From a virus (lineage: Duplodnaviria > Caudoviricetes), in the IMG/VR virus record IMGVR_UViG_3300023202_000273, positions 1 through 55,443 of that record: a stretch of 55,443 bases of DNA; one strand, given 5' to 3'. Both the position numbers and the translations under genes were made by a program. Numbering within the stretch: the first letter of the stretch is position 1; each line of letters starts with the position of its first letter. The notes beneath the pieces were generated by a model. It did no database searches, had not been told where the DNA came from, and saw only the letters and a list, made by a program, of their open reading frames with translations. Shown here piece after piece: positions 1 through 55,443 of the stretch.

Positions 1-127
1 GTCGTACGTCTCCGCAACCCCCAGCATCTCATTGTACCGATAGTACGGCAGGTTGCGCTGCGGTTCCCCGTGGTGCCACACCGGGCTGTGTCCATCAAAA
101 AAACTCATCGGCCTGTTGATGATCGTG
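1..127. repeat. Terminal 127-bp direct repeat, left copy (circular assembly overlap)
   Basis: 1-127 is identical to 55317-55443. 127 is a common assembler k-mer size, and an ORF reads through the join. Confidence 0.95.
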
Positions 128-408
128 TCGCAGTCCAGCGTCAGGTACCACGGGTGCCGGGTGACTGTTTGTGTCACTTTGAGCAGTTGCTGATAGATCC
201 ATGTAGGCCGATACCCGCACTGGTCCAAATCGGCTGGCAATATGTCAGTGTCAAGTACGTTGCGATCATTCCTCAGATCAATGGGCTGCGGCGAGCACAC
301 GACGATATCGTCTGCATCCGGTAGGTGGCGCCTGACTGACTCTATGACATATTTGAGCTTTGGCTGATCCTTTGGGTGCGCCGGGATAAAGACGCTGTAT
401 TTACTCAC
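1..408 (-). CDS. 5' part of an origin-spanning DUF6492-like glycosyltransferase (about 259 aa, continues 55316->54945)
   Basis: Manual translation from GTG at 408: MSKYSVFIPAHPKD...RPTWIYQQLLK...WYLTLDCDTIINRPMSFF. It is in frame with ORF 54945..55424 and has WxYQQLLK and DxD motifs. Confidence 0.7.
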   Translation of the reverse strand, partial: MSKYSVFIPAHPKDQPKLKYVIESVRRHLPDADDIVVCSPQPIDLRNDRNVLDTDILPADLDQCGYRPTWIYQQLLKVTQTVTRHPWYLTLDCDTIINRPMSFFDGHSPVWHHGEPQRNLPYYRYNEMLGVAETYD

Positions 409-1150
409 ACCAAAACCTCCCCTGCGATGGCTCGAACGTGTCTGCCAGATCGATGTGCCTGTCAGCATTCAGCCACCGGCGGAACGAATAAACTCGACGG
501 CATGACCCCATGGCACGACCCAAATACGCTGCCCACCACGCAAATGAGCTGTTTGATATTATCAGGTTCTCGTACGTCATCAGCCGGCGAAAATCATGCT
601 TGGCATCCCCGGACACATCAACAATGTCCGCGCTTACCATCCCGCGCAATTCTTTCACCCACCTCTGATCGATTTCGTTGCCAATCATTTCGACCTGCGA
701 AAACCCGGTCCGGTTAATAATGTCGGCGTACCACTGCGGATGTATAATGCTGCCGCCTTCGCCGACCTGAGCGTAGTCCTCGTGGCGCACCGCAATACCC
801 AAAATGCTGGCCACTGGCTCAGGCTGCGGAACCCGTACGTATTTGAGGATCCGCGACTCCTCTGCAAGGTAGTACCGCGCATGCTGCCAATAGCCGGTCA
901 GAACAACTGGTCGCCGCCCGTGATGTTGCCGGTGATACATGATAGGGCGATAACCGTCGCGGCCCTCATCGATTTTTATGGGACGCCCAGAGTATTCGGC
1001 CCCAGCCCGATTGCCAATGGATTCGATCATGTTACGGTGTACCCAGGGCGTGGTCAGCGCCACCCCCTGGTACTCCGAAAACAATCTCCCATAGATGTAC
1101 TGGAACAGATTGTTGCCAAAACGGCCTCCATAAACGAATGAAACCGTCAT
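401..1150 (-). CDS. GT11 alpha-1,2-fucosyltransferase-like glycosyltransferase
   Basis: GGRFGNNLFQY, GYWQ, AVRHEDY (variant of HVRRGDY) and IISNSSFAWWAAYL motifs. Confidence 0.85.
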   Translation of the reverse strand: MTVSFVYGGRFGNNLFQYIYGRLFSEYQGVALTTPWVHRNMIESIGNRAGAEYSGRPIKIDEGRDGYRPIMYHRQHHGRRPVVLTGYWQHARYYLAEESRILKYVRVPQPEPVASILGIAVRHEDYAQVGEGGSIIHPQWYADIINRTGFSQVEMIGNEIDQRWVKELRGMVSADIVDVSGDAKHDFRRLMTYENLIISNSSFAWWAAYLGRAMGSCRRVYSFRRWLNADRHIDLADTFEPSQGRFWCE

Positions 1151-1296
1151 TTTTTGGCAATCCCCTGACGCAGGAAAATCATTCCCAGCCCACCGAGGAT
1201 TGTCTGCATACCTGCTTCAGTGTCGCCGCCGACAATAAGTGTGACGCCGAACCCGACCGCTCCGAGACCGGTCCAGAATGTTTTTGATTTCCACAT
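1147..1296 (-). CDS. Small membrane protein, holin candidate (49 aa, not in the ORF track)
   Basis: MWKSKTFWTGLGAVGFGVTLIVGGDTEAGMQTILGGLGMIFLRQGIAKK. AAGGAG RBS, ATGA overlap with GT11, two hydrophobic segments and a basic tail. Confidence 0.65.
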   Translation of the reverse strand: MWKSKTFWTGLGAVGFGVTLIVGGDTEAGMQTILGGLGMIFLRQGIAKK

Positions 1297-1376
1297 TTTT
1301 TACTCCTTTGGTGAAAGTTAAACTTGTGCCGTTATGTTAATATATTACATTTTAATGTTATGCATTCGCTCGATAA

Positions 1377-1403
1377 CATAAATTCGGAATTTCCGAATTT
1401 ATG
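1377..1403. repeat. Perfect 13-bp inverted repeat
   Basis: CATAAATTCGGAA-T-TTCCGAATTTATG. Confidence 0.9.
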
Positions 1404-1454
1404 GCAACGATTGACACTATCCGAAGTTTTAATTTTTGATAGTGTCTGTTGTAC
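1402..1454 (-). other. attC-like site E
   Basis: Minus strand: GTACAAC-A-GACACTATC...GATAGTGTC-AATC-GTTGCCA, with perfect 9-bp arms. Confidence 0.6.
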
Positions 1455-1545
1455 GCTGTAACCGCAAAGCACATAGTAGCGTATGTTTTTCCCAAAGTTC
1501 ATAGGCTTGATTCTCAATTTTATTTTTATTACCTGTAACATACAG

Positions 1546-1935
1546 TCAGAGTTTGTGAAAATTGCGTAATTCTCGCAATGTCTCTTCTAACCTATTGCAT
1601 CTGCCAACGAGAGCGTCGAATTCGTTTGCATCTACCCAATTTTTGTTCTGATAAAACAACATATAATATTTTTTTCGGTATGTACGCTGTGCTAACTCAG
1701 TCCCACTTGTAATTACGGTGTCTTTATGATCGCATTGCGTGCTACCGCTGTTGTTTGTCTGTGGCTTGGCGCTCTCCTTGTATTGGGGCCACCGCACGAC
1801 CCATTGATACCAACCAACCATAATTCGCAAACCATAGCTGTGAGCAATAAAGCCAATCTGGAACCACCGATACCCTACCGACAACGATGCATAGTTTTGC
1901 TCACCACAACAATACTTAGATTTTGTTACTGCCAT
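1546..1935 (-). CDS. Cassette-borne hypothetical protein (MAVTKSKYCC...), probably a fusion across a decayed attC
   Basis: ATG at 1935 after GGGGG. The ORF reads through the attC-like hairpin at 1658-1756. Confidence 0.55.
   Translation of the reverse strand: MAVTKSKYCCGEQNYASLSVGYRWFQIGFIAHSYGLRIMVGWYQWVVRWPQYKESAKPQTNNSGSTQCDHKDTVITSGTELAQRTYRKKYYMLFYQNKNWVDANEFDALVGRCNRLEETLRELRNFHKL
1658..1756 (-). other. Degenerate attC-like site D
   Basis: AAACAAC-A-GCGGTAGCACGCAATGC...GCACAGCGTACATACCG, followed by an A-run where N5-GTT is expected. Confidence 0.55.
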
Positions 1936-1969
1936 TGTGCCCCCTATAATATGACCGCCAAGCCATTGC

Positions 1970-2041
1970 GCATAACGTTTGAGCAATGGTGAAGTACGAT
2001 TAGCATTTGCCGTAGGCCGAAGCACCATTGCTTTGTTGTGT
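1970..2041 (-). other. attC-like site B
   Basis: ACACAAC-AA-AGCAATGGTG...CACCATTGCT-CAAAC-GTTATGC, with perfect 10-bp arms. Confidence 0.7.
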
Positions 2042-2064
2042 GCCGTTGTAAATCGCCTTCCGCA

Positions 2065-2343
2065 TTATTCCTGCGCGGCGATCTTCTGATTTACATTCTG
2101 AGCTCTGACCAAAAACACTCCGTCATACATACCAACGGCTCCGGGAAAATTTCGTAAATCTTCGCTTAGGGCATGACAGGGAACCCAAGCTTTCTCATCA
2201 AACTCAAGTCCGTCTGGATTTGCTATCGCTTTATAGCCTTCACTTGTAAGCAAGAACGTTGGATTCTGCACACCAAAACCACGGAGGACTCTCCCGTAGT
2301 CAGCGATCACTTTCATCATTTTTGTTTCTGTTTTCATTCGCAT
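2065..2343 (-). CDS. Inner-cassette hypothetical protein (MRMKTETK...AAQE)
   Basis: GAGGAG RBS before ATG 2343. Bounded by ATTATAGGCGCGGCGA and TCGCCGCGCAGGAATAAT. Confidence 0.65.
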   Translation of the reverse strand: MRMKTETKMMKVIADYGRVLRGFGVQNPTFLLTSEGYKAIANPDGLEFDEKAWVPCHALSEDLRNFPGAVGMYDGVFLVRAQNVNQKIAAQE

Positions 2344-2558
2344 TTTGTTTTTCTCCTCGCCGCGCCTATAATAAGCTGGGCCTGTTGGCTGTTGCAAGTT
2401 TGCGACTTCCATCCATCCATAATGTTTGCGGGCGTTTCCTCGATCCATCCACAACCGCCACTATCCGGCAAACAAACCCACGGGCCACACCGCTGCATAC
2501 CAACACCATTATCAACAAAATCAGCTTCGCACTTGGTACCACACTTTGGACACTGCAT
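2334..2558 (-). CDS. Inner-cassette zinc-ribbon protein (MQCPKCG...)
   Basis: AAAGGA RBS; CPKC...C-x6-C pattern. Confidence 0.6.
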   Translation of the reverse strand: MQCPKCGTKCEADFVDNGVGMQRCGPWVCLPDSGGCGWIEETPANIMDGWKSQTCNSQQAQLIIGAARRKTKCE

Positions 2559-2613
2559 ATTGTTCCTTTCTTGCGCCCGCCTATAATTTCCAAAAGGCGA
2601 GCAATTTCCACCA

Positions 2614-2743
2614 ACGTAACGGTTTGCAAAATGTATGCTGTGCTCACTGCGGCACCTCCATGCCACAATCTTTGCAGACGTGATACGGCCCATCCGATAG
2701 GTCTTGGTGTCGGTGTAAGCATGGCATACTTTTGCTGTTGTGT
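2614..2743 (-). other. attC-like site A
   Basis: ACACAAC-A-GCAAAAGTATGCCATGC...GCACAGCATACATTTTGC-AAACC-GTT. The arms pair with one extrahelical base. Confidence 0.7.
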
Positions 2744-2943
2744 GCTGTTTGGTTTTGCTCCGCGTTTTCCTGCTCGGCCTCTGCTTCACACTGCGCGGCA
2801 TACGCTTCTTGTTCCGCTTGAGCTTCTGCGTCCATTGCAGCAACATATTTTTCTTCCACCAGTTTAATACCACGAGTAGCACAGAACTCTACCAAGGCAA
2901 GATAATCTTGCCCTTTATCTGAACCGATTACTATAACCTGCAC
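2644..2943 (-). CDS. First-cassette hypothetical protein (acidic helix plus C-terminal CxH/CxxC)
   Basis: GGAGG RBS and GTG at 2943. The C-terminus is encoded inside attC A. Confidence 0.6.
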   Translation of the reverse strand: MQVIVIGSDKGQDYLALVEFCATRGIKLVEEKYVAAMDAEAQAEQEAYAAQCEAEAEQENAEQNQTAHNSKSMPCLHRHQDLSDGPYHVCKDCGMEVPQ

Positions 2944-2972
2944 AAAACCTCCAAAGAGAAAATTATTTACAC

Positions 2973-2990
2973 CAACGTACACATCACGAA
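2973..2990 (-). other. Putative attI-like array entry site, copy 1
   Basis: TTCGTGATGTGTACGTTG, 17/18 identical to 18015-18032. Confidence 0.6.
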
Positions 2991-2991
2991 C

Positions 2992-3369
2992 CTAATATCC
3001 CCACATGACAACCGCATCAGATTGACGATTGTCGAGGTGGACAAACCGGTTGTCCTTGTACCCGATCCCGCGGAACCCGACCTCGATCGCGCACCTGATA
3101 AGGTTGCCCTCATGTTGGGGGTGAGACTGTGGATGCACGCAAACGACGTCAAAGCCGCAGACGTCGCCCCTGCACAGATGCTTGCTGTCCGGTGCACCGC
3201 CAACGGATGTGTTGTGGTCTGGGCATCGTGCTGCACTGGTCACGATCAGAGGCACATCCATGATCAGCCGCACCGTGTACAGCATCTCGACGGCTCTCTC
3301 CGGCGGCATCAGGCCGCACCCGCATTTGCATTCGAGTTCACTGTTTTTGAAATACTCTTTGACTAACAT
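2992..3369 (-). CDS. Peptidase M15 (Zn D-Ala-D-Ala carboxypeptidase-like) endolysin
   Basis: YFKNSELECKCGCG, SAARCPDHN, SKH...FDV and FVHLD motifs. Confidence 0.85.
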   Translation of the reverse strand: MLVKEYFKNSELECKCGCGLMPPERAVEMLYTVRLIMDVPLIVTSAARCPDHNTSVGGAPDSKHLCRGDVCGFDVVCVHPQSHPQHEGNLIRCAIEVGFRGIGYKDNRFVHLDNRQSDAVVMWGY

Positions 3370-3370
3370 T

Positions 3371-4126
3371 TTATCCCTCGGTTGTTTGCCGGTCTGCCCC
3401 CGGAAGGCGCAACCGCGGAGCCATGGCCCTTATGTGCATCTCCTCGGATTTTTGGCGATCGCTCCTGATTACGTGCTCGCTGTATCCGTTAGGGCAATAT
3501 ACGTATATTGGATCCGGAATGTGCCACACTCGATCAAACCCGGCCAGCTCAACGATTTGGTACATCAGCGCCATATCTCCGGCGGCCTCTATCCAGTCGC
3601 GCCCACAATGCATGTAGCTGTCCTGATTGATATGCGGCCATAGTGACGCCCTGAATGTTTTAAGGTGGCTTGTTGTCCAGTTTTGCCGTCGCACTGGGGT
3701 ATCTGATGCCAGCGGACCATTGTATCGGCCATACCTGCCATCCTCAGACTCGTACGACCCGTATGTCGCCATGATCTCGGGATGCTGAAGGTAAGTTTCC
3801 CTGACCACCCACAGAGCATGGTCGTGTAGGTAGTCATCCATGTCCACTATAACGACGATCTCATCGTCTGATGCCCCCTGCATGACCTCGCACACATTGC
3901 GCAGCAGCCCGCGGTAACCGGTCACGAAATCGCAGGTGCGATTGCGCCGGGCATCCAGCTTTGACTCATCAGCGCAGTCGATGTTAACATAATGGTGAAA
4001 TTTGTTGTACGTCTGTCGACTCACGCTGTCGCAGCATCGAGCCATTTTGGCCCGGTCGTGCCGCCCTGCAGAAATTACTCGAAAATGCACTATGACCTCC
4101 CGTGTCCTGTCGATAATATAATGCAA
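3371..4126 (-). CDS. GT2-family glycosyltransferase
   Basis: SVSRQTY, VIVDMDDYL, SHLKTFR and AGDMAL motifs. Confidence 0.8.
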   Translation of the reverse strand: MHYIIDRTREVIVHFRVISAGRHDRAKMARCCDSVSRQTYNKFHHYVNIDCADESKLDARRNRTCDFVTGYRGLLRNVCEVMQGASDDEIVVIVDMDDYLHDHALWVVRETYLQHPEIMATYGSYESEDGRYGRYNGPLASDTPVRRQNWTTSHLKTFRASLWPHINQDSYMHCGRDWIEAAGDMALMYQIVELAGFDRVWHIPDPIYVYCPNGYSEHVIRSDRQKSEEMHIRAMAPRLRLPGADRQTTEG

Positions 4127-4132
4127 CTCCCG

Positions 4133-4924
4133 CTATTTGCAAACCTGTTGCGCCAAATCCCTGCACCATGTCGCCACCAGCTCGATCGGGGCCCGCACGC
4201 GGGGGTCTATAATCTCGTTGATACACCGGCGGCACTCCTCGGTATCAACGAGGTCAGCCCACATCTTGGCGTCATCCGGTGTTATCCGCCACTGCAGAGC
4301 ATCATCGATATACTCGCGGCCCATTATCCGCGTATTGCGCACCACGCCGACATGTATCCCGAAATGGCGTTGGATTAGAGGCTCTTTGGGAGGTATCCCG
4401 ATAGGCTCGCATATGCGATACAACGCCAGCTCGTCATCAACCGGTCCACGCCCCCACCGGCGGTGGTTAATCATGTCCGCATACTCTGCCCGCTTATCGG
4501 CTGTACGGTCATACCACTCCTGCGTCGCCATGTGCAACCCGGTGAGCCGGACATTTCCCAATGCCTCCCGCCGCCGAGGCGAGTTCGAAAAGCACAGGCC
4601 AGTCTGTGCCATGCGTCCCTCATGATACTCCCACAGCGGTCCCGGCAGAAAAAACAGATCAACATCAGTGATATAAACTCGATGATGATCACCAGGGCGA
4701 CGCAGGAACCGCTCAACCGCCGCATGGTATTTGACTTTTGGGGCAATCTTATCAACTCGCACCTCCGCATCTGGGTGTGACATCTCCGCGCAATACCGGA
4801 ACAATGGCTCGTACTGCTCGTAATTGCCAGACACCACTGTGTAAATTAATTTTTCTTTTTTCGTTTTTAACTCTGTGTTTATGTCTTTCAACGATCTCAT
4901 ATCCTTAAGCCCTTCCGCAGCCAC
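4133..4924 (-). CDS. Probable GT-A glycosyltransferase-like protein
   Basis: YITDVDLFF (DxD), DDELALY and HFGIH motifs; sits next to the GT2 gene. Confidence 0.55.
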   Translation of the reverse strand: MAAEGLKDMRSLKDINTELKTKKEKLIYTVVSGNYEQYEPLFRYCAEMSHPDAEVRVDKIAPKVKYHAAVERFLRRPGDHHRVYITDVDLFFLPGPLWEYHEGRMAQTGLCFSNSPRRREALGNVRLTGLHMATQEWYDRTADKRAEYADMINHRRWGRGPVDDELALYRICEPIGIPPKEPLIQRHFGIHVGVVRNTRIMGREYIDDALQWRITPDDAKMWADLVDTEECRRCINEIIDPRVRAPIELVATWCRDLAQQVCK

Positions 4925-5325
4925 ACAAGGTCGCCCTTGATCTTTTTAAATCCCATCCTTTCCATAAGCGACCGGCCAGCATCTGTCGAGTCGCTGTACG
5001 ATGTCCTGACCCGTCCTACTCGCTGCTCTGACAGCAGTGCGTCTATCATCGATGCAGCAATGCCTCTGCGCCTGCGGTCCTCGTCGACGTGGATGTCACG
5101 GATCATCACATCCAAATACGGCACGCCCGGCTTTACCTCGCTGGGCACCTTATACCACTTAACCTCGCCCTTCACTATCTCCCACAGCAACGGAGCCATG
5201 TGCACCTCCATCCACCCGACGTGAGGCTTATCCGGATGCGGGTAATACGTGTAGTACATCCGCGTGACTTGCTCAGGCTTGGATAAGCGTATCACTCCGT
5301 CTGACTTTGGTATATCAGCTTTCAC
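4897..5325 (-). CDS. GNAT acetyltransferase
   Basis: IHVDEDRRRRGIA acetyl-CoA-binding motif A and LMERMGF. Confidence 0.8.
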   Translation of the reverse strand: MKADIPKSDGVIRLSKPEQVTRMYYTYYPHPDKPHVGWMEVHMAPLLWEIVKGEVKWYKVPSEVKPGVPYLDVMIRDIHVDEDRRRRGIAASMIDALLSEQRVGRVRTSYSDSTDAGRSLMERMGFKKIKGDLVWLRKGLRI

Positions 5326-5430
5326 ATGTGCCTCCGTTTTTTGCGGCGCTTGCTGGCACGCTGTATTGCCTGTTCGATCATGGCCGCCATTAATGGTGAT
5401 GCCAAATCGACAGGCGGTGGGGTATGCCTT

Positions 5431-7509
5431 TTAAATCTCCGTATCAACCAGTCCCGCATTAGCTGCAGTGATACCAGTATTTTTTCCAGTTTTTTCACTC
5501 CGTAGCCTTTCTCTCAATTTTGTTTTTTCCGGGCTGTAAGGCTTTACCGCCTCTGGCCCGAACAGCTCCTGCATGTCCTGCAATTGTGTGACAACGTGAC
5601 ATAGGCCAATCGCCAGAGGATACCCCGGCACCGGTTTGCGGTTTTGGATATACCACTCCCGGAGCTGTCGATCGTGCTCCTCGCAGCTATAGTGTACTTT
5701 TATCCTTTTTTCGGCGAATAGCTTTTGCGTCAGCATTACCCCGCCTGCGTCGTTGTGCTTGGGGTTGCGCTTTGGCCGCACACCGGTCTTGCGCATCTGC
5801 CTGACCATATCCTGCATGCCCGAAAACAGTGTATGGTTGCCGATGATCATCCCAACGTACGGGCTGCTCTGCTGTGGCGATAACGACACCTGGGCGTGCG
5901 TCCTGATAGTGTGGGCCAGCTCATGCGGAGTCGGGGTCGGGTGCACTGACTCGGCGTATATCCTCAACTCACGGCGCCGTTTGCTCCAGTAATAATGCCC
6001 GCAATGGAGACTGTTGTCCGGCTCCCGTATAATCGTCACGAATACCATCACGTTTGCCGGCTTTACCCGGTCCCACGCGATGTCCGCACCGTACCGCATG
6101 TCGACATCCGTCGAGATGTACGTCGGCCATACACGCTCGACTTCGGTTTTGCTCGTAAATGCCAGCACCAGCGAGTCCGCCCTGTCCGGCGACTGACCGT
6201 ACTCTTTTTTGTAATCACTCTTTGGCAATATCCGGTCGCGACCCTTGCTGTCCACGCCAAATTTGCGGCTGGACAACTCCTCAGCCAGATAATCACTGTC
6301 CTCGTCATTTGGTAGCTGGATATACGGCATGGCATCTCTCAGCTCTGCCCACATCGTGGTTATGTTGTCGTGGTAGTCCTCAGTCCCCGCAGCACCGAAC
6401 GTGACCGGCACCACCCGGATATTGTCGTCACGGTTGCGCTGCAGGGCGTCCACAACACCTGCGCCGTATCCCCCGGTCGCATCTATTTTGATGTCTACCC
6501 GGTGACGCGACATGGTCCTCAGACGGTATTTGCGCAGCTCTTGCTTTATAAGCTCTACCGTCTGATCGGTATCTGACCGATCGAGGTGCGCCTGTGGGTA
6601 CACATGATTGCCGATACGCGTAGTTACTACAGTCAGATCGTCTCCAAACCGGGCACAGTCAACTCCCATTTCTAACCGCCCGCTCTCTTCAACCTCTCGG
6701 TGACGTGCCGCCTCGACTGCGGCGAGCGATATAAAAGCATCGGGGTTGCCCTTGGGAGCCATCCCGAGCACGCGCACACGATAAATGTCGCTCGATTTGC
6801 CGTATCTGCGAGCGATGCGATAGCAGTACTCCTTTTTGACCAGCGGGCTCGTCTCCGAGCTAAATCTCAGATTTTTCCAAAACTCCTTGTCGCGGTTGAA
6901 CGTGTCATGCACGTAACCGATGATCGTCGTGTGCTGACCGGCTATCAGGATCCGGTTGTCCTCCTCGGTCAGCGACCCCTCGATCGTCTCCCACACCAGC
7001 GGATCGGTGATCCCAAACGCCTCGTCGACTATCCACAGTAGGTGCGTGGCGTGAAAACCCTGAACATTGTCCGGCTTTTTTGGCGATCGCGCCCGGATAT
7101 GGTTGCTGGTTTTTTGTCCTTTGACATATATCTCATCAGCCCCTGTGTGATACATCGATGCCAGCCGACTCATCGGGATCCACCGCTTAAACTCCGGCCA
7201 CAAGATATCGTACAGTTGATGGTACGTCGGCGCCAAGCACGGCACCTTGACCAGATGCCCCAGCGTATTGCGGCGTGTCGTCGTATACCACATACCGATC
7301 CATGCTTTCGCAGTAGACTTACCACTGCCGTGACCGCTCTCACACGACACGCGGTTGTACTGCGCGATCGCATTCGCCATCGATTTCTGGTCTGCAGTCA
7401 TCTCCAAGCCATGGATGTATTTACGCGCAGGCCAGATGATCTGGTCACTGATAAACTCCACCGGGCGGTCATGGTAGTAGCAAAGCGCGTCAGCGTCCAG
7501 CAGGGCCAT
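5431..7509 (-). CDS. terL: Terminase large subunit with C-terminal extension
   Basis: Walker A SGHGSGKST, Walker B IVDEA, nuclease motifs GVDCARFGDD, IDATG and SPDRADS. Confidence 0.92.
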   Translation of the reverse strand: MALLDADALCYYHDRPVEFISDQIIWPARKYIHGLEMTADQKSMANAIAQYNRVSCESGHGSGKSTAKAWIGMWYTTTRRNTLGHLVKVPCLAPTYHQLYDILWPEFKRWIPMSRLASMYHTGADEIYVKGQKTSNHIRARSPKKPDNVQGFHATHLLWIVDEAFGITDPLVWETIEGSLTEEDNRILIAGQHTTIIGYVHDTFNRDKEFWKNLRFSSETSPLVKKEYCYRIARRYGKSSDIYRVRVLGMAPKGNPDAFISLAAVEAARHREVEESGRLEMGVDCARFGDDLTVVTTRIGNHVYPQAHLDRSDTDQTVELIKQELRKYRLRTMSRHRVDIKIDATGGYGAGVVDALQRNRDDNIRVVPVTFGAAGTEDYHDNITTMWAELRDAMPYIQLPNDEDSDYLAEELSSRKFGVDSKGRDRILPKSDYKKEYGQSPDRADSLVLAFTSKTEVERVWPTYISTDVDMRYGADIAWDRVKPANVMVFVTIIREPDNSLHCGHYYWSKRRRELRIYAESVHPTPTPHELAHTIRTHAQVSLSPQQSSPYVGMIIGNHTLFSGMQDMVRQMRKTGVRPKRNPKHNDAGGVMLTQKLFAEKRIKVHYSCEEHDRQLREWYIQNRKPVPGYPLAIGLCHVVTQLQDMQELFGPEAVKPYSPEKTKLRERLRSEKTGKNTGITAANAGLVDTEI

Positions 7510-7684
7510 TATCGTTCATCTTCAGTTTTTTGATCGTTTCGGATTTGTACTAAACCGGAATATCCCGGCACTTTTAGTAGCTGATTCCGACTATTTATTA
7601 TTTTTGATCGTTTTTTATGCGTTCCTGAGCCTGCCCGGCAGCGTTTTGATGGCCAGCTCTGGCTTTTCGACCGTATTTGAGAGC

Positions 7685-8014
7685 TTATTCATTTCCCACA
7701 TCATCGAATAGGCACGCCTGCAGGCTATCTGCAGTGGTTTTGCCGTCGCTGACTGGCATGCCGCCGTTCAGCATCGTCGTAAACCGGTGTGACTGGTATT
7801 TGGGCTCGCGAAGCTGCACCTCGTAGCTGACATTACCAGCATCCCGCGCCTGTGGGTCAGGGGGATATACTGTGATTTTTGCGGTCAGCTCTACTTTTTG
7901 GTCCTGCTCGCTGGCGATTCGGTGTGCACGCAAAAAGTCTACCTGCATCCTGGCGTCAAAATGTCCACGCCCGATCTCTGTGTATCGCAGCGGCTGCATA
8001 TCCTCTACACTCAT
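7685..8014 (-). CDS. Hypothetical protein
   Basis: GGAGG RBS; translationally coupled to the upstream gene. Confidence 0.6.
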   Translation of the reverse strand: MSVEDMQPLRYTEIGRGHFDARMQVDFLRAHRIASEQDQKVELTAKITVYPPDPQARDAGNVSYEVQLREPKYQSHRFTTMLNGGMPVSDGKTTADSLQACLFDDVGNE

Positions 8015-8454
8015 CCTGCCTCCTGTTTACGGTAAATTCCAAGCATTTTACGCCGTTTTTCGTATGCGGCGTTGCACTCAGCGTCCTGGTCTGCATCGGC
8101 GTCCTGCTGCTGATCCATAAGGCCGCATAAATCGATGTATTTCTGGATAGCCGCCAGTGAGTACTGGGGCCGATTGTCCTCGATGTGAGATTTGATTTTA
8201 CTCAGCACATTTTCCCGCGTCAGGCCGATACGGGCGAACTGGCTCTCCATCGTCTGGGAGACGACTTTATCCAGCAGTTCGGCGCCAGCGATGCCTTTGC
8301 GCCAGTTACCTTTCTGGCTGTGCAGCTTTATCGCATTTATCGTCGGCGCCTTAAGACCAGACTTTTCTAAGACTTTTCGTATGCCGTAATACGTGTAACG
8401 CCCTGATTCGTACAGAGTTCGGATGATCTGCCACTGATCTGTGGTGTAATGCAT
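8011..8454 (-). CDS. Probable terminase small subunit (N-terminal HTH)
   Basis: W..IRTLYESG...KGNW pattern, LTRENVL segment, position upstream of terL. Confidence 0.6.
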   Translation of the reverse strand: MHYTTDQWQIIRTLYESGRYTYYGIRKVLEKSGLKAPTINAIKLHSQKGNWRKGIAGAELLDKVVSQTMESQFARIGLTRENVLSKIKSHIEDNRPQYSLAAIQKYIDLCGLMDQQQDADADQDAECNAAYEKRRKMLGIYRKQEAG

Positions 8455-8497
8455 TGATACCTCCTGGTCGTCGATGACCTATCACTGTCAATATATA

Positions 8498-8776
8498 TCA
8501 CTGTGGCGGACGTGTCATAGGGTCGTACCATCCACACCCGTCGCATACCAGTGTCTCTCCCCGGTCCTGCCCGCAGTTACAGCATATGCCGCGCTCAAAT
8601 GGCTTAATCTTGCACGATACGGCGTTTATGTCCACTTGGTATACGTGTATATCTGGCTTCGGGGCTGCCCCACGGCGCATCATCGGTAGTAACAATCCCC
8701 AGTGTCTATACCCGTACATGCTGGGCACCCACAGTTTGCCCGGCGTTGGCACTCCCGCTCCATTGGAGATTGACAA
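8498..8776 (-). CDS. Hypothetical protein with C-terminal zinc ribbon
   Basis: CCNC...CDGC; co-oriented with neighbours. Confidence 0.45.
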   Translation of the reverse strand: MSISNGAGVPTPGKLWVPSMYGYRHWGLLLPMMRRGAAPKPDIHVYQVDINAVSCKIKPFERGICCNCGQDRGETLVCDGCGWYDPMTRPPQ

Positions 8777-8912
8777 GTAACCCCCACGGCAATCGCGATA
8801 TCGCGCCCGGCCACATGCACCGACATGCCGGATATCTGATCCCCAGACATCCGGGTCGACACCCTGTCGATATCCAGATACTCGTACTGGCCACCACGAC
8901 TATACGCTCCCA

Positions 8913-9344
8913 TCAATCCCCCCCCGCGCTGGCACGTTGTCGATATAACGCTGACTCACATGCCAATATCATCGTATCGATGCCTGCATGTAGATCGGGA
9001 AGCTCGTCCCGCGCCGGCCCGGTTACCCGGGGAGCCAACTCGTTAACCGCCTCCCGCAGCAGTTTACCAGTTTGCATCAGCGCGGTCAAGCACTGAGATA
9101 CATCTGCCGTGCGATAATAAGACAGAGCGTCGCCCTCAGCGGTCGTGGTGTTGATTTTTGGCATACTGGATCCTCGGCTAATGGTTACATCCAAACATGT
9201 GGTCAACGGATTCCACCGGCGGTACACCTGATCACAACCAGTGCATACCCAGTCGCCATCACGCATCTGGGCAATTGTGTGCCTGATTATTCCGTCAGCG
9301 CCGGTGCATGTCATCTGCACACCCGGCGCTGGCAGTGCGGGCAC
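8913..9344 (-). CDS. Hypothetical protein (start uncertain)
   Basis: ORF within a tightly packed - strand operon. Confidence 0.45.
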   Translation of the reverse strand: MPALPAPGVQMTCTGADGIIRHTIAQMRDGDWVCTGCDQVYRRWNPLTTCLDVTISRGSSMPKINTTTAEGDALSYYRTADVSQCLTALMQTGKLLREAVNELAPRVTGPARDELPDLHAGIDTMILACESALYRQRASAGGD

Positions 9345-9496
9345 CTCTCATACTCTCGGCTGGTCATATGCCCACACGAGGTGACATAATAACCGCCGCG
9401 GTCATCATGAGCACACCGATACCCATGAGATAACAAAGCGAAGGCGGTCGATATTCCGGCCGCCAGCGCCACCACCAAAACGATAGCCCAAATCAA
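9311..9496 (-). CDS. Small membrane-anchored Cys-rich protein
   Basis: N-terminal hydrophobic helix and CPHC; overlaps the ssb stop. Confidence 0.5.
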   Translation of the reverse strand: MIWAIVLVVALAAGISTAFALLSHGYRCAHDDRGGYYVTSCGHMTSREYERCPHCQRRVCR

Positions 9497-10011
9497 AACG
9501 GTAACGTATCGCCGTACTGATCACCCGGCGCCTGCTGAGGTGCATGTTGAGGCGGTGCATACTGGGGCGCCTGCTGCTGAGGTGCCTGCTGCTGGGGCGG
9601 GACATACTGCTGCTGGGCCTGCTGCGGCGGTGCCTGATTGTACTGCGGGCCATTGTCGTGCTGACGAGCGTGACCATACTGCTGGTCACCACCCTGCGGG
9701 CCCGCCGGGTCGACAAAAATATCTGCGATTACGATGTCAGTAGTTTTGACTGTCTGCCCGGCACGATTGGTGTACTCGCCCTGAGACAGGGAGCCGTGCA
9801 CCGACACCTTTTGACCCTTGCGCAGCGCCTGTACGCGCTCCACCACGTACGGCTTCCATGCGACGCAGTTCATGTAGACTGTCTTCTCCTGCATGTTACC
9901 TTGACGGTCTTTGTACCGGCTGTTGTTGGCAACGGATATTTTGAGCCCGCTGCCAACCGGCTGTGGGTCGCCGGTTAAATATCCGTCAAAAAACAAGGTG
10001 TTGCCATACAT
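9493..10011 (-). CDS. ssb: Single-stranded DNA-binding protein
   Basis: GYLTGDP...NCVAW...LRKGQKVSVHGSL OB fold, Q/P-rich linker and DTLPF tail. Confidence 0.95.
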   Translation of the reverse strand: MYGNTLFFDGYLTGDPQPVGSGLKISVANNSRYKDRQGNMQEKTVYMNCVAWKPYVVERVQALRKGQKVSVHGSLSQGEYTNRAGQTVKTTDIVIADIFVDPAGPQGGDQQYGHARQHDNGPQYNQAPPQQAQQQYVPPQQQAPQQQAPQYAPPQHAPQQAPGDQYGDTLPF

Positions 10012-10106
10012 TTTGGCCTCCTCAGTGATATATGTGGTGCACGGCCTGTATACCGTACAATAGTGCCATGATTATTATTGACAGTGTCACCGCGATAGCG
10101 ATCGAT

Positions 10107-10283
10107 CTACTCGGCACGACGACGGCCCCTGATGACTTTCGCATTTTCCGGTATATCCCACCGCATGATCATCCGGTCTTGGTCTATGATGCGCCGTGCG
10201 TCTGGGATGCGCCCGCGTTTGAGCTGACTATACACCCACTGTCTGGTACACCCCTGCGACGATGCATATTCCTCGACTCTCAT
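10107..10283 (-). CDS. Small HTH (excisionase-like) DNA-binding protein
   Basis: MRVEEYASSQGCTRQWVYSQLKRGRIP. ATG lies 6 nt after the -10 box, so the mRNA may be leaderless. Confidence 0.65.
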   Translation of the reverse strand: MRVEEYASSQGCTRQWVYSQLKRGRIPDARRIIDQDRMIMRWDIPENAKVIRGRRRAE

Positions 10284-10289
10284 AATGAT

Positions 10290-10318
10290 AATATAACATA
10301 TAATGTTGTCACATGCAA
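10290..10318 (-). promoter_or_regulatory. Sigma70-type promoter
   Basis: TTGCAT-17 nt-TATATT. Confidence 0.6.
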
Positions 10319-10341
10319 CACATAATTCGTAAGGGGTAGCA

Positions 10342-10815
10342 TTACCACCATTTATTTTTCCCGTTTTGCACGAAATGGTTTGCGCCGACGCGGAACGTGT
10401 GGGCAATATCGTGCAGGTAGTATTTGTCCAATTTGCACAACATTCCCCCCAGCGTTATTAGCTCAGTATGCACTGCCTCACCATAGGCCCGGATTATATG
10501 CTGCGCGTGCAGAGTCTCTTCTCCCTTGCCGTAGTCATTGCAGCGTGGGCACTGGGCGTGCGCATTTTGGTGGTGATACCTGACAGCCAATTTGTTGCGC
10601 TTTTGCCAATGCCCGCACTGCATCTGGGCGTGGCGCTTTATCGCCCCGCAGGTAACGCATCTGGCGCAATCGCTGCCAACCGAGTCCCTCAGTCGAATAT
10701 ACCGAGAAAACCACCGGTCTGCATTGTCGATGAGTGTTTTGTGGCTTTGGGCTTTACTGATTTTCCTTGGGTTTTCGATGATCTCGATCGCCCCGATTCG
10801 GATTGGATTCCGCAT
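10342..10815 (-). CDS. ninG: NinG/Rap-like recombination endonuclease
   Basis: FSRYIRLRD, CVTCG, QCGHW and NAHAQCPRCN motifs. Confidence 0.88.
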   Translation of the reverse strand: MRNPIRIGAIEIIENPRKISKAQSHKTLIDNADRWFSRYIRLRDSVGSDCARCVTCGAIKRHAQMQCGHWQKRNKLAVRYHHQNAHAQCPRCNDYGKGEETLHAQHIIRAYGEAVHTELITLGGMLCKLDKYYLHDIAHTFRVGANHFVQNGKNKWW

Positions 10816-11018
10816 AGCTTCGACTCCCTCTGATCCCAGATCGGCTCAAAATGTATCTGCCGGCGGTCCAGCGCACTGAGGCATTCGGCGATGGATTTAC
10901 CGTGCAATATGTTTTCTATTTTGTCTACCGTGCACCGGTCGCATAACTGCTTATCTATGTCAAAAGATATTTCAAATTTACCGTACACCTCTGAGTCACA
11001 CTCAAATGCTATCCTCAC
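10689..11018 (-). CDS. Hypothetical protein
   Basis: ORF in operon; overlaps the ninG start. Confidence 0.4.
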   Translation of the reverse strand: MRIAFECDSEVYGKFEISFDIDKQLCDRCTVDKIENILHGKSIAECLSALDRRQIHFEPIWDQRESKLCGIQSESGRSRSSKTQGKSVKPKATKHSSTMQTGGFLGIFD

Positions 11019-11169
11019 CGTTTTCTCCGTTTCACTTTTTTGTCTTTAACGTCGGTTATGTCTTCCAACTCATCGTACATTTGGTCTGTCACCGTTATGT
11101 CGCTGACGCATGGGATAATGATCTGCCCGCCAGTTTTTCGCCGGTAAACGCGGTAGTATTTTAATTTTT

Positions 11170-12888
11170 TCAAAACCCCGCGTCCTCGATCTCGTTGTAC
11201 ACGCCACCCTCTGCACTCCACCGGAACTGGACGTTGCCACGTTTGCCAAACCAGCGAAATTTTATTTTTTGGACATGTGCGATCGTTTTTTCCGCGTCGA
11301 AGTCTCGGTATATTGATATCCCAACATCAGCTTTGTTATACCAATGGGCAGACGACGATATGTCGTATAGTGACGGGATCGGATATTTTCGTGCCCGAGG
11401 ATCTCGACGCATTTTCATGGGGTGCGCGACGACGATAACGCATTTATTTCTTTTCCGGGCGAACCGGCGCAGCCTGCTGAGGCACTGACCGATATATTCG
11501 GTCTCGCTCAGTCTGTCCGGATTATAAACCTCCACCTCGTTCCACGGGTCCACCAAGAGGCCATCGGCATCACCCACTGCGTCAAATATCGAGTCCAGTG
11601 TAATGCCATTCGAATCGTCGTCAGGCTCACCCAAAAAACTGAAATGGTCAGCAGACCAGTGTATCGATCGCTCGATTAGGTCCGGTTTATTATACAGGCT
11701 CTCACGCCAGTATTTCTCCGCGAGCAGATGCTGGTGGACCTCAAAAGGATAATTCTCGGGGCTGTATACATCCCACCTCCAGCCATGTTTTTTTGATAAA
11801 AGGACCATTATCTCGTCCACAAACGTGGATTTTCCGTGGCTCGGGATCCCGGTGACGATGTGCAAATATCCTTTTGCCCACCTGACATGCTCATCGAGCT
11901 GCTCATGCAGGCCGGTACGGCAACCGCGTTTGCGCGGCATCCGGTAGTACTGCCTGACGCCGTCGGCGATATCGATGGCCGTCGCGACCCTGACCGGTCC
12001 AGTCTTTTTCGGCGATGGCTTTGGATCCGGCTTTACCCCATAGCCACGATCGGATAACGCCATCGCCGCGGCCCGGAAATCGCCGTTGTGCTCCAAAATG
12101 GCATACACCGCAGCCGGACTGTAGGACCGGTCGCAGTCGAATTCGGTCGAGCTTGTAAAGACATAAAATCGTCCCGGGATTGCTCCAAATGTCGCTGATA
12201 TACCGGCTCGCTTGTCAGGCCTCCTCAGAGCCGTTATACCGCCTCGTCGCACTATACCCCACCCGTGGGACTCCAGCAACGAGATCGTGGATTCTGCGGC
12301 TTCGCTCGCAGCGTTGTAGGCATTCAGGGGGCTTTTATCGTCGTGGTCGCCCAGATGGTGCTGGATCTCGGGCCTCTCGTAGCAATTATAGCTGCGTGCG
12401 GTCTCAAGCATCGCGTCGACAGTCTCTGCCGGGAGCGGTCGCAGTGTCCTGATATCGCCGTAGGTCGCCTCGTACCCATCAGACGGTGCCACCAAAAAAT
12501 ATCCGCCCTCGCCACGGGTCTCGATCAACACCGTGTGCTTGTCGCGTTTGGCCAGCACCTCGTTGCGGACCGATCGATACCCCGCCGGCAAGCGAAAAAC
12601 AACATGCGCACCACCAGACTGGGTCCGTTGCATGTAACACCCGGTCAGATCCACCCCGCATGAGTGTGACCAGTCCCGGTAACATTCACCCTGTTGGTCG
12701 AAATCGATGCACACCAGCCGCCCTGATACCTCGCCGCCGACGACCGCGATCGGATAGGACCATGCGCTGTACTCGTGCCTGGCGGGGATCCTGGACTGGT
12801 ATCGCTGCCAATCCACCGTCGGCCGCTTTGTGTGTGCCGCAACCGGGATCACTGACAGGCCCGATTTTATCAGCGTCGATATATCCAT
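11170..12888 (-). CDS. Bifunctional primase-polymerase fused to an SF4 (DnaB/Twinkle-like) helicase
   Basis: SVIPV..KRP, CIDFD, TQSGGAH and ETRGEGGY in the N-terminus; TGIPSHGKS, LLVDPW, VVAHP and SSAHW in the C-terminus. Start at MDIST (12888). Confidence 0.88.
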   Translation of the reverse strand: MDISTLIKSGLSVIPVAAHTKRPTVDWQRYQSRIPARHEYSAWSYPIAVVGGEVSGRLVCIDFDQQGECYRDWSHSCGVDLTGCYMQRTQSGGAHVVFRLPAGYRSVRNEVLAKRDKHTVLIETRGEGGYFLVAPSDGYEATYGDIRTLRPLPAETVDAMLETARSYNCYERPEIQHHLGDHDDKSPLNAYNAASEAAESTISLLESHGWGIVRRGGITALRRPDKRAGISATFGAIPGRFYVFTSSTEFDCDRSYSPAAVYAILEHNGDFRAAAMALSDRGYGVKPDPKPSPKKTGPVRVATAIDIADGVRQYYRMPRKRGCRTGLHEQLDEHVRWAKGYLHIVTGIPSHGKSTFVDEIMVLLSKKHGWRWDVYSPENYPFEVHQHLLAEKYWRESLYNKPDLIERSIHWSADHFSFLGEPDDDSNGITLDSIFDAVGDADGLLVDPWNEVEVYNPDRLSETEYIGQCLSRLRRFARKRNKCVIVVAHPMKMRRDPRARKYPIPSLYDISSSAHWYNKADVGISIYRDFDAEKTIAHVQKIKFRWFGKRGNVQFRWSAEGGVYNEIEDAGF

Positions 12889-13169
12889 CAGTCCCCCACC
12901 GATTGTTTGCCGCGGTGCCACGCCCGGAAATCCTCGTGCTCCCGAAAAACCCGCATAAAATGCGCGATCGCGGGGAAAGGACATTGCGCTGTCGGCGAAA
13001 AAGTCGTTATGACCTCATCGCACAGAGCCCGTAGCAACGGGTCGTAGACGATCTCACGCATAAAAATCTCGAGATATATCTCCGCCTGCTCCGGCGACAG
13101 GCCCGCCCTGTACAGCGTCGCCATACGCCTGATCTGGTGAGCCAAACTCTCCCGGGTGATTTTTTCCAT
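12888..13169 (-). CDS. Possible helicase loader/inhibitor-like protein
   Basis: Lies between initiator and helicase; FPAIA motif; GGAGG RBS. Confidence 0.45.
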   Translation of the reverse strand: MEKITRESLAHQIRRMATLYRAGLSPEQAEIYLEIFMREIVYDPLLRALCDEVITTFSPTAQCPFPAIAHFMRVFREHEDFRAWHRGKQSVGD

Positions 13170-13944
13170 TTCTGCCCTCCATGAATTTGTTTAACGAGTC
13201 ATCTATCTCAGATTCGGAATATCCGTTTGCCTGCCACTCTGACCGGTCATCCTCCCACCGGCCAGCGTTAAACCATGTCGCCGGGTGCGGGATAAATTTC
13301 CGGTCACTGCCAGCGACGGACCGCGAGTACTCCTCGACCGCGGCAAGCAAGGAATCGTAATCGATTTTCAGGAGTGATTTTTTTATCGCCCTCATTGCGG
13401 AGGTCTTTCCGATTTTCCTGGGGTATGCCTGATAAATCGATTCAATTTTTTTATCGTCCCCATGGGGACTATAGGGGTTTTTATTCTTTCCTTTTCTTTC
13501 CTTTACTTTAGGGGCTTTTCTGCGATTAACCACAGATGTTCCATCAGTTGTTCGGTTGTTATTCGGCGAATAACTCGATTCCGACCTAACACGGGCGTTT
13601 TTCCTGTCCCGAGACACCGCATCAATCCGTTTTTTTATCCCGTCCGATGTTACGATTTGCGATGTTTCCCACGCATTTTTATCGAATAAATCAACATCAA
13701 CTGCAGTATCAATGATTGCTTTTAGATCATCAAATTTTTTGTTCGTTCGTTTCTCGATAGTTTTTCGCCGAAGAATTGTCGAGAAATCAATCTCGCCTGA
13801 ATCAGTTTTGTAGCACTCGCGCACAATCGTCAGACAAGCCCAACATCCATCGCCCCCATGCATCAGCTCAATTGCCTCCCATTTGTAATCGAGGTTGACA
13901 TCTAAGGGCAAATAGTCCAGCCCAGATTTTCTCGGCCGCGCCAT
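13054..13944 (-). CDS. DUF4373-family replication initiator-like protein
   Basis: MARPRKSGLDYLPLDV, TSDGIKKR, YPRKIGK and FIPHPATWFN motifs. Confidence 0.8.
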   Translation of the reverse strand: MARPRKSGLDYLPLDVNLDYKWEAIELMHGGDGCWACLTIVRECYKTDSGEIDFSTILRRKTIEKRTNKKFDDLKAIIDTAVDVDLFDKNAWETSQIVTSDGIKKRIDAVSRDRKNARVRSESSYSPNNNRTTDGTSVVNRRKAPKVKERKGKNKNPYSPHGDDKKIESIYQAYPRKIGKTSAMRAIKKSLLKIDYDSLLAAVEEYSRSVAGSDRKFIPHPATWFNAGRWEDDRSEWQANGYSESEIDDSLNKFMEGRNGKNHPGEFGSPDQAYGDAVQGGPVAGAGGDISRDFYA

Positions 13945-13946
13945 GG

Positions 13947-14198
13947 TTACCCTACCCGATAGAGTCGTATTTCGCCATCAACTGTACGGCGCCGGAACTC
14001 TTGCCCGCGGCGTCGCATTAAGTTAAACACACATGACGCCTCGATGTCGCTTTTGCAGACATGGTACTCCCCGATCTCGATGTCTGGTGTCGGGTGCACC
14101 GGTTTGCGTCGCACGATAATAGGCAATTTTACCACAAAAAACTCCTTGTAGAGGTTAAAGGATAAAGAAAATATAATAAACATAAATAGATAGCGCAA
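13947..14198 (-). CDS. Hypothetical, possibly DNA-binding (true start probably downstream)
   Basis: ORF directly upstream of the initiator gene. Confidence 0.45.
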   Translation of the reverse strand: MRYLFMFIIFSLSFNLYKEFFVVKLPIIVRRKPVHPTPDIEIGEYHVCKSDIEASCVFNLMRRRGQEFRRRTVDGEIRLYRVG

Positions 14199-14577
14199 AT
14201 AAAATAACTATAATCACGAAATGAGCCTATAATGCACGGCTGTGGATGTCACAGGGGGGTTAATCGGAACCAATGGCGTAAATCAAAACGACATGCAGTG
14301 CACCGCCAAAAATGGCCAGTGGGGCAATATCTGGGAGGAAAAACATTAACGCCCCATACCCAGCAGCCATGGCGGCTGCAAAAATGGTCTTGGCTACCAC
14401 TCGAGGCATATACGATCCAGATATACGATCAGCATGACCACAGCCATGGCTATCGATACCACCGGCTCCGGGCAAACTATACATATCAGCAGTGCGATGT
14501 CCAGCTCCATGGCGATAATATAATAGTAACCCAGACCGCCGTCTTAAAAAAAAGTTTAAAAAAGTTTAACTTAGGGG

Positions 14578-14606
14578 TTGACATAATGTTTGACAAAGGT
14601 TATATT
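14578..14606 (+). promoter_or_regulatory. Sigma70-type early promoter
   Basis: TTGACA-17 nt-TATATT with an A-rich upstream tract, at the strand switch. Confidence 0.75.
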
Positions 14607-14639
14607 ATTACCATGACACACACAAACCGGGAGGTACCG

Positions 14640-14912
14640 ATGCGTTACACCGAAGCAGACACCAAAGTAAAAAAACTGCCCACACGCGAGATTGTGAGAC
14701 TTGCCGGAAAATCGCGTAGATATATCGGCGAACCTCACGGCCAACCGGGCGGCATCGATGTCGATTACTGCATCGCGCATGCTGCTGTATGCCATCTGGT
14801 GCACCATCATCCGCGCTATACACCGTCGCACCGGCTGGCCGATGATAAACTGGCAGCCCGGAAGCCGGGAAGGATTGCAAACCGTAATCCGCTTTTTGCC
14901 GTACCTCAATAA
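14640..14912 (+). CDS. Hypothetical early protein (MRYTEADTK...)
   Basis: GGAGG RBS; 3' part of ORF 14232..14912. Confidence 0.55.
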   Translation: MRYTEADTKVKKLPTREIVRLAGKSRRYIGEPHGQPGGIDVDYCIAHAAVCHLVHHHPRYTPSHRLADDKLAARKPGRIANRNPLFAVPQ

Positions 14913-14953
14913 TCGCAAAAACACCTACCATTATTTACCCAAGGAGGCCATCA

Positions 14954-15865
14954 ATGGCTAAGTTAACCAAATCTCATCATGATGTAAGCGACTGCCAGAC
15001 AATTGCAGACGTACTGGACTACGTCGGCGGCAATTTTATTGCTGAGGAGGTGCCGTTGATAACCGCGAATGGTATTGACGTTCCGCGCCACAAGGCGGTC
15101 ATCCGCCCGGACAACGGCACTGTGCTGGGCGTCGTCGGCAACCGGTACGTTACAATCCAAAACAGCACAGCGTTTTCTTTGTTGGACACGATCGTACAAT
15201 CCTACAACGGGCGGTATACCCACGCATGGGATGTCGGCGGTGGACAGCAAACTATCATCCAAGCGGAGACCGACGAGTCTGTCGATATCGGTGGTGGGGA
15301 CATCGTTCAGGGCAACATCACGGCGATCAATTCTCACGACGGATCCAGCAGTTTGAGGATCTGGTTCACCCCGGTACGGCTGGTGTGTCTCAACGCCCTG
15401 GCGGCATCGTTGCGCCGTAAAACCCATCAGTTCGCGATCCGCCATTCGGCGACCGCAGAGTCCCGCGCAGCAGAGGCGGCGAAGATTATCTGCCAACAAT
15501 CAGAGTATCTGGAGATTTTTCGCGATAAGGCCCGTGCGCTTAAAAACAAAGCAATCGATGCCGGGATCGTCGAAAAATTCCTGAGCGAGGTAATAGGCGA
15601 CCCTGCAAGAGGCGTCGACTCAGACGGCACTCCGAAAGAGTCTGCCCGCATCCGCAACCAACATGATGCAATCACCGATCTGATCAAAAATGGAAAAGGG
15701 AACAGCGGCGAATCGCTCTGGGACGCCTACAACGGAGTGACCGAGTATATCGACCACCACAAAGGATCTGACGCCGGGGACCGTGGGGTGAGCGCAATAA
15801 TCGGCAACGGCAACGCGATCAAAAAACGCGCGTGGAATGTGGCCCAGTCGCTGGCCACTGCGTGA
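14954..15865 (+). CDS. DUF932 phage/plasmid protein
   Basis: LGVVGNRYVTIQN, NSHDGSSSL, TPVRLVCLN, IRHS and SLWDAYNGVTEYIDH motifs. Confidence 0.9.
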   Translation: MAKLTKSHHDVSDCQTIADVLDYVGGNFIAEEVPLITANGIDVPRHKAVIRPDNGTVLGVVGNRYVTIQNSTAFSLLDTIVQSYNGRYTHAWDVGGGQQTIIQAETDESVDIGGGDIVQGNITAINSHDGSSSLRIWFTPVRLVCLNALAASLRRKTHQFAIRHSATAESRAAEAAKIICQQSEYLEIFRDKARALKNKAIDAGIVEKFLSEVIGDPARGVDSDGTPKESARIRNQHDAITDLIKNGKGNSGESLWDAYNGVTEYIDHHKGSDAGDRGVSAIIGNGNAIKKRAWNVAQSLATA

Positions 15866-15868
15866 CGT

Positions 15869-15911
15869 TTGACAACTTGTATGACACAGTGTATATTTAC
15901 TGTGTCATACA
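15869..15911 (+). promoter_or_regulatory. Sigma70 promoter overlapped by a 13-bp inverted-repeat operator
   Basis: TTGACA (15869)-17 nt-TATATT (15892). TGTATGACACAGT and ACTGTGTCATACA flank the -10 box. Confidence 0.75.
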
Positions 15912-15932
15912 TTTTAACCATCAGGAGGCATT

Positions 15933-16154
15933 ATGTCACGCAGTGACAACAAAATGGTACGGCTCACCCCGGAGGCACATCAGCGCCTGACCGATCTGGT
16001 CAAAAAAGTAAACGCGTACAGGGGTGCTGGTGCCGTCAGATTGCGCCACCAGCATGTCGTATCACGAGCAATTGACGTTCTGGACAAATACATCTGCCCC
16101 GAGTGCGGTGGGGTGTGCCCTGCAAAAGCATGCCCATGCTCGTCGGATTTTTGA
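15933..16154 (+). CDS. Ribbon-helix-helix-like regulator with C-terminal CxxC
   Basis: KMVRLTPEAHQRL strand-helix pattern; AGGAGG RBS. Confidence 0.55.
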   Translation: MSRSDNKMVRLTPEAHQRLTDLVKKVNAYRGAGAVRLRHQHVVSRAIDVLDKYICPECGGVCPAKACPCSSDF

Positions 16155-16172
16155 ACATAATTATTTTGAGAG

Positions 16173-17126
16173 GTGATAAAAGTGAAATACACAAACTTTT
16201 TCGGGTTGCCGCGGAGCATCACCGAGGCCCTGACGTATGACTCTTATGACCTGACAAATGCGCCGGCAAATGTGCTGTCAGTGACAACCATCATCGGTCC
16301 GCCGAAATACGAAACCCTCAAATCGCGGCATCGTGACGAGGTTGTGGAGGACGCATCGGACCGGGTGTGGACCCTGCTCGGTAACAACGTACACCACATC
16401 CTGCAGTCGCGTACCAATGGGGAGTACCTGTCCGAGGAGCGGTGGTATCTGGACCTCAAAAGTTTTGATGTCTACACACTGCCGTATAAGGCAAAACTCA
16501 CCGACACCGACTGGTACAAAAAAAATTTGTGGTATCTAAGCGGCAAATTTGACTCGTACGACGGCGAGTCACTGGCGGTCGAGGACTACAAGGTCACGTC
16601 GGTATACGCCCTCAAGGGGGCGCAGCGGGGAGAAAAACCTGAGTGGGGACGGCAGCTCAACATTTATGCATATGTGCTCAATCTTCTCAAGTTTGAGGTC
16701 AAGGCAATCAGAAACATTCTGATCTTGCGCGACTGGAGCCAGTCTAAATCGAAGACCGAGTCAGACTACCCACAGTGCCAGGTAGGCATTGTCGAGCACC
16801 CGCTGGAGTCACCCGGTGATGTTAAAACCTACATCCTCGAACGTGCCCGCCTGCACTATCAGTCACGCCTGACCGACGACGACGATATCCCGGAATGCAC
16901 TCCGGCGGAACGCTGGAAACGGGAATCTGTCTATGCCATCCATGCCAAGGGAAAGAAGCGGGCGATCAAACTGCACAGCTCTAAAGCCGATGCGGAGGCG
17001 GATTTGGCTGCCAGACAGGCCACCACAAAGGATAAACTGTACATCGGTTTTCGAGGGGGGGCCGAGACACGATGCTCCGACTACTGTAATTTCAAACAAT
17101 TCTGCCATTTCGGGAGGGAACTATGA
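16173..17126 (+). CDS. PD-(D/E)XK (Cas4-like) exonuclease
   Basis: LGNNVH, SGKFD, EDYK, QLNIY and C-terminal RCSDYCNFKQFC. Confidence 0.8.
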   Translation: MIKVKYTNFFGLPRSITEALTYDSYDLTNAPANVLSVTTIIGPPKYETLKSRHRDEVVEDASDRVWTLLGNNVHHILQSRTNGEYLSEERWYLDLKSFDVYTLPYKAKLTDTDWYKKNLWYLSGKFDSYDGESLAVEDYKVTSVYALKGAQRGEKPEWGRQLNIYAYVLNLLKFEVKAIRNILILRDWSQSKSKTESDYPQCQVGIVEHPLESPGDVKTYILERARLHYQSRLTDDDDIPECTPAERWKRESVYAIHAKGKKRAIKLHSSKADAEADLAARQATTKDKLYIGFRGGAETRCSDYCNFKQFCHFGREL

Positions 17127-17611
17127 TTTTTGGCAAAGACTACGGATACAACGTCAAGGACACCATAACGGCGCTCAAGGACAACACCCTGCTCATCGTC
17201 ACCGTAGAGGTGTGGGCCCCAGAGATACGATACACAACGGCTCTCAGTGTCCCGCTGGTGCACCGCGACGAGACCGGTGCGATCAAATACAACCGTGATG
17301 CTCTGCCGCAGGCCCTGTCGGATGAGATTCAGGGAGCACTGAGCAAATCCAACCAACCAGATAAACCAGGGGATGACGAAAAGCGAGACGATCAGCCTGC
17401 TGCTGAGGAGTCTGCAGGCGATGGTGACCCGAACGTTGACCTCCTCAGACAATCGATGGTAAAACGTTTCGGGGACAACGCAGAAGCAGGTAGAGATTTT
17501 ATTAAAAAAGCGACGGCATTTGGAAAATTCCAGGGTAAAAGCGGCATCGCCCAGCTCAAACCGGCTGAGGTACGCAAAGTACTCAAAAAACTCGAGGTTG
17601 ACCCGGTATGA
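17123..17611 (+). CDS. Hypothetical protein in the recombination module
   Basis: ATGA-coupled on both sides. Confidence 0.6.
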   Translation: MIFGKDYGYNVKDTITALKDNTLLIVTVEVWAPEIRYTTALSVPLVHRDETGAIKYNRDALPQALSDEIQGALSKSNQPDKPGDDEKRDDQPAAEESAGDGDPNVDLLRQSMVKRFGDNAEAGRDFIKKATAFGKFQGKSGIAQLKPAEVRKVLKKLEVDPV

Positions 17612-18006
17612 GGATGCTGATCGATGGCAACGATGGTAAAACCGAAGCACTCGCGGCAATCCGTGCACTCGATGGCAAGTACATTGTCGAAATAAAGCGA
17701 CACCGAAAAACACGGTCCACGGACCAGAATAATCTGTACTGGGGACGACTGAGGTGCCTGTCTGACTACACCGGGTACACAGCCGAAGAGCTACACGATC
17801 TTTTTAGGCACGAGTTTCTCGGCGAGGACCGTAAAATGGTACTCGATAAGCCGCTGTACACGATCAAAAGCACTACCACACTTGATACTAAAGAGTTCAC
17901 GGCATACATTGACAAAATCAAACTCTACTCGGCCGAAGAGATTGGTGTCTATCTACCCGACCCAGGTGAGCCTGACTATGACAATTTTGGTGCTCAGTAC
18001 ATGTGA
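17608..18006 (+). CDS. NinB/DUF1367-like recombination accessory protein
   Basis: KTRSTDQNNLYWG, EELHDLF and STTTLDTKEFTAYIDKI. Confidence 0.75.
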   Translation: MRMLIDGNDGKTEALAAIRALDGKYIVEIKRHRKTRSTDQNNLYWGRLRCLSDYTGYTAEELHDLFRHEFLGEDRKMVLDKPLYTIKSTTTLDTKEFTAYIDKIKLYSAEEIGVYLPDPGEPDYDNFGAQYM

Positions 18007-18014
18007 TAGTTTAT

Positions 18015-18032
18015 TTCGTGATGCGTACGTTG
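18015..18032 (+). other. Putative attI-like array entry site, copy 2
   Basis: TTCGTGATGCGTACGTTG. Confidence 0.6.
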
Positions 18033-18068
18033 TAGTCAATTAACCTAAAACATTGTAGGAGCGCAAAA

Positions 18069-18305
18069 ATGTATAAATGTAATGAATGCGGTGGGTTTCT
18101 TGAGGAGTTGGGTGATATGGCGGTGTCAGACGGTGGGTGCGTTTGCGCTCAGAAAAAAGCTGAGGAATCGGCTAACAGCCTACAACTGCTAAAGACTGAA
18201 ATTGCTCTTACTGTTAGCTCTATCGCAAGGGACACTTCTATTCCAGCGGTTGATCGGCTTGATAAAATTGTGATGTTTGTATACGAGCAACTATCATCCG
18301 TTTAG
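18069..18305 (+). CDS. Cassette-borne small Cys-containing protein
   Basis: AGGAG RBS; CNEC...CVC. The C-terminal half is encoded by the attC-like site. Confidence 0.65.
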   Translation: MYKCNECGGFLEELGDMAVSDGGCVCAQKKAEESANSLQLLKTEIALTVSSIARDTSIPAVDRLDKIVMFVYEQLSSV

Positions 18306-18318
18306 CGGGACGTTAGGT
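18180..18318 (+). other. attC-like site
   Basis: CTACAAC-T-GCTAAA...TTGCTC / GAGCAA...TTTAGC-GGGAC-GTTAGGT. CTACAAC is the exact complement of the cassette start GTTGTAG (18029-18035). Confidence 0.75.
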
Positions 18319-18323
18319 GAAAT

Positions 18324-18914
18324 ATGAAAAACTATGGAATTATAGGCGCGGATAAGACGGCGCGTCCTGTGCCGAAAATGCACAGAGCGTGGGCCATGCC
18401 TAACAGCCTCACGTTCAGTATCAAGCCTATCCGAGAGTTGATTGGCAGCGTCATTGTTGATTGTTTGAATGTTTGCGATCCATTCGTGCGCAATAGTCCG
18501 TTTAAAGCCCGGTGCGTGTCAAATGATTTAGACACAAGTGTTGAGGCGGATTTTCACATGGATGCACTCGATTTTCTCCGGTCGCGTTCCACCGCCGAGT
18601 TTGATGCGTTGCTATTCGACCCCCCGTATTCTCCGCGTCAAGTTTCGGAATGTTATAAGCGCATGGGCTTATCAGTCAACATGGCGACCACACAGGCATC
18701 GTTCTGGTCGAATCTCAAGCGGGAAATTCAGCGGGTCGTTATGCCGGGTGGGGTAGTTATTACGTGCGGCTGGAACAGCGGCGGCATCGGTAAAAAATAC
18801 GGGTTTGCCATAGAGCAGATTTTACTTGTCGCCCACGGAGGCTGGCACAACGATACTATTTGCACCGTCGAAAGGCGGCGCACGTCCTGTGCGCAAGAAT
18901 CCGCGCAGGAATAA
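18324..18914 (+). CDS. Amino (N6-adenine-type) DNA methyltransferase
   Basis: DPF, NDL, DALDFL, FDPPYS and HGGWHNDTICTVE motifs. Confidence 0.85.
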   Translation: MKNYGIIGADKTARPVPKMHRAWAMPNSLTFSIKPIRELIGSVIVDCLNVCDPFVRNSPFKARCVSNDLDTSVEADFHMDALDFLRSRSTAEFDALLFDPPYSPRQVSECYKRMGLSVNMATTQASFWSNLKREIQRVVMPGGVVITCGWNSGGIGKKYGFAIEQILLVAHGGWHNDTICTVERRRTSCAQESAQE

Positions 18915-19096
18915 TATGGAAGGAGGTTTTCTACCCCGGTGCGGGGTGTTATGAACGAAGTCACCCAATCCCTGAAAAAGCGATTTACTTATACAAGGAG
19001 TCACCGGGAAAAGCCTGCAGCGATTGCGATAAATCGTAACCGCGCATGGATTGCAATGCATAAATAACAAATCACCATTTAACAAAAGAGGTTTTT

Positions 19097-19261
19097 ATGG
19101 ATTCTGTTTATATCGTTCAAACCGTAACTGATACCATTCGCGACAGCGCGGCAACCGCTGCGCAAAGCGGTAATGCCGAGTCGGTGTTATGGACCATTGC
19201 TGCGATACTTTCGACGATTACGATGACGATAGCGATTGTTGATTTTGTCAACACTCCCTAA
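19097..19261 (+). CDS. Small single-pass membrane protein (54 aa, not in the ORF track)
   Basis: MDSVYIVQTVTDTIRDSAATAAQSGNAESVLWTIAAILSTITMTIAIVDFVNTP; GAGG RBS. Confidence 0.55.
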   Translation: MDSVYIVQTVTDTIRDSAATAAQSGNAESVLWTIAAILSTITMTIAIVDFVNTP

Positions 19262-19290
19262 GCCTCGGTGTGTGCATACCGTCATGGCGC

Positions 19291-22200
19291 CTATTCTTCG
19301 GATGATCCCAGAATGCGTTTGTTGTACTGCCGGTTAAGGTTATCTGTGAGCTTCTCTATGTTTTCGTCAATGTTTTTGACGGCGTCCATATCGTTGTGCT
19401 CATATGCTGCCCGCCGGCGCTTTTTTTGCTCCCTGATCTTGCTCTCGATTCCAGATACGATCGATCTTCCCTTGCTCGGTTTTCTTGTCATGATCAAAGC
19501 CTGACGATTGCGCTTCCCGAATGCCTCGGCTTTTTTGCGCTCGCCGTTTGCAACGAGATTGTCATACTCAGCCCGGATCCGTTTTAGCTCTACCAGTCTA
19601 TCATACATGAGCGATTGATCATACCAGCTCTCGATCTCTCCATAATACCTGCGGACAATAGGCACATTTCGCGGCGCCGGTGCTTTTTTTGATACGGCGT
19701 TGTTTAGCAGATTTACAGACCGCTCAATGGTTTTCCCGACCCCGCCGGTCATGTATTCATACACGTACTCAACGCCCTCCGGGGATATGTCCAGTAAACC
19801 ATGCCGGTATTCGCTCCCGCCGGTCAGTTCATTGAGAGCCTGCAAAGGCTTGGTGTACACATCAGGTGTCGTCGCCTTGGCCGAATGTGCGCGGGATTTC
19901 TCGGGTCCGAATTTTTGCTCCAGCCATATGTCACGGCCGATAAAGTTTTTGTTGAGACCCAAGTCAACCATGAGGCGACCAGCCGTCGGGGTAACGGTCT
20001 GCAATAGCGTGCTGGCTGATCCGATGGGAGAAAATGTTGCTGCCGCGGTCGTGAGCAGCCCTTTAGTGGCATCTGCCAGTTTCCGGCGGTTGTGCACACC
20101 ATGGTCAATGGCCTGTCCGATCGCCCAAAACAAATTGTACCCGTACGGCAGCGGTATTTTTGCGTAACGACCATTAGTCATCGGGATAATAAAATTGTGG
20201 GCTTTTTCCCATGCCGGTATTTTATCATAATGATTCATCTCATCGTCATCGTCTCCCATCACCATCCTGGACAACTGCGCCATTGCGAGCGACCCAACCA
20301 CGGCGGCTCCTGCAATTGCCTGCACTCGGGGGTTGCGCATGGCCTGCAGCATACGGATGTTGCCCTGTATCGAGGCATTGGAAAACACATAAAGCGCGTT
20401 AACCATCGTTCCAAGCTCGCCCTTTTTATTAAAATTGACAGTAATCCCCTTTGCGATTGCGGCCGACTTCGCCTTCGAGACACCCATCTCACGCATCGCC
20501 CGGTAAACCGACAAGCGAGACGCGTTCTCAACCGCTGAATTCAACCGGCTGACGTAATCACCGGCGCTCCGATACATGCGTTTAATCGATGTCACATTTC
20601 CGGGCTCCAGCATTTCAACCGATTTGATGAGGCGCTTCTGTATATCGTCGACTTCGTTCAGTCCAAAAAACCCGATCCGGCCGCCAGCCTCGTCGAATTC
20701 CTTGTACCATTTTGCCCACCCTCCGCGCATATCTCCGCCCTGTGCCCTATAGGCGCCCTTGATAGACCCCGGGATACCCCGGATGGTTTTTATGACCGCC
20801 TTAGCAGCCTCAGCATTGTCGAGACCTTCCAGGCCTCCAACATTGGCAATGGCGGTCTGCACGTCCCTGGTTAGATTCGTCAAAACGAACTCAGGATTCA
20901 ACTGCGTGTTTATCGCCGCGATGTACCGGTTCCACTGTGCCGACATCTGCAGGATCTTATTCGCCCGGTCTGCCCCCAGGTTAACCATGGCCCGAGCCAG
21001 AGCCGGATCATTTATCCGGATATGGTGCTCAACCCCGTCACGCTTAACAACCATCACATTATCGTCAATTTTTGTATCGACAACCTCCTCAACCTCACCA
21101 GTAACCGGGTTGAGGCGGCGTGTCATCTGCGGAGTATCAACATCCCACAGATTAACGGTGCGGTATTTGCCGTTCTCTTTTATGCGAGTTTTTACACCCT
21201 GGTTTTGGGTGGCATAGTCCAAAAACGATTGCCCGACCCGGTTTTTCTCAGCCCTGACTATGGCGTCGGATAACTGTGTGATCGAATTCGCAATGATATT
21301 TTCGGCCATCGAGCGCCGTCCCAATGCCCGCTTAGACTCCGGGCCCCGAATGGAAAAACCTCTTCCAATGCCTCCGCCACGAGTGCTGGATACATATTTC
21401 GTGGGGTATATCCCACGCTGGTCAAGATCGCGCTCGGCTTTCTGAGCGTCCCCCTTGTATTTTTTCAGCGCCTTTTCATGCTCTACGACATAATCGTCAT
21501 CCTCATATAGTGATATCCCACGCAGCGGGACATAGTTCTCGTAGTTCTCCCACGCCGCAAGCGTCTCTTCGCTTATGTTGCCTGCATCGGAGAGTATTTT
21601 TCGTGTGCGGCGGTTGATGTCATAAACCATCTCGGCGAGGCGGTCGTACTGTGCCTGTTTACCAGACTCACGGACCTGCTGCAAAATATTTTCGGCGTCC
21701 GCGTCACTCATGCCTGACCCGCTGGACATATCAGGATTTATCTCTGCGATCGCCTCGTTGCGTTCCTGTGCATGCCGAGCATACAGGTACGTCTCTAAAT
21801 CATGCATCGGTATCCCGTAGCTGTGTATGCGCTTAACCAATGGGTCAACAATGGTCCGATTGATGTCGTCCACCTGCGAGGCGACTTTACCATGCATGAT
21901 AGTCTGCTGCAACATCGCGTCCTGGGCTTCATTGGCCGGCGGGATGTATTTCTGGATCTCCTCGAGTCGGGAAAATTTTTCAACAACCTTGCGGGTAAGA
22001 TACCCCTTGTACGTCTCCATGGGCACCCACCTGACCGGAGCAGTGCGCTCCTCGGTCATGGTTTTGCGCTGGAACATCGGCTGTCCGTCCATGTCGCGCA
22101 TCCGGTCATTAACTACAACCGTAAACTGTGGGCCATTCCCAAGGTCGATTGTCGTGGTCTCAGCGCCAAACTGTTTTTTAACGTACTTCTTTGTCCACGT

Positions 22201-25200
22201 CGGAAGCTTTTTGTCATACAGATTAACAGCCCACTCCGGAGGTGGAGAATCCTTGATCTCTTCCTCCGTCAAATTCTTGTTGTCTTTGGCCAGCAGTTTC
22301 TCTGTCAAATCCTTGCCAATGTATTTCGGCAGCTCTGACTCAGGCACTGTCACATTGATCGGAGTATCCTGTCCGACTCTTATTGCAGTCAGTTCGTTGG
22401 TCTCCGGGTTGTACTTAATCCCCGTAATGTCAAGACCATACATGTCCTGAACTGTTTTTGAATTCGGGAATGACACGTACTCTTTGTCAGCCCCGTCGGC
22501 CAATGCACGCTTTACACCTAACTCCATCCAGTTGTTTGCAAAGGGGAAGTCTTCGACCACTTTGTCTTTTAAGCGCATGTCATCCCGCGTAGCCATTTCT
22601 GACCGGGCATAGAGATCTGCATCAATCTCAAACTCCTCGCGATTCATCTTTTTATGCCAGTCATCCCCGTACTTGTCGCGCATCTTGTCGCGGTAATCTT
22701 TGAGATCCTCCTCAGCCTTCTCGATCTTTCTCAGAGACTCAGCCTTCTTTTTATCGAACAACTTATGCTCCCGCAGCTCTTTCGCCCAGTCGCTCTGTAC
22801 CTCCTCGACATTGAGCACATTGCTGACGATGGCTTTGCCATCAAACCCTCGGGCGCGAGCATAATGTTCAGCCTCAGCCTCAGTGACGGCACCCTTCCTG
22901 ACAGCCACATCAGGGCCGCCAGATCCAACAGAGGCAGAGGATTTCGCTCCAACAGCTTTGGCTATCCGGGAGGCAATATCAACAATATTTGGGTAATGTT
23001 TTCTCTCAGTGGTCCTAATGTGGACAATGACATCTCCCTCTACCCAGTGGATTTCGGGTGGCGTGTAGCTGTATGGCCCCTCTGCGGTCAATAATGTCTC
23101 GCTGTAGTTCTCATACTTTCCAGGGGCGACATAGTCCTCGTGCAGTGCAGCGTAATCGCGGTCTTCGTCAATGTTCGCCCACTCTAAAGCGTCCTCAAGA
23201 GTGCCCTGAAAATCAGTCATTGTTTGATAATCGTCATCATCGATCATGTGCTCGGAAGTTATGGCCAAAGTATTATCATTAACATAATCAACCTCAAAGC
23301 CCTGATCATCCGCCCACGCCTCTAAAAGCCTAATCCCGGACCGCTTGTCAACCGTCCCTATGCGTAGGTTTTTCTTATTTTCGTGCAACTGGTTGAGCAA
23401 AGATGTTTTTGTCGTATCAGGGTTTTTTTCAAGATACTCAGATAGGCCAAGCGCGTCTATCTCAGATTGCTTAAGTCTCCCTTTTTTTATCATGCCCTTT
23501 ACAACATCGGCCACGCCTTTTTCCTGTGGGATGGCCTCGATTGCGGCGATGAGATCGGATTTCCATTTGCGCAGGTTGCGTAAGTACGTCGGCTGCGATA
23601 TATCAACGGGCGTTTTGACGGTGCTGAATTCAGAGTTCAGATCAGACAGGCTGCCCGTGAATTTTTCCAGGTTCTCCTTGCTGTCAGACGCGGCGTACCC
23701 CTTGAAGTTTCCGGAATCCCAGTACTGCGCCACATGGCCGAAATTGTCACGCAGCATATTCTCGAACTGTTCCGCCGATACCTGGTTTTTGTGCATCCCG
23801 ACCAAGACTTCTTCGGATTTTTCCGCCAGCTCTTTTTCGTCATAGTACTGGTCTTTAAACAAGTCCTTCTTGGCCTCGTTCTCAGCCCACTGGGCATCGT
23901 CATCGCTTTCCCGATAAAATTTCTCTTCGAATAGTGCCACACCGTCAGGTTTTAACACCTCTTTCACCTGCCCGATGTGCGTACCGCGATCATTAGAGAT
24001 GAACTGGAATGTCATCCCCTCGTGAGCGTAGTCAAATTTTTCTCCCGGGGAAAACGGCTCAACGACTGTGCCGTCTGGATCTGTCCATCCCTCTCCGAAT
24101 GGAGCATTGACAAACGTCGCCCCAGGAGCCTGTGGCTGATCCATGAATGTCTGCTCCATGGAATTGTTGGGGTCAACCGAAACCGTCTGGATTTTACCGT
24201 CTGATGCCGACGATATCGCTTTGCCCCACGATCCCTCAGATGCGCCTATGTCAACAACTCTGCCTGAGCCGAGGGATTTGACAATGGCATCTGCAACAGC
24301 CGGCTGGACCTCAAAGTATCCCGGGATGGATGTAGCGATGTGGCGATCGAAGTTTCCGATGTACTTTTTGCGGGTGTCCTGCAACGCTTTGGCAGGCTGA
24401 CCGAGATTAATGACAGGAGAGTACCCCCTCCAATTGGGGGTCCCCCTCCTGCCCTCAGTAACAGATGCGAAAAATTTATTAGATTTTAGAAATGTATCGC
24501 GCTTATCAGGTCCATCTTTTCTTTGGTCATCGGACCGCTCATAATCCGCTCGTACTCGGCCTCGGCCTTCAAGACCCTCTGCTTCAGCGGCGAATCCGGC
24601 CCGTTCTTGACCTTCTCGTACGCCTCCTTCGACGACGGGAACGGCTCTTTTTCTTGAGTAGGCTGGCCCTCCCCAGCGGTCTCGGTAGCTTTCGACGACT
24701 GCGGATATCTTCGGACTGAGAATCCCGTCAAGCCTTCTTTGTAGATCGGGGAATCCGGCGGCTCGTGCCTCACTGATATAATCCTGCCCATGTGGCCTTC
24801 CTTTCCAGTTTTCGTGCTCCGGCATGTCTCCCTCAGAGAAAAACCTCCCGATAGAGATATCGCCGGACACCGTATTTGAGATTATTTCTTCTGCCCCTTT
24901 GTACCAAGGGGTTTGGTTGTCCCCCTCGAATCGTACAATCCTGACCCCTCCCGGCGTCGGAATAACGCCGATCTTCTCCTCTGGCTTTCTGACTGCCCGC
25001 TCAAGAGCCTCCATCTCGGCGGGGGTAACGTCGCGGCCTAATTTAACCCATATCCCGTTTGCCGCTCTCTTGGATCGCCCAGGTAGCGGCATGTGCCACC
25101 CTACACCATCCTGGCGCAGGAAATATCCGTACATCGATGCTGCAGCGTTGAGCTGGTTTTTCGTGCCCTTGTCAACGCCTTGGTTAAACATCATCGGCGC

Positions 25201-28200
25201 AATAACCTGCGACGATGGATTTGATTTGTACTGCCATGATCCAGGCAGTACATACTCACCAACCTCTGGCAGCCCAACCGCTTTTAGTATTTCGCTCTGG
25301 CCATTCTCATCGTTGATCGCCTGCATGATAGCGTGATGAAACTGCAGCCGCTCATCATATGGCGCATCATGTATCCCCGGCAGCAAATCAACCTGCGAAC
25401 TCGGTGTTGCCTCCCACGACAATTGCCCAGACTGGGTGGTGATAAAATCCTTAAATGACCCACCGGCATCAACTCTGTCGCCAGATCTCTTTATAACATT
25501 GAACATCTGGCTCTGAAACCACCGGTTTGATTCCGGCGACATCTCCAGATTGCCCTTTTTATTGCGAACATACTCTATCTTGCCCTGCTTTTTTCCTCGC
25601 GATACGATGGCGGGCGCCTTCGCTTCCCATTTTGTCTTAGCGGCGGTCCATACCGCTGCTTGGACCTGCTGGATCTCAACGCCTTTTTCGTCGGCCAGAT
25701 CCCTGACCATTTCCTCCATTAATGTATACTGGGCATCTGTGGGAGTGTCTTTCAAATACCCAAAAGCCCGAGTCATCCACACATCAATCGTTGCACCCTG
25801 GTCTATGGCCGGGTCGACCTCAACCAATAGGTTATTCCGAAAATTTCGGACCTTGCGACCCTTCAGCAATTCGTTGCTGGTGATATCTCCAGACATGTAT
25901 GCAATCAAAGGCGGCTCGTTTTTGTTGGGGTAACGACCGAGTTTCAGATCCACATCGGTATCACCCCTCGCATCAGCAGACTGCCACCGCCGGAATGCCT
26001 CCATCGCCTGGGATGCATTTTCAGCAACGCCGTTTTGTGGAGACAGGTACGCCAGTACCGACGCGAGCCGCTCCGCATACTCCTCATCCCCGCCAGAAAT
26101 ATCTTTGATCACCTGAGAGCTTTCCTCGTACCACCCCTTCGCTGGCTCTCCCTCATTATATAATTTCCGGATATGACCCCGGAGTTTTTTCATGTCCTCA
26201 ATTTTGGCCACGCTCGGCGGTGCCACTGTGACCTTTCCGGCCTTTGTAACGTGCGGCTGTACCTTCCCGCGGACCCTACGCATATGTTGCGGGGCTTCTC
26301 CACCATCGCTCAGGTCTTGGCGCTGCGCACCTTCTTGATCGCCTTCTGGTACGACTCGTTCCGAGCGACTCTGAGCGCGACCTTCAGCGCGTGGCTTTGA
26401 CTTACCTTCCGGGGCTTTTCGTACTTCATCTGCATACCGCTCTCCTCTGATAAATGTCTGCTGTCGGCCAGAATCTTTGGCTTTGTATAGCTGTTTGTCG
26501 GCTTCCTCAATGTTTTCCCCAATTCCCGCTGAAAACGTAATGCCGGTCAGCCCATCGCCAAAGTCAACTTCTTTCAATGCCTCCCGGGCAACCTCAATCT
26601 TTGGCGCAAGGCTCTCAGCCGTAACACCTTCATTTGGGATAATCGCAAACTCCTCGCCGCCCAGCCTGACAACACTCGCATCATTGCCAAACGTGTTGGA
26701 GAGAATACCACCGAAGGCTTTAAGTACATCGTCGCCTTTCCCGTGCCCGTAGGTATCATTGACACCCTTAAAGTGGTCGATGTCAAATATCGCAGTCGGA
26801 CGATCGATTCCCCCATCCTCATTGGCGATGCCCTCATCCTTCAAATACTCGCGGTTGTTCAAACCAGTGAGACGGTCCTTATGGGCCTTATCCCTCCACG
26901 CAGACACCGTCTTCTCTATGGCATCAACCGACTCGTCAGATGCAGACCTAAGACCATCCTCGATGGCCTTTGCGTCACGGCCTGTAACCTTGGACATCTC
27001 CTTTGCCAGATCAGCTCTTTTATTAATATAATCAATGTTAGACGGTTTGTCAACCCCTTTGTCTGACCCTTCGCTCTTTGCTCTCTCTTCAATGTCAGCA
27101 TACTGCTGGTATTTAATCTCTCTTTTGCGCAGTATCTCCTGTTTATCATCGCCGACGTCAAGCTCTATGTTGGTGTCGAGATCGGGCAGGCGCAACGATA
27201 TCCCTGGCCGCTTATCTTTGTCTCCAATTTTCAGGCCCGGGCGCTGCCGCTCTGACGGAACGCCCTCGGGGATAGCTTCCTTAGCAACGGCTTTTAGTGT
27301 GGCAATGTCTTTCTCATCGCCGAGATACTCAGTATCCGCAAGCTCTGGCTGTTCAACATCATCCGGCTTCTTCTTACGCATATGGTCGGCGGATCCTGTC
27401 TGATCGATGTCAGCCGGTTTCTTATCACGCAGGCTTTTTATCAATCCACGCATTACGTTGCGTGTTCTCGCCTGCTTGTCGCCCATTATCCCTTTGATCC
27501 AGTCGTGTATCTGGCTCCCAAGCCGCGCCAAATCACCCTTGCCGGACTCGTCCGTCAAAAACTCTGCCCCGGCGTCAGCGACGAACTCTTTGAATATCAC
27601 GCGGTCCTTCGCGTCCTCAACCGCCTTCTCTACGCCCTCTGTATTCTCGTTCCCCTCGTTACGGGATCGGACAAGTTCTTCCATCAACTTTATGTCCTCT
27701 TTGTACTCCTGGACCTTTTCCTTGTACTCGTCGGTCTTCTTGTACTCGTCGTAGGCCTCTTGGGCATTCCTGTACACTTCTTCACCAGACTCATAGGCTG
27801 CGTAGTGTGTAAACTCATGTGCGAGTACTTCGCCCACATTGTGGGGGGCAACCGATGGTGAAATAACGATCTCGTGCGCATCCTCTCCTTGCAAAAACAC
27901 ACCCGCGCCCGGTAGCTGTTGGCGCCTACCTTCATGCACAAAACTATCTGCAACCTTTATCTTTAACGGAGTCGCATCCTTGCCCATTTTTTTCTTGACA
28001 TCATCGGCGAAATTCTGCGCCTCATGAAATACCTCTATTTCGCGCCGGCGCATAACCTCGGCCCCGGTCTTTGACCCCAATCCCTTAACAGCTTCACCTT
28101 TCCTCTTTATCGTCTCAATGTCGGCCTCATCTTCAGGGTCGTACTCAACATCAACCTGCCCCTCCCCAGTCTGCTCAATCATTGTACGAACCGATCCGGG

Positions 28201-29751
28201 TATCCCAAAAACCCCGGTGGTAATCGCCATCGGGCCCCACACCTGCTTGAATGTCTCTGTTGCTGTGGCCTTAACGTTCTCCCTAACCTGGCCCCAGTCT
28301 ACATCCTCGCCCATGTCACGCCTTGCTAATTCCCCGGCCATATAGGTTACGATTTCCTGCGGTACCTCAGTCAATGTTTCAGACAGCCATGCCATGGATC
28401 GCTCTGTGCCAACTTTGCTAACTCTTTTCAGCGCCTCACTGGTGATTTTTTTTGCGACCGCATTCTTCAGTTCGCTGAAAGGAACCTTGCCCATTCCAGA
28501 AAGTGTACCCAACTCTCCCAACAACCCATAAACGATTCCAGTATTTACAGATATCGGCAAAGCAATGTCACGAGGGACACCCTTATCAGCCAAGTCCAGC
28601 ATGACTGACCCGGTCCCCTGCTTTGTCCAGTAACCCGTCGCCAGTGCCGGGCCTACCACCGGTATCAAAGACAGGGCTATGCTCTCACCCATCGCCGGCA
28701 GCATCTCTGCTGTAGCCGTCAACGTGTTGCTGGCACCCTCGATATCATCATCTTTTGCCGTCTCCGACGCGCGGGCCCGCATCTCAATCAGCTTACTGAC
28801 CACCTCGTCATTCATGCTGAGATACGCGTCAACCGCCAAATGGTCGATCCCTGTCGTCAAGCCCCCTCTGCTAAAAGCCTTTCCAAGTCCCGGCCTCTTA
28901 TCCTCGATCTCCACCAGTTTGTCTAAAAGTTTTTTAGCCTTTCGGTCTGTCGGGTCTATACCCTCAGCGAATGCAAATGCTTTTTCCCCAGTCTCAACCA
29001 TCTTCTCGCCACGCTTTTTGCGGGCTTTTTTCGATTCGTAAAGGAGAAATGATGACACATCCTCAATTTGGTCTTGCTTGACTCCTTGCCCACGAAGATC
29101 CTTAGCAGCTTTTCGAATGTGATTTGCCACATTCTGTGGGTTTACCCCGGATGCATTGATGCCATACACATCCGCAATTTCACGGCCAGATGACAACTGT
29201 TCGACGCGACGTTTCTCCTCGGACAGGTCAACGTCGGCCATCTCCTTCCCCTTACGCACCATCTCTGATCCAGCCGCACGCACCATCGTCCCCGTCGGCC
29301 CCGGTGTTACCGGAGCCTCCTCTGGCAAACCGATCTCTCCAGCAGGAGTGAATGCAGCAATTGTTTTGTAACCCGGGGCATACGGGATCTTACGGCGCGG
29401 GGCAACATCAATTTCGTCATCATATGGCTTCACGGTGACCGGTTCGGCTGTACCAAGGTCAGTTACCGGCTGTGCCCCCTCGAAAATCCCCTGCGCTACG
29501 ACCTGCGGGTCATCGCCAGCTCCAATACTACGATCTTCCGACGCCGTGGTCTGGACAAGGGTGGATGCAGCGGGTTCAGCCTGTGGCAAAACATCGCTGC
29601 TTTGCAAAGAAGGTATGCCGCCAAATGTTCTGATAAGTTCGTCGTCGTCAGGATACTTATCAACAACGGCCTTCGCCAGCACGTAGTCGTCAATATCAGC
29701 ATACTCTGGGTATTTTTCTTTGACCGCTGCAGAAAAATCAGTTACTCTCAC
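19291..29751 (-). CDS. Large polyvalent (probable ejection) protein: zincin, GGDEF, HhH-like, SAM methyltransferase and LPD38-like domains
   Basis: HEFTH (27805-27819), GGEEF (26647-26661), WYE...TIDVWM...QAAVW, VVDIGASEG and C-terminal KIPLPYG...P...NKNF; last gene of the structural operon. Confidence 0.85.
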   Translation of the reverse strand: MRVTDFSAAVKEKYPEYADIDDYVLAKAVVDKYPDDDELIRTFGGIPSLQSSDVLPQAEPAASTLVQTTASEDRSIGAGDDPQVVAQGIFEGAQPVTDLGTAEPVTVKPYDDEIDVAPRRKIPYAPGYKTIAAFTPAGEIGLPEEAPVTPGPTGTMVRAAGSEMVRKGKEMADVDLSEEKRRVEQLSSGREIADVYGINASGVNPQNVANHIRKAAKDLRGQGVKQDQIEDVSSFLLYESKKARKKRGEKMVETGEKAFAFAEGIDPTDRKAKKLLDKLVEIEDKRPGLGKAFSRGGLTTGIDHLAVDAYLSMNDEVVSKLIEMRARASETAKDDDIEGASNTLTATAEMLPAMGESIALSLIPVVGPALATGYWTKQGTGSVMLDLADKGVPRDIALPISVNTGIVYGLLGELGTLSGMGKVPFSELKNAVAKKITSEALKRVSKVGTERSMAWLSETLTEVPQEIVTYMAGELARRDMGEDVDWGQVRENVKATATETFKQVWGPMAITTGVFGIPGSVRTMIEQTGEGQVDVEYDPEDEADIETIKRKGEAVKGLGSKTGAEVMRRREIEVFHEAQNFADDVKKKMGKDATPLKIKVADSFVHEGRRQQLPGAGVFLQGEDAHEIVISPSVAPHNVGEVLAHEFTHYAAYESGEEVYRNAQEAYDEYKKTDEYKEKVQEYKEDIKLMEELVRSRNEGNENTEGVEKAVEDAKDRVIFKEFVADAGAEFLTDESGKGDLARLGSQIHDWIKGIMGDKQARTRNVMRGLIKSLRDKKPADIDQTGSADHMRKKKPDDVEQPELADTEYLGDEKDIATLKAVAKEAIPEGVPSERQRPGLKIGDKDKRPGISLRLPDLDTNIELDVGDDKQEILRKREIKYQQYADIEERAKSEGSDKGVDKPSNIDYINKRADLAKEMSKVTGRDAKAIEDGLRSASDESVDAIEKTVSAWRDKAHKDRLTGLNNREYLKDEGIANEDGGIDRPTAIFDIDHFKGVNDTYGHGKGDDVLKAFGGILSNTFGNDASVVRLGGEEFAIIPNEGVTAESLAPKIEVAREALKEVDFGDGLTGITFSAGIGENIEEADKQLYKAKDSGRQQTFIRGERYADEVRKAPEGKSKPRAEGRAQSRSERVVPEGDQEGAQRQDLSDGGEAPQHMRRVRGKVQPHVTKAGKVTVAPPSVAKIEDMKKLRGHIRKLYNEGEPAKGWYEESSQVIKDISGGDEEYAERLASVLAYLSPQNGVAENASQAMEAFRRWQSADARGDTDVDLKLGRYPNKNEPPLIAYMSGDITSNELLKGRKVRNFRNNLLVEVDPAIDQGATIDVWMTRAFGYLKDTPTDAQYTLMEEMVRDLADEKGVEIQQVQAAVWTAAKTKWEAKAPAIVSRGKKQGKIEYVRNKKGNLEMSPESNRWFQSQMFNVIKRSGDRVDAGGSFKDFITTQSGQLSWEATPSSQVDLLPGIHDAPYDERLQFHHAIMQAINDENGQSEILKAVGLPEVGEYVLPGSWQYKSNPSSQVIAPMMFNQGVDKGTKNQLNAAASMYGYFLRQDGVGWHMPLPGRSKRAANGIWVKLGRDVTPAEMEALERAVRKPEEKIGVIPTPGGVRIVRFEGDNQTPWYKGAEEIISNTVSGDISIGRFFSEGDMPEHENWKGRPHGQDYISEARAAGFPDLQRRLDGILSPKISAVVESYRDRWGGPAYSRKRAVPVVEGGVREGQERAGFAAEAEGLEGRGRVRADYERSDDQRKDGPDKRDTFLKSNKFFASVTEGRRGTPNWRGYSPVINLGQPAKALQDTRKKYIGNFDRHIATSIPGYFEVQPAVADAIVKSLGSGRVVDIGASEGSWGKAISSASDGKIQTVSVDPNNSMEQTFMDQPQAPGATFVNAPFGEGWTDPDGTVVEPFSPGEKFDYAHEGMTFQFISNDRGTHIGQVKEVLKPDGVALFEEKFYRESDDDAQWAENEAKKDLFKDQYYDEKELAEKSEEVLVGMHKNQVSAEQFENMLRDNFGHVAQYWDSGNFKGYAASDSKENLEKFTGSLSDLNSEFSTVKTPVDISQPTYLRNLRKWKSDLIAAIEAIPQEKGVADVVKGMIKKGRLKQSEIDALGLSEYLEKNPDTTKTSLLNQLHENKKNLRIGTVDKRSGIRLLEAWADDQGFEVDYVNDNTLAITSEHMIDDDDYQTMTDFQGTLEDALEWANIDEDRDYAALHEDYVAPGKYENYSETLLTAEGPYSYTPPEIHWVEGDVIVHIRTTERKHYPNIVDIASRIAKAVGAKSSASVGSGGPDVAVRKGAVTEAEAEHYARARGFDGKAIVSNVLNVEEVQSDWAKELREHKLFDKKKAESLRKIEKAEEDLKDYRDKMRDKYGDDWHKKMNREEFEIDADLYARSEMATRDDMRLKDKVVEDFPFANNWMELGVKRALADGADKEYVSFPNSKTVQDMYGLDITGIKYNPETNELTAIRVGQDTPINVTVPESELPKYIGKDLTEKLLAKDNKNLTEEEIKDSPPPEWAVNLYDKKLPTWTKKYVKKQFGAETTTIDLGNGPQFTVVVNDRMRDMDGQPMFQRKTMTEERTAPVRWVPMETYKGYLTRKVVEKFSRLEEIQKYIPPANEAQDAMLQQTIMHGKVASQVDDINRTIVDPLVKRIHSYGIPMHDLETYLYARHAQERNEAIAEINPDMSSGSGMSDADAENILQQVRESGKQAQYDRLAEMVYDINRRTRKILSDAGNISEETLAAWENYENYVPLRGISLYEDDDYVVEHEKALKKYKGDAQKAERDLDQRGIYPTKYVSSTRGGGIGRGFSIRGPESKRALGRRSMAENIIANSITQLSDAIVRAEKNRVGQSFLDYATQNQGVKTRIKENGKYRTVNLWDVDTPQMTRRLNPVTGEVEEVVDTKIDDNVMVVKRDGVEHHIRINDPALARAMVNLGADRANKILQMSAQWNRYIAAINTQLNPEFVLTNLTRDVQTAIANVGGLEGLDNAEAAKAVIKTIRGIPGSIKGAYRAQGGDMRGGWAKWYKEFDEAGGRIGFFGLNEVDDIQKRLIKSVEMLEPGNVTSIKRMYRSAGDYVSRLNSAVENASRLSVYRAMREMGVSKAKSAAIAKGITVNFNKKGELGTMVNALYVFSNASIQGNIRMLQAMRNPRVQAIAGAAVVGSLAMAQLSRMVMGDDDDEMNHYDKIPAWEKAHNFIIPMTNGRYAKIPLPYGYNLFWAIGQAIDHGVHNRRKLADATKGLLTTAAATFSPIGSASTLLQTVTPTAGRLMVDLGLNKNFIGRDIWLEQKFGPEKSRAHSAKATTPDVYTKPLQALNELTGGSEYRHGLLDISPEGVEYVYEYMTGGVGKTIERSVNLLNNAVSKKAPAPRNVPIVRRYYGEIESWYDQSLMYDRLVELKRIRAEYDNLVANGERKKAEAFGKRNRQALIMTRKPSKGRSIVSGIESKIREQKKRRRAAYEHNDMDAVKNIDENIEKLTDNLNRQYNKRILGSSEE

Positions 29752-29771
29752 GTATCAGCCTATGTTGACGT

Positions 29772-30938
29772 TTAACGGGTAAATTTGAGGCCCAGCGGGT
29801 TCTTGCCTAAAATTGGCTCGCCCTTACTCTCGATTGGGATCATCTTCGCGGGACGCAGTTGCTGCCCGCTCATACGAGAAACAAACTCAGCATGTGCACG
29901 GCTGACATTCTGCAATTCAGACATCTTTTCCTTGAGTGTGCCTCTCTCTGACCGTATTTTTTCTTTGTATTTTGTGATTTCCTTTTTCACAGACTCAATC
30001 TCTTTTACAATTTTGTCCTTGTCTTCCCCGAATGCCATCGACTGCATTTCCATAAGGCTGGCCAAGTGTCTCTGGGCCTCATCTAACCTATCTGAATAGT
30101 CTTCGGAAATGTCTTTGGTTATTTCGATATCCTTCTGTATGGTCTGGGCGGTTTGCCGTATCGCATCAGCCTGCATTTTCTTTTTGCGCATAAGGTCATC
30201 CTGACCCGATATCGCGGCTCGTTTTGTCCTCTCGCTCTCCCGTTTATACTTCGACTGTTCCGTCTGCTCCTGCTGTAGGCTTTCAATGTAATCCTTTGGT
30301 TGTATAGGGCCCATGCCGCCAGTGGCCTCTATCCCGCCAGCTACCTGCTCTGACAATGGGCCATCAACGCTTCGCATTCCCTGCAAAGCCTGTACGTTTT
30401 GCTGGCCCTTCTGCTTTTCACCGATCCTGCCTTCAAGGGATTTTATTGTTTTCTGCACGCGCTCATCGTCAAACACGCCCTTCCACTGTGCTAATGCCTT
30501 GATCTGTTTTAAAGTGTTCTGGTCATCAACGTTTTCGTCGGATGACGACAGGCTGCGAATTTTGTTGACGACCTCATCCTTCTGGGCCTTTTCGTATTTG
30601 GCCAACCCCTTCCCAACGGTTTTGGTTGCGATCACCATGAAATCGTCTGTTATATCACCATTCGGTGGCACCTCAAGCAGCGACTCCAGCTCATCAGGTG
30701 TGTACCCTATGTACTTCTGCTGCTGTTCAGGAGTCAACTCGTTTACCCTGCCGAGCAATGCCTTTTTTACTACATCGGCCTTGCCTTCCAGGTGCTTACG
30801 CGCCTGTGATGCCTCAATGATTTTTCCAGTATCAGCGATAGCATTACCTATCTGCCCGCCGGCCTTAGCGACCCACGAAAAATCAGGAATATAATTGCGC
30901 TCATCGTGCCCGTAATATCCGCTCATCCCGTTTGCCAC
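29772..30938 (-). CDS. Probable internal virion (ejection) protein, coiled-coil
   Basis: Helical K/E/Q-rich sequence; position in the operon. Confidence 0.55.
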   Translation of the reverse strand: MANGMSGYYGHDERNYIPDFSWVAKAGGQIGNAIADTGKIIEASQARKHLEGKADVVKKALLGRVNELTPEQQQKYIGYTPDELESLLEVPPNGDITDDFMVIATKTVGKGLAKYEKAQKDEVVNKIRSLSSSDENVDDQNTLKQIKALAQWKGVFDDERVQKTIKSLEGRIGEKQKGQQNVQALQGMRSVDGPLSEQVAGGIEATGGMGPIQPKDYIESLQQEQTEQSKYKRESERTKRAAISGQDDLMRKKKMQADAIRQTAQTIQKDIEITKDISEDYSDRLDEAQRHLASLMEMQSMAFGEDKDKIVKEIESVKKEITKYKEKIRSERGTLKEKMSELQNVSRAHAEFVSRMSGQQLRPAKMIPIESKGEPILGKNPLGLKFTR

Positions 30939-30939
30939 G

Positions 30940-31293
30940 TTACGCCGCCTTTCTTGCTTTGTAAACTTCCTGCATAGCTCTCCGCCACTGCATATTTGCT
31001 CCAGACATCGACATGATGTTCATGCCTACATTTCGGAGGTGTTGGTTTTTCATCTGCTTCGACAACTTCATCCTTTCGAAAAGGTTCTGTTGCATGCCGA
31101 TCTGGAACCTCTCTTTTTCGGCCTTGCGCTTTTCTTTCTGCTGCTCTTTCATGTCTTTACGGATAGTTTCGGCCTGTTCAAGAGATGCGTCTCGCGCTTC
31201 CCCTACGGCCTTCTTTTGCATCAAGCCAGCGGTAATCGTACCGCCGGCTCCAACGATCCCGCCAATTAAGGCCAATACTGCTGCTGTTCCCAT
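30940..31293 (-). CDS. Probable small ejection protein
   Basis: N-terminal Gly/Ala hydrophobic segment followed by a coiled coil. Confidence 0.55.
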   Translation of the reverse strand: MGTAAVLALIGGIVGAGGTITAGLMQKKAVGEARDASLEQAETIRKDMKEQQKEKRKAEKERFQIGMQQNLFERMKLSKQMKNQHLRNVGMNIMSMSGANMQWRRAMQEVYKARKAA

Positions 31294-31298
31294 TTTTG

Positions 31299-34103
31299 TT
31301 ATCCTTTCGCCGAAGCGTTTATGCTCATCACTTCTTGTATTTGGTCATCGTCTAATGGCTCCCCTGTCTCTAAGTCAATTAGATTTGGCACTTCAAACAT
31401 GTAGGTCACTTGCTTAGGGTCTTTTCCTGAATCGATTTCGTCGTCAAAAGCCGCTACAGTGATAATCGGGGTTTGTTCATCTATGAGATAGCGAGTACCA
31501 TTTAACGTTATAATTCCACCCTTTTTGCTTTCGATATCTTTGCGGGCAGAAGGCTGTATCTTAAAAGTTCCACTGTTTTTAAAATAGTTTTCATCTATTA
31601 TTTCACCTTCTTCATTATAGAAGAACTGTTTGAACCCACCATTCTTAAGATCTGTCTTCAGGGTACCATAATAATTTCCAGGAGCCTTGGCAGCGCCATA
31701 CCATCTGCCATAACCCCATTCGAGGTATTGCCAATTGACACTACTCAATTCTCCATGTTGCAACGTGTTATCTGCTGTGTATATAGTCGGCATCCCAGCC
31801 ACTTTAGCCCTGTCGCTGTCGCTTACTGTATCACCATTCAGGATTCTTTCCTGAATAGACGCGATCTCGCTCAAATATTTTTCTTCGTTTCCACCAAGTT
31901 CAGCGCCTCGGCCCTGCATATAGTCACTCACAATCTCAAGGTCGGGGGCGTCGCGGTGCCATTCTATGAATTCATCGGCTGCCGGTACCTGTTCGCCTGG
32001 TTCCCATCCGATGTCCCTCAGCCAGTTAGACACACGCCCAGAGTCGATCCCATGCTCTTCTCCAAATTCCGACTGGAAATAATCGGCGTTCCTTGTCAAA
32101 AATTCCTGCGACAGGTCTACCATCTCGCTGTCAGCAAACGTAAAATCATTACCGGCGACAAGGTTACCACTGTCATCAAATAAGGCAAACCCAATCTCAC
32201 CGGTCTCAGGGTTTTTACTCATCTTGTACGTGCCTCCAAGCGCAGTGTGCAGCTCAAGCTGCGCCCACATATCTTCCCAAGCCTCACTGCCGGAATCGGT
32301 GGAAATCAGATCCTGCACGATGGGATTGTTGCTTTCAAGGCGATTTTTTTCGGCGTCCATCATGGTGGTGTTTGCCCCCAGCCACATGTTGTCGGCCCAT
32401 TCATCGAACGTCAAACCCTCCGGAGCCAGCGTCTCATACGCCTCCTGCATTTTCGCCTTTAACGCGGGGTCGTTTTCCCAATCCGCTACGCCCATCCCGA
32501 CGGCCTGATTTATCGCAGATGTCAAGTCATTGTACTCCGTGTCTTTGAGCAGGTTATCATACTGCAACTGCGCGTTGGAGATTGCTACAGCCCCAGCCTC
32601 GTTCGCCTGGTCATACGGCACGCGAGCAGTGTCATAAATCCTGCCGGCCTCATCGGTGCCGACTTCGTCCCCATATTTTTGGATAAACGAATCCCTGTCC
32701 ATGGAGGCAACCTCTGAATACATCTGGTTGGTCATGTCCGCGCCGAATCTTTCGACATAAATTTCGTGCTTATCAACCTGCAGACCATATGTCACCAAAT
32801 CTTTCATCGCTTTCTCAGCGGACATTTTGTTTTTCTGCGCAAAATCCTGTATCATTTTTGACGTATGCATTTTGACGTCACGACCACGCAGCATAGTCAT
32901 GGTTTTTGCCTGCTCAGGCGTGTATCCCTGTGCAATCAGGTCTTGTTGAAATGCTCCGAGATCCTGGGCCATAATGCCGCCAAATTCCTGCAAAGCATTT
33001 TTCTCAATCTGCTTTACCGCTGCACTACCCCCTTCGGCTATACTAAGTATTCCATCCAGCCCCTTTTCGGCCGCCTCCATGCCTATCCCGTTGAGCATGT
33101 CCTCTGGGTCGAGCGACGCATCCCCTGTGGGTTCGGGGTCAGTGGGGTCCGGCTCTCCTGGGCCCGGGTCAATCGTGTGTGACGGTGGTTCGATGATGTC
33201 ATCGGCCGTATACAAAGGCTCGGTCGTTTCTACACCAACTGGATACGGCGAGCGACCTGTCTGCCGTTCAATGTACGCGTCAATTTGACTATCCTCTATC
33301 CCGCGTGCTGACATTTGGGAATAAAGCTCGTCTCTGTCGATTCTGCCGGTTTGGTAATCCCGGAACAATTCCAGGTTTGACCGAGACCTCGGAGATGGCG
33401 AGCGACCTGTCTGCCGTTCAATGTACGCGTCAATTTGACTATCCTCTATCCCGCGTGCTGACATTTGGGAATAAAGCTCGTCTCTGTCGATTCTGCCGGT
33501 TTGGTAATCCCGGAACAATTCCAGGTTTGACCGAGACCTCGGAGATGTCGTCTGTATCGTCTGGTTATCAGGCTGATTGTTCTGCGTATCGTTGCTTCCC
33601 GATAACTGCAGGCTGTCGTCCGGGTATGTGTCATCCATCGCATCATTACCGCCCAGGGTGTTTGTATCAGTGGTGTCAGGTATTCCATCTTGGCTACCAG
33701 GGTATGTCCCGCTTTCCGATCCGGTGTACACACCGCCACCAGAATACGACGGGTGCTTACCGCCACCCTTGTACGACGGGTGCTTGCCTCCCATCCGGTA
33801 CGCAGGCTGTATGGAGCTCATAAGTTTCTGCTTGTCGACAGCGCCAACATGGGAGGCGCGGCGAAGTGACTCGAGGGTATCCACGCCAAGATTGTTTGTG
33901 GCGCGAGAATCCATGATCACCTCGTTCTCATGCACAGTTTTATCCTGCATGCCAATGGTCGGGGCGATATTGTTCGCCTGCACAATACCGTCGGGCCCAC
34001 GCCCGGTGTATCCGCCTGCACGGATGGGGGATTCGGGCCCCTGCATTTGCTCCTCGCCAAATACCGACGGCGGGAGGTTTTTGTACCACGGAGTCTTTGC
34101 CAT
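31299..34103 (-). CDS. Probable internal virion protein with an internal 50-aa duplication
   Basis: VHENEVI motif, acidic low-complexity regions and position. Confidence 0.6.
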   Translation of the reverse strand: MAKTPWYKNLPPSVFGEEQMQGPESPIRAGGYTGRGPDGIVQANNIAPTIGMQDKTVHENEVIMDSRATNNLGVDTLESLRRASHVGAVDKQKLMSSIQPAYRMGGKHPSYKGGGKHPSYSGGGVYTGSESGTYPGSQDGIPDTTDTNTLGGNDAMDDTYPDDSLQLSGSNDTQNNQPDNQTIQTTSPRSRSNLELFRDYQTGRIDRDELYSQMSARGIEDSQIDAYIERQTGRSPSPRSRSNLELFRDYQTGRIDRDELYSQMSARGIEDSQIDAYIERQTGRSPYPVGVETTEPLYTADDIIEPPSHTIDPGPGEPDPTDPEPTGDASLDPEDMLNGIGMEAAEKGLDGILSIAEGGSAAVKQIEKNALQEFGGIMAQDLGAFQQDLIAQGYTPEQAKTMTMLRGRDVKMHTSKMIQDFAQKNKMSAEKAMKDLVTYGLQVDKHEIYVERFGADMTNQMYSEVASMDRDSFIQKYGDEVGTDEAGRIYDTARVPYDQANEAGAVAISNAQLQYDNLLKDTEYNDLTSAINQAVGMGVADWENDPALKAKMQEAYETLAPEGLTFDEWADNMWLGANTTMMDAEKNRLESNNPIVQDLISTDSGSEAWEDMWAQLELHTALGGTYKMSKNPETGEIGFALFDDSGNLVAGNDFTFADSEMVDLSQEFLTRNADYFQSEFGEEHGIDSGRVSNWLRDIGWEPGEQVPAADEFIEWHRDAPDLEIVSDYMQGRGAELGGNEEKYLSEIASIQERILNGDTVSDSDRAKVAGMPTIYTADNTLQHGELSSVNWQYLEWGYGRWYGAAKAPGNYYGTLKTDLKNGGFKQFFYNEEGEIIDENYFKNSGTFKIQPSARKDIESKKGGIITLNGTRYLIDEQTPIITVAAFDDEIDSGKDPKQVTYMFEVPNLIDLETGEPLDDDQIQEVMSINASAKG
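33247..33546. repeat. Perfect tandem duplication, 2 x 150 bp
   Basis: 33247-33396 is identical to 33397-33546 and in frame. Confidence 0.92.
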
Positions 34104-34108
34104 AATAA

Positions 34109-34495
34109 TTATCCAATCAGCGTAATGGTTCCATCGGCTGTGCCTGATGCGTATATCTTAGTTACCCGCAAATCACTTCTCCCCGCCGGCAGAGTGACGA
34201 CGAATTTATTTGCGGACCCGGGCTGCCCCTCTCCGGTCGACATGGGCAGGTCAAAGGCGACCGCCTGTGATGCATTCAGGATAATCCACCGTACCGGGAA
34301 CTCGGGTGTGTAGTCACCTGCTAAAACCGTGTCTGATCCACCAGACGCGAGGTCGTCCTCAATCGTTATCTCGCTGCTGGATATCGATATCTGCTGGGCA
34401 TAAACACCAAAGGTCTGAGCCCATTCAGCCATCGTTCCGGTCCCGTAACCATACGGGTTGATGTGTGCGCTTAACTGTTTGCCATCGTAATACAT
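34109..34495 (-). CDS. Virion structural protein (beta-rich)
   Basis: C-terminal VTKIYASGTA; operon position. Confidence 0.5.
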   Translation of the reverse strand: MYYDGKQLSAHINPYGYGTGTMAEWAQTFGVYAQQISISSSEITIEDDLASGGSDTVLAGDYTPEFPVRWIILNASQAVAFDLPMSTGEGQPGSANKFVVTLPAGRSDLRVTKIYASGTADGTITLIG

Positions 34496-34505
34496 ATCTG
34501 CTCCC

Positions 34506-34847
34506 CTATTTGTCGACGATCGCGCCGTCTATGTGTATGGTCATCCCTGCGGTATCCGCACGGGCTCTTACAGACTCGCCCTCCTCCAAAATCTTCCAGG
34601 TCGTATATTCCGACCGCCCCTTGGAGGCGACCTCATCCGGAGACCCCAGTGCAACGAGCCGGTTGTCATCGCCCACTGATCCCCCGTTGGCTACAAGATA
34701 CAACTCCCACTGTATCGCTCCGCCGCTTCCATTACAAACAGTGAGCGACCGTATCTCGGCCCGCTTCGCCGTGGGGACAGTATAAACTACTGGTGCGGGG
34801 TATGTTGTCGACAGTTCGCCGCGGTATAAACTCAGAGACTTAAACAC
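34506..34847 (-). CDS. Virion structural protein (jelly-roll-like)
   Basis: VYTVP...LTVCN...ILEEGESV pattern common in phage tail and head accessory proteins. Confidence 0.55.
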   Translation of the reverse strand: MFKSLSLYRGELSTTYPAPVVYTVPTAKRAEIRSLTVCNGSGGAIQWELYLVANGGSVGDDNRLVALGSPDEVASKGRSEYTTWKILEEGESVRARADTAGMTIHIDGAIVDK

Positions 34848-35078
34848 TCACCCTCCCATCATTAACGCACGCTCGCGCATCTCATCGTAATGGTCGAAAA
34901 CATCGCCACGAAAAGCACGCTGGCTGATGTCAACATTGTAATATGCCTCAATTTTAGACAAGCGACTGTCGAGATCGTTTTGGATTGTCGACTGATACTC
35001 AAAGTTTTTGTCAACAATGCTCAACGCCCTGCGCAGGTCTCCGTCGTGTTTCGCCGATCGTTCCGGATAAAATGGCAT
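34848..35078 (-). CDS. Small structural or hypothetical protein
   Basis: Abuts neighbours exactly. Confidence 0.55.
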   Translation of the reverse strand: MPFYPERSAKHDGDLRRALSIVDKNFEYQSTIQNDLDSRLSKIEAYYNVDISQRAFRGDVFDHYDEMRERALMMGG

Positions 35079-36241
35079 TAGTAAAAGGGAAGAAAAGCCT
35101 TCCCGGCGTTTAAGGTAACATCATCATAATACGAATTGCCAAATGATAATTCGCTAATAGATGAAGAAAGGTCAAAAATCCTGATGTCAAACACGCTTTC
35201 ACCTGCAGAAACAACTTGATCAGATGCCAACCCAACGGACCCAGTCGCCCAGAGAAGGTGCCATCCGTTTACTGTTTCCCCAAACTGAGTGAACGACTCA
35301 CCCGGGATCGGGGTTGTCGTCTTTGCCCACAGTGTGATGAGGTAATTACCGGACACCGCCGCATTAGCCAGCTCAAGATCGGCGCTCAAAATTGCCCCTG
35401 AAGAGTCAACGCCATCGGGTCCGTTAACTCGAGAGTATCCACCGGTGAGCGTCCCCTTTGTCACCCGATCATACTGGTAATCTGTCCTCGTGACAAATAC
35501 AACCAGATTATCCATGGCGGTGAGCATGTTGGTGTCCTCGGACATCTGCCGCTCCGTGGGGCCACCAGCCTTCATCTTGGCGATAAACGAATGCACCACG
35601 CCGGTTAAACGCGCCTCGCCGGCAGTTCCCTTGGAAACCAACTGGATCCGGCGGTTCTCTATTTTTGATCCGACGAAAACGATGTCACCATTATCAGGCA
35701 CATTCCGGGCGATGGACCGGTAATCGGTCTTCTCTCCGTCGATATATGCCTCAAGGGATATCTGCTGCATGCTGCGGATGCCAGCCGCGTCATACCCGGT
35801 TTCCCCGCGGTTGTCAGTATTATCCGGGCGCAGGTAAATATGCGTCTCATCATGCTCCAGTTTCCGGTGTTCGTGCTCCCGTGATACGACCTCCTCCGGA
35901 CCCCATTTTTCCCACGCGATCTCAGTGCCGCCGGTATCGGCCTCATCCTTATCGGTCGGCGGCGACTTCAGGTACTCGCGACGATCATACGTGTGATGCT
36001 CCCATATTTTACGGTCGTCACGGTCAATGACCAACAAACGAGGCACATTGTTCGAATCCATCAGGCGAACGATGCCACCAGAGTCGCCAGGATGGACCCA
36101 GTCGTTTCCGGTGTATTCTGACCACCCCTCGCCCTCGGTCTGGTCTGTGGCGAACCGCAGGCACTTCTTGAGGGCGAGATTTGCCGTGCCAGTGTCAGTG
36201 CTTTCTGATGCCGGCTGTGGATTTAAGTAAAACTGAAACAA
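35078..36241 (-). CDS. Structural protein, possibly the C-terminal half of the tail nozzle
   Basis: Beta-rich; starts with FQFYL...CLRF...GEGWSEY. Confidence 0.5.
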   Translation of the reverse strand: MFQFYLNPQPASESTDTGTANLALKKCLRFATDQTEGEGWSEYTGNDWVHPGDSGGIVRLMDSNNVPRLLVIDRDDRKIWEHHTYDRREYLKSPPTDKDEADTGGTEIAWEKWGPEEVVSREHEHRKLEHDETHIYLRPDNTDNRGETGYDAAGIRSMQQISLEAYIDGEKTDYRSIARNVPDNGDIVFVGSKIENRRIQLVSKGTAGEARLTGVVHSFIAKMKAGGPTERQMSEDTNMLTAMDNLVVFVTRTDYQYDRVTKGTLTGGYSRVNGPDGVDSSGAILSADLELANAAVSGNYLITLWAKTTTPIPGESFTQFGETVNGWHLLWATGSVGLASDQVVSAGESVFDIRIFDLSSSISELSFGNSYYDDVTLNAGKAFLPFY

Positions 36242-38191
36242 TTAGCTCGCTCCAATTACCAAAAACTCATCACCGCTCGACGGCGCATCTGTGAATGCCT
36301 CGGTCGATGATATGGTGATAAACCCATTCGGCTGCACAAACGTATCGATGAACCGGGTTTGGCCAGCGTTCGCACCCGTTAAGAACGTCAGCGACATGCG
36401 GTCAAACGTGCCGGCATCAGCCGCGAGGTTTGTCTGGAATGACAGCACCGTCGGCGAACCGCCACTCACCTCGCCCTTGGTTATACCGCTCGAATACAGC
36501 TCCCCAAGGCGCGTTGCCGGGGTGGCAGAACCATCTACCTGGATCACGTTGGCGTCAACCGGCTCCTGAGCAGTGATGCCGTCCTCAACCTCAGCCTGCA
36601 CTTCAGCCTTCATCGCGGTGCTCATCCCGCCCAGGTCGGTGAGACCTGCCCCAGCGGCACCCACTTGGGTCTGTAGATCCTGGGTGTCAACCTCTATTGC
36701 ATCGATGTTATCCTGGATCTCCTTGAGGACTCCATCACTCGGGGTAGAATCAGGCGTACCGGTGTCAGTAATACCGAGGACTGTTCTGATTTCAGTTTTC
36801 TCGTCGGTTGTCCAGTCCGTTCCGCTGCCGCCCGATGACGCCTCAAGCGAATCGGTTGTCGCGTCGTAGTCTGCCCCGCCATTGTCATCAGCCATCTTTG
36901 TGAGCATGCTGCCGATGGTAGCAGATCCACCATCCAGAGCAACGGGGGTTCCGATGTTTGTCTGGATGTCGTTCAGGGCGCCGTCGCTCGGGGACGAATC
37001 CGGAGTGCCGGTATCGGTAAGACCAAGTATTGTTCGAAGCTCATCCCAGACCAATTTCGAGTAGTCAGTCTCAAACGGGTTCATAATACCCGGATGAGCG
37101 TATATCGCGTCGATCAAATCGCCGCTGAGGTAATATGTGAACCCGTCAGACCGCAGGATGATAAAGGTCCACCCCTCATCCCCGCCAGACTCACTGAGAT
37201 TGGCTCCGCTCCAATTGGTGTTAATGACAGTAGTGCCGCCCTCGGTACACCCAAAGTACTCGGTAAGAGCTATACCGAAAACCCGCGTCGTCACATTGCC
37301 CGAGCCACGGTAATACCCGCCCACAATTACAGAGTGCTGCGATGCATTCTTACCGTCAATTGTCGCGCCCATAAGCTGATGAGGATCGAAGTCGTCCTCT
37401 GATGGGCTGGTAGATGACGTGAACAATGCCCCAAACACATTAGGGTATCCAGACCGCGTTATGTCCCCAGAGACAACCCCATTACGCTCATCAAGACCAG
37501 CCGGCAGTGGGAGGGGGATGACCAATGACCGGGTAAGCACCGTCAAATCCTGCGACAGTCCATCTTTAATCGCCTGCATTGAATCGGATGTGTTGTTGAA
37601 CGAATCCCAGTCGGCAGTTCCACTTTTCGACACCATCTGGGCGATAATTGAGTCATCAGCAACGTCTGCGCCGGCCACCGATGTTGAAACCAAGTGGTCA
37701 AGGCCAATGTCAGTCAGCGCCGTATCAACCTGGGTGTTAACCTCTGCCTGAGACACATCATTCAGTGCGTCGAGAGTAGTCTTTGATCCACTGATTGAAT
37801 ACCCGGTTTTATCGTTGCTCGTCCCGACTGTCACTTCGCCAGACGCATTAAACCCGTTCGCCGATGCACCATAAATGGCATCGTAGATCGCCTCCTCCAA
37901 TACGGTAAATTTACCGACCACAATCAATGCCCCGGAAACATTTATCGATACCGACAATTCACCCACCGTGTCGGTGTCGGTCGCATCGAAATCGAACGAA
38001 TACATCCCGTTCACCCGGTGAGTACCACCGCCAGAGTTTTTATTCACCGATGCCGCGCCACCCTTTGACAGTTTGACGTCCGTGTTGCTGATCGTCAACC
38101 CCGTCTCCGGAGTTTTGAAATCGGTGTCGTCAACAAATGGGCCAAGAATACGGCCCTGAGACGCGGTAGACTGCTTTAAAAATCCATGCAT
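36242..38191 (-). CDS. Tail fibre/appendage protein
   Basis: Acidic D/T/S-rich; duplicated ELRTILGLTDTGTPDS unit; C-terminal FLTGANAGQTR...APSSGDEF. Confidence 0.6.
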   Translation of the reverse strand: MHGFLKQSTASQGRILGPFVDDTDFKTPETGLTISNTDVKLSKGGAASVNKNSGGGTHRVNGMYSFDFDATDTDTVGELSVSINVSGALIVVGKFTVLEEAIYDAIYGASANGFNASGEVTVGTSNDKTGYSISGSKTTLDALNDVSQAEVNTQVDTALTDIGLDHLVSTSVAGADVADDSIIAQMVSKSGTADWDSFNNTSDSMQAIKDGLSQDLTVLTRSLVIPLPLPAGLDERNGVVSGDITRSGYPNVFGALFTSSTSPSEDDFDPHQLMGATIDGKNASQHSVIVGGYYRGSGNVTTRVFGIALTEYFGCTEGGTTVINTNWSGANLSESGGDEGWTFIILRSDGFTYYLSGDLIDAIYAHPGIMNPFETDYSKLVWDELRTILGLTDTGTPDSSPSDGALNDIQTNIGTPVALDGGSATIGSMLTKMADDNGGADYDATTDSLEASSGGSGTDWTTDEKTEIRTVLGITDTGTPDSTPSDGVLKEIQDNIDAIEVDTQDLQTQVGAAGAGLTDLGGMSTAMKAEVQAEVEDGITAQEPVDANVIQVDGSATPATRLGELYSSGITKGEVSGGSPTVLSFQTNLAADAGTFDRMSLTFLTGANAGQTRFIDTFVQPNGFITISSTEAFTDAPSSGDEFLVIGAS

Positions 38192-38192
38192 T

Positions 38193-39782
38193 TTAGTACG
38201 CTCCCATCATCTGGGCGTGGTGATACCATGCGGCACCTACTGCCGACGCGGCCCCAAAGTTTATGTTTGTGTTGCCACCAAGATCGGTATTTGATCCGTC
38301 TGTGGCATCTATCGTATTTGATGCGTCAGTGTCCTTCCACGAGGAACTCAGCATCGTCATCCCAGATGGATTTGCAAAAGTGAAATCGCTGCCGCCGCTG
38401 TCCGACTGCGTCGTTGTGCCATTCCAGTCGCCGCTGGTATAGTTGCTCAGGGTAAACGTTGTGCCGGCAGAAACGGTCATTGTCGTTGATGACGATCTAA
38501 TTAACCGATTTACGGTCATCGTCACATCTACATCGATACTCCCCGTAGAAGTAACTGCGGCGTCATATGTTTTTGTGCCGGCAGAGCTTACCGTAAAATC
38601 TATGCAGCTCATTGTGTTGCCATTCATATCGAAATTTCCGGAAGAATGTTCGAAATCTCCGAAGCTGGCAGCATCCTGAAGCGTCACGCCGTTAGAACTT
38701 TTATTAATCACGATGTCCGGTAACTGTTCGCCGTCACTCATGATGGTTGCGGCTGTAGCCCCGTCAAACTCAATTGACGCGGTACCAACGCTGTCGACGG
38801 TGGTACTTGCACCAAGATCAATAGACCCGCCCGTGTAAATGGTTGCGGATTCAAAATCGAGGTAGGCATCTCCTGAATCATACAGCGCTATAATCCCCTC
38901 CGACAGGTCAATTGTACCCCCGCCGAAGTTAATATTCATTCTATCACCACTGCTGTTGGACCCATAATCTATTCTTTTTGCGGTTATATCTTGCCCATTT
39001 AGATCATAGACGTTTGACGAAGTGTCACCATTATTGTTCTGCATTTCCAAAATACCAGAACCGGTTACTGCCCCAGTAAAAGTGTAACCCTTCGCATTAG
39101 AATCGTTGCAGAACATATTGACAGTTACACCGTCTCCAATATCCATGGCTGGCATTTGTATCGCTGCAGTACTGCTATTATTCCGTATCTGCAAAGACTG
39201 GCTTCCAGTTATACTGTGCCCTGCCTGTGTCGTAAATCCTGATTCGGTGCCATTATCCAGCCACACAGCCCACCGCTGAAGAATGTGTAGTGTCCCCGCC
39301 CCCACCGTTAGAGTATTCGATCTACCTAAATTAGTCCCATTCACCGTTGTTGTTTTTCCACTGGCCGCACAGGTGAGCTTGTTGAGATTTATGGATGGGT
39401 CGTTGATATCAAGTTCGCCGGTCCCCTGCAGTTCAATATCAGGAGTGCCACTTAGACTCATCCCGCTTTCAGTCGCGGTAAAATCCGCATCACCAGTAAT
39501 GATAATTTTAGATGGTGTGTTCCATGTCAGTGTACCAGCCGATCCATCAATGGATACATTGCCGGCCGACGTGATCGTATAGCCGTTAATATCCAGATTC
39601 TGATCCCAATTTGTGTTCATCGTCATAGACGCCCAAGACACATCTGCAGTAAGCTGACACCCTCCACTGGACGTGTTGTCAAATACAACATCGTCACCGG
39701 ATCCGGGCTTCACCCCACCCTGCCAGTTCGATGCCACTTCTGCATCGGTGCTTGTACCGCCATCCCATTTTATGGTTGCCAT
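38193..39782 (-). CDS. Beta-helix tail-spike/adhesin-like protein
   Basis: WDGG...ASNW.GG..PGSGDDVVF start; repeated DINGYTI, DLNGQDI and DMNGNTM. Confidence 0.65.
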   Translation of the reverse strand: MATIKWDGGTSTDAEVASNWQGGVKPGSGDDVVFDNTSSGGCQLTADVSWASMTMNTNWDQNLDINGYTITSAGNVSIDGSAGTLTWNTPSKIIITGDADFTATESGMSLSGTPDIELQGTGELDINDPSINLNKLTCAASGKTTTVNGTNLGRSNTLTVGAGTLHILQRWAVWLDNGTESGFTTQAGHSITGSQSLQIRNNSSTAAIQMPAMDIGDGVTVNMFCNDSNAKGYTFTGAVTGSGILEMQNNNGDTSSNVYDLNGQDITAKRIDYGSNSSGDRMNINFGGGTIDLSEGIIALYDSGDAYLDFESATIYTGGSIDLGASTTVDSVGTASIEFDGATAATIMSDGEQLPDIVINKSSNGVTLQDAASFGDFEHSSGNFDMNGNTMSCIDFTVSSAGTKTYDAAVTSTGSIDVDVTMTVNRLIRSSSTTMTVSAGTTFTLSNYTSGDWNGTTTQSDSGGSDFTFANPSGMTMLSSSWKDTDASNTIDATDGSNTDLGGNTNINFGAASAVGAAWYHHAQMMGAY

Positions 39783-39788
39783 ATATGC

Positions 39789-40133
39789 CTACAGCGCGAA
39801 TGCGTTCCATGTTTCTGTCTGTGCGGCGTAGGCGAAACTTTTTCCACCGCCATCAGCCTTTACTGCGGCAAGTGCGACTGCCGGATCATCCTTAGTGCCA
39901 ACCGCAGACTGTAAGCTCGAATTTGTCAACACGGACAGTGAATAGAGATACATGTTCACGCGGTTCAGAAACACATGGTTGCGTGCAAACACGACATCCC
40001 TCTCCTGTCCGGCATCGAGTGATCCCATATCATACTTGGATACAACCTGGGTCGCCTTTTCGATCATCTGAAAACGCACCTCTTCCTGGAATGTCTTGTC
40101 TTCCGCCAAAGCGACCAAATGTGATTCTGCCAT
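39789..40133 (-). CDS. Hypothetical tail-associated protein
   Basis: Packed ORF with RBS. Confidence 0.55.
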   Translation of the reverse strand: MAESHLVALAEDKTFQEEVRFQMIEKATQVVSKYDMGSLDAGQERDVVFARNHVFLNRVNMYLYSLSVLTNSSLQSAVGTKDDPAVALAAVKADGGGKSFAYAAQTETWNAFAL

Positions 40134-40134
40134 G

Positions 40135-40380
40135 TTATGTTCCTTTCAAAAATTGTGCAAGCAGTATAACCAACTGGATGATAATTGAAAGCATCCCTCC
40201 CATAACCCAGTAGGTCATGTGCTGCAAGTTTTTTCTCAGAGGGTTAACTCCCTCTGTCCATAATTTGTCGTGCTCGTTTCTGCCTGTTTCAGCCACAGTA
40301 TCTATATCCCTTTCTGCCTCGGACATCCTATATAAAAGTGTCTTATAGTCAAACGGGCACTTTTCACAAGTGTCTGCCAT
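40135..40380 (-). CDS. Membrane-anchored coiled-coil protein (XhlA/holin-like)
   Basis: C-terminal transmembrane segment WVMGGMLSIIIQLVILLA; start at MADTCEK. Confidence 0.5.
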   Translation of the reverse strand: MADTCEKCPFDYKTLLYRMSEAERDIDTVAETGRNEHDKLWTEGVNPLRKNLQHMTYWVMGGMLSIIIQLVILLAQFLKGT

Positions 40381-40381
40381 G

Positions 40382-41365
40382 CTATCTCCAGTCCACAAAT
40401 ACCCTCGTTGCCCTATATTGTTCAACGGTCATTTCAATTGAATCCCTCGGTATTACCGGTCTTTTGCATTTAAGAACGGCGTCTTGGTCCAGCAGCGCCA
40501 CCATGCCGGCTTTAAACGAATCGGCCTTCTCCTGGTCGAGGGACATCGTGCCGTCAGAGTTTGGCACAAAATGGCGGTTTACCAATATCGCCGCACTTCT
40601 GCGCATTATCGATGACACCCGTACAAGCTCCGTCTCAAGTTTTACTATATTGTCAACGACATCCATCGGAAGCGTCGTATTTGTCAGGACGTTAAAAGCG
40701 CCGAAAATCTGAGTCTTTTCGGGATTTATCATGTTGTCAATACTTGTAGTGATGTCACCATATTTGACATTGATCTCATCAACAAGGTGCTCTACCCTGA
40801 TGTCCGCATTGCAGTACACCGAAAGGCCAACATCTTTTGCCCGCATGCAGAAATCAACATCGTCGGTGACCACCGCCCGCTCATCGCCATGCTCGATCAC
40901 CCGCGCCCCGAAAAAAGGAAACTCGATCCCCTCTGCAGCAGGGCGAGAAATGTATAGCATGCCGGTCCCATGCCAGTCGACCTCGACAATCCCCTTCTGA
41001 TCAACCGGCAAAAAATCACCGTTCCATCCTGCCCCTTTTCCCTTGTCAAAATAACCGGCACAAAGTCTGTTTTTATACGCCTGCCGGTAAGCCCCTCCGA
41101 TAATATTCCGACCGCTTTCAACCAATGCGTCCAACTGCGATACCGTAAACTCCATGTCGTGGTCGATCGTTATGTAGCCATCAAAATCACCAAGTACTTT
41201 TTTATGCGGATCTTCTGACATCAGAGAGTTTCTCGCGCTCGATATGTAAGTGCTCGACGCCCTGGCGCATACGTACCGACCAGTCTCGGTGGCCCGCTTG
41301 ATCGACAATTCAGTCTGCGGGCTAATCATTTCGTGCTTGTAGTACGGTAAACATATTTTAACCAT
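40382..41365 (-). CDS. GT2-like glycosyltransferase fused to a C-terminal helical domain
   Basis: ISSARN, ITIDHDM, GTGMLYI, DDVDFC and VEH motifs. Confidence 0.7.
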   Translation of the reverse strand: MVKICLPYYKHEMISPQTELSIKRATETGRYVCARASSTYISSARNSLMSEDPHKKVLGDFDGYITIDHDMEFTVSQLDALVESGRNIIGGAYRQAYKNRLCAGYFDKGKGAGWNGDFLPVDQKGIVEVDWHGTGMLYISRPAAEGIEFPFFGARVIEHGDERAVVTDDVDFCMRAKDVGLSVYCNADIRVEHLVDEINVKYGDITTSIDNMINPEKTQIFGAFNVLTNTTLPMDVVDNIVKLETELVRVSSIMRRSAAILVNRHFVPNSDGTMSLDQEKADSFKAGMVALLDQDAVLKCKRPVIPRDSIEMTVEQYRATRVFVDWR

Positions 41366-41381
41366 TTTGTCCTCCTGAGAC

Positions 41382-42860
41382 CTATGTTAATGCTGCGACA
41401 TCATACCATGTGCCGCCGTTAGACATTTTCAGTGTTCCATTTGCACTTTCATTTAGATCAAGCCAGAATTCCGCTGTGCCTGCTGAGAATGGTGCCGTGT
41501 TGCCGGAGTAGCACTGTATTGTTGCCGACGAACCGGTTACCTTCAGGCCCTCTGCGGTAAACTCAACATTCTTAGTGCCATCGACATGCATCGATACGAT
41601 GCCGCCGGAAGTGGCATGAAGCTCAACATCTGATACGTCAAACACAGAATCTGGATCACCAATTTTTACCGATATGCTACCGGGCGTTCCGGTGGCATGT
41701 TCTCCGCGGAAAAACACATTGTTGTTTTGATTCATCTCCACTTTATCAGAATCGCCGATTGACATAAAGATATCATCGGTCGCCAAAAGACTGAGGCCTC
41801 CAGAGGAGGCTTCAATAGTCAGATCCCCGGATGCCAGCTCAATCAAGTGGTCCGCTCCGCTTTCACTGATCTCGAAATCGCTGGCCATCTTGAACGAATT
41901 GCCGGTCACTATGGTGAAGTCGCTAAAATTAACCTTGGCAACCGTCGTGTCAAAGTGAGAAAAAGCAATCGCCTCGCCGGTCTCGCTGTTCAGCCTCAAT
42001 ACACGATTCGATGCGCTTATGCGGTAATCAAACCCGCCCGCGCTTTCTATTTTGAACGAAGCGCCGGCAATATTTACATTGTCATCGTAGATCGTTATTC
42101 CGTTGTTCGACGTGTCTGAATACATGCTTATTGATTCAGTGGCCCCAACAGTCACAACCAGGTCGCGACCGCCAGAAACATCGATGTCGAACTCGCCAGC
42201 CCCATCCTCCGAAAACGTAACGTCGGTCCCTATTTTGAAGTCCCCAAAAACAGTTACAGCGCCGCTGGTCAACCCGCCTGCAATCCGAAGTATCTCTGTG
42301 CTCACCGCACTGACATCACCATAAATGCTCACATCGCCGTCTGATCCGCTTTTTATGTCAACGTCGATAAAAGCGGATCCGCCCTCCCCGCCTCCAAGAG
42401 TCAGGACACCCGCAGATGTATCAAATTCAATCATCCGACCATCGGCAGAGTCAAGGCGGTAGTCGTTCCCGCTAACATCGATTACATAGTTTTTGCTTGA
42501 CGTAGATACTGCGTATTCTGCCGACGACCCATCATACGTCACATCGTCATGGACAAAATCAACATCAGCACCGAGCGTCATTACCTCGGTGTCTGTATCA
42601 TATGCGAGTTTAGAGTCAAAAGAAATTTCGGACGTGGTTCCGTCTTTGACAAACGGCACGTATCCTTTCCCGTACGACGTGGAGGCGTTGACCCTCAAGT
42701 CCGCATAGTAGTCGCTCCCGCCGGTCGGTCGCCAAACGCTGCGGAGCGAATCTGATCCCCAGCCATGTTGCCCCGGCTGCAGCCCCAGTTCAACAAGGCT
42801 GGGCGTTTTTAGCTGTGCCTCGGTCGCCTCTATCTGCAAAATCTGTCTTGGTGATGCCAT
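41382..42860 (-). CDS. Tail fibre-like protein
   Basis: Repetitive beta-strand, S/G/D-rich; C-terminal GTLKMSNGGTW. Confidence 0.6.
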   Translation of the reverse strand: MASPRQILQIEATEAQLKTPSLVELGLQPGQHGWGSDSLRSVWRPTGGSDYYADLRVNASTSYGKGYVPFVKDGTTSEISFDSKLAYDTDTEVMTLGADVDFVHDDVTYDGSSAEYAVSTSSKNYVIDVSGNDYRLDSADGRMIEFDTSAGVLTLGGGEGGSAFIDVDIKSGSDGDVSIYGDVSAVSTEILRIAGGLTSGAVTVFGDFKIGTDVTFSEDGAGEFDIDVSGGRDLVVTVGATESISMYSDTSNNGITIYDDNVNIAGASFKIESAGGFDYRISASNRVLRLNSETGEAIAFSHFDTTVAKVNFSDFTIVTGNSFKMASDFEISESGADHLIELASGDLTIEASSGGLSLLATDDIFMSIGDSDKVEMNQNNNVFFRGEHATGTPGSISVKIGDPDSVFDVSDVELHATSGGIVSMHVDGTKNVEFTAEGLKVTGSSATIQCYSGNTAPFSAGTAEFWLDLNESANGTLKMSNGGTWYDVAALT

Positions 42861-42869
42861 GGTTATCCT

Positions 42870-44981
42870 TTACGTTACGTAAACGCCGCCCTGATTCTGT
42901 ATAATGTCTTCCCCTGGGCTAAATGCATCGCCGCCCGTGTCCTGCCAGATGTCTTCTATCGGGCTAAATGCATCTCCGCCCGTGTCCTGGATGATTGCTG
43001 CTATCACGGACTCGCGGTTATAAAACCACAGGATGTAGCCGGCGCCTTCCTCATACACCCCGATGACCTCGTACGATGAGTCAATGAGTCTCAGGAATTT
43101 TGCCACAGACTCAAGCCCGGTGCGCTGGTCTGTTTCGAACGACGCGCTTGACCATTTGTACCCATCAAATGCTCGCACACGAGGTTCTGTGGTAACGGCG
43201 TAAATCAACGATTCACCCTTGTGTGCAATCGATTTCCAGTGGTACACACCGATGTTTATATCCGACTGTGGTGGAGGGTTGAGCTTGAACACGCTCTCAC
43301 CGGCAAGTCCGCTGCCGACATCCAGGTAAACATTGAGCGGTATCGGTATCATCGATCGGGGGCACGCGATTGCAATGATAGACGGGAACTCGATAATGTC
43401 CCTGATTTTATCCGATATCTCAATCTCCTGGATAACAGGCAAATAGTGCCCCAGGTTGTACTGCTTATCGCCATACTGCGAATAGTAATACTGCGTATCG
43501 TCGCGCTCTGCAACTATAAGAAACCCAGAGCTGATCCCGCCGGTGTTCGAATCTGGTAAAGGCTCGAAAAACCGGCGTGGGAAATACAGCGGGCTGGCTG
43601 CGGCAATACGCTGTTGCATCCCTTGGTCTGACAGATATGTAAATGCAGCCAGATCAACCCCAACTGCATCGTCCGGGAATATGTCATTAAATTTGCGGCT
43701 AAAATTACCGGTTGTCGGCCGCAGTGTTCCGGCCCCGGACCATGTGTCGGATTCACCGACGGTAACCGTGTCTGCATCGGTGTAGCCCGTTATCAGCAAA
43801 AATTTACCATCGTCGCGGATGTAGTAATCCCCAACGTCTGACGCTTGGAACGTCTGGCCGGCAGTCCTCGTTACCGTCGTACCGCTCTGGGATGCCTGCT
43901 GCAACCTACCACCCCCAAGTGACAGGTACAGCGTCGAACTCCCACTTAGGCCGGCAGAAACAATCGCATTCGCCCCATTCAGGTCTTGGATAATCGCAAC
44001 ATTGCCGCCAGTGTCAGTGACAGTGTTCCCAACGTCTGAGTACTCGAAAGCGTTAACCCCGGATGCTGGCGTCAGCTCGGTGCCCGGTCCATCAGATGTG
44101 ACCTTGAACGCCTTCGCCACCGGGATGTCATCAACCCACGCAAACAGACCTTCCAAGTTTCCTACGCCGTTCTGTGCATCGATCCCGCCTGAATTGCGTC
44201 CGATGTTTTTGGTGCGATATACCGAGAAATGAGACACACCTCCAACGCCATCGGGTACCGTGTATCCGGATGAGATAAACTCAATGAAGACGCCACCCTC
44301 GTAAACTCCCACCGGGTCACTGAAAAAGACCTCGCCATAATCCTTGGTCGATCCGTCTGCCTGTGACGTGCCGGTTTCATACACCAGCTCCGCGTCTGTG
44401 CGGTCCCGGTTGCCGGAGCCTCCCAAAAACGACAGCGCGTAAATGTAATGGTACCCGTACACCAGCCCGGCGTCGATGTCCTCAGATACATCGGTCACAA
44501 TATCACTGGGGATAGGCATGTTTATCTGACGCATATAGATCGTATCAGCGTCCAGATGGACCCGGAATATCCCAGATGAAGTCAAGATTATCGCGTCGTC
44601 ACCAAAGGCCAGAATCTTGCTCTCGCCGGTAGGCGTCGAGTCAGAGGTATTGATTACCTCCACGAATGCATCAATGGCCTTGTTGGTCCAGTACACCGCA
44701 GATCCAATATGCCATACCAGCTTATCCTGCCCGCGATGATCAAGTGGAGTACCCTGAACATCTCCCGCCGGCATCGAGGTGGATGTGTATAGCCGTGTGC
44801 CTGATCGCACCCCGGCCCATTGCCGGTGGTCGTTGATGTTTATGTTTCGCTGAGAATACTCAGGGGGAAGCTCAGACGCAGGTGGCCCATCGATCATGCC
44901 AAAGAATTCGGTATGACGTGCCTTTATTTCACGCTCGCCCTGTGGCAGCGTTGCCGGCGTTCTGAGTCTGCCCCTTCCCAT
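42870..44981 (-). CDS. Tail nozzle/stabilisation-like protein (N-terminal part)
   Basis: EFFGM..GPPASELP...NIN...VRSG start, beta-propeller-like pattern, follows the adaptor gene. Confidence 0.55.
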   Translation of the reverse strand: MGRGRLRTPATLPQGEREIKARHTEFFGMIDGPPASELPPEYSQRNININDHRQWAGVRSGTRLYTSTSMPAGDVQGTPLDHRGQDKLVWHIGSAVYWTNKAIDAFVEVINTSDSTPTGESKILAFGDDAIILTSSGIFRVHLDADTIYMRQINMPIPSDIVTDVSEDIDAGLVYGYHYIYALSFLGGSGNRDRTDAELVYETGTSQADGSTKDYGEVFFSDPVGVYEGGVFIEFISSGYTVPDGVGGVSHFSVYRTKNIGRNSGGIDAQNGVGNLEGLFAWVDDIPVAKAFKVTSDGPGTELTPASGVNAFEYSDVGNTVTDTGGNVAIIQDLNGANAIVSAGLSGSSTLYLSLGGGRLQQASQSGTTVTRTAGQTFQASDVGDYYIRDDGKFLLITGYTDADTVTVGESDTWSGAGTLRPTTGNFSRKFNDIFPDDAVGVDLAAFTYLSDQGMQQRIAAASPLYFPRRFFEPLPDSNTGGISSGFLIVAERDDTQYYYSQYGDKQYNLGHYLPVIQEIEISDKIRDIIEFPSIIAIACPRSMIPIPLNVYLDVGSGLAGESVFKLNPPPQSDINIGVYHWKSIAHKGESLIYAVTTEPRVRAFDGYKWSSASFETDQRTGLESVAKFLRLIDSSYEVIGVYEEGAGYILWFYNRESVIAAIIQDTGGDAFSPIEDIWQDTGGDAFSPGEDIIQNQGGVYVT

Positions 44982-45164
44982 TATGCTGGCTTCGTATTGC
45001 CTGTGGGTGCATCAAAACCCTTTTTCTTTCCCGCCCGGTCAGGGTTGGGCTGCCCGGGCACCATCGTATTTACCACGGTCCGTCCGACACGAGATCCATT
45101 GCCATATCCCGCCGCCATACCAGTGCGGTCCGGTCGATCATATTCCTTTTTCATACCAGCTCCT

Positions 45165-45851
45165 TTATCCTAATCTCGAAAAATAACCAGCGTTGTCCCA
45201 TGACTGATGCTCCTCGCGCCACGGAGTGCGACTCAGGCGCGCCTGGGCACCTCGGTTCATTTCTGATCGTATCTTTCGAAAACCGCGCTCCAGATCAACG
45301 TGCTTGCGCTCTGTGACCCCGTACTCCTCCGATGCAAACATCTGAACCACAATATCCCGCACCAAATAATGCAGGTGCTCCGGGATCTGCAGCTCATCTT
45401 CCAAGGTTTCAATTTCATTCGGCTCGATCGTATACAGATGCAAATATTTGTCGGTTGACGTCCCAGGGTCCTGTTCGAATATCACCGTCGGGTCAGTGCC
45501 TGCGGTGCGATCAACCGTGCGAACCGGCACCTCATGGTACCCGCGGTTCGAGAAATAATACTCCCGGCGCGGACCAATCGGCCTTTGCCGGGATAGATTG
45601 CGATACTGCTGGTCACGCGTGTAGACGAACAGGGTCCTCCGGCAATTCGATGGCGCAGTATACGAATATACCCCCGCTGTGGTTGCCAAATACGGAGGCA
45701 GCCCGGTAGACGGGTCGATGTATATAAACTGCTCAGAATCGCTGCTGTAAACGATCCGATGCACCTCGTTATAGCGAGCAAGGATTTGCTCTCTCGAATA
45801 ATTCGGGAGCAAATCCTTCAGAAAGCCTATGTTCTGCCGCGTCGTTGGCAT
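45165..45851 (-). CDS. Head-tail adaptor-like protein
   Basis: GVYSYTAPSNC...DELQIPEHLH pattern; position after the capsid gene. Confidence 0.6.
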   Translation of the reverse strand: MPTTRQNIGFLKDLLPNYSREQILARYNEVHRIVYSSDSEQFIYIDPSTGLPPYLATTAGVYSYTAPSNCRRTLFVYTRDQQYRNLSRQRPIGPRREYYFSNRGYHEVPVRTVDRTAGTDPTVIFEQDPGTSTDKYLHLYTIEPNEIETLEDELQIPEHLHYLVRDIVVQMFASEEYGVTERKHVDLERGFRKIRSEMNRGAQARLSRTPWREEHQSWDNAGYFSRLG

Positions 45852-46654
45852 CAGTCTACCACCAGTTCCTCTTTTTCGCGGATGATACGAACGAGCTCTT
45901 CCCGTTTAGCTGTCCGCGGAAAAGAAATGTTTTTTGCCGAGCAGTACTTGACCAAGTCGTTCCGGCTCATGTCGGCGAAGCTCACCACGTCGCCCGTGGG
46001 CTGGACTGGATCTGATGCATTGACAGCAGGATCGCCAGAGATGCCGGCAAGCAGGCGTTTTTCGCGCTCTGCTATTTCCTGCTCACGCCGTGCCAACTCC
46101 ATCTCGCGCTTGTTGAACGCGATCTCGTCCGACTTGTAATCACGGGTCGGCAACGGCGCGGGGCGCGATGGGCTTACCTCGTGGCGACGTCCGTGCATCC
46201 GACGCAATCGCGCCTCATGGTACTCTCGATCAGCGGTGCTGAGGTTAGCCCACATTTCGTCGGACAACTTTTTGATCTCCGCGTCGTGGATACGGTCTTG
46301 GATGATCCACAGCCCGTCGCGGTATGAGCTGGCCATCTTTGTCATGTTTCGCTCTGTCTTCGCCACGAGCGCGATGTATGGGCCATTGCGCATAGAACGC
46401 CGGAAAACGGCGCTCCCGCTTTTGCGATACGATACCTTTGGTCCATTGCGCGTCATACTGATAATGGCGTCCTCATATCCTGCTATTTTTTGCCCCTCTG
46501 TACACGGATGCAGCGAGCTACTACGCCACTGCAACCTGACAACCTCAAACGGTTTGCCGTATTCATCGATCGATCCGATGGCCTGCTCGATAATGTCCTC
46601 TGCCGTTGGGCCGCCTCGGCGTGCCGGTCTGGCGTCTCTGCAAATAATCACCAT
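45851..46654 (-). CDS. Hypothetical protein with C-terminal HeH/Rho-N-like module
   Basis: MSRNDLVKYC..KNI...AKREELV. Confidence 0.55.
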   Translation of the reverse strand: MVIICRDARPARRGGPTAEDIIEQAIGSIDEYGKPFEVVRLQWRSSSLHPCTEGQKIAGYEDAIISMTRNGPKVSYRKSGSAVFRRSMRNGPYIALVAKTERNMTKMASSYRDGLWIIQDRIHDAEIKKLSDEMWANLSTADREYHEARLRRMHGRRHEVSPSRPAPLPTRDYKSDEIAFNKREMELARREQEIAEREKRLLAGISGDPAVNASDPVQPTGDVVSFADMSRNDLVKYCSAKNISFPRTAKREELVRIIREKEELVVD

Positions 46655-46678
46655 GTCCTCCTGGACTTATTAGAATTG

Positions 46679-46705
46679 AAAAAGGAGGGAGTCGCCTCCC
46701 CCCTC
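46679..46705 (-). terminator. Rho-independent terminator after the major capsid gene
   Basis: GAGGGGGGAG-GCGA-CTCCCTCC followed by TTTTT. Confidence 0.7.
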
Positions 46706-46710
46706 ATTTG

Positions 46711-48054
46711 TTACGACGTCGGCAACGACTGGTAGTTGGTTAACTCAGGCGGGTTGCCAAACGGCAGAATGATAGATCCATCCTGCTGTACGCCCGTGTC
46801 ATCGGATGGCCCGGCAACATTGGTCACATCGTTGTCGAACGTGACCTGTTTGATGCCGACGGAGCAGAAAATGCCCGATCCGAAGAACTTGTCATACTGC
46901 TCGTAATCCCATTCCCAATGGAAGCCCTCGGGCATCCACTCGCAACAGGCAGCCTGTCCGAGCAGGAATCCAACCTGGATGCCAGCGGCCGATTTATCAC
47001 GCGGATCACTGGACCCATCGTCGGCACGTCCCATGGCACGATACTGCGCAACCATGGTGTAGTCTACCGCCGAGTCGCTCTTGAACGATCCGGAGTTAAC
47101 TACCCCACCGCCGATAGTCAGGGTCGGGTACCGCTGGTCTTCACAGATCCGCAGTCCACCAACCTGGCCGATAAGACCCGGGAACATCATCTTGGTTTCC
47201 TTGTCAAACCCGCTTGCATCACGCCATACGGTTCCAAGGTTGCCGTTCTGAACAACGCTCTTGAGCCACCGGCACTGCGGCGTCGGTAGGACAACAACAT
47301 ACCCATCGGTTCCATCTTCGAAATCGATCGGGGTAATGAATTGCTCGGTGCGTGCCCACTCTTCCAGCCGCTGGAGATAGGTGACGTTACATGCACCATT
47401 AATGTCGGCGCCGGCAAGGTCGGCCTCATCGATTCGCTGCACGATCGTGTCAATCCAGTCAAACCGGTCGCGGCGATAGGTGCCGTTCGCAGTCCCAACC
47501 TGGTTGGCGTTGGTCGTGTTCGGAATGTACCAGTTAACCCCAAAACGCGGAGTCAGGAAGTGAGGCGCATCTTCCAGGTTTTCACTGTGAGATTCCAGCA
47601 ACGCCTGACGACGCATTTTGCCGAAATATTGCTTGTAATACTTGGTGAGTGCCTCCACCCTGTATTCGAAAATCTGGTAGGGCGCTTTGTCCCGTGCATA
47701 CACACCGTAAGCCTGGTTGGTCGTTGCATGCGAGATGTCGGTATATTCCATCCGAAACGACTTGGTGCCGATTTCTTCTTCGGAACCACGCTGGTCAGCG
47801 TCGGAGCCGATGGTCGGCGCACCGGACAATTCCTTCAGCATGCCTACCTTGACGGTGCGGCCTTCATCGGCTTCTGCCGACAGCTTCAGGTAAATTGCGT
47901 TCGGCAACGCAGGCGGCTCTTCGGATGTCGAATTGATATACTCGGATGAGAGCATATCAAAGATATCGTTCGGCAAATATTCCCGCTGCATCCGGGTTTC
48001 GTAAATCTCAATCTGCAGGCTTTCCTGTAGTTGAGTCGGGCGTGTGATAGACAT
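46711..48054 (-). CDS. Major capsid protein (HK97 fold; N4-gp56/DUF4043-like)
   Basis: 447 aa after the scaffold gene, GGAGGA RBS, G..GGLRI and FLLGQAA segments, downstream terminator. Confidence 0.75.
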   Translation of the reverse strand: MSITRPTQLQESLQIEIYETRMQREYLPNDIFDMLSSEYINSTSEEPPALPNAIYLKLSAEADEGRTVKVGMLKELSGAPTIGSDADQRGSEEEIGTKSFRMEYTDISHATTNQAYGVYARDKAPYQIFEYRVEALTKYYKQYFGKMRRQALLESHSENLEDAPHFLTPRFGVNWYIPNTTNANQVGTANGTYRRDRFDWIDTIVQRIDEADLAGADINGACNVTYLQRLEEWARTEQFITPIDFEDGTDGYVVVLPTPQCRWLKSVVQNGNLGTVWRDASGFDKETKMMFPGLIGQVGGLRICEDQRYPTLTIGGGVVNSGSFKSDSAVDYTMVAQYRAMGRADDGSSDPRDKSAAGIQVGFLLGQAACCEWMPEGFHWEWDYEQYDKFFGSGIFCSVGIKQVTFDNDVTNVAGPSDDTGVQQDGSIILPFGNPPELTNYQSLPTS

Positions 48055-48070
48055 GGTTATTCCTCCTGCC

Positions 48071-49417
48071 CTACAGTTTCATCTTGACGCCGAGCTTGTC
48101 GGCAAGCCTGCGCATCTCATCTGCCTGGTTGGACTGCTCCCAGGTAGTCAAGGGCTCACGGTTGCCGCGTGCGTGCTTGTCAACCAGTGGTCGGTAGACC
48201 TTGGTGAACAAATACTCGAACCGCTCTGCGTCATTCTGAGGATCGTTGCCCTCCGGAATATTTCTGGGGTTTTCCATATGCCCAGATGCCGGTGGGGCAT
48301 CAACCACATTGCTGTCGGGCTGATGTAAAAGATTGTTTGCGACCTGATCCCGCTGACCCTGTGTCGGCCGGAACAAGCCAAGTTCGTTTTCAAGACCAGC
48401 ATCCACCGCGGCGGCACGAAGTCCAAGCCTGCGTTTCGGGATGCCAGATGTATCGTATGCCCTCTGTACGACCTTGACGATGTTTTTGTACACCTGCTTG
48501 TCACGATCCGGCAGGTTTTCAAAGCTGGCTCGCGCCGCTTCGTCGCCTGAATTAGACTGCGTCAAATAGGTATCAATCGTCTCGATCGGTACGGAAGTCG
48601 TGAGGCCATGGCTGCGCTGAAAATCAGAGACGTCCGCCCACAAGCCAGACCAGCCGTTCTCCAAAGCAGCCTGCTGGCTACTCTTTTGCGCTTGGTTGAC
48701 ATAATCATATGCAGGACGAACTTTCCCTTCGACATCGTCGATCTTTTTCTGCAGCTCGCTGATTTTCGAGTAGGCCATCTGGCTCATCTCGTAAACCTTT
48801 TGCTGGTATTCCCGAGTATCTTTTTCATACTTCGGGTCAATCGATCCGTCTTCATAGTCATTCGGGTCGGGGAGCTTAGGCAATACTGATGCTTTCTGCT
48901 CCTTACCGTTTTTCTCGGGGTCGGGCTTCGCAGTAAGGCTGTTGATCTTTTCCTCAAGTGCCTTGACCTTGTCGCCCAACTGCCCGCGCTCCGCATTCAG
49001 CGTATCTAACTGGCGCCGCGTCTTACCGTAGCTTTCAGATAGACGCTCGTTAATCTCCCGCTGCTCCTTCAAGGCCGCAGCCAGAGCTTCTGGGGACTCA
49101 TACCCGGCATTTGCCGGTTCATCGCTCGGCTCTGGGGCAGGCGGATTATCTGCGCTTGCTCCCTCCTCCGGGCGTTCTTCTGGCTCATTTTCGCCTTGTT
49201 CTGCCGGCGCGCCACTTAAATCAGCGGCGATCTTTTTGCGCTCATCGCTGCCCGGCTCCATGCCAACGAATCGCGCGAACTGGGCATACTCAGGCCCGTT
49301 AACCGGGACCGCGTCACGAAAACTTCTATCAGCTTTCATGCGTGCCCTGATTTCGTCCTGAGTCAGATTTACCAGTTCGTAGTAGTTCAACGACGTTGAT
49401 GTCATGTTGTTCTCCAT
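48071..49417 (-). CDS. Scaffolding protein
   Basis: Acidic P/E linker plus coiled coil; lies between portal and capsid. Confidence 0.65.
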   Translation of the reverse strand: MENNMTSTSLNYYELVNLTQDEIRARMKADRSFRDAVPVNGPEYAQFARFVGMEPGSDERKKIAADLSGAPAEQGENEPEERPEEGASADNPPAPEPSDEPANAGYESPEALAAALKEQREINERLSESYGKTRRQLDTLNAERGQLGDKVKALEEKINSLTAKPDPEKNGKEQKASVLPKLPDPNDYEDGSIDPKYEKDTREYQQKVYEMSQMAYSKISELQKKIDDVEGKVRPAYDYVNQAQKSSQQAALENGWSGLWADVSDFQRSHGLTTSVPIETIDTYLTQSNSGDEAARASFENLPDRDKQVYKNIVKVVQRAYDTSGIPKRRLGLRAAAVDAGLENELGLFRPTQGQRDQVANNLLHQPDSNVVDAPPASGHMENPRNIPEGNDPQNDAERFEYLFTKVYRPLVDKHARGNREPLTTWEQSNQADEMRRLADKLGVKMKL

Positions 49418-49432
49418 AAATTTGGGTAAAGG

Positions 49433-49675
49433 TTACATCTTCGCTTTACTGGTATAAACCGACTTGCCCACTTTTTTCCCGCCGGTGTTCGTGGCGGTGT
49501 GGACATGCGGCATACCTTCCAGGTTACTTTCAACATTCCCGGCGATGTTCATGCCGGAATCGCGCTGACGGATTACTCGCCCGGATGTCTGGGCGCTGGA
49601 TGTCGGGTGACTACGGCCGCCTTTCGGCATGGTCGTGTCAATCGGCTTCCCGTGGCGTGCATCGTTGTAAGCCAT
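49433..49675 (-). CDS. Small basic hypothetical protein
   Basis: AAGGAG RBS; follows the portal gene. Confidence 0.55.
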   Translation of the reverse strand: MAYNDARHGKPIDTTMPKGGRSHPTSSAQTSGRVIRQRDSGMNIAGNVESNLEGMPHVHTATNTGGKKVGKSVYTSKAKM

Positions 49676-49684
49676 GCGTGCTCC

Positions 49685-51790
49685 TTACTGATTGGTTAAA
49701 AATTCAGGCTGCTGAGTAGTGCCCTCAACGGCCTCTTCTTCTGATAATTCTCCCATGCTGACCTGCTGCGGTGGCCCCTGCGGTGGTCCACCCTGCGGTG
49801 GTCCACCCTGCGTCCCCTGCGGTGGTCCACCCTGCGGTCCACCCTGCGGCCCCTGCTGTGCCCCCTGCTGCATCTGCCCCTCAAGCTGCTTGAGCTGCTG
49901 GCTCAATTTCATATTCATCATCGCCTGATTCATGGCCTCATTGTTGGTCAACAGATCGATCGCCTTCTCAACGGACTCCTTCGACTCCTCAGTGATGGGC
50001 ATGGTCTCTATCAGCCCCTTTAGGACGATGAGCTTGACCAGCCTGTCCTGCGGGTCTTGCGAAAATAACGGCAGCACTTCTTGGTATTTTGACGACAACT
50101 CTGTCCGGATGTCGGTGCCCTTCGGAGACTCGAGCATATTGACCTTCATCTCCGGCAGCTTCGAAATATCATTCAGGATGTACGCGTTTCCGGATGCATC
50201 AGTCTTACGGTCATTGATAGTGAATATATCGCCGTTAACTTTCGAAAACATCCGTGGCATGCCAGCGTACGTAATCTTCGCCTGCAAAGCGTAGGCCTCC
50301 GCCTTCCACTTTTTGTGCCACTTCCAGATCGTACGCTGGTGCTTTTGCCCCAACATTCCAACCTGTATCTTCGACTGGAATAGTCGCCCCGACTCAGTCG
50401 TCGACTCGGACCGGGAATCCATAGCCGCTGGCATTAGAGACAGCATGTCGAACTGGTCGAGGCGGAAATTGTTCTGGTGGAAAAAATCACCCGGAATGCT
50501 CGGCTGCGGTAGTGGTATCATACCACCATGCTGCCCCAGAGCCTCGGTAGCACCCTCATCTGCCCATATCCGGGCTCCCGGGTCATTCCACCGCTGCTCT
50601 ATCTCGCGTTCTTTGTTGACATCACCACCCGCCAGCGCCCTGTCCAGAATGAAACCGCCCTTGGCAATCCGCATCTGAACGTCTTCCTTGATCATCTCAA
50701 CATTGTTAAACTGCCGTTGGATGTCGTACAACTCGTCAACAGTTCCTTTGAATTGCCCGTTTAACGAATTCGCCAGCGGGTACAGGTTGACATTGTTTGT
50801 CTGGATGCGGTCCTTGCCCTTCGCCAACACCAGCTCGTTATCGATTGACGGACAGATCGCCTGCAGCATCTTGATCCGCTTGTTCTGCCGCACAGTCCTG
50901 ATGTCGTGGTTCGGATCCAGCCCCATCATGCGGATGTACTCCGTTTTTGCCTGCCGGTCTTTGTCGGATCCGTTCGGGAAACCGGTCTCCGGGAATACGC
51001 AGTTGTTGACCAAGTCGTATTCCCAGTCGCGTGCTTCGTCCTCCAGATAGTGGTACCATATGACGCGATGCATGTCACCCCATTTTTGATCGCTGTCATG
51101 GTAATGGTGGACCCCCCCATGGTATTCGCCGAGATTTACCCCCTCACGCTCCTCACGGTCACGGATATCCTTGAGGCGCTCGCTCACATTATCCCCGAAC
51201 ATCCGGGCGATCTCAGACGCCGTGTGCATGCTCCACTCGTAATAGTGCCGGATGTCGTTGGGATTATTTGATTTCCAGGATGTGTCGAGGTAAATATGCT
51301 GCGGGTCCACAGCCTCAAACGCTATGTTGCCGAATTCCTTGTTGTATTTGTCCGATATCCGCATCCGCTCATACCCGCCCCATGTGAAAAAATCGCGCAA
51401 GGCAACGGCCTCAGCCGCATCCCAGTCGAGATTTGAACGGTCAGAATAAAACATATCCTGCAGTGCCTCACTGAGACTGTCGAGCCGCCCGGACACAGGT
51501 GTGTACTTCATGTCGAAATCGTTGGACTGAAATGCCGATATCTGGCTCTCAACCTTTTTGCCGGTGTGGTTGAGTGTAGGCGGGCGCCGCCCCTCCTCCC
51601 GCAGCTTCTCAACCGTATACGCTGGCCACTGCCCGAAATTAACGCCCCATGCCATCCGACGGTTGCGTATCAGCCTGTGGTGATCCGGGCGCCAGTAGTC
51701 CTCATGCCTCGTGTACATCTTGTACACATGGCGCACGATCTCGAAATTATCACGATCGATTATTGGGGAGGGCTTACCGGTATAGATCAT
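49685..51790 (-). CDS. Portal protein (P22-like)
   Basis: GQW...RPPTLN, IYLD, VDELYDIQRQFN and ESGR motifs; QGGPP-repeat tail. Confidence 0.85.
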   Translation of the reverse strand: MIYTGKPSPIIDRDNFEIVRHVYKMYTRHEDYWRPDHHRLIRNRRMAWGVNFGQWPAYTVEKLREEGRRPPTLNHTGKKVESQISAFQSNDFDMKYTPVSGRLDSLSEALQDMFYSDRSNLDWDAAEAVALRDFFTWGGYERMRISDKYNKEFGNIAFEAVDPQHIYLDTSWKSNNPNDIRHYYEWSMHTASEIARMFGDNVSERLKDIRDREEREGVNLGEYHGGVHHYHDSDQKWGDMHRVIWYHYLEDEARDWEYDLVNNCVFPETGFPNGSDKDRQAKTEYIRMMGLDPNHDIRTVRQNKRIKMLQAICPSIDNELVLAKGKDRIQTNNVNLYPLANSLNGQFKGTVDELYDIQRQFNNVEMIKEDVQMRIAKGGFILDRALAGGDVNKEREIEQRWNDPGARIWADEGATEALGQHGGMIPLPQPSIPGDFFHQNNFRLDQFDMLSLMPAAMDSRSESTTESGRLFQSKIQVGMLGQKHQRTIWKWHKKWKAEAYALQAKITYAGMPRMFSKVNGDIFTINDRKTDASGNAYILNDISKLPEMKVNMLESPKGTDIRTELSSKYQEVLPLFSQDPQDRLVKLIVLKGLIETMPITEESKESVEKAIDLLTNNEAMNQAMMNMKLSQQLKQLEGQMQQGAQQGPQGGPQGGPPQGTQGGPPQGGPPQGPPQQVSMGELSEEEAVEGTTQQPEFLTNQ

Positions 51791-52131
51791 ATGCTCTGAG
51801 AAATCCCTTTGATCATATTGCTGGCCTGCGTCGACAACTGGTCCATGTCAGTAATGAGCTCCTCTGGTGCTTCGGTGTACCCCATGTACGGGTACCCGCG
51901 GTCAATATACCCGCAGACCACCATATTTCCATCGATCATTTTTTTCTTGATCTTGATGCTGATGCATGCCTCGCCCGCCTGCTGCTCCATGGCATGTGCC
52001 CGGCTTTCTGGTGACCGGCGTGGCTTTACTTTTACCCGGCGTGAACGGTCATATGGCATCGTGATGTTGCCCGGGCGGGGCTGTCGTCCAGTGCCGTAGT
52101 CGTGCACCTTGTCCATCTCTGTGTTGGGCAT
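51787..52131 (-). CDS. Hypothetical protein
   Basis: GAGGAG RBS; ATGA-coupled to the portal gene. Confidence 0.6.
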   Translation of the reverse strand: MPNTEMDKVHDYGTGRQPRPGNITMPYDRSRRVKVKPRRSPESRAHAMEQQAGEACISIKIKKKMIDGNMVVCGYIDRGYPYMGYTEAPEELITDMDQLSTQASNMIKGISQSI

Positions 52132-52141
52132 TATTGGCTCC

Positions 52142-52447
52142 TCAATGTGTGGTGTCCACGATTACGACATCCGCGTAATCGGGCTCTGGTGACGGCTCTG
52201 GGCGCTCTGACAATGCTTCCTGGACCAGGCCCTTGCCGTTGTGGTATAATTTGTTCCAACGCCCCAACATAGGCTTACATGCTGGGCATCGCAGAATCAT
52301 GCACTCCTCGGGGTCAACCGACAATAACTCAATCTGGCGGTCGGTAAACTCTCCCAAAATACGGCCACACACCCGCTCGTCTGAGCTGTGCTTGCCATTC
52401 CGGTCGCGTGGGAAAAACCCCCTATTTTGGCAGCGTATTGTTTTCAT
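52142..52447 (-). CDS. Zinc-ribbon (Com-like) regulator
   Basis: IRC...CGRILG...LRCPACK. Confidence 0.5.
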   Translation of the reverse strand: MKTIRCQNRGFFPRDRNGKHSSDERVCGRILGEFTDRQIELLSVDPEECMILRCPACKPMLGRWNKLYHNGKGLVQEALSERPEPSPEPDYADVVIVDTTH

Positions 52448-52450
52448 AAC

Positions 52451-52484
52451 AAAAAAAGGGAGCCGCCTGTTAAGCAGCTCCCTT
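52451..52484 (-). terminator. Rho-independent terminator/attenuator ahead of the structural operon
   Basis: AAGGGAGCTGC-TTAACAG-GCGGCTCCC followed by T7. Confidence 0.7.
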
Positions 52485-52509
52485 AGTTGGGGTGGCTATA
52501 TTGTGATGC

Positions 52510-52674
52510 CTATGTGACTGTGACTTTCTCGATCTTTCTGATTCTCCCGTCAACATCAAAATGCAGCGTGATGCTACCGGGCTGGCCCTTGGTATTGTGG
52601 CGGGCCTCTATATCATCAACAGCATGCTTGTACTTGTCAATGACATTTACTTTAGTATAGTTAAAATCAGGCAT
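52510..52674 (-). CDS. Small DUF2292/YezD-like protein (54 aa, not in the ORF track)
   Basis: MPDFNY...GSITLHFDVDGRIRKIEKVTVT. Confidence 0.45.
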   Translation of the reverse strand: MPDFNYTKVNVIDKYKHAVDDIEARHNTKGQPGSITLHFDVDGRIRKIEKVTVT

Positions 52675-52682
52675 ATTGTCAA
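52654..52682 (-). promoter_or_regulatory. Sigma70-type promoter upstream of the structural operon
   Basis: TTGACA-17 nt-TATACT. Confidence 0.7.
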
Positions 52683-52689
52683 CCCTTTA

Positions 52690-52917
52690 TTATAGATCCT
52701 TTTTTTGTCCCTGTTGGTTAAGGCGATATGGCGGATGTTTAATGCGGTTTTTGCGGTAATACTGCTCAATACGGCCTATTTTGCTATTGGGGTCGGTCTG
52801 TTTCGCTGGCTCAATCGGAGCCCGTTTCGGACCATTTGGGAATATCCGGTCCATGTTGTCGGCATATCGCTGGTTGGCATACTGGTATGGACCATTGCCT
52901 CCAGTGTGTAGGCTCAT
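52690..52917 (-). CDS. Hypothetical protein
   Basis: ATGA-coupled to licD; GGAGG RBS. Confidence 0.55.
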   Translation of the reverse strand: MSLHTGGNGPYQYANQRYADNMDRIFPNGPKRAPIEPAKQTDPNSKIGRIEQYYRKNRIKHPPYRLNQQGQKKDL

Positions 52918-53678
52918 GTTTTCCTCCCGTCGAGTGATTTTACGTATTTAAAGTAAGTGTCCTGGTCAAACTCAACTGTGTCAAGGTCTTTTATGGATTT
53001 TACATCTACGCGATATTTGGTGTATGCCCCACCCCGGTGGTAGCATGTGGTCCTGCCCCCCGAGTTAACCGCTCCGGAATGCGGGATATTGTACTTCTGG
53101 CACCTTGAATGCCACAGCGGATAACAGTCATCGAGAAAGCGCCCGGAGCAGAGGGGGATACGAACCTTGTTTACCTGCTTAATGCCCGGCCACTCAACCA
53201 TTCGAAAGTTATGATCATGTGGCTCAAGGTAATCTGCATCGACCCCGTTTAGATAAAACCTCTCGGGCACGCCTGTCCCCTCCATCTCCTGCGCCCGATC
53301 GTGTCCCCAGAAATAGATCCCACGGCACTCCACCATGAACAGGACACAAACATGAAGGTGCTTGCCGTCCCATCGGTTCGGGTTGAACCCGGCATATACC
53401 GGCAGGCCGTCGGTGTCACTCAAGATGCATTTGCTGAGGTGATACCCCTTGCGCTTAAACGCCGCTTCTATGGGTGCAATGTCAGACCCGTAGTAGGTGC
53501 AAACGTCAATATCTCCATCTGGTATGGTGCCTTCGTTGCGGATCAGCCCGTACAGCGCCCCGAATGCCAAAAAATACCGGTCTTTGAAAACATCGTTCAA
53601 TACCCGTATCATCGTGTCGATCGCTGGCCCCGGTGCTATGGCTCTATCCATCTGCCCTCCCGGATGCAACGTTCCCAA
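52914..53678 (-). CDS. licD: LicD-family nucleotidyl/phosphotransferase
   Basis: YFLAFGALYGLIR...IPDGDIDV. The true start is probably MDRAI. Confidence 0.75.
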   Translation of the reverse strand: MGTLHPGGQMDRAIAPGPAIDTMIRVLNDVFKDRYFLAFGALYGLIRNEGTIPDGDIDVCTYYGSDIAPIEAAFKRKGYHLSKCILSDTDGLPVYAGFNPNRWDGKHLHVCVLFMVECRGIYFWGHDRAQEMEGTGVPERFYLNGVDADYLEPHDHNFRMVEWPGIKQVNKVRIPLCSGRFLDDCYPLWHSRCQKYNIPHSGAVNSGGRTTCYHRGGAYTKYRVDVKSIKDLDTVEFDQDTYFKYVKSLDGRKT

Positions 53679-54409
53679 AAGTTTATATCCAACAGATCCA
53701 TTTTGTTTCTTCTCGCGAGCAAACGGCGCCTGCCGTCAGCGAGGTACTGCGGTGACACCTCATCCCATTCGTCTACGATCAGGATCGGCAGATACTTCTC
53801 GAAAAACTCCATCGCCGGCGACCTATGTACTACCGGTATCGTACCGCAATACAGCGCCTCCCATGTCCTGATGCAATCCAAGCCATTGCCCGGTGGCGAT
53901 ATCACAAACTGGTGGCGGCTCATCCGCTTGATGTATTCAGGAAACGATATCCTTGTACCCATCTGGTCAGTGATAAATGGTTTCCCCTTGAGGGCATTGT
54001 AGCACGACATGCGCATGGTCGGGTTGGTCGCGGTCGAAAAATTCATGTAGCACTTGGTGATCTTTGCCACACGGCTATACGCATGCTCAACGATCACTGA
54101 TATATCGCCGCACGTCCCGACCCCTGGAGGCTCTATGCCAATGGGCAGATGTATAACTCCACCAGATCCGTTTTGGGCGAACCACGCCCGGACGTTGGTG
54201 GGCGGGTTGACAAGCACTGAATGATCGGAATTGTGAGTAATCACGGTATGGGTATACGGCGACTGCTCAATGGCCTGTGCCATCTTTTCGTAGTCATGGG
54301 CGTGTGCGTAAACGATGCCATCCCCGGATATCACATCCCCCGCCGAGATATTATAGTCGGCCATCTGAATCAATTTGTGCCCGTGGAAATAATCCCGCTT
54401 TAAATTCAT
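53636..54409 (-). CDS. GT47/exostosin-like glycosyltransferase
   Basis: ITHNSD, WFAQN, LPIG and FVISPPGNGLDCIRTWEALYCGTIPVV. Confidence 0.85.
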   Translation of the reverse strand: MNLKRDYFHGHKLIQMADYNISAGDVISGDGIVYAHAHDYEKMAQAIEQSPYTHTVITHNSDHSVLVNPPTNVRAWFAQNGSGGVIHLPIGIEPPGVGTCGDISVIVEHAYSRVAKITKCYMNFSTATNPTMRMSCYNALKGKPFITDQMGTRISFPEYIKRMSRHQFVISPPGNGLDCIRTWEALYCGTIPVVHRSPAMEFFEKYLPILIVDEWDEVSPQYLADGRRRLLARRNKMDLLDINFWERCIREGRWIEP

Positions 54410-54948
54410 ATCCCGGGCTCCGTATGCTCATTGGTATACTCCTTGTGGGCGAGGTTTTGCACCTGCGTGTTGGCAAACGGTATGCTCGGCAGATTCATGC
54501 CCGGGCCAACGATGACAGCGGTCCACGGCTCAAACTCCGTGACATCGTACCATATCCACCCCAGAGGCAGCACAATGCGATCCCATCGATATACAAGCGC
54601 CTCAGTGTCATGGGCGACAATCAACTTCGTGTGATAGAACGCCCTTTTTACCTGTTTCCACCGGCTGCGTCCATCGCCATCCACAAACACCATGTCCCAT
54701 TTGCCATGCAGCGAGTCTATTGCCCGGTCAGGCCCTCCCATATAGGCCATCTCAGCACGCCTGCCGTACTCCTTGGCCATTTTGGTATACCAACGCCGGT
54801 TCTGCATTTCGATGGACTGCACGCGGTCACAGCGGTCAACAAACAGCCGTGTGCTGTAGTCTCCCATGCCGAATTCGAAAACGCTCTGCACGTCGTAGTG
54901 CCCCAGCGCCCAATCGACGACAGGCATGTGGGTCGAGTATGGATTCAT
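54406..54948 (-). CDS. Class I SAM methyltransferase (glycan-associated)
   Basis: VFEFGMGDYST, DMVFVDG and IVAHDTE. Confidence 0.75.
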   Translation of the reverse strand: MNPYSTHMPVVDWALGHYDVQSVFEFGMGDYSTRLFVDRCDRVQSIEMQNRRWYTKMAKEYGRRAEMAYMGGPDRAIDSLHGKWDMVFVDGDGRSRWKQVKRAFYHTKLIVAHDTEALVYRWDRIVLPLGWIWYDVTEFEPWTAVIVGPGMNLPSIPFANTQVQNLAHKEYTNEHTEPGI

Positions 54949-55424
54949 AGGAACGCCGCCAATCTTTTGCTGTGAATATGCATGTTGACCAGCGGGTATT
55001 TGATCTCCCCCTGCTTAACGTACCACGGAGTGACATGTATCTGCCTTTTTTGGATCATGCGGTGTATCTCATGGTGGACGGTGTCGAGAAACCCTGGGTT
55101 TGGATCGCTCGGTGTGCCGCCCAGATACTGTCCGTACGATGCTGGATCAAATACGTATTGCGCCTGACCCGGTAGCGTAGGAAGATATTTTTTGCGGGAC
55201 ATCGTGGACACCACCGTCATCTCACTGGGGTGGCGCATCCGCTCCGCCCGAGCATCTGCCTCCGCTGTAAAGTCACGCATCGAGCCATAATCGCTGATGT
55301 ACATGATGCCGAGCGAGTCGTACGTCTCCGCAACCCCCAGCATCTCATTGTACCGATAGTACGGCAGGTTGCGCTGCGGTTCCCCGTGGTGCCACACCGG
55401 GCTGTGTCCATCAAAAAAACTCAT
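54945..55424 (-). CDS. 3' part of the origin-spanning glycosyltransferase-like gene (joins 1-408)
   Basis: In frame with 1-408 across the circular join; FDPASYGQYLGG...NMHIHSK C-terminus. Confidence 0.65.
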   Translation of the reverse strand: MSFFDGHSPVWHHGEPQRNLPYYRYNEMLGVAETYDSLGIMYISDYGSMRDFTAEADARAERMRHPSEMTVVSTMSRKKYLPTLPGQAQYVFDPASYGQYLGGTPSDPNPGFLDTVHHEIHRMIQKRQIHVTPWYVKQGEIKYPLVNMHIHSKRLAAFL

Positions 55425-55443
55425 CGGCCTGTTGATGATCGTG
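55317..55443. repeat. Terminal 127-bp direct repeat, right copy
   Basis: Identical to 1-127. Confidence 0.95.

Follow-up and report, generated by a model that had tools for sequence, protein, structure and literature searches.

A putative integron-like cassette array next to the endolysin gene of a phage, built on a hairpin site shared among unrelated phages

The region between positions 1397 and 2976 of a complete phage genome (Caudoviricetes; IMG/VR record IMGVR_UViG_3300023202_000273, 55,443 nt, analysed in full and called the window here) is probably a three-unit array of four genes that belongs to a widespread, phage-borne family of integron-like cassettes; the probability of this reading is put at roughly 60%. 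The family of elements that bounds the units is real and was found in dozens of unrelated uncultivated phages. The features are collected in Table 1.

Table 1. Features of the island, its borders and the second array
Feature	Position	Strand	Remarks
M15 endolysin	2992-3369	-	Pfam Peptidase_M15_3 E 5.5e-13; PHROG endolysin
Array-head motif TTCGTGATGTGTAC	2977-2990	-	directly past the endolysin stop, abuts the first GTT junction on its 5' side; read from the sequence
First junction, start of unit 1	2965-2976	-	lone R'-like motif GTTGGTGTAAAT, no preceding hairpin
Unit 1 gene, 99 aa	2644-2943	-	ORF; GTG start at 2943 picked by eye after GGAGG; no Pfam match
Element 1	2604-2744 (hairpin 2614-2743)	-	CACACAAC-A, 12-bp stem with extrahelical A, 85-nt coding loop, spacer, GTTGGTGGAAAT (2604-2615); R1 30.1 bits, E 1.4e-8
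Leader motif TTATAGG	2580-2586; copies 2365-2371, 1943-1949	-	first copy 29 nt past the junction G
Unit 2 gene 1, 64 aa, zinc-ribbon-like	2366-2558	-	phrog_6115 (unknown function) E 1.1e-7
Possible truncated element	2364-2392	-	left half-site CAGCCAAC-A-GGCCC.. running into TTATTATAGGCG, without 3' arm; by eye
Unit 2 gene 2, 92 aa	2065-2343	-	ORF; no Pfam or PHROG match
Element 2	1965-2042 (hairpin 1970-2041)	-	CACACAAC-AA, 10-bp stem, 31-nt loop ending ACTTC, CAAAC, GTTATGCGCAAT (1965-1976); R1 36.0 bits, E 7.5e-11
Unit 3 gene, 129 aa	1546-1935	-	ORF; ATG start at 1935 picked by eye after GGGGG; no Pfam or PHROG match
Element 3, last array junction	1397-1455 (hairpin 1402-1454)	-	CGTACAAC-A, 9-bp stem, 16-nt loop ending ACTTC, AATC, GTTGCCATAAAT (1397-1408); R1 31.5 bits, E 3.9e-9
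Hydrophobic ORF, 49 aa	1147-1296	-	no family match
Second, smaller array	18015-18323	+	head motif TTCGTGATGCGTAC (18015-18028), junction GTTGTAGTCAAT (18029-18040), zinc-ribbon ORF, element, junction GTTAGGTGAAAT
Second-array element	18179-18323	+	R1 27.6 bits, E 1.3e-7
DNA methyltransferase gene	18324-18914	+ (array)	directly after the second array; phrog_11619 E 8e-47

The island contains four short ORFs, all on the minus strand. As a preliminary description of the sequence had noted, it is lower in G+C, 0.45 over the interval from the endolysin to the 49-aa ORF vs 0.525 in the remaining genome. The motif at the array head is attI-like in position only. A contig of run X3 is approximately 95% identical over the endolysin and the similarity stops at 2973, within the first junction motif. 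The C-terminal tail of the unit 1 protein (..NSKSMPC..CxxC..) is encoded within hairpin 1, and the tail is in frame also in L009 and in five metagenome copies. Searches of Pfam and PHROGs and two look-ups in the Atlas yielded no usable lead to what the island proteins do, the PHROG matched by the zinc-ribbon-like protein being one of unknown function; for the 129-aa protein the Atlas had no usable match. The Atlas clusters nearest to the 92-aa protein were viral hypothetical proteins (0.88), which is a lead only. The motif TTATAGG occurs five times in the genome; three of the copies are in the island and these three are all on the minus strand. The sequence that follows the left half-site inside unit 2 is also present in L061 and L062, where it lies within loops of intact elements; the half-site, which had no model match, would imply that two units have fused.

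Searches for related sequences gave little. A DNA search of 50,697 deposited phages gave no match to the island or to two other arrays, and a 24-mer spanning the endolysin and the junction had no match in the metagenome scan. Among viral contigs, the glycosyltransferase of the phage had no relatives and the terminase, used as a single query or as an alignment, had just three. Relatives of the endolysin were only 35-45% identical and were all without an array.

The identification of the hairpins was approached in two ways. A strict descriptor (ACAAC, at most 3 nt, a stem of 8 bp or more that may have one bulge, 1-5 nt, CGTT) fits only three places on both strands of the 55,443 bp, the three hairpins of the island. 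A covariance model, R1, was built on 28 elements from other phages and none from this genome; when applied to the whole genome it returned the same three sites and the element of the second array, with no others at E<=10. Three of the five hairpins of the preliminary description are thereby confirmed. Furthermore, the arms of element 1 are identical in L009 and in 5 of 20 metagenome matches. One contig of run X3 matches 2604-2731 alone, with unlike flanks, and in that run element 1 and the endolysin occur separately, each in another context.

The possibility was considered that the hairpins arose by chance in A/T-rich intergenic DNA. Folding energy by itself is unremarkable: the z-scores of hairpins 1, 2 and 3 are -1.97, -1.53 and -2.50, with 6, 15 and 2 of 200 shuffles folding equally well, and the loose design of AAC, an 8-bp stem and GTT occurs 14 times in the genome, seven times on each strand. 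However, the matches have E-values of 1e-7 to 8e-11 with a model made on other phages, and 59 elements were found in 658 kb of loci vs 0-1 (five 1s) in 20 dinucleotide shuffles. Chance, to which almost no credence is given, is already refuted for the three main hairpins. It stands for the two additional "decayed copies" that had been described at 1658-1756 and 1537-1651, which do not fold better than shuffled sequence (z-scores -0.18 and -1.33), have no R1 match and lie inside the 129-aa ORF. Two pairings that had been proposed between unit ends held in part. The pair TGGCTTGGCG/CGCCAAGCCA exists as an inverted repeat, but one arm is inside the 129-aa ORF and by chance the island should contain about 0.3 pairs of 10 nt like this one, a figure that is our own estimate and not the output of a tool. 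GTTGGTG pairs with CACACAAC if one G is bulged out, but not otherwise.

After removal of duplicates the family comprises 104 distinct elements from 41 sources; the 59 elements of the first scan had been joined by 51 more from a second scan with another pattern, which were in 20 of 36 loci. An element runs from C-NNN-CAAC through 1-2 nt, a stem that covaries, a variable loop and 4-5 nt to GTTG-NNNN-MAAT, the stem usually having one extrahelical G or A. The median spacing of junctions is 363 nt. An alignment of 28 elements has a mean column identity of 49% and 10 invariant columns, and is thus not one of near-identical repeats fit for homologous exchange. Four R-box pairs are kept in 27-28 of the 28, these being motifs that the descriptor requires; the descriptor also demands a stem, so the observed covariation is partly built in. 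The motif is not a coding constraint, since CAAC is in all three reading frames in L009 (by eye). The loci were collected via patterns from the right end of the family and the counts are not a prevalence; many of the locus matches are due to chance, since 42 of the 67 scanned set 1 sources have no element. The G+C content of the arrays is 0.455 (sd 0.039) vs 0.25-0.58 for the flanking phage DNA (24 arrays). When the ORFs were clustered across loci, only NinB/Orf and methyltransferases recurred. The presence of the same type of site in unrelated phages points to what may be a shared, swappable gene pool.

The second array in this genome conforms to the same plan. Its head motif is the 14-mer of the first array with one change, and the first approximately 70 nt of the methyltransferase gene that follows match the methyltransferase units of L021 and L068.

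Sharing of units between phages is seen in alignments. Of 397 alignment ends near elements, 38 fell within -8..+3 of GTT, where the random expectation was 5.8 and the random maximum 13. Twenty-seven ends begin at GTT and extend downstream, and no alignment spans a junction with at least 40 nt on each side. In 10 pairs with the same leader and different hairpins the spacer was common to none, and the similarity therefore begins at GTT. One whole unit, bounded by ..AAAC|GTTGTGC.. and the end of its hairpin, recurs with 97% identity over 449 nt in L041 and in L031/L012, where its flanks are unrelated; between L041 and L031 the identity continues 7 nt beyond its 3' GTT. The left AAC likewise has an excess of alignment ends (24 vs 5.5 expected), so that hairpins can be shared without either neighbouring gene. 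Taken with the run X3 break, the data bear out the earlier expectation that gene content changes at G|TT, at a resolution of a few nucleotides and not of the exact bond. Joints were sought in the contigs of four runs, all from one study and one of them possibly the source, and neither a joint nor any other recombination product was found, although contigs cannot show rare circles. A gap at 2619-2805 in run X4 was not accepted as evidence.

These break points bear on the suggestion that the elements are purely RNA-level structures, either processing sites or pairings between the 5' and 3' ends of a message, with no role in DNA rearrangement and with the modular homology arising from ordinary phage mosaicism. 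The elements do lie between genes, on the coding strand throughout an array, and the stop codon is inside the stem-loop in 80 of 104. However, homology between phages that begins at GTT without crossing a junction is a property of DNA, and GTTG-NNNN would be outside the message if TTATAG is the start of the transcript. Moreover, 8-bp pairing over 200-1600 nt is weak as an RNA structure and no Rfam family was matched (best E 0.37). An exclusively RNA-level role is considered very improbable.

The claim that the ends of a unit pair in the circular form was evaluated by comparing the variable 4 nt before CAAC with the unit's own upstream junction, with the junction just after the hairpin and with random junctions. 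In set 1 (n=57), the match to the own start was 2.79 of 4, vs 1.68 for the adjacent site and 1.56 for random; the own start was better in 36 cases and the adjacent site in 6, with 15 ties (p 1.4e-6), and perfect 4/4 matches numbered 23 vs 0. Set 2, an independent replicate (n=39), gave 2.51, 2.05 and 1.66, with 22 cases vs 11 and 6 ties (p 0.04). When both sets were pooled, the own start was favoured over the neighbouring site in 58 comparisons vs 17. The second set is only marginally significant and its adjacent site was also above random (2.05 vs 1.66). Within the island, by eye, the variable bases of unit 1 match at 0/4, or at 3/4 when one G is bulged out, those of unit 2 at 1/4 and those of unit 3 at 3/4. 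The complementarity of the ends is therefore strong at the level of the family, which supports the claim there, and modest in the island alone.

Variable ends that are self-complementary point to a site-specific mechanism. They are left unexplained by regulation, as in the PeSLs (promoter-early stem-loops) of T4-type phages, reportedly described by Arbiol and colleagues in 2010 as composite terminator/promoter cassettes. In PeSL-like modules the stem-loop would end or process the upstream message, a promoter and ribosome site would start the next gene, and shuffling would be a by-product of homologous or illegitimate recombination at short cores by means of the phage's own genes. Such an arrangement is unlikely here, although it has points in its favour. 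According to PMC4122927 the order is the same: stem-loop, conserved box, approximately 17 nt, an A/T-rich hexamer resembling TTATAG, ribosome site and start codon. By eye, the distance from GTT to TTATAG is constant at approximately 29 nt across several units, and TTATAG is present at +24..+40 in 45 of 104 elements. This phage encodes NinB/Orf, NinG/Rap, an exonuclease and SSB, NinB is present in six element-bearing records, and one sigma-70-like site (TTGCAA-18-TATTAT) precedes the 92-aa gene. However, only some 5 + 12 nt are conserved among the elements, which does not suffice for homologous exchange, and the stems differ widely. No T-run follows the stems (by eye), and loops that reach 167 nt and carry coding sequence are unlike terminators. 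A scan of 1100-3100 for sigma-70 promoters gave 3 sites vs 3.5 expected, one of them ahead of a unit gene, with a consensus that may not be that of the host. A promoter role was also considered for TTATAGG but found no support in the sigma-70 scan, and in the methyltransferase units the motif is coding sequence. An ORF of 3486 aa (19291-29751) was considered as an N4-type virion RNA polymerase and dropped, its Pfam matches (LPD38, GGDEF and DUF7178) being those of a large polyvalent protein, and phage-polymerase promoters, considered alongside it, were dropped as well.

If the site-specific cassette reading is correct, a recombinase is required in trans, because this phage encodes none. Profile searches of the genome gave no matches to PF00589 (tyrosine recombinase), PF00239 (serine recombinase) or PF01797 (Y1 (HUH) transposase), at E<=1 for the first and last, in keeping with the preliminary description, which had seen no tyrosine recombinase. 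A PF00589 protein is present in 2 of the 41 other element-bearing records (L065 and L068); the other 39 are without one. In both, the gene is directly upstream of the array and in the same direction, and past it lies a junction AGTA|GTTG-N4-MAAT, whose variable bases in L065 fit the end of the first unit at 4/4. On the integron-integrase model TIGR02249 the two proteins scored 114 and 142 bits, below the cut-off of 265, and in each the match falls into two pieces. A Xer-type model fitted them best, at 175 and 166 bits (cut-off 220), and by these scores both appear Xer-like rather than IntI. They could be ordinary phage integrases that lie beside accessory genes by chance; clustering of ORFs across loci gave no common recombinase near the arrays, and the L068 enzyme used as a query returned only itself.

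The preliminary description had filed the array under ordinary integron attC sites, an integrase-less cluster (CALIN) mobilised by a host IntI. There are grounds for this. According to PMC9892861, integrase-less attC clusters occur in virulent phages (17 are listed) and IntI1 recombined 5 of 6 tested sites. Additionally, the elements share with attC the inverse AAC/GTT cores, imperfect stem, variable loop, GTT crossover, self-complementary ends and methyltransferase cargo; the inverse cores CAAC...GTT(G/A) are present in the three island sites and at 18179-18323. However, with the crossover at the coding-strand 3' GTT, 73 of 104 elements carry the extrahelical base on the 3' arm (8 on the 5' arm, 23 have none), whereas all three canonical attC sites of phage TJE1 carry it on the 5' arm. 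Of the three island elements, only element 1 has such a base, an A on the 3' arm. Because extrahelical bases are read by IntI on the bottom strand, as stated in PMC3053210, IntI would, in our inference from that source, be directed to the opposite end of the sites. The two spacers measure 1-2 and 4-5 nt, as against 3 and 3 in TJE1. By eye, the island motifs depart from RYYYAAC/GTTRRRY at 1-3 positions each: the R'' sequences ACACAAC, ACACAAC and GTACAAC have one mismatch each, and the R' sequences GTTGGTG, GTTATGC and GTTGCCA have two, one and three. The consensus of the family is C-NNN-CAAC / GTTG-NNN-G. The family model detected 0 of 4 published attC-cluster phages (TJE1, P12002L, H101 and MW202573, those named in the main text of PMC9892861), yet 41 of 42 family records.

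A probe for one subfamily gave 19 matches in 185,579 species genomes; 18 were due to chance (10 in one conserved Vibrio gene), and the one true element is on a contig of a metagenome-assembled genome (MAG) that agrees in length and elements with phage contig L015, of which it is a copy, and so yields no host. The recombinases beside the arrays are Xer-like and below the integron-integrase cut-offs, and a complete integron, with an IntI that has the IntI-specific insertion beside attI, was found neither in this genome, which is without PF00589, nor with the L065 and L068 enzymes. Mobilisation of ordinary attC sites by a host IntI is therefore quite improbable. Of the original cassette interpretation, the units bounded by AAC and GTT, the pairing ends and the changes at GTT stand at family level, whereas the assignment to attC and a host IntI is not supported, given the opposite arm, the asymmetric spacers, the four attC phages and the Xer-like enzymes.

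Beyond membership of the family and the structure, break points and sharing of units, which the data show, we infer a circle, a folded single-stranded substrate, an enzyme and recombination itself. On the coding strand, a unit starts at G|TTG-NNNN-MAAT, continues with a short leader, in which TTATAG often lies about 29 nt from the start, and one small ORF or sometimes two, and ends with C-NNN-CAAC, 1-2 nt, an imperfect stem-loop that usually holds the stop codon of the ORF, and a spacer of 4-5 nt. The unit would be excised as a circle, in which its own TTG-NNN-G pairs with its own C-NNN-CAA and completes a short helix beside the stem. Strands would then be swapped at GTT by a tyrosine recombinase that has the folded single strand as its substrate, and units would be inserted, lost or swapped at array heads and other junctions. 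The enzyme would come in trans from the host or from a co-infecting phage with an Xer-like recombinase at an array head.

The means by which virulent phages acquire and exchange the small accessory genes of their variable regions have long been an open question, and integron-type exchange has so far been tied to bacterial IntI and canonical attC. The family offers a defined site that a working covariance model can search for, units with clear boundaries, two candidate recombinases (L065, L068) and, at the array head, a candidate site of insertion; phage cassette exchange can therefore be tested at the bench and surveyed in viromes. We tentatively suggest that the family is a phage-specific counterpart of integrons, a separate cassette exchange with its own mirror-image folded site, leader and lineage of Xer-like recombinases, in which a minority of phages carry the recombinase and the others use it in trans. 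Unrelated phages of 40-220 kb and 25-58% G+C would draw zinc-ribbon proteins, DNA methyltransferases and other small ORFs from one pool. The cargo consists of short proteins common to many phages and would therefore be a natural place for counter-defence functions. The mirror geometry, if real, is also relevant to the choice of strand and polarity by tyrosine recombinases when the DNA is folded.

The arrays may be compared with three known systems. Like the attC cassettes and CALINs of Qi et al. 2023 (PMC9892861), they consist of gene-sized units in one orientation that end in folded imperfect palindromes with AAC/GTT cores, a loop of variable length and an extrahelical base; they break at GTT, each unit is complementary at its start to its own inverse core, small ORFs and DNA methyltransferases make up the cargo, and most arrays have no recombinase gene. 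Unlike attC, they usually have one extrahelical base, where attC has a T-N6-G pair according to PMC3053210. With respect to crossover and gene, that base sits on the other arm, so that the site is the mirror image of canonical attC, with the crossover on the same side. The asymmetric spacers, very short units, MAAT extension and TTATAG leader also set the sites apart from attC, and the neighbouring recombinases, where present, are Xer-like and co-directional with the array, unlike those of integrons. The PeSLs, as treated by Comeau et al. 2014 (PMC4122927), are likewise phage-borne, lie in variable regions rich in small ORFs with the same order of parts, and have been proposed to mobilise genes as mini-circles with no dedicated integrase in the phage. 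PeSLs are described there as well-conserved promoter/terminators that could recombine by homology, whereas the stems here differ in sequence. Nor do the present units have an evident sigma-70 promoter, and their variable ends, unlike PeSLs, are self-complementary. The "dif modules" of Acinetobacter plasmids, flanked by Xer sites, and the action of Xer on folded single strands in CTX-type phages are what we take to be close known systems. A dif-like site is 28 bp, with XerC and XerD arms around a 6-bp centre. As we understand these systems, they too use a host-supplied Xer-type tyrosine recombinase on short sites or folded single-stranded DNA and carry accessory genes as small modules; dif modules, however, have paired 28-bp duplex sites in alternating orientation, whereas the units described here are co-directional with one hairpin each.

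The island between the endolysin gene and a small hydrophobic ORF is an array of three units, in which small genes are followed by a hairpin element. Each element is a folded site of the form C-NNN-CAAC, stem-loop, spacer, GTTG-NNNN-MAAT, and the units are bounded by junctions, the GTT motifs. The backbone picks up again past junction 4 with the 49-aa ORF. The G+C content of the island is 0.45 as compared to 0.525 in the remaining genome. Every gene in the neighbourhood lies on the - strand, the order of transcription being terminase, a GNAT-like protein, two glycosyltransferase-like proteins, the endolysin directly preceding the island and, downstream of it, the 49-aa ORF and lastly a GT11-like protein. 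The 250-nt non-coding stretch behind the last unit gene holds two near-perfect palindromes. A second mini-array consists of a 14-nt head motif as in array 1, a zinc-ribbon ORF and one element, and is followed by a DNA methyltransferase gene whose first approximately 70 nt match methyltransferase units in two other element-bearing records (L021 and L068).

The window spans a complete virus record, 55,443 bp long, whose ends are direct terminal repeats. It carries genes for a terminase, portal, major head protein, replication initiator, primase-helicase, SSB, NinG/Rap, NinB/Orf and exonuclease, and also encodes a DUF932 protein and the DNA methyltransferase. The phage is not N4-like, and the product of its 3486-aa ORF is a large polyvalent protein rather than a virion RNA polymerase, the Pfam domains being LPD38, GGDEF and DUF7178.

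Coordinates of the features in the window, with covariance model scores for the elements
Feature	Position	Strand	Remarks
Direct terminal repeat	1-127 and 55317-55443		127 bp, 100% identical
49-aa hydrophobic ORF	1147-1296	-	downstream of the island
Palindrome	1370-1410	-	contains AAATTCGGAAATTCCGAATTT
Palindrome	1413-1446	-	stem of element 3
Island (array 1)	1397-2976	-	
Junction 4	1408-1397	-	
Element 3	1397-1455	-	31.5 bits
Unit 3		-	129-aa gene and element 3
Junction 3	1976-1965	-	
Element 2	1965-2042	-	36.0 bits
Unit 2		-	64-aa and 92-aa genes, then element 2
Possible truncated site in unit 2	2392-2364		perhaps joins two units
Junction 2	2615-2604	-	
Element 1	2604-2744	-	30.1 bits
Unit 1		-	99-aa gene and element 1
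Junction 1	2976-2965	-	GTTGGTGTAAAT
Array head	2990-2977	-	TTCGTGATGTGTAC
M15 endolysin	2992-3369	-	
Terminase	5431-7509	-	
Second mini-array	18015-18323	+	
Element of second mini-array	18179-18323	+	27.6 bits
Second mini-array and methyltransferase region	18015-18914	+	
3486-aa ORF	19291-29751	-	giant polyvalent protein; GGDEF is a diguanylate cyclase domain
934-aa ORF	31299-34103		without family match
Tandem duplication in the 934-aa ORF	33241-33550		about 150 nt, 98% identity

Folding energy by itself does little to set the hairpins apart. The folding z scores of the three good hairpins were -1.97, -1.53 and -2.50, and the loose design, AAC and GTT around an 8-bp stem, is present at 7 places on each strand of the window genome. 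A strict descriptor (in order, ACAAC, no more than 3 nt, a stem of 8 bp or longer containing one bulge at most, 1-5 nt and CGTT) was matched only three times genome-wide, always in the island and on the - strand. Furthermore, a covariance model built from 28 aligned short-loop elements of other phages gave exactly four matches in the window at E ≤ 10, namely elements 1-3 and the element of the second mini-array. Five hairpins had been claimed in the preliminary description; by the strict descriptor and the model matches three of them are real, whereas the two regarded as decayed copies, with folding z scores of -0.18 and -1.33, were not matched in the model scan at this threshold.

The same design recurs in other phages. 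The viral contig L009, a relative with a G+C content of about 40% and a terminase 48% identical to that of the window, carries exact copies of both hairpin 1 arms (23 and 20 nt), with a diverged loop between them, and more sites of this design across two runs of small genes. Every L009 site is closed by the longer motif ACGTTG-N4-(A/C)AAT, and TTATAGG often lies about 29 nt past the G. CAAC occurs in all three reading frames in this contig and is therefore not a coding constraint. The L009 terminase large subunit (9977-13045) has 1022 residues as compared to 692 in the window, the extra insert of about 330 residues being a candidate intein.

IMG/VR was scanned with the pattern ACGTTG-N4-AAAT-N15-19-TTATAGG, which returned 60 stretches. 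Applied to the first-scan loci, an element descriptor whose requirements, the left motif and the stem, are independent of the scan pattern identified 59 elements, spread over 25 of the 67 sources; 20 dinucleotide shuffles gave 0-1. When CAAT was put in place of AAAT, a second scan returned 42 stretches and 36 new loci, which yielded 51 elements in 20 loci, 12 of them in one 213-kb genome. Removal of duplicates left 104 distinct elements from 41 sources. The left spacer is 1-2 nt in 100 of the 104 and the right spacer 4-5 nt in 89; stems are 8-13 bp long, and AAC and GTT are 38-167 nt apart. In 73 elements a base is bulged out of the 3' arm, usually G or A and 5-6 nt from the stem base; the bulge is absent in 23 and lies in the 5' arm in 8. 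An ORF enters the element and stops within it in 80 of 104 cases, and the median spacing between junctions is 363 nt. No description of the element family was found in the literature searched, a body that excluded most subscription journals.

Some loops contain a mini-ORF of their own, complete with ribosome site, such as one for a 27-aa hydrophobic peptide in L009 (1663-1745, -). An AAAGCC motif is common to many short loops, and ACTTC or GCAC directly precedes the 3' arm in many. Family-wide, the variable bases of the junctions show a limited number of types that recur, e.g., GTTGTAAG, GTTGGTGG, GTTGTTTG and GTTAGGC/TG, which may represent compatibility groups. A 19,668-nt contig (L119) in a 'Candidatus Paceibacterota' MAG has the same elements and the same size as the phage contig L015, and is either a misbinned phage contig or a hint of the host.

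An integron cassette begins with bases complementary to the inverse core of the attC that belongs to it. The comparison here matched the four variable bases preceding CAAC against the unit's own upstream junction, the junction directly after the hairpin and random junctions. The mean complementarity to the own junction was 2.79 of 4 in set 1 (n = 57) and 2.51 of 4 in a replicate, set 2 (n = 39), as compared to 1.68 and 2.05 for the adjacent junction and 1.56 and 1.66 for random ones. The own junction was better in 36 cases, worse in 6 and tied in 15 (sign test, p = 1.4e-6); the corresponding numbers in set 2 were 22, 11 and 6 (p = 0.04). Perfect matches in set 1 numbered 23 to the own junction and 0 to the adjacent one.

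Break points were located by blastn, using alignments between different records only. Near elements, 38 of 397 alignment ends fell within -8 to +3 of GTT, against a random mean of 5.8 and a maximum of 13. The change of gene content at GTT that had been anticipated was observed in these between-phage alignments: 27 ends begin at GTT and extend downstream, and no alignment extends 40 nt or more to both sides of a junction. The other types comprised 19 alignments of the hairpin only, 2 running from the ORF through its own hairpin to GTT, and 4 stopping at AAC. In ten pairs with the same leader behind unlike hairpins the spacer was common in none, and the similarity therefore starts at GTT. Moreover, a whole unit, from ..AAAC|GTTGTGC.. 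through the end of its own hairpin, is common to the records L041 and L031 (97% identity over 449 nt) within unrelated flanks. End complementarity, GTT break points and the whole unit in two contexts thus give the cassette reading of the preliminary description family-wide support; therefore, the hairpin moves together with the ORF upstream of it, and the crossover lies at the coding-strand 3' GTT. The G+C content of 24 arrays, 0.455 (sd 0.039) against 0.25-0.58 in flanking DNA, agrees with units drawn from a shared pool. We infer recombination, a circular intermediate and an enzyme.

The island occurs in four sequencing runs from a single study. Each consists of contigs, and one is possibly the source. 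No joints were reported in these contigs. One contig of run X3 matches solely 2604-2731, within element 1, and its flanks are unlike. Another matches 2973-3379, including the endolysin, with about 20 differences, the similarity ending inside the first junction motif. Among 20 metagenome matches to the 3' arm of element 1, five were true copies, in all of which the arms are identical. Despite their sequence differences, the loops of all five encode the tail ..NSKSMP(or T)C..CxxC.. in frame; the spacers and following motifs also differ.

Profile searches of the window genome with PF00589, PF00239 and PF01797 gave no match, and the PF00589 result agrees with the earlier statement that a tyrosine recombinase is lacking. 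Among the 41 other element-bearing records, 39 are likewise without one. In the remaining two, L065 and L068, the recombinase gene immediately precedes the array, has the same direction and is followed by the junction AGTA|GTTG-N4-MAAT; the L068 array continues across the record ends. The two recombinases are 26% identical. Both best match an Xer-type model (175 and 166 bits, cut-off 220); the integron-integrase model gave 114 and 142 bits (cut-off 265), each match being in two pieces. This adjacency in 2 of 2 cases, noticed post hoc, is suggestive.

Integrons and this family share the position of the crossover, the 3' GTT on the coding strand. PMC9892861 describes integrase-less attC clusters in virulent phages and recombination of 5 of 6 phage attC sites by IntI1. 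The family model matched 0 of the 4 phages named in the main text of that paper; the same kind of search recovered 41 of 42 family records. In TJE1, one of these phages, all three sites have the bulge in the 5' arm on the coding strand, and the spacer on either side measures 3 nt, whereas the family has a 3'-arm bulge and spacers of 1-2 and 4-5 nt. The proposal of canonical attC sites served by a host IntI is not supported, given the opposite bulge, the asymmetric spacers and the failure to match these four attC-cluster phages. With the bulge on the opposite arm and the crossover on the same side, the family site is therefore a mirror image of canonical attC. IntI attaches to the bottom strand, where it recognises the extrahelical bases (PMC3053210), so that a canonical IntI would be predicted to work at the opposite end of the family sites.

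What the first reader, a model, noticed from the sequence alone, without database searches (positions are those of the whole stretch)
2064..2587. Nested second class of cassette with covarying ends (ATTATAG-stem ... stem'-N4-ATWAT)
Seen: inside the GTT/AAC cassettes, single genes are bracketed by a different pair of ends whose stems covary. (1) ATTATAG-GCGGGCG (2587->2574) pairs with CGCCCGC-AAAC-ATTAT (2434->2419). (2) ATTATAG-GCGCGGCGA (2372->2357) pairs with TCGCCGCGC-AGGA-ATAAT (2081->2064). (3) ATTATAG-GCGCGGAT (18339-18353) pairs with ATCCGCGC-AGGA-ATAAT (18899-18915). (4) A weaker case is ATTATAGGGGGCAC (1950->1937) with GTGGCCCC-AATAC (1792->1780). Units 1 and 2 are tandem and separated by an imperfect hairpin (2371-2423) that pairs better on the non-coding strand, as attC does. 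Inference: this is a second recombination-site family with an ATT/AAT core instead of GTT/AAC, giving cassettes within cassettes. I do not recognise it as a described site.
Basis: partly seen in the sequence, partly recalled or inferred. Interest (0 to 1): 0.92.

Follow-up and report, generated by a model that had tools for sequence, protein, structure and literature searches.

The report
Paired ends of phage gene cassettes
The matching stems are real, but they are the inner part of one long pairing that joins the two ends of small add-on gene cassettes shared by several uncultured phages, and not a second kind of cassette nested inside the first.

Summary
The window is a complete 55-kb phage record. 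Each follows the seven-base motif and is followed by four bases plus the five-base tail. The fourth pair is imperfect.

In other uncultured phages (loci L074, L080, L096) the same layout recurs around unrelated genes. A 20-23 base outer inverted repeat starts with GTT and ends with AAC. All 13 outer repeats examined have this inner helix at a fixed distance. The two ends of a cassette match each other and not the ends of other cassettes (outer 85% against 41%; inner 15 of 15 perfect). One homologue keeps its stem through two flipped base pairs.

So the covariation is real, but the stems belong to the same GTT/AAC cassette and are not a nested class. No recombinase was found. The array resembles the attC clusters lacking an integrase that have been reported in phages.

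The function is unsettled. I favour a basal extension of an attC-like cassette hairpin (0.42) over an mRNA closing or processing helix (0.30).

The parts
2574..2587 (-). Unit 1, 5' end: seven-base motif (2587->2581) and 7-base inner arm (2580->2574), 15 bases upstream of the start codon at 2558
2419..2434 (-). Unit 1, 3' end: arm (2434->2428), four bases, five-base tail. It lies inside the open frame of the zinc-ribbon gene, at the end of the part conserved among homologues.
2357..2372 (-). Unit 2, 5' end: motif (2372->2366) and 9-base arm (2365->2357), directly followed by a ribosome-binding site and the start codon at 2343
2064..2081 (-). Unit 2, 3' end: arm (2081->2073), four bases, tail. 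The stop codon 2067->2065 lies in the tail. Homologues read on past this point.
18339..18353 (+). Unit 3, 5' end: motif and 8-base arm, upstream of the probable true start (18378) of a DNA methyltransferase gene
18899..18915 (+). Unit 3, 3' end: arm, four bases, tail, with the stop codon at 18912-18914. Contigs of run X2 diverge from the window at 18899 and rejoin at 18916.
1937..1965 (-). Unit 4, 5' end: 10-base outer arm (1965->1956), loop ending in the motif (1950->1944), imperfect inner arm (1943->1937)
1762..1792 (-). Unit 4, 3' end: imperfect inner arm (1792->1785) and 10-base outer arm (1771->1762). Both lie inside the 129-codon open frame.
1972..2039 (-). Linking hairpin between units 2 and 4: a 10-bp inner stem (2032->2023 with 1991->1982) flanked by AAC-type and GTT-type boxes. 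The same element occurs in L074, L080 (twice), L081 and L090.
18029..18186 (+). A further cassette end pair showing the full layout: outer repeat 18029-18045 with 18170-18186, inner 9-bp helix 18059-18067 with 18142-18150, around the start of a 78-codon zinc-ribbon gene
14226..14233 (-). Fifth copy of the eight-base motif, without a partner. It lies in the divergent control region, where its other strand reads as a perfect -10 hexamer facing the plus-strand genes.

Best explanation
The stems are the innermost helix, and the seven-base motif with the four-base-plus-tail segment is the conserved internal loop, of a composite inverted repeat of about 45 bases that ties together the two ends of each small accessory-gene cassette.

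The cassettes sit in arrays. Each starts with GTT and ends with AAC, and most are separated by a hairpin closed by those same boxes. This is the topology of an integron cassette array without an integrase (a CALIN).

In a joined or circular cassette, or in a folded single strand, the two ends and the linking hairpin would form one long hairpin.

What is shown: the layout, its fixed geometry, and the cassette-specific covariation.

What is inferred: that the pairing acts on single-stranded DNA as a basal extension of an attC-like site, holding the cassette ends together for excision or insertion by a recombinase supplied in trans, or by the phage's own general recombination genes. It would unavoidably also close the mRNA next to the ribosome-binding site.
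For: - **Fixed layout.** All 13 outer GTT...AAC repeats examined have a perfect inner helix of 6-10 bp (8 or more in 12) lying 11-13 bases inside the 5' arm (18 in one) and 10-14 bases inside the 3' arm (19 in one). Only 3 of 156 cross-cassette pairs reach 8 bp.
- **Cassette-specific ends.** Own ends are 85% complementary over the outer 20 bases, against 41% for cross pairs; 3 of 132 cross pairs reach the lowest own value. The inner 7 bases are perfect in 15 of 15 cassettes, against 2 of 210 cross pairs. Most helix positions show 3-4 different Watson-Crick pair types.
- **Compensatory change.** The homologue of unit 2 in L074 (58% protein identity) keeps a 9-bp stem through two flipped pairs. 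Unit 4's helix shows a C-G to T-A change.
- **Unrelated cargo.** The same ends surround two different methyltransferases, an ASCH-like gene, a small membrane protein, zinc-ribbon genes and stretches with little or no coding capacity, in records of 34-55% G+C.
- **Property of the context, not the gene.** Only 1 of 54 methyltransferase homologue loci has a comparable repeat. The L075 homologue of unit 2 has none that I could see.
- **Linking hairpins.** All 8 inter-cassette gaps fold as hairpins, and in 5 the AAC box pairs with the next GTT box.
- **Conserved mismatches.** Helix positions 10 and 11 carry conserved mismatches (A.A in 7 of 12 and A.C in 10 of 12). No G.T occurs anywhere in the outer 20 positions (totals 24 A.C against 4 G.T). 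Duplex energy is lower on the strand opposite the genes in 9 of 11 brackets.
- **Precedent.** Phage CALINs, with methyltransferase cassettes and attC sites that IntI1 recombines, are in print (PMC9892861; abstract and section 3.4 read).
Against: - No integron integrase or other site-specific recombinase was found in any of the five records searched. Only G000 and G003 are rated complete, and G003 was not shown to hold cassettes.
- Pairing that continues about 40 bases below the R boxes is not a described attC feature (recalled).
- No attC model could be run here.
- No circle, excision joint or clean presence/absence was seen.
- The strand bias rests largely on one conserved A.C position, and the energy comparison has no composition control.
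- The inner 5' arm always abuts the ribosome-binding site and the 3' arm lies in the last codons. This fits an RNA role at least as well.
- In the window itself the outer arms of units 1-3 are decayed or missing (flank z-scores below 0).
- I picked the outer repeats out of the repeat finder lists: 7 of 25 listed pairs, 4 of 25, and 2 of 8.
Confidence: 0.42

Rival explanations
1. The helix acts in the sense mRNA. The two ends of each cistron pair and close the coding region into a loop. The long outer helix, about two turns, would be cut by host RNase III, as happens at the stalks that flank ribosomal RNA. The inner G+C helix beside the ribosome-binding site would then set translation, or protect the new 5' and 3' ends.
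For: - The inner 5' arm ends 0-8 bases before a purine-rich ribosome-binding site in most cassettes, and in two cases covers or touches the start codon.
- Stop codons fall in or just after the 3' arm.
- The end pairing appears in both the minimum-energy and the centroid folds of units 1 and 2.
- In L074 a 29-base repeat pairs the ribosome-binding site of the unit 4 homologue with a stretch 75 bases downstream, using three G.U pairs on the sense strand.
- The non-coding unit in L080 (8849-8950) has an outer helix with G.U pairs on the sense strand.
- The outer helix of 20-23 bp is the length recalled for RNase III substrates.
Against: - The outer helices carry A.C mismatches and no G.U on the sense strand.
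- Whole-unit folds are no more stable than shuffles (z = +1.6 and -1.1).
- Units with little or no coding capacity carry the same ends.
- Homologues of the same genes outside such arrays lack the pairing.
- No Rfam family matched.
Confidence: 0.3
2. One reading: an independent second family of recombination sites, with crossover in the ATT/AAT bases, that moves single genes inside larger GTT/AAC cassettes.
For: - X2 contigs break at both edges of the 3' motif of unit 3.
- Similarity between unit 2 and L074 starts at the motif while the outer 5' arm is missing in the window.
- Units 2 and 3 share 13 and 15 identical bases at their two ends.
Against: - The inner and outer parts keep a fixed spacing in 13 of 13 cassettes of relatives.
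- The tail is not conserved in L074.
- The arms lie inside coding sequence that evolves with the gene.
- No recombinase was found.
- The breakpoints seen coincide with gene boundaries, where phage mosaics usually break.
Confidence: 0.06
3. The motif is a sigma-70 promoter read on the opposite strand, where it forms a perfect -10 hexamer in all five window copies, and the complementarity is incidental. A sense-strand promoter is the variant.
For: - Read on the opposite strand, the motif forms a perfect -10 hexamer in all five window copies.
- A TTG-type hexamer lies 16 bases upstream at three of the five copies. I read this off; the scan lists only 1923-1950.
- The copy at 14226-14233 faces the plus-strand genes in the divergent control region.
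- A sense-strand promoter-like site (-35, 18-base spacer, -10) precedes unit 2 (2397->2368).
Against: - In L080 the six-base motif is invariant at the six sites listed, but the base that would be the last position of the antisense hexamer varies. Four of the six lack the T there.
- The spacing from the GTT-box TTG to the motif is 20-23 bases in most copies, too long for sigma-70 (my count).
- A promoter does not explain partner arms at a fixed distance.
- No phage RNA polymerase or sigma factor was found. The polymerase search had no positive control.
Confidence: 0.07
4. Chance complementarity between G+C-rich short sequences near a recurrent A+T motif.
For: The simple tests are weak: 7 of 200 shuffles reach 3 hits, p = 0.08 and 0.03, and there is no genome-wide enrichment.
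Against: The fixed geometry, the own-against-cross specificity and the compensatory changes in relatives, and 0 of 99 control sites.
Confidence: 0.02

Closest known systems
Integron gene cassettes and attC sites, in particular clusters of attC lacking an integrase (CALINs) in virulent phages (Qi et al. 2023, PMC9892861; abstract and section 3.4 read)
   Same: - Co-oriented small genes are each followed by an imperfect hairpin closed by an AAC-type and a GTT-type box.
- The first bases of a cassette match its own end.
- No integrase lies nearby.
- Methyltransferases are among the cargo.
   Different: - The pairing continues about 40 bases beyond the boxes into the cassette, through a conserved loop of about 12 bases and a G+C-rich inner helix that reaches the ribosome-binding site and the last codons.
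- The box consensus is only partly met.
- No attC model or recombination assay was run here.
PeSL regulatory cassettes of T4-like phages (Arbiol et al. 2010, PMC2839356, passages read; Comeau et al. 2014, PMC4122927, abstract read)
   Same: - Conserved composite intergenic modules flank small accessory genes in plastic genome regions.
- They are proposed to mediate modular shuffling and mini-circle formation by homologous recombination.
   Different: - PeSLs are a local terminator stem-loop plus a sigma-70 early promoter.
- Here no promoter with workable spacing was found.
- The distinctive feature here is cassette-specific pairing between the two sides of a gene.
Start-associated sequences and extended SAS of Cluster K mycobacteriophages (Pope et al. 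2011, PMC3203893; passages read)
   Same: - A short conserved motif sits a few bases upstream of the start codons of a subset of non-structural genes.
- An inverted repeat with a variable spacer often lies just upstream.
- The function is unknown.
   Different: - The motif there contains the ribosome-binding site itself.
- Its repeats are local, and the authors saw no support for RNA pairing.
- Here the pairs span the gene and covary.
Long-range RNA pairings that close a transcript: RNase III stalks flanking 16S and 23S rRNA, the fbi/tac pairing of hok mRNA, hairpins hiding the start region of T4 lysozyme early transcripts (all recalled, none read here)
   Same: The 5' and 3' flanks of a functional unit pair over hundreds of bases. 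In the hok family the pairing covaries.
   Different: - None of these is known as a repeated, modular feature of many unrelated phage genes.
- No RNA data exist for these phages.

Membership tests
Integron attC site / CALIN | Inverse core and core boxes (ending in AAC, starting with GTT) at the two ends of an imperfect palindrome | tested here: inconclusive
   In one search, positions 1-4 of the cassette ends are the same pairs in 10-12 of 12 cassettes, but positions 5-7 do not follow the purine/pyrimidine rule quoted in PMC9892861. In one search, the boxes pair across the gap in 5 of 8 folds.
Integron attC site / CALIN | Local hairpin of roughly 57-141 bases after each gene, variable in sequence (size range recalled) | tested here: met
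   In one search, 8 of 8 inter-cassette gaps (boxes included, 61-142 bases) fold as hairpins. The stems differ between gaps in L096 and are conserved in five other copies.
Integron attC site / CALIN | Recognised by an attC covariance or HMM model, with extrahelical bases marking the bottom strand | not testable with these tools
   No attC model is on hand. Conserved A.A and A.C mismatches at helix positions 10-11 are only suggestive.
Complete integron | Integron integrase (tyrosine recombinase) next to the array | tested here: not met
   In one search, PF00589 is absent from G000-G003 and the control rings in 14 of 14 genomes. G004 was not searched with PF00589. Searches found no Y1 transposase or serine recombinase in G000-G004.
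PeSL (T4-like phages) | Strong sigma-70 early promoter joined to a terminator stem-loop | tested here: not met
   In one search, only unit 2 has a 9-of-12 promoter-like site. The spacing from the box to the motif is 20-23 bases in most copies. The linking hairpins have no T run.
Known RNA families (Rfam 15) | Match to a curated covariance model | tested here: not met
   In some searches, only chance-level hits (E 0.37-0.92) turned up in window 1200-3100 and L080 7500-10500. A structure split by a gene would be missed.
RNase III processing stalk | Cleavage by RNase III in a helix of about 20 bp formed by the flanks | not testable with these tools
   The helix length fits. No RNA run holds the stretch, and no phage RNase III was found (one hit below threshold, 12.7 bits).

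The most novel reading that the evidence does not exclude
Some uncultured phages carry a cassette system of their own. An unidentified phage or host factor other than a classical integron integrase would recognise it, and cassettes would be exchanged among unrelated phages whose genomes differ widely in G+C content.
Probability: 0.2. Interest if true: 0.9.

Novelty: new variant of a known kind. Interest (0 to 1): 0.68.

Why it matters
If the pairing is part of the recombination structure, it would show how accessory genes such as the methyltransferases found here (a class that PMC9892861 notes can protect phage DNA from host restriction) move between phages that carry no integrase of their own. 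It would also extend what an attC-type site can look like.

If the pairing acts in RNA, it would be a portable device that lets a gene keep its translation and stability wherever it lands. That would be of interest for phage gene regulation and as a natural insulator.

Either way, the ends give a sequence-and-structure signature for finding such cassettes in metagenomes.

Tried and rejected
**An N4-like phage with hairpin promoters.** The 3486-codon gene suggested this, but the PHROG hits are to families of unknown function and no T7-type polymerase domain was found (that search had no positive control).

**Transposon or MITE ends.** No transposase or recombinase was found. Protein-recognised terminal repeats would not need cassette-specific complementarity.

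**A retron or other reverse-transcriptase element.** No reverse transcriptase was found.

**A small conserved peptide encoded across the linking hairpin.** One L080 copy has an early stop.

**A gene inserted between the motif and a pre-existing start site.** The sequence after the 3' arm of unit 2 is shared with L074 and continues into the linking hairpin.

**Relatives among cultured phages.** None were found (near mode, distant mode, gave one unrelated 84-base hit).

**Other searches for relatives.**
- The genome-contig search for unit 2 homologues found nothing.
- Viral contigs holds no other copy of the unit 2 gene.
- Terminase relatives L004 and L005 are too distant to compare non-coding DNA.
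- Five of the eight loci (L087-L089, L091, L092) are an unrelated coding match and were dropped.

**RNA evidence.** No RNA holder was listed. All four runs are DNA contigs of one study, and X1 may be the source of the window.

**A 12-base complement in L078.** It lies around a distant homologue of unit 1 and is not kept in L079. I left it unexplained.

**Tools and material not available.**
- Supplementary tables of PMC9892861, which list the phage CALINs, were not opened. They may show whether similar ends occur there.

Full report
**What the window is.** The window is a whole virus record of 55,443 bases with direct terminal repeats. It encodes a terminase, portal and capsid proteins, replication and recombination genes (an exonuclease, NinB and NinG/Rap homologues), glycosyltransferases, an endolysin and one 3486-codon gene. 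The finding lies in two small-gene regions. One is on the minus strand at about 1700-2650, downstream of the endolysin gene. The other is at the end of the plus-strand block, at about 18000-18950.

**The observation.** The seven-base motif occurs 12 times in the window. Three copies are followed at once by a stem whose perfect complement lies 139-545 bases downstream. In each case the complement is followed by four bases and the five-base tail. The fourth case is imperfect, and a perfect 10-bp pair lies just outside it. A fifth copy of the eight-base form (14226-14233) has no partner.

The gene context differs from 'bracketed single genes':
- The 5' arms lie 13-24 bases upstream of start codons, next to the ribosome-binding site.
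- The 3' arm of unit 1 lies inside the open frame, at the end of the part conserved among six homologues.
- The 3' arms of units 2 and 3 are the last codons, and the stop codon sits in the tail.
- Homologues of the unit 2 protein read on past that stop. The window differs there by one extra base from what the P0002 protein implies (my reading).
- The unit 3 gene is a DNA methyltransferase. Most of its 64 homologues align only from residue 18-21 onward.

**Is it more than chance?** Tests within the window alone are mixed, and I report them as such. The eight-base motif is enriched (5 against 1.26 expected). None of 99 copies of the motif in about 460 kb of other phage DNA has a bracket with the tail. 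A generalised pattern, however, reached the observed 3 hits in 7 of 200 shuffles. Bare complement tests give p of about 0.03-0.08. Complementarity between gene starts and ends is not enriched over the genome.

**Relatives settle it.**
- The unit 2 protein has four homologues, and two JGI contigs could be fetched.
- In L074 (58% identity) the 5' arm follows the same A+T stretch and the 3' arm sits at the same codons. The two arms differ from the window's at two positions each, such that both base pairs are flipped and all nine pairs are kept. MAFFT placed the 22-base length difference otherwise. My gap-penalised alignment gives the arm-to-arm alignment.
- The five-base tail is not kept in L074.
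- The 10-bp helix of unit 4 is kept in L074 with a C-G to T-A change.
- L075, an equally distant homologue in an ordinary operon, shows no such pairing that I could see.

**The wider layout.**
- A hairpin between units 2 and 4 (2039->1972) is conserved almost base for base in L074. Pattern scans also found it in L080 (twice), L081 and L090.
- These records have 31-51% G+C, and different genes flank the hairpin.
- Around these hairpins, the repeat finder lists gene-spanning inverted repeats of 17-44 bases that start with GTT and end with AAC: seven in L096 (the start of the record that holds L090), three in L080 plus one without those end bases (8290-8312 with 8726-8748), one in L074 and one in the window at 18029-18186.
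- I chose these 13 out of the listed pairs. The other listed pairs are mostly A+T-rich or lack these ends.
- Inside every one of the 13 lies a perfect helix of 6-10 bp (8 or more in 12), 11-13 bases beyond the 5' arm (18 in one) and 10-14 bases before the 3' arm (19 in one). Only 3 of 156 cross-cassette comparisons reach 8 bp.
- The six bases before the inner arm equal the window's motif in 4 of the 13 and differ by one base in 4 more. The four bases after the 3' arm differ from the window's by at most one base in 8 of 13.

**Covariation.**
- Over 12 cassettes, the outer 20 positions are 85% complementary between a cassette's own ends and 41% between ends of different cassettes. Most positions show three or four Watson-Crick pair types.
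- The inner seven positions are perfect in 15 of 15 cassettes, window units 1-3 included, against 2 of 210 cross pairs.
- Positions 10 and 11 are conserved mismatches (A.A in 7 of 12, A.C in 10 of 12).
- Over the 13 repeats there are 24 A.C and 4 G.T mismatches on the gene strand. Duplex energies are lower on the opposite strand in 9 of 11 brackets (no composition control).

**Cargo and context.**
- The cargo is unrelated from cassette to cassette: two different methyltransferases, an ASCH-like protein, a 61-residue membrane protein, zinc-ribbon proteins, a 26-codon frame and a stretch of about 100 bases with a tRNA-like T arm.
- The pairing goes with the array and not with the gene family. 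Of the 64 methyltransferase loci, 54 were usable and 10 were dropped for their coordinates. Only 1 of the 54 has a comparable repeat.
- The gaps between cassettes fold as hairpins in 8 of 8 cases. In 5 of these the AAC box of one cassette pairs with the GTT box of the next.

**What it most resembles.**
- The array topology is that of integron cassettes: GTT box, gene, AAC box, hairpin, GTT box. The rule that a cassette's first bases match its own end is what a crossover at the GTT box would leave behind.
- Qi et al. (PMC9892861; abstract and section 3.4 read) report 17 attC clusters without an integrase in phages. They found methyltransferases among the cassettes, and five of six tested sites were recombined by IntI1.
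- No tyrosine recombinase, serine recombinase or Y1 transposase, reverse transcriptase, sigma factor or RNase III was found in the records searched.
- What I did not find described is the continuation of the pairing some 40 bases below the boxes, with a conserved loop and a G+C clamp.
- My literature searches returned PeSL cassettes of T4-like phages, start-associated sequences of Cluster K mycobacteriophages and the phage CALIN paper. None of them, in the parts I read, describes gene-spanning covarying ends.

**How it may work.**
- I favour (0.42) the reading that the two ends and the linking hairpin form one long hairpin in a joined cassette or a folded single strand.
- The main rival (0.30) is a closing or processing helix in the sense mRNA, next to the ribosome-binding site. 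A third reading is an antisense or sense promoter at the motif (0.07).
Its support is limited to contig breakpoints at 18899 and 18916 in run X2 and one homology boundary at the motif. All of these coincide with gene or module boundaries.
- The step from structure to function is inference throughout. There are no RNA data (one search lists no RNA holder), and no joint or circle was seen in the four runs, which come from a single study.

**In the window itself.** The structure is partly decayed. Units 1-3 keep the loop and the inner helix, but their outer arms are weak or missing. Unit 4 and the cassette at 18029-18186 keep both layers.

Noticed in passing
window 1972-2039 (minus strand); also L074 about 735-800, L080 about 7747-7825 and 8975-9047, L081 about 1480-1550, L090 35-110: A hairpin of about 70 bases has a 10-bp inner stem that is nearly invariant across records of 31-52% G+C, a variable loop of about 30 bases and an asymmetric internal loop. 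It has no Rfam match. It is probably the attC-like linker of the cassette arrays.
   Followed up: partly
window 19291-29751 (minus strand): A single 3486-codon gene has PHROG hits only to families of unknown function, plus a methyltransferase-like stretch. It is not an N4-type virion RNA polymerase by these searches.
   Followed up: partly
window 18359-18373 and 18877-18892: A 15-16-base direct repeat lies just inside both arms of unit 3, in different reading frames at the two places. It is unexplained.
   Followed up: no
L080 8849-8950: A cassette-like unit has about 77 bases between its arms and no open frame. It holds a tRNA-like T arm and a long closing helix with G.U pairs on the sense strand. 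ARAGORN finds no tRNA.
   Followed up: partly
window 1370-1410 and 1413-1446: Two adjacent near-perfect palindromes (20 and 16 bases per arm) lie in the A+T-rich gap downstream of unit 4.
   Followed up: no
L005 9977-13045: The terminase homologue is a 1022-codon frame, against 692 codons in the window. It may hold an inserted element such as an intein.
   Followed up: no
window 18919-19300: This is a plastic spot among related phages of runs X2-X4. It shows a 131-base skip (18919 to 19051), a run of substitutions at 19108-19252 and several loose contig ends.
   Followed up: no
L078 2924-2935 and 3111-3122: A perfect 12-base complement surrounds a distant homologue of the unit 1 gene in a high-G+C phage. 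It is not kept in the related L079.
   Followed up: partly

Follow-up and report, generated by a model that had tools for sequence, protein, structure and literature searches.

A cassette-like unit with an attC-like site, and arrays of mirror-geometry sites, in uncultivated phages

We lean towards reading positions 18029-18312 of this phage genome as one gene-cassette-like unit, in which a small cargo gene (orf78) has at its end a roughly 139-nt site (18180-18318) that functions as an integron attC site does. The structure of the site, the strand on which its pairing is selected, the clustering of such sites into arrays, the boundary rule that relates the two ends of a unit, and the breakpoints of homology to other loci are all demonstrated by comparison with other sequences. 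An earlier note, made from the letters of this DNA, had proposed a second array of cassettes here, with the same grammar as array 1. Its interpretation is partly supported. The core of it holds: one cassette-like unit with a site resembling attC is present, and another array has the same grammar. The site is a mirror-geometry variant of attC.

We propose the following mechanism. Between its inverted cores (..ACAAC/GTTG..), the site has a variable centre and two covarying helices; as single-stranded DNA, it would fold on the antisense strand relative to the genes. Exchange of units would occur by a crossover in the core site, most simply via a circular intermediate, which would explain why the R'' core complements the first bases of its own unit. 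The core would be cut by a recombinase, and since these phages encode none that is recognisable, we infer that this enzyme is host-encoded or of unknown kind. On the simplest history, a bare (simple) GTT site between ninB and the methyltransferase gene probably took in the orf78 unit. More broadly, the family of sites builds same-strand arrays of small accessory genes in uncultivated phages.

The orf78 unit and its neighbourhood

The window (the whole stretch of DNA that we analysed) is a complete virus record of 55,443 bp with direct terminal repeats of 127 bp. Scores labelled R1 come from a covariance model that was built on the aligned family of sites and run over the whole window with its filters off. 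The features around the unit are:

14954-15865, plus strand: gene for a DUF932 protein
16173-17126, plus strand: exonuclease gene (phrog_2139)
between the exonuclease and NinB-like genes, plus strand: gene for a 162-aa protein
17608-18006, plus strand: gene for a NinB/Orf-like recombination mediator (phrog_72, E 2.5e-22)
18015-18040, plus strand: left junction, made of a spacer, an R'-type core (GTTGTAG, 18029-18035), and a conserved ...CAAT tail
18069-18305, plus strand: orf78, the cargo
18172-18328, plus strand: attC-like site (R1 103.3 bits, E 6e-25)
18180-18186, plus strand: R'' core, CTACAAC
18188-18199, plus strand: L'' arm, GCTAAA-G-ACTGA
18202-18208 with 18284-18290, plus strand: inner helix, TTGCTCT with CGAGCAA, enclosing the variable centre
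18294-18306, plus strand: L' arm, TCATCC, then a bulged G, then TTTAGC
18307-18311, plus strand: spacer, GGGAC
18312-18318, plus strand: R' core, GTTAGGT
18324-18914, plus strand: DNA methyltransferase gene (phrog_11619, E 8e-47)
18939-19067, plus strand: orf42, a small ORF with no family match
19097-19261, plus strand: orf54, a small hydrophobic ORF with no family match
19291-29751, minus strand: gene for a 3486-aa polyvalent protein with LPD38, GGDEF, and DUF7178 domains

The plus-strand genes at 14954-19261 converge on the 3' end of the gene for the polyvalent protein, and a minus-strand block at 13944-5431 codes for a primase-helicase, NinG, and SSB. The NinB-like gene is the last conserved gene 5' of the orf78 unit. 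The identities that the earlier note gave to this gene and to the methyltransferase agree with the matches to phrog_72 and phrog_11619; the Pfam NinB score of the 17608-18006 product is 16.6 bits, which is under the Pfam cut-off. We also noticed some features elsewhere in the genome. The GGDEF diguanylate-cyclase domain of the polyvalent protein occupies residues 956-1098 (E 1.2e-22). A perfect 151-bp tandem duplication (33247-33547, two copies that are 100% identical) lies within a 934-aa minus-strand ORF (31299-34103). Promoter-like sites at 15869-15911 and 14578-14606 have the same hexamers (TTGACA-17-TATATT), and a 34-nt palindrome (15878-15911) that looks like an operator overlaps the site at 15869.

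The motifs that had been picked out beforehand are all where they were placed: GTTGTAG at 18029-18035 and CTACAAC at 18180-18186; the arms GCTAAA (18188) with TTTAGC (18301) and TTGCTC (18203) with GAGCAA (18285); and GGGAC (18307), GTTAGGT (18312), and TCACCATTTAAC (19072). The two pairs of arms are two helices of a conserved, covarying structure. Because there is no hairpin upstream of it, we take the left junction (18015-18040) to be a simple, attI-like or half site. The ACGTTGTAGTCAAT of this junction also terminates full sites in other loci, and an 18-nt near-copy of the junction (2990-2973, minus strand) marks the start of array 1, although this match alone is not significant (E 4).

The Shine-Dalgarno sequence of orf78 (TAGGAG) is at 18056-18061, and the proposed site sits inside a gene with a good ribosome-binding site. 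The N-terminal part of the protein resembles a zinc ribbon (CxxC...CxC), and its C-terminal 41 residues are translated through the recombination-type site, with the TAG within L' as the stop codon. Eight homologues of orf78 were found in metagenomes, and their alignment is a mosaic: in one set, the zinc-ribbon N-terminus is common and the C-termini are unrelated, and in another set, the C-terminus is common and the N-termini are unrelated. A short hinge and the last residues are invariant across all of them. The hinge is encoded by about 30 nt that hardly differ among otherwise unrelated contigs; this block and the 3' block form an imperfect inverted repeat. Nine stretches of the viral collection, from contigs of 47-467 kb, contain an exact 23-mer of the hinge block.

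At the level of DNA, homology to two other loci (L084 and L085) begins at 18027 and 18022 respectively, beside GTTGTAG, and extends to about 18205; it restarts at 18287 and ends at 18314, which is the GTT of GTTAGGT. These breakpoints and the test of the boundary rule (see below) bear out the earlier claim that units are bounded at GTT cores. The claim of a cassette-like unit with an attC-like site also stands for orf78, whose site is a structured member of the family at 103.3 bits. The "array 2" that was described here does not stand as an array, as it contains one full site and a junction sequence only.

The earlier note had also taken the methyltransferase for a cassette with its right end at 19072, and neither part of this is supported. 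R1 finds no site in 18850-19450 (best 4 bits), nor does it find an attC-like site in any of 64 loci that encode homologues of the methyltransferase (identity at most 64%). The protein itself matches the phrog_11619 profile and has the catalytic DPPY motif (FDPPY in the translation), which are the two marks of its family; there is no match of note in Pfam, NCBIfam, or PDB. Its ORF starts 6 nt past the R' core and has a Shine-Dalgarno sequence (AGGTGA) that overlaps this core. The gene opens at a cassette-type left end, GTTAGGTGAAAT, and the same 8-mer opens a unit in the locus L068 whose own R'' complements it. At the supposed right end, TCACCATTTAAC (19072-19083, between orf42 and orf54) would be the expected R'' but for three added bases, and co-occurring variants do not conserve it. 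As a separate matter, AATTATAGGCGCGG.. (18340-18362) precedes start codons in other units of the family and here falls within the opening codons of the ORF annotated as the methyltransferase. Since most homologues align only from residue 18-21, translation may in fact start at the ATG at 18378.

Co-occurring strains vary downstream of 18916, not at a GTT. Among these strains, 18939-19261 is variable: alternative alleles occur, one loose end falls at 18916, and there is a weak 18919>19051 joint. The contigs of four sequencing runs (from one study) keep NinB, orf78, and the methyltransferase contiguous (17806-18788 is identical in run X3); none of them joins across 18030-18312 or has a joint at the unit ends, and contigs drop rare variants. 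Two further observations concern this region. First, 18901-18923 matches 2078-2056 on the minus strand (23 nt, 91%, E 0.28), which takes in the last codons (..AQE stop) and the next bases of the methyltransferase and of an unrelated gene in array 1, and the natural variants break at 18916-18919, inside this 23-nt block. Second, runs X3 and X4 carry a divergent allele of the orf54 region at 19061-19290 (25 differences and one gap over 229 nt in the X4 contig), and the neighbouring regions are nearly identical.

A family of structured sites in arrays

Within a single sequence, the motif pattern is not above chance, and it is significant only via comparison with other sequences. GTTRRRY occurs 34 times in the window versus 45 expected, exact 7-mer inverted repeats at 50-300 nt number 975 versus 890 +/- 43 in shuffles, and GTTNNNN with a downstream complement is found 30 times versus 22 +/- 5. 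At least two six-base inverted pairs are present in 57% of 139-nt windows (the mean is 2.27), and the candidate site has two. The folding of 18176-18322 is no better than that of shuffled sequences (z of +1.10 and +0.27 on the two strands). So single-sequence motif counts, inverted-repeat counts, and folding cannot decide anything.

The comparison rests on a structure alignment of 15 copies with 23 specified pairs. Bases are paired in 95.1% of the cells, versus 22-46% with slid partners. Both sides have changed in 16 cells, versus 3.8 in shuffles, and none of 500 shuffles reached 16; five of the seven pairs of the inner helix have compensatory changes. The window's own copy of the site breaks 4 of the 23 pairs. 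As in attC, the L'' and L' repeats are conserved as structure around a variable centre, and the stems of array 1 are entirely different. In the commonest subtype, the reading frame is open through the site in 14 of 14 copies, stopping at the TAG in the 3' arm (L'), so this sequence is both translated and structured.

On the other strand, the claim that array 1 shares the same grammar is supported by three minus-strand R1 matches (E values are for the whole window):

1392-2990, minus strand: array 1, a junction and three sites, after the endolysin gene
2992-3369: endolysin gene (phrog_894)
2990-2965, minus strand: junction of array 1
2751-2599, minus strand: site (R1 36.6 bits, E 1.7e-7)
2049-1960, minus strand: site (R1 17.8 bits, E 0.013)
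1462-1392, minus strand: site (R1 20.7 bits, E 0.0023)

The stems of these sites differ in both sequence and length, and their flanks are the same. The window has four R1 matches with E < 0.1, all of them within the two proposed arrays. With three sites and no integrase, array 1 resembles a CALIN (a cluster of two or more attC sites without an integrase); array 2 has one site. Directly beyond the last site of array 1, there is a near-perfect 27-nt palindrome (1377-1403).

In other records, R1 is specific. The 15 carrier loci (96 kb) have 74 matches (E up to 0.1), in head-to-tail order on a single strand, and the 80 control loci (769 kb; 64 methyltransferase, 2 NinB, and 14 giant-protein loci) have 5. 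All five were in L068, which is the nearest relative, as its giant protein is the closest to the window's (40% identity). Same-strand arrays of up to about 18 sites are found in viral contigs, and the carriers include complete phage genomes of 213 and 254 kb; in one of these (G001, 213,094 bp), all 15 R1 matches cluster between 4028 and 12845. The sites lie at gene ends, 30-60 nt 5' of the next start codon. Many of the sites in L089 have other stems and other lengths (48-160 nt across sites) and are partly or wholly outside genes. We also observed that L068 has successive units (12232 and 12996) with the same 3' half-site and the same leader of about 45 nt to the start codon, and with different cargo; this duplication crosses the R' core.

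The family is absent, at the level of blastn, from 50,697 GenBank phage records and from 72,556 plasmids. A search of GenBank phage DNA with 17000-19700 gave a single match of 104 nt, to the methyltransferase only. Loci that were found via NinB, the exonuclease, or the C-terminus of the giant protein have no synteny with the ninB-orf78 locus, and Rfam has no match in the window. Among 185,579 species genomes, the exact 23-mer has no matches and a gapped pattern has one (L105, 6172-6792 on the minus strand), which is on a 32-kb scaffold of a Proteobacteria MAG and has 2-3 sites. No integron integrase above the cut-off was found in that MAG. The scaffold may be a binned phage or a prophage, which gives a weak hint as to the host.

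Likeness to integrons and departures from them

CALINs were reported in virulent phages in 2023, some of them with methyltransferase cargo (PMC9892861). According to the available text of that paper, they are rare (17 in 10,705 genomes), and five methyltransferases are reported in phage cassettes. Nothing closer than these CALINs turned up in the literature on phage CALINs and hairpin-repeat arrays, insofar as its text was accessible. To the extent that the accessible portion of PMC9892861 describes its sites, the site family is previously undescribed, and the 17 CALINs could still include a related site type.

The family is like integron attC sites and CALINs in several ways: the cores are inverted AAC...GTT, the helices are conserved in structure and not in sequence, the centre is variable, folding is selected on the antisense strand, and the opening bases of a unit complement its R''. 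As in CALINs, short ORFs are arrayed on the same strand, with no integrase nearby, and as in the phage CALINs described in the available text of PMC9892861, a methyltransferase adjoins a site. AAC and GTT are conserved across the family, and in the window R' (GTTAGGT) fits GTTRRRY at 7 of 7 positions and R'' (CTACAAC) fits RYYYAAC at 5 of 7. The core of the family (..ACAAC/GTTGT..) departs from that of attC (RYYYAAC/GTTRRRY) at one position on each side. Because the family core lacks TAA, ORFs read into the site, unlike in attC. The spacers also differ from those of attC: the one nearer the cargo measures 1-2 nt and the far one 4-10 nt.

We examined strand preference and unit boundaries in 57 sites (4 from the window, 48 from the loci, and 5 from L068), leaving out L083 duplicates (L083 is the same contig as L089), reverse-strand mirror matches, one truncated copy, and matches with E above about 0.001. 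As a control, we used the genuine integron array of Vibrio phage Va_90-11-286_p16, which PMC9892861, in the text available, lists as a complete integron. In 55 of the 57 sites, the antisense strand (relative to the genes) allows the stronger pairing of the arms (Wilcoxon 7e-11), with 144 wobble pairs on the antisense strand versus 37 on the sense strand. The preference persists without the core and spacer (52 of 57) and outside the commonest subtype (38 of 43). The folding energies of whole elements do not separate the strands (26 versus 31), but those of the arms alone do. The Vibrio control prefers the bottom strand in 13 of 15 sites, with 41 versus 9 wobble pairs. Like attC, the family shows selection for the fold on the bottom strand, antisense to the cargo. 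Given the excess of antisense wobble pairs, the mRNA would carry A-C mismatches. The strand bias argues against a role in the mRNA and for folded single-stranded DNA.

In integrons, R'' complements the first bases of its own cassette, which is the footprint of a G|TT crossover via a circular cassette. In 16 of 39 units of the family, all three variable positions of R'', taken as its reverse complement, agree with the R' of the preceding site, where the unit itself begins; a perfect match to the R' of the same site is found in only 2 of 39. No permutation out of 5,000 reached 16, and the Vibrio control obeys this boundary rule in 13 of 14 cases. The orf78 unit obeys it too, and its complementarity of GTTGTAG and CTACAAC is just what the earlier note had pointed out. 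In array 1 of the window, it is obeyed in neither of the two testable units.

The geometry of the hairpin is mirrored. In 53 of 56 sites, the folded strand has its extra unpaired bases (a bulged purine and the longer spacer) on the 5' arm; in the canonical Vibrio control, 13 of 15 sites have them on the 3' arm and none on the 5' arm. According to the available text of PMC3053210, the extrahelical bases of a canonical attC are on the R''-L'' arm, which is the 3' arm of the folded bottom strand, and shifting an extrahelical base to the other side abolished excision by IntI1.

The family also departs from attC in how its parts move. A canonical cassette keeps its attC. In the family, the four best pairs of units that share cargo have unrelated site centres (score 0.05-0.07), and the one pair that shares a centre has unrelated cargo. 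For instance, the window, L084, and L085 have the same cargo and unrelated centres, and the window and L086 have the same centre and different cargo. Cargo and site centre thus reassort, instead of moving jointly as they do with attC. The data for linkage among cargo, centre, and downstream gene are too sparse to show whether a centre travels with the one neighbour or the other.

R1 itself has no match in the genuine Vibrio array. On four published CALIN phages, it gives a single weak match (14.8 bits), in Polaribacter phage P12002L, between two methyltransferase genes and with a similar inner repeat. The available text of PMC9892861 also places the attC cluster (CALIN) of P12002L with two methyltransferase genes.

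As for an enzyme, neither the integron integrase model (TIGR02249) nor the tyrosine recombinase model (PF00589) has a match in the window, so the window does not contain a complete integron (integrase, attI, and Pc). PF00589 is found in just 1 of 10 other carrier records (a provirus), which leaves 10 of 11 carrier records, including the window, without a tyrosine recombinase. Resolvases and Y1 transposases are absent from 5 of 5 records, and no recombinase appears in the PHROG annotation of the genes that flank the arrays in L089 and L068. No donor among bacterial integrons turned up.

Competing explanations and their meaning

It is possible, and we suggest it only tentatively, that the sites belong to a phage-borne cassette system that is distinct from integrons, in which mirror-geometry hairpins would be recombined by something other than a classical integrase (perhaps a host-encoded enzyme, or a phage protein that we do not recognise). 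If so, uncultivated phages, including those with genomes over 200 kb, would have a way of their own to capture and shuffle accessory genes and to swap the C-termini of small proteins.

Alternatively, the sites could be recombination linkers that need no dedicated site-specific recombinase. Exchange would then occur by homology of the conserved 15-30 nt blocks, or by cutting of cruciforms at their base, with the phage's Exo, NinB, NinG/Rap, and SSB as the actors, as proposed for the PeSL elements of T4-type phages. We consider this rather unlikely, but it deserves to be taken seriously. Cargo, centre, and downstream gene reassort independently; breakpoints fall at both ends of the hairpin; 10 of 11 records lack a recombinase; and this phage does encode an exonuclease (phrog_2139), NinB, NinG, and SSB. 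There is also a precedent, as homologous shuffling mediated by PeSLs is documented in T4-type phages in the available text of PMC4122927. There, short conserved stem-loop sequences flank small accessory ORFs in hyperplastic regions and mark points of modular exchange, with no dedicated recombinase, all of which is like our family. However, homology alone does not predict that R'' would complement the start of its own unit (16 of 39, versus 2 of 39), nor the selection for pairing on one strand, nor unrelated stems with the same architecture. Furthermore, as PMC4122927 describes them in that text, PeSLs are composites of terminator and promoter that act on the transcript, whereas selection in the family is for antisense-strand pairing, and crossover in the core is what the boundary rule indicates. 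As for PeSL-type features in the family, no T-run follows the stems, and promoter-like hexamers are downstream of R' in some units only.

Another comparison is to mobile elements. Like our sites, IS200/IS605 and REP/RAYT elements have imperfect, bulged hairpins whose action is confined to one DNA strand. Unlike these elements, the family has one hairpin per unit instead of two ends, it forms arrays of cargo, and the Y1 transposase is absent from 5 of 5 records.

We give little credence to the idea that the sites act as RNA in the early or lysis transcripts, for instance to terminate transcription, to process or stabilise the RNA as a hairpin, or to couple translation between small genes. It would fit with the location of the sites at gene ends, 30-60 nt before the next start codon, and with the overlap between the R' core and the Shine-Dalgarno sequence of the methyltransferase in the window. 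But the wobble pairs favour the antisense strand (144 versus 37), there is no T-run after the stems, and Rfam has no match in the window.

It seems similarly improbable that all we see is a shared C-terminal protein domain (SLQQLKAEI ... LRQLSAV) of small paralogous proteins, with the symmetry of the DNA as a by-product. The frame is indeed open through the site, with its stop in L', in 14 of 14 copies of the commonest subtype. Nevertheless, compensatory changes between codons that are about 30 residues apart have no rationale in the protein, and the sites at 2049-1960 and 1462-1392, along with many in L089, have other stems and lengths and lie partly or wholly outside genes. Finally, a chance pattern among ordinary phage accessory genes, which the chance-level statistics and folding of the single sequence might suggest, is scarcely credible given the covariation, the specificity of R1, the clustering in arrays, and the boundary rule.

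To return to the cassette-like reading that we prefer, it matters because the accessory regions of phages are the main reservoir of anti-defence and host-takeover genes, and the movement of small genes between unrelated phages is poorly understood. In complete phage genomes that lack an integrase, the family forms arrays of up to about 18 sites, with a bulge geometry that IntI1 reportedly refuses (as far as the available text of PMC3053210 goes). If this reading is confirmed, then cassette exchange through folded DNA would not be confined to integrons. There would also be a sequence model for recognising exchangeable phage genes in metagenomes and a defined substrate with which to hunt for the enzyme.
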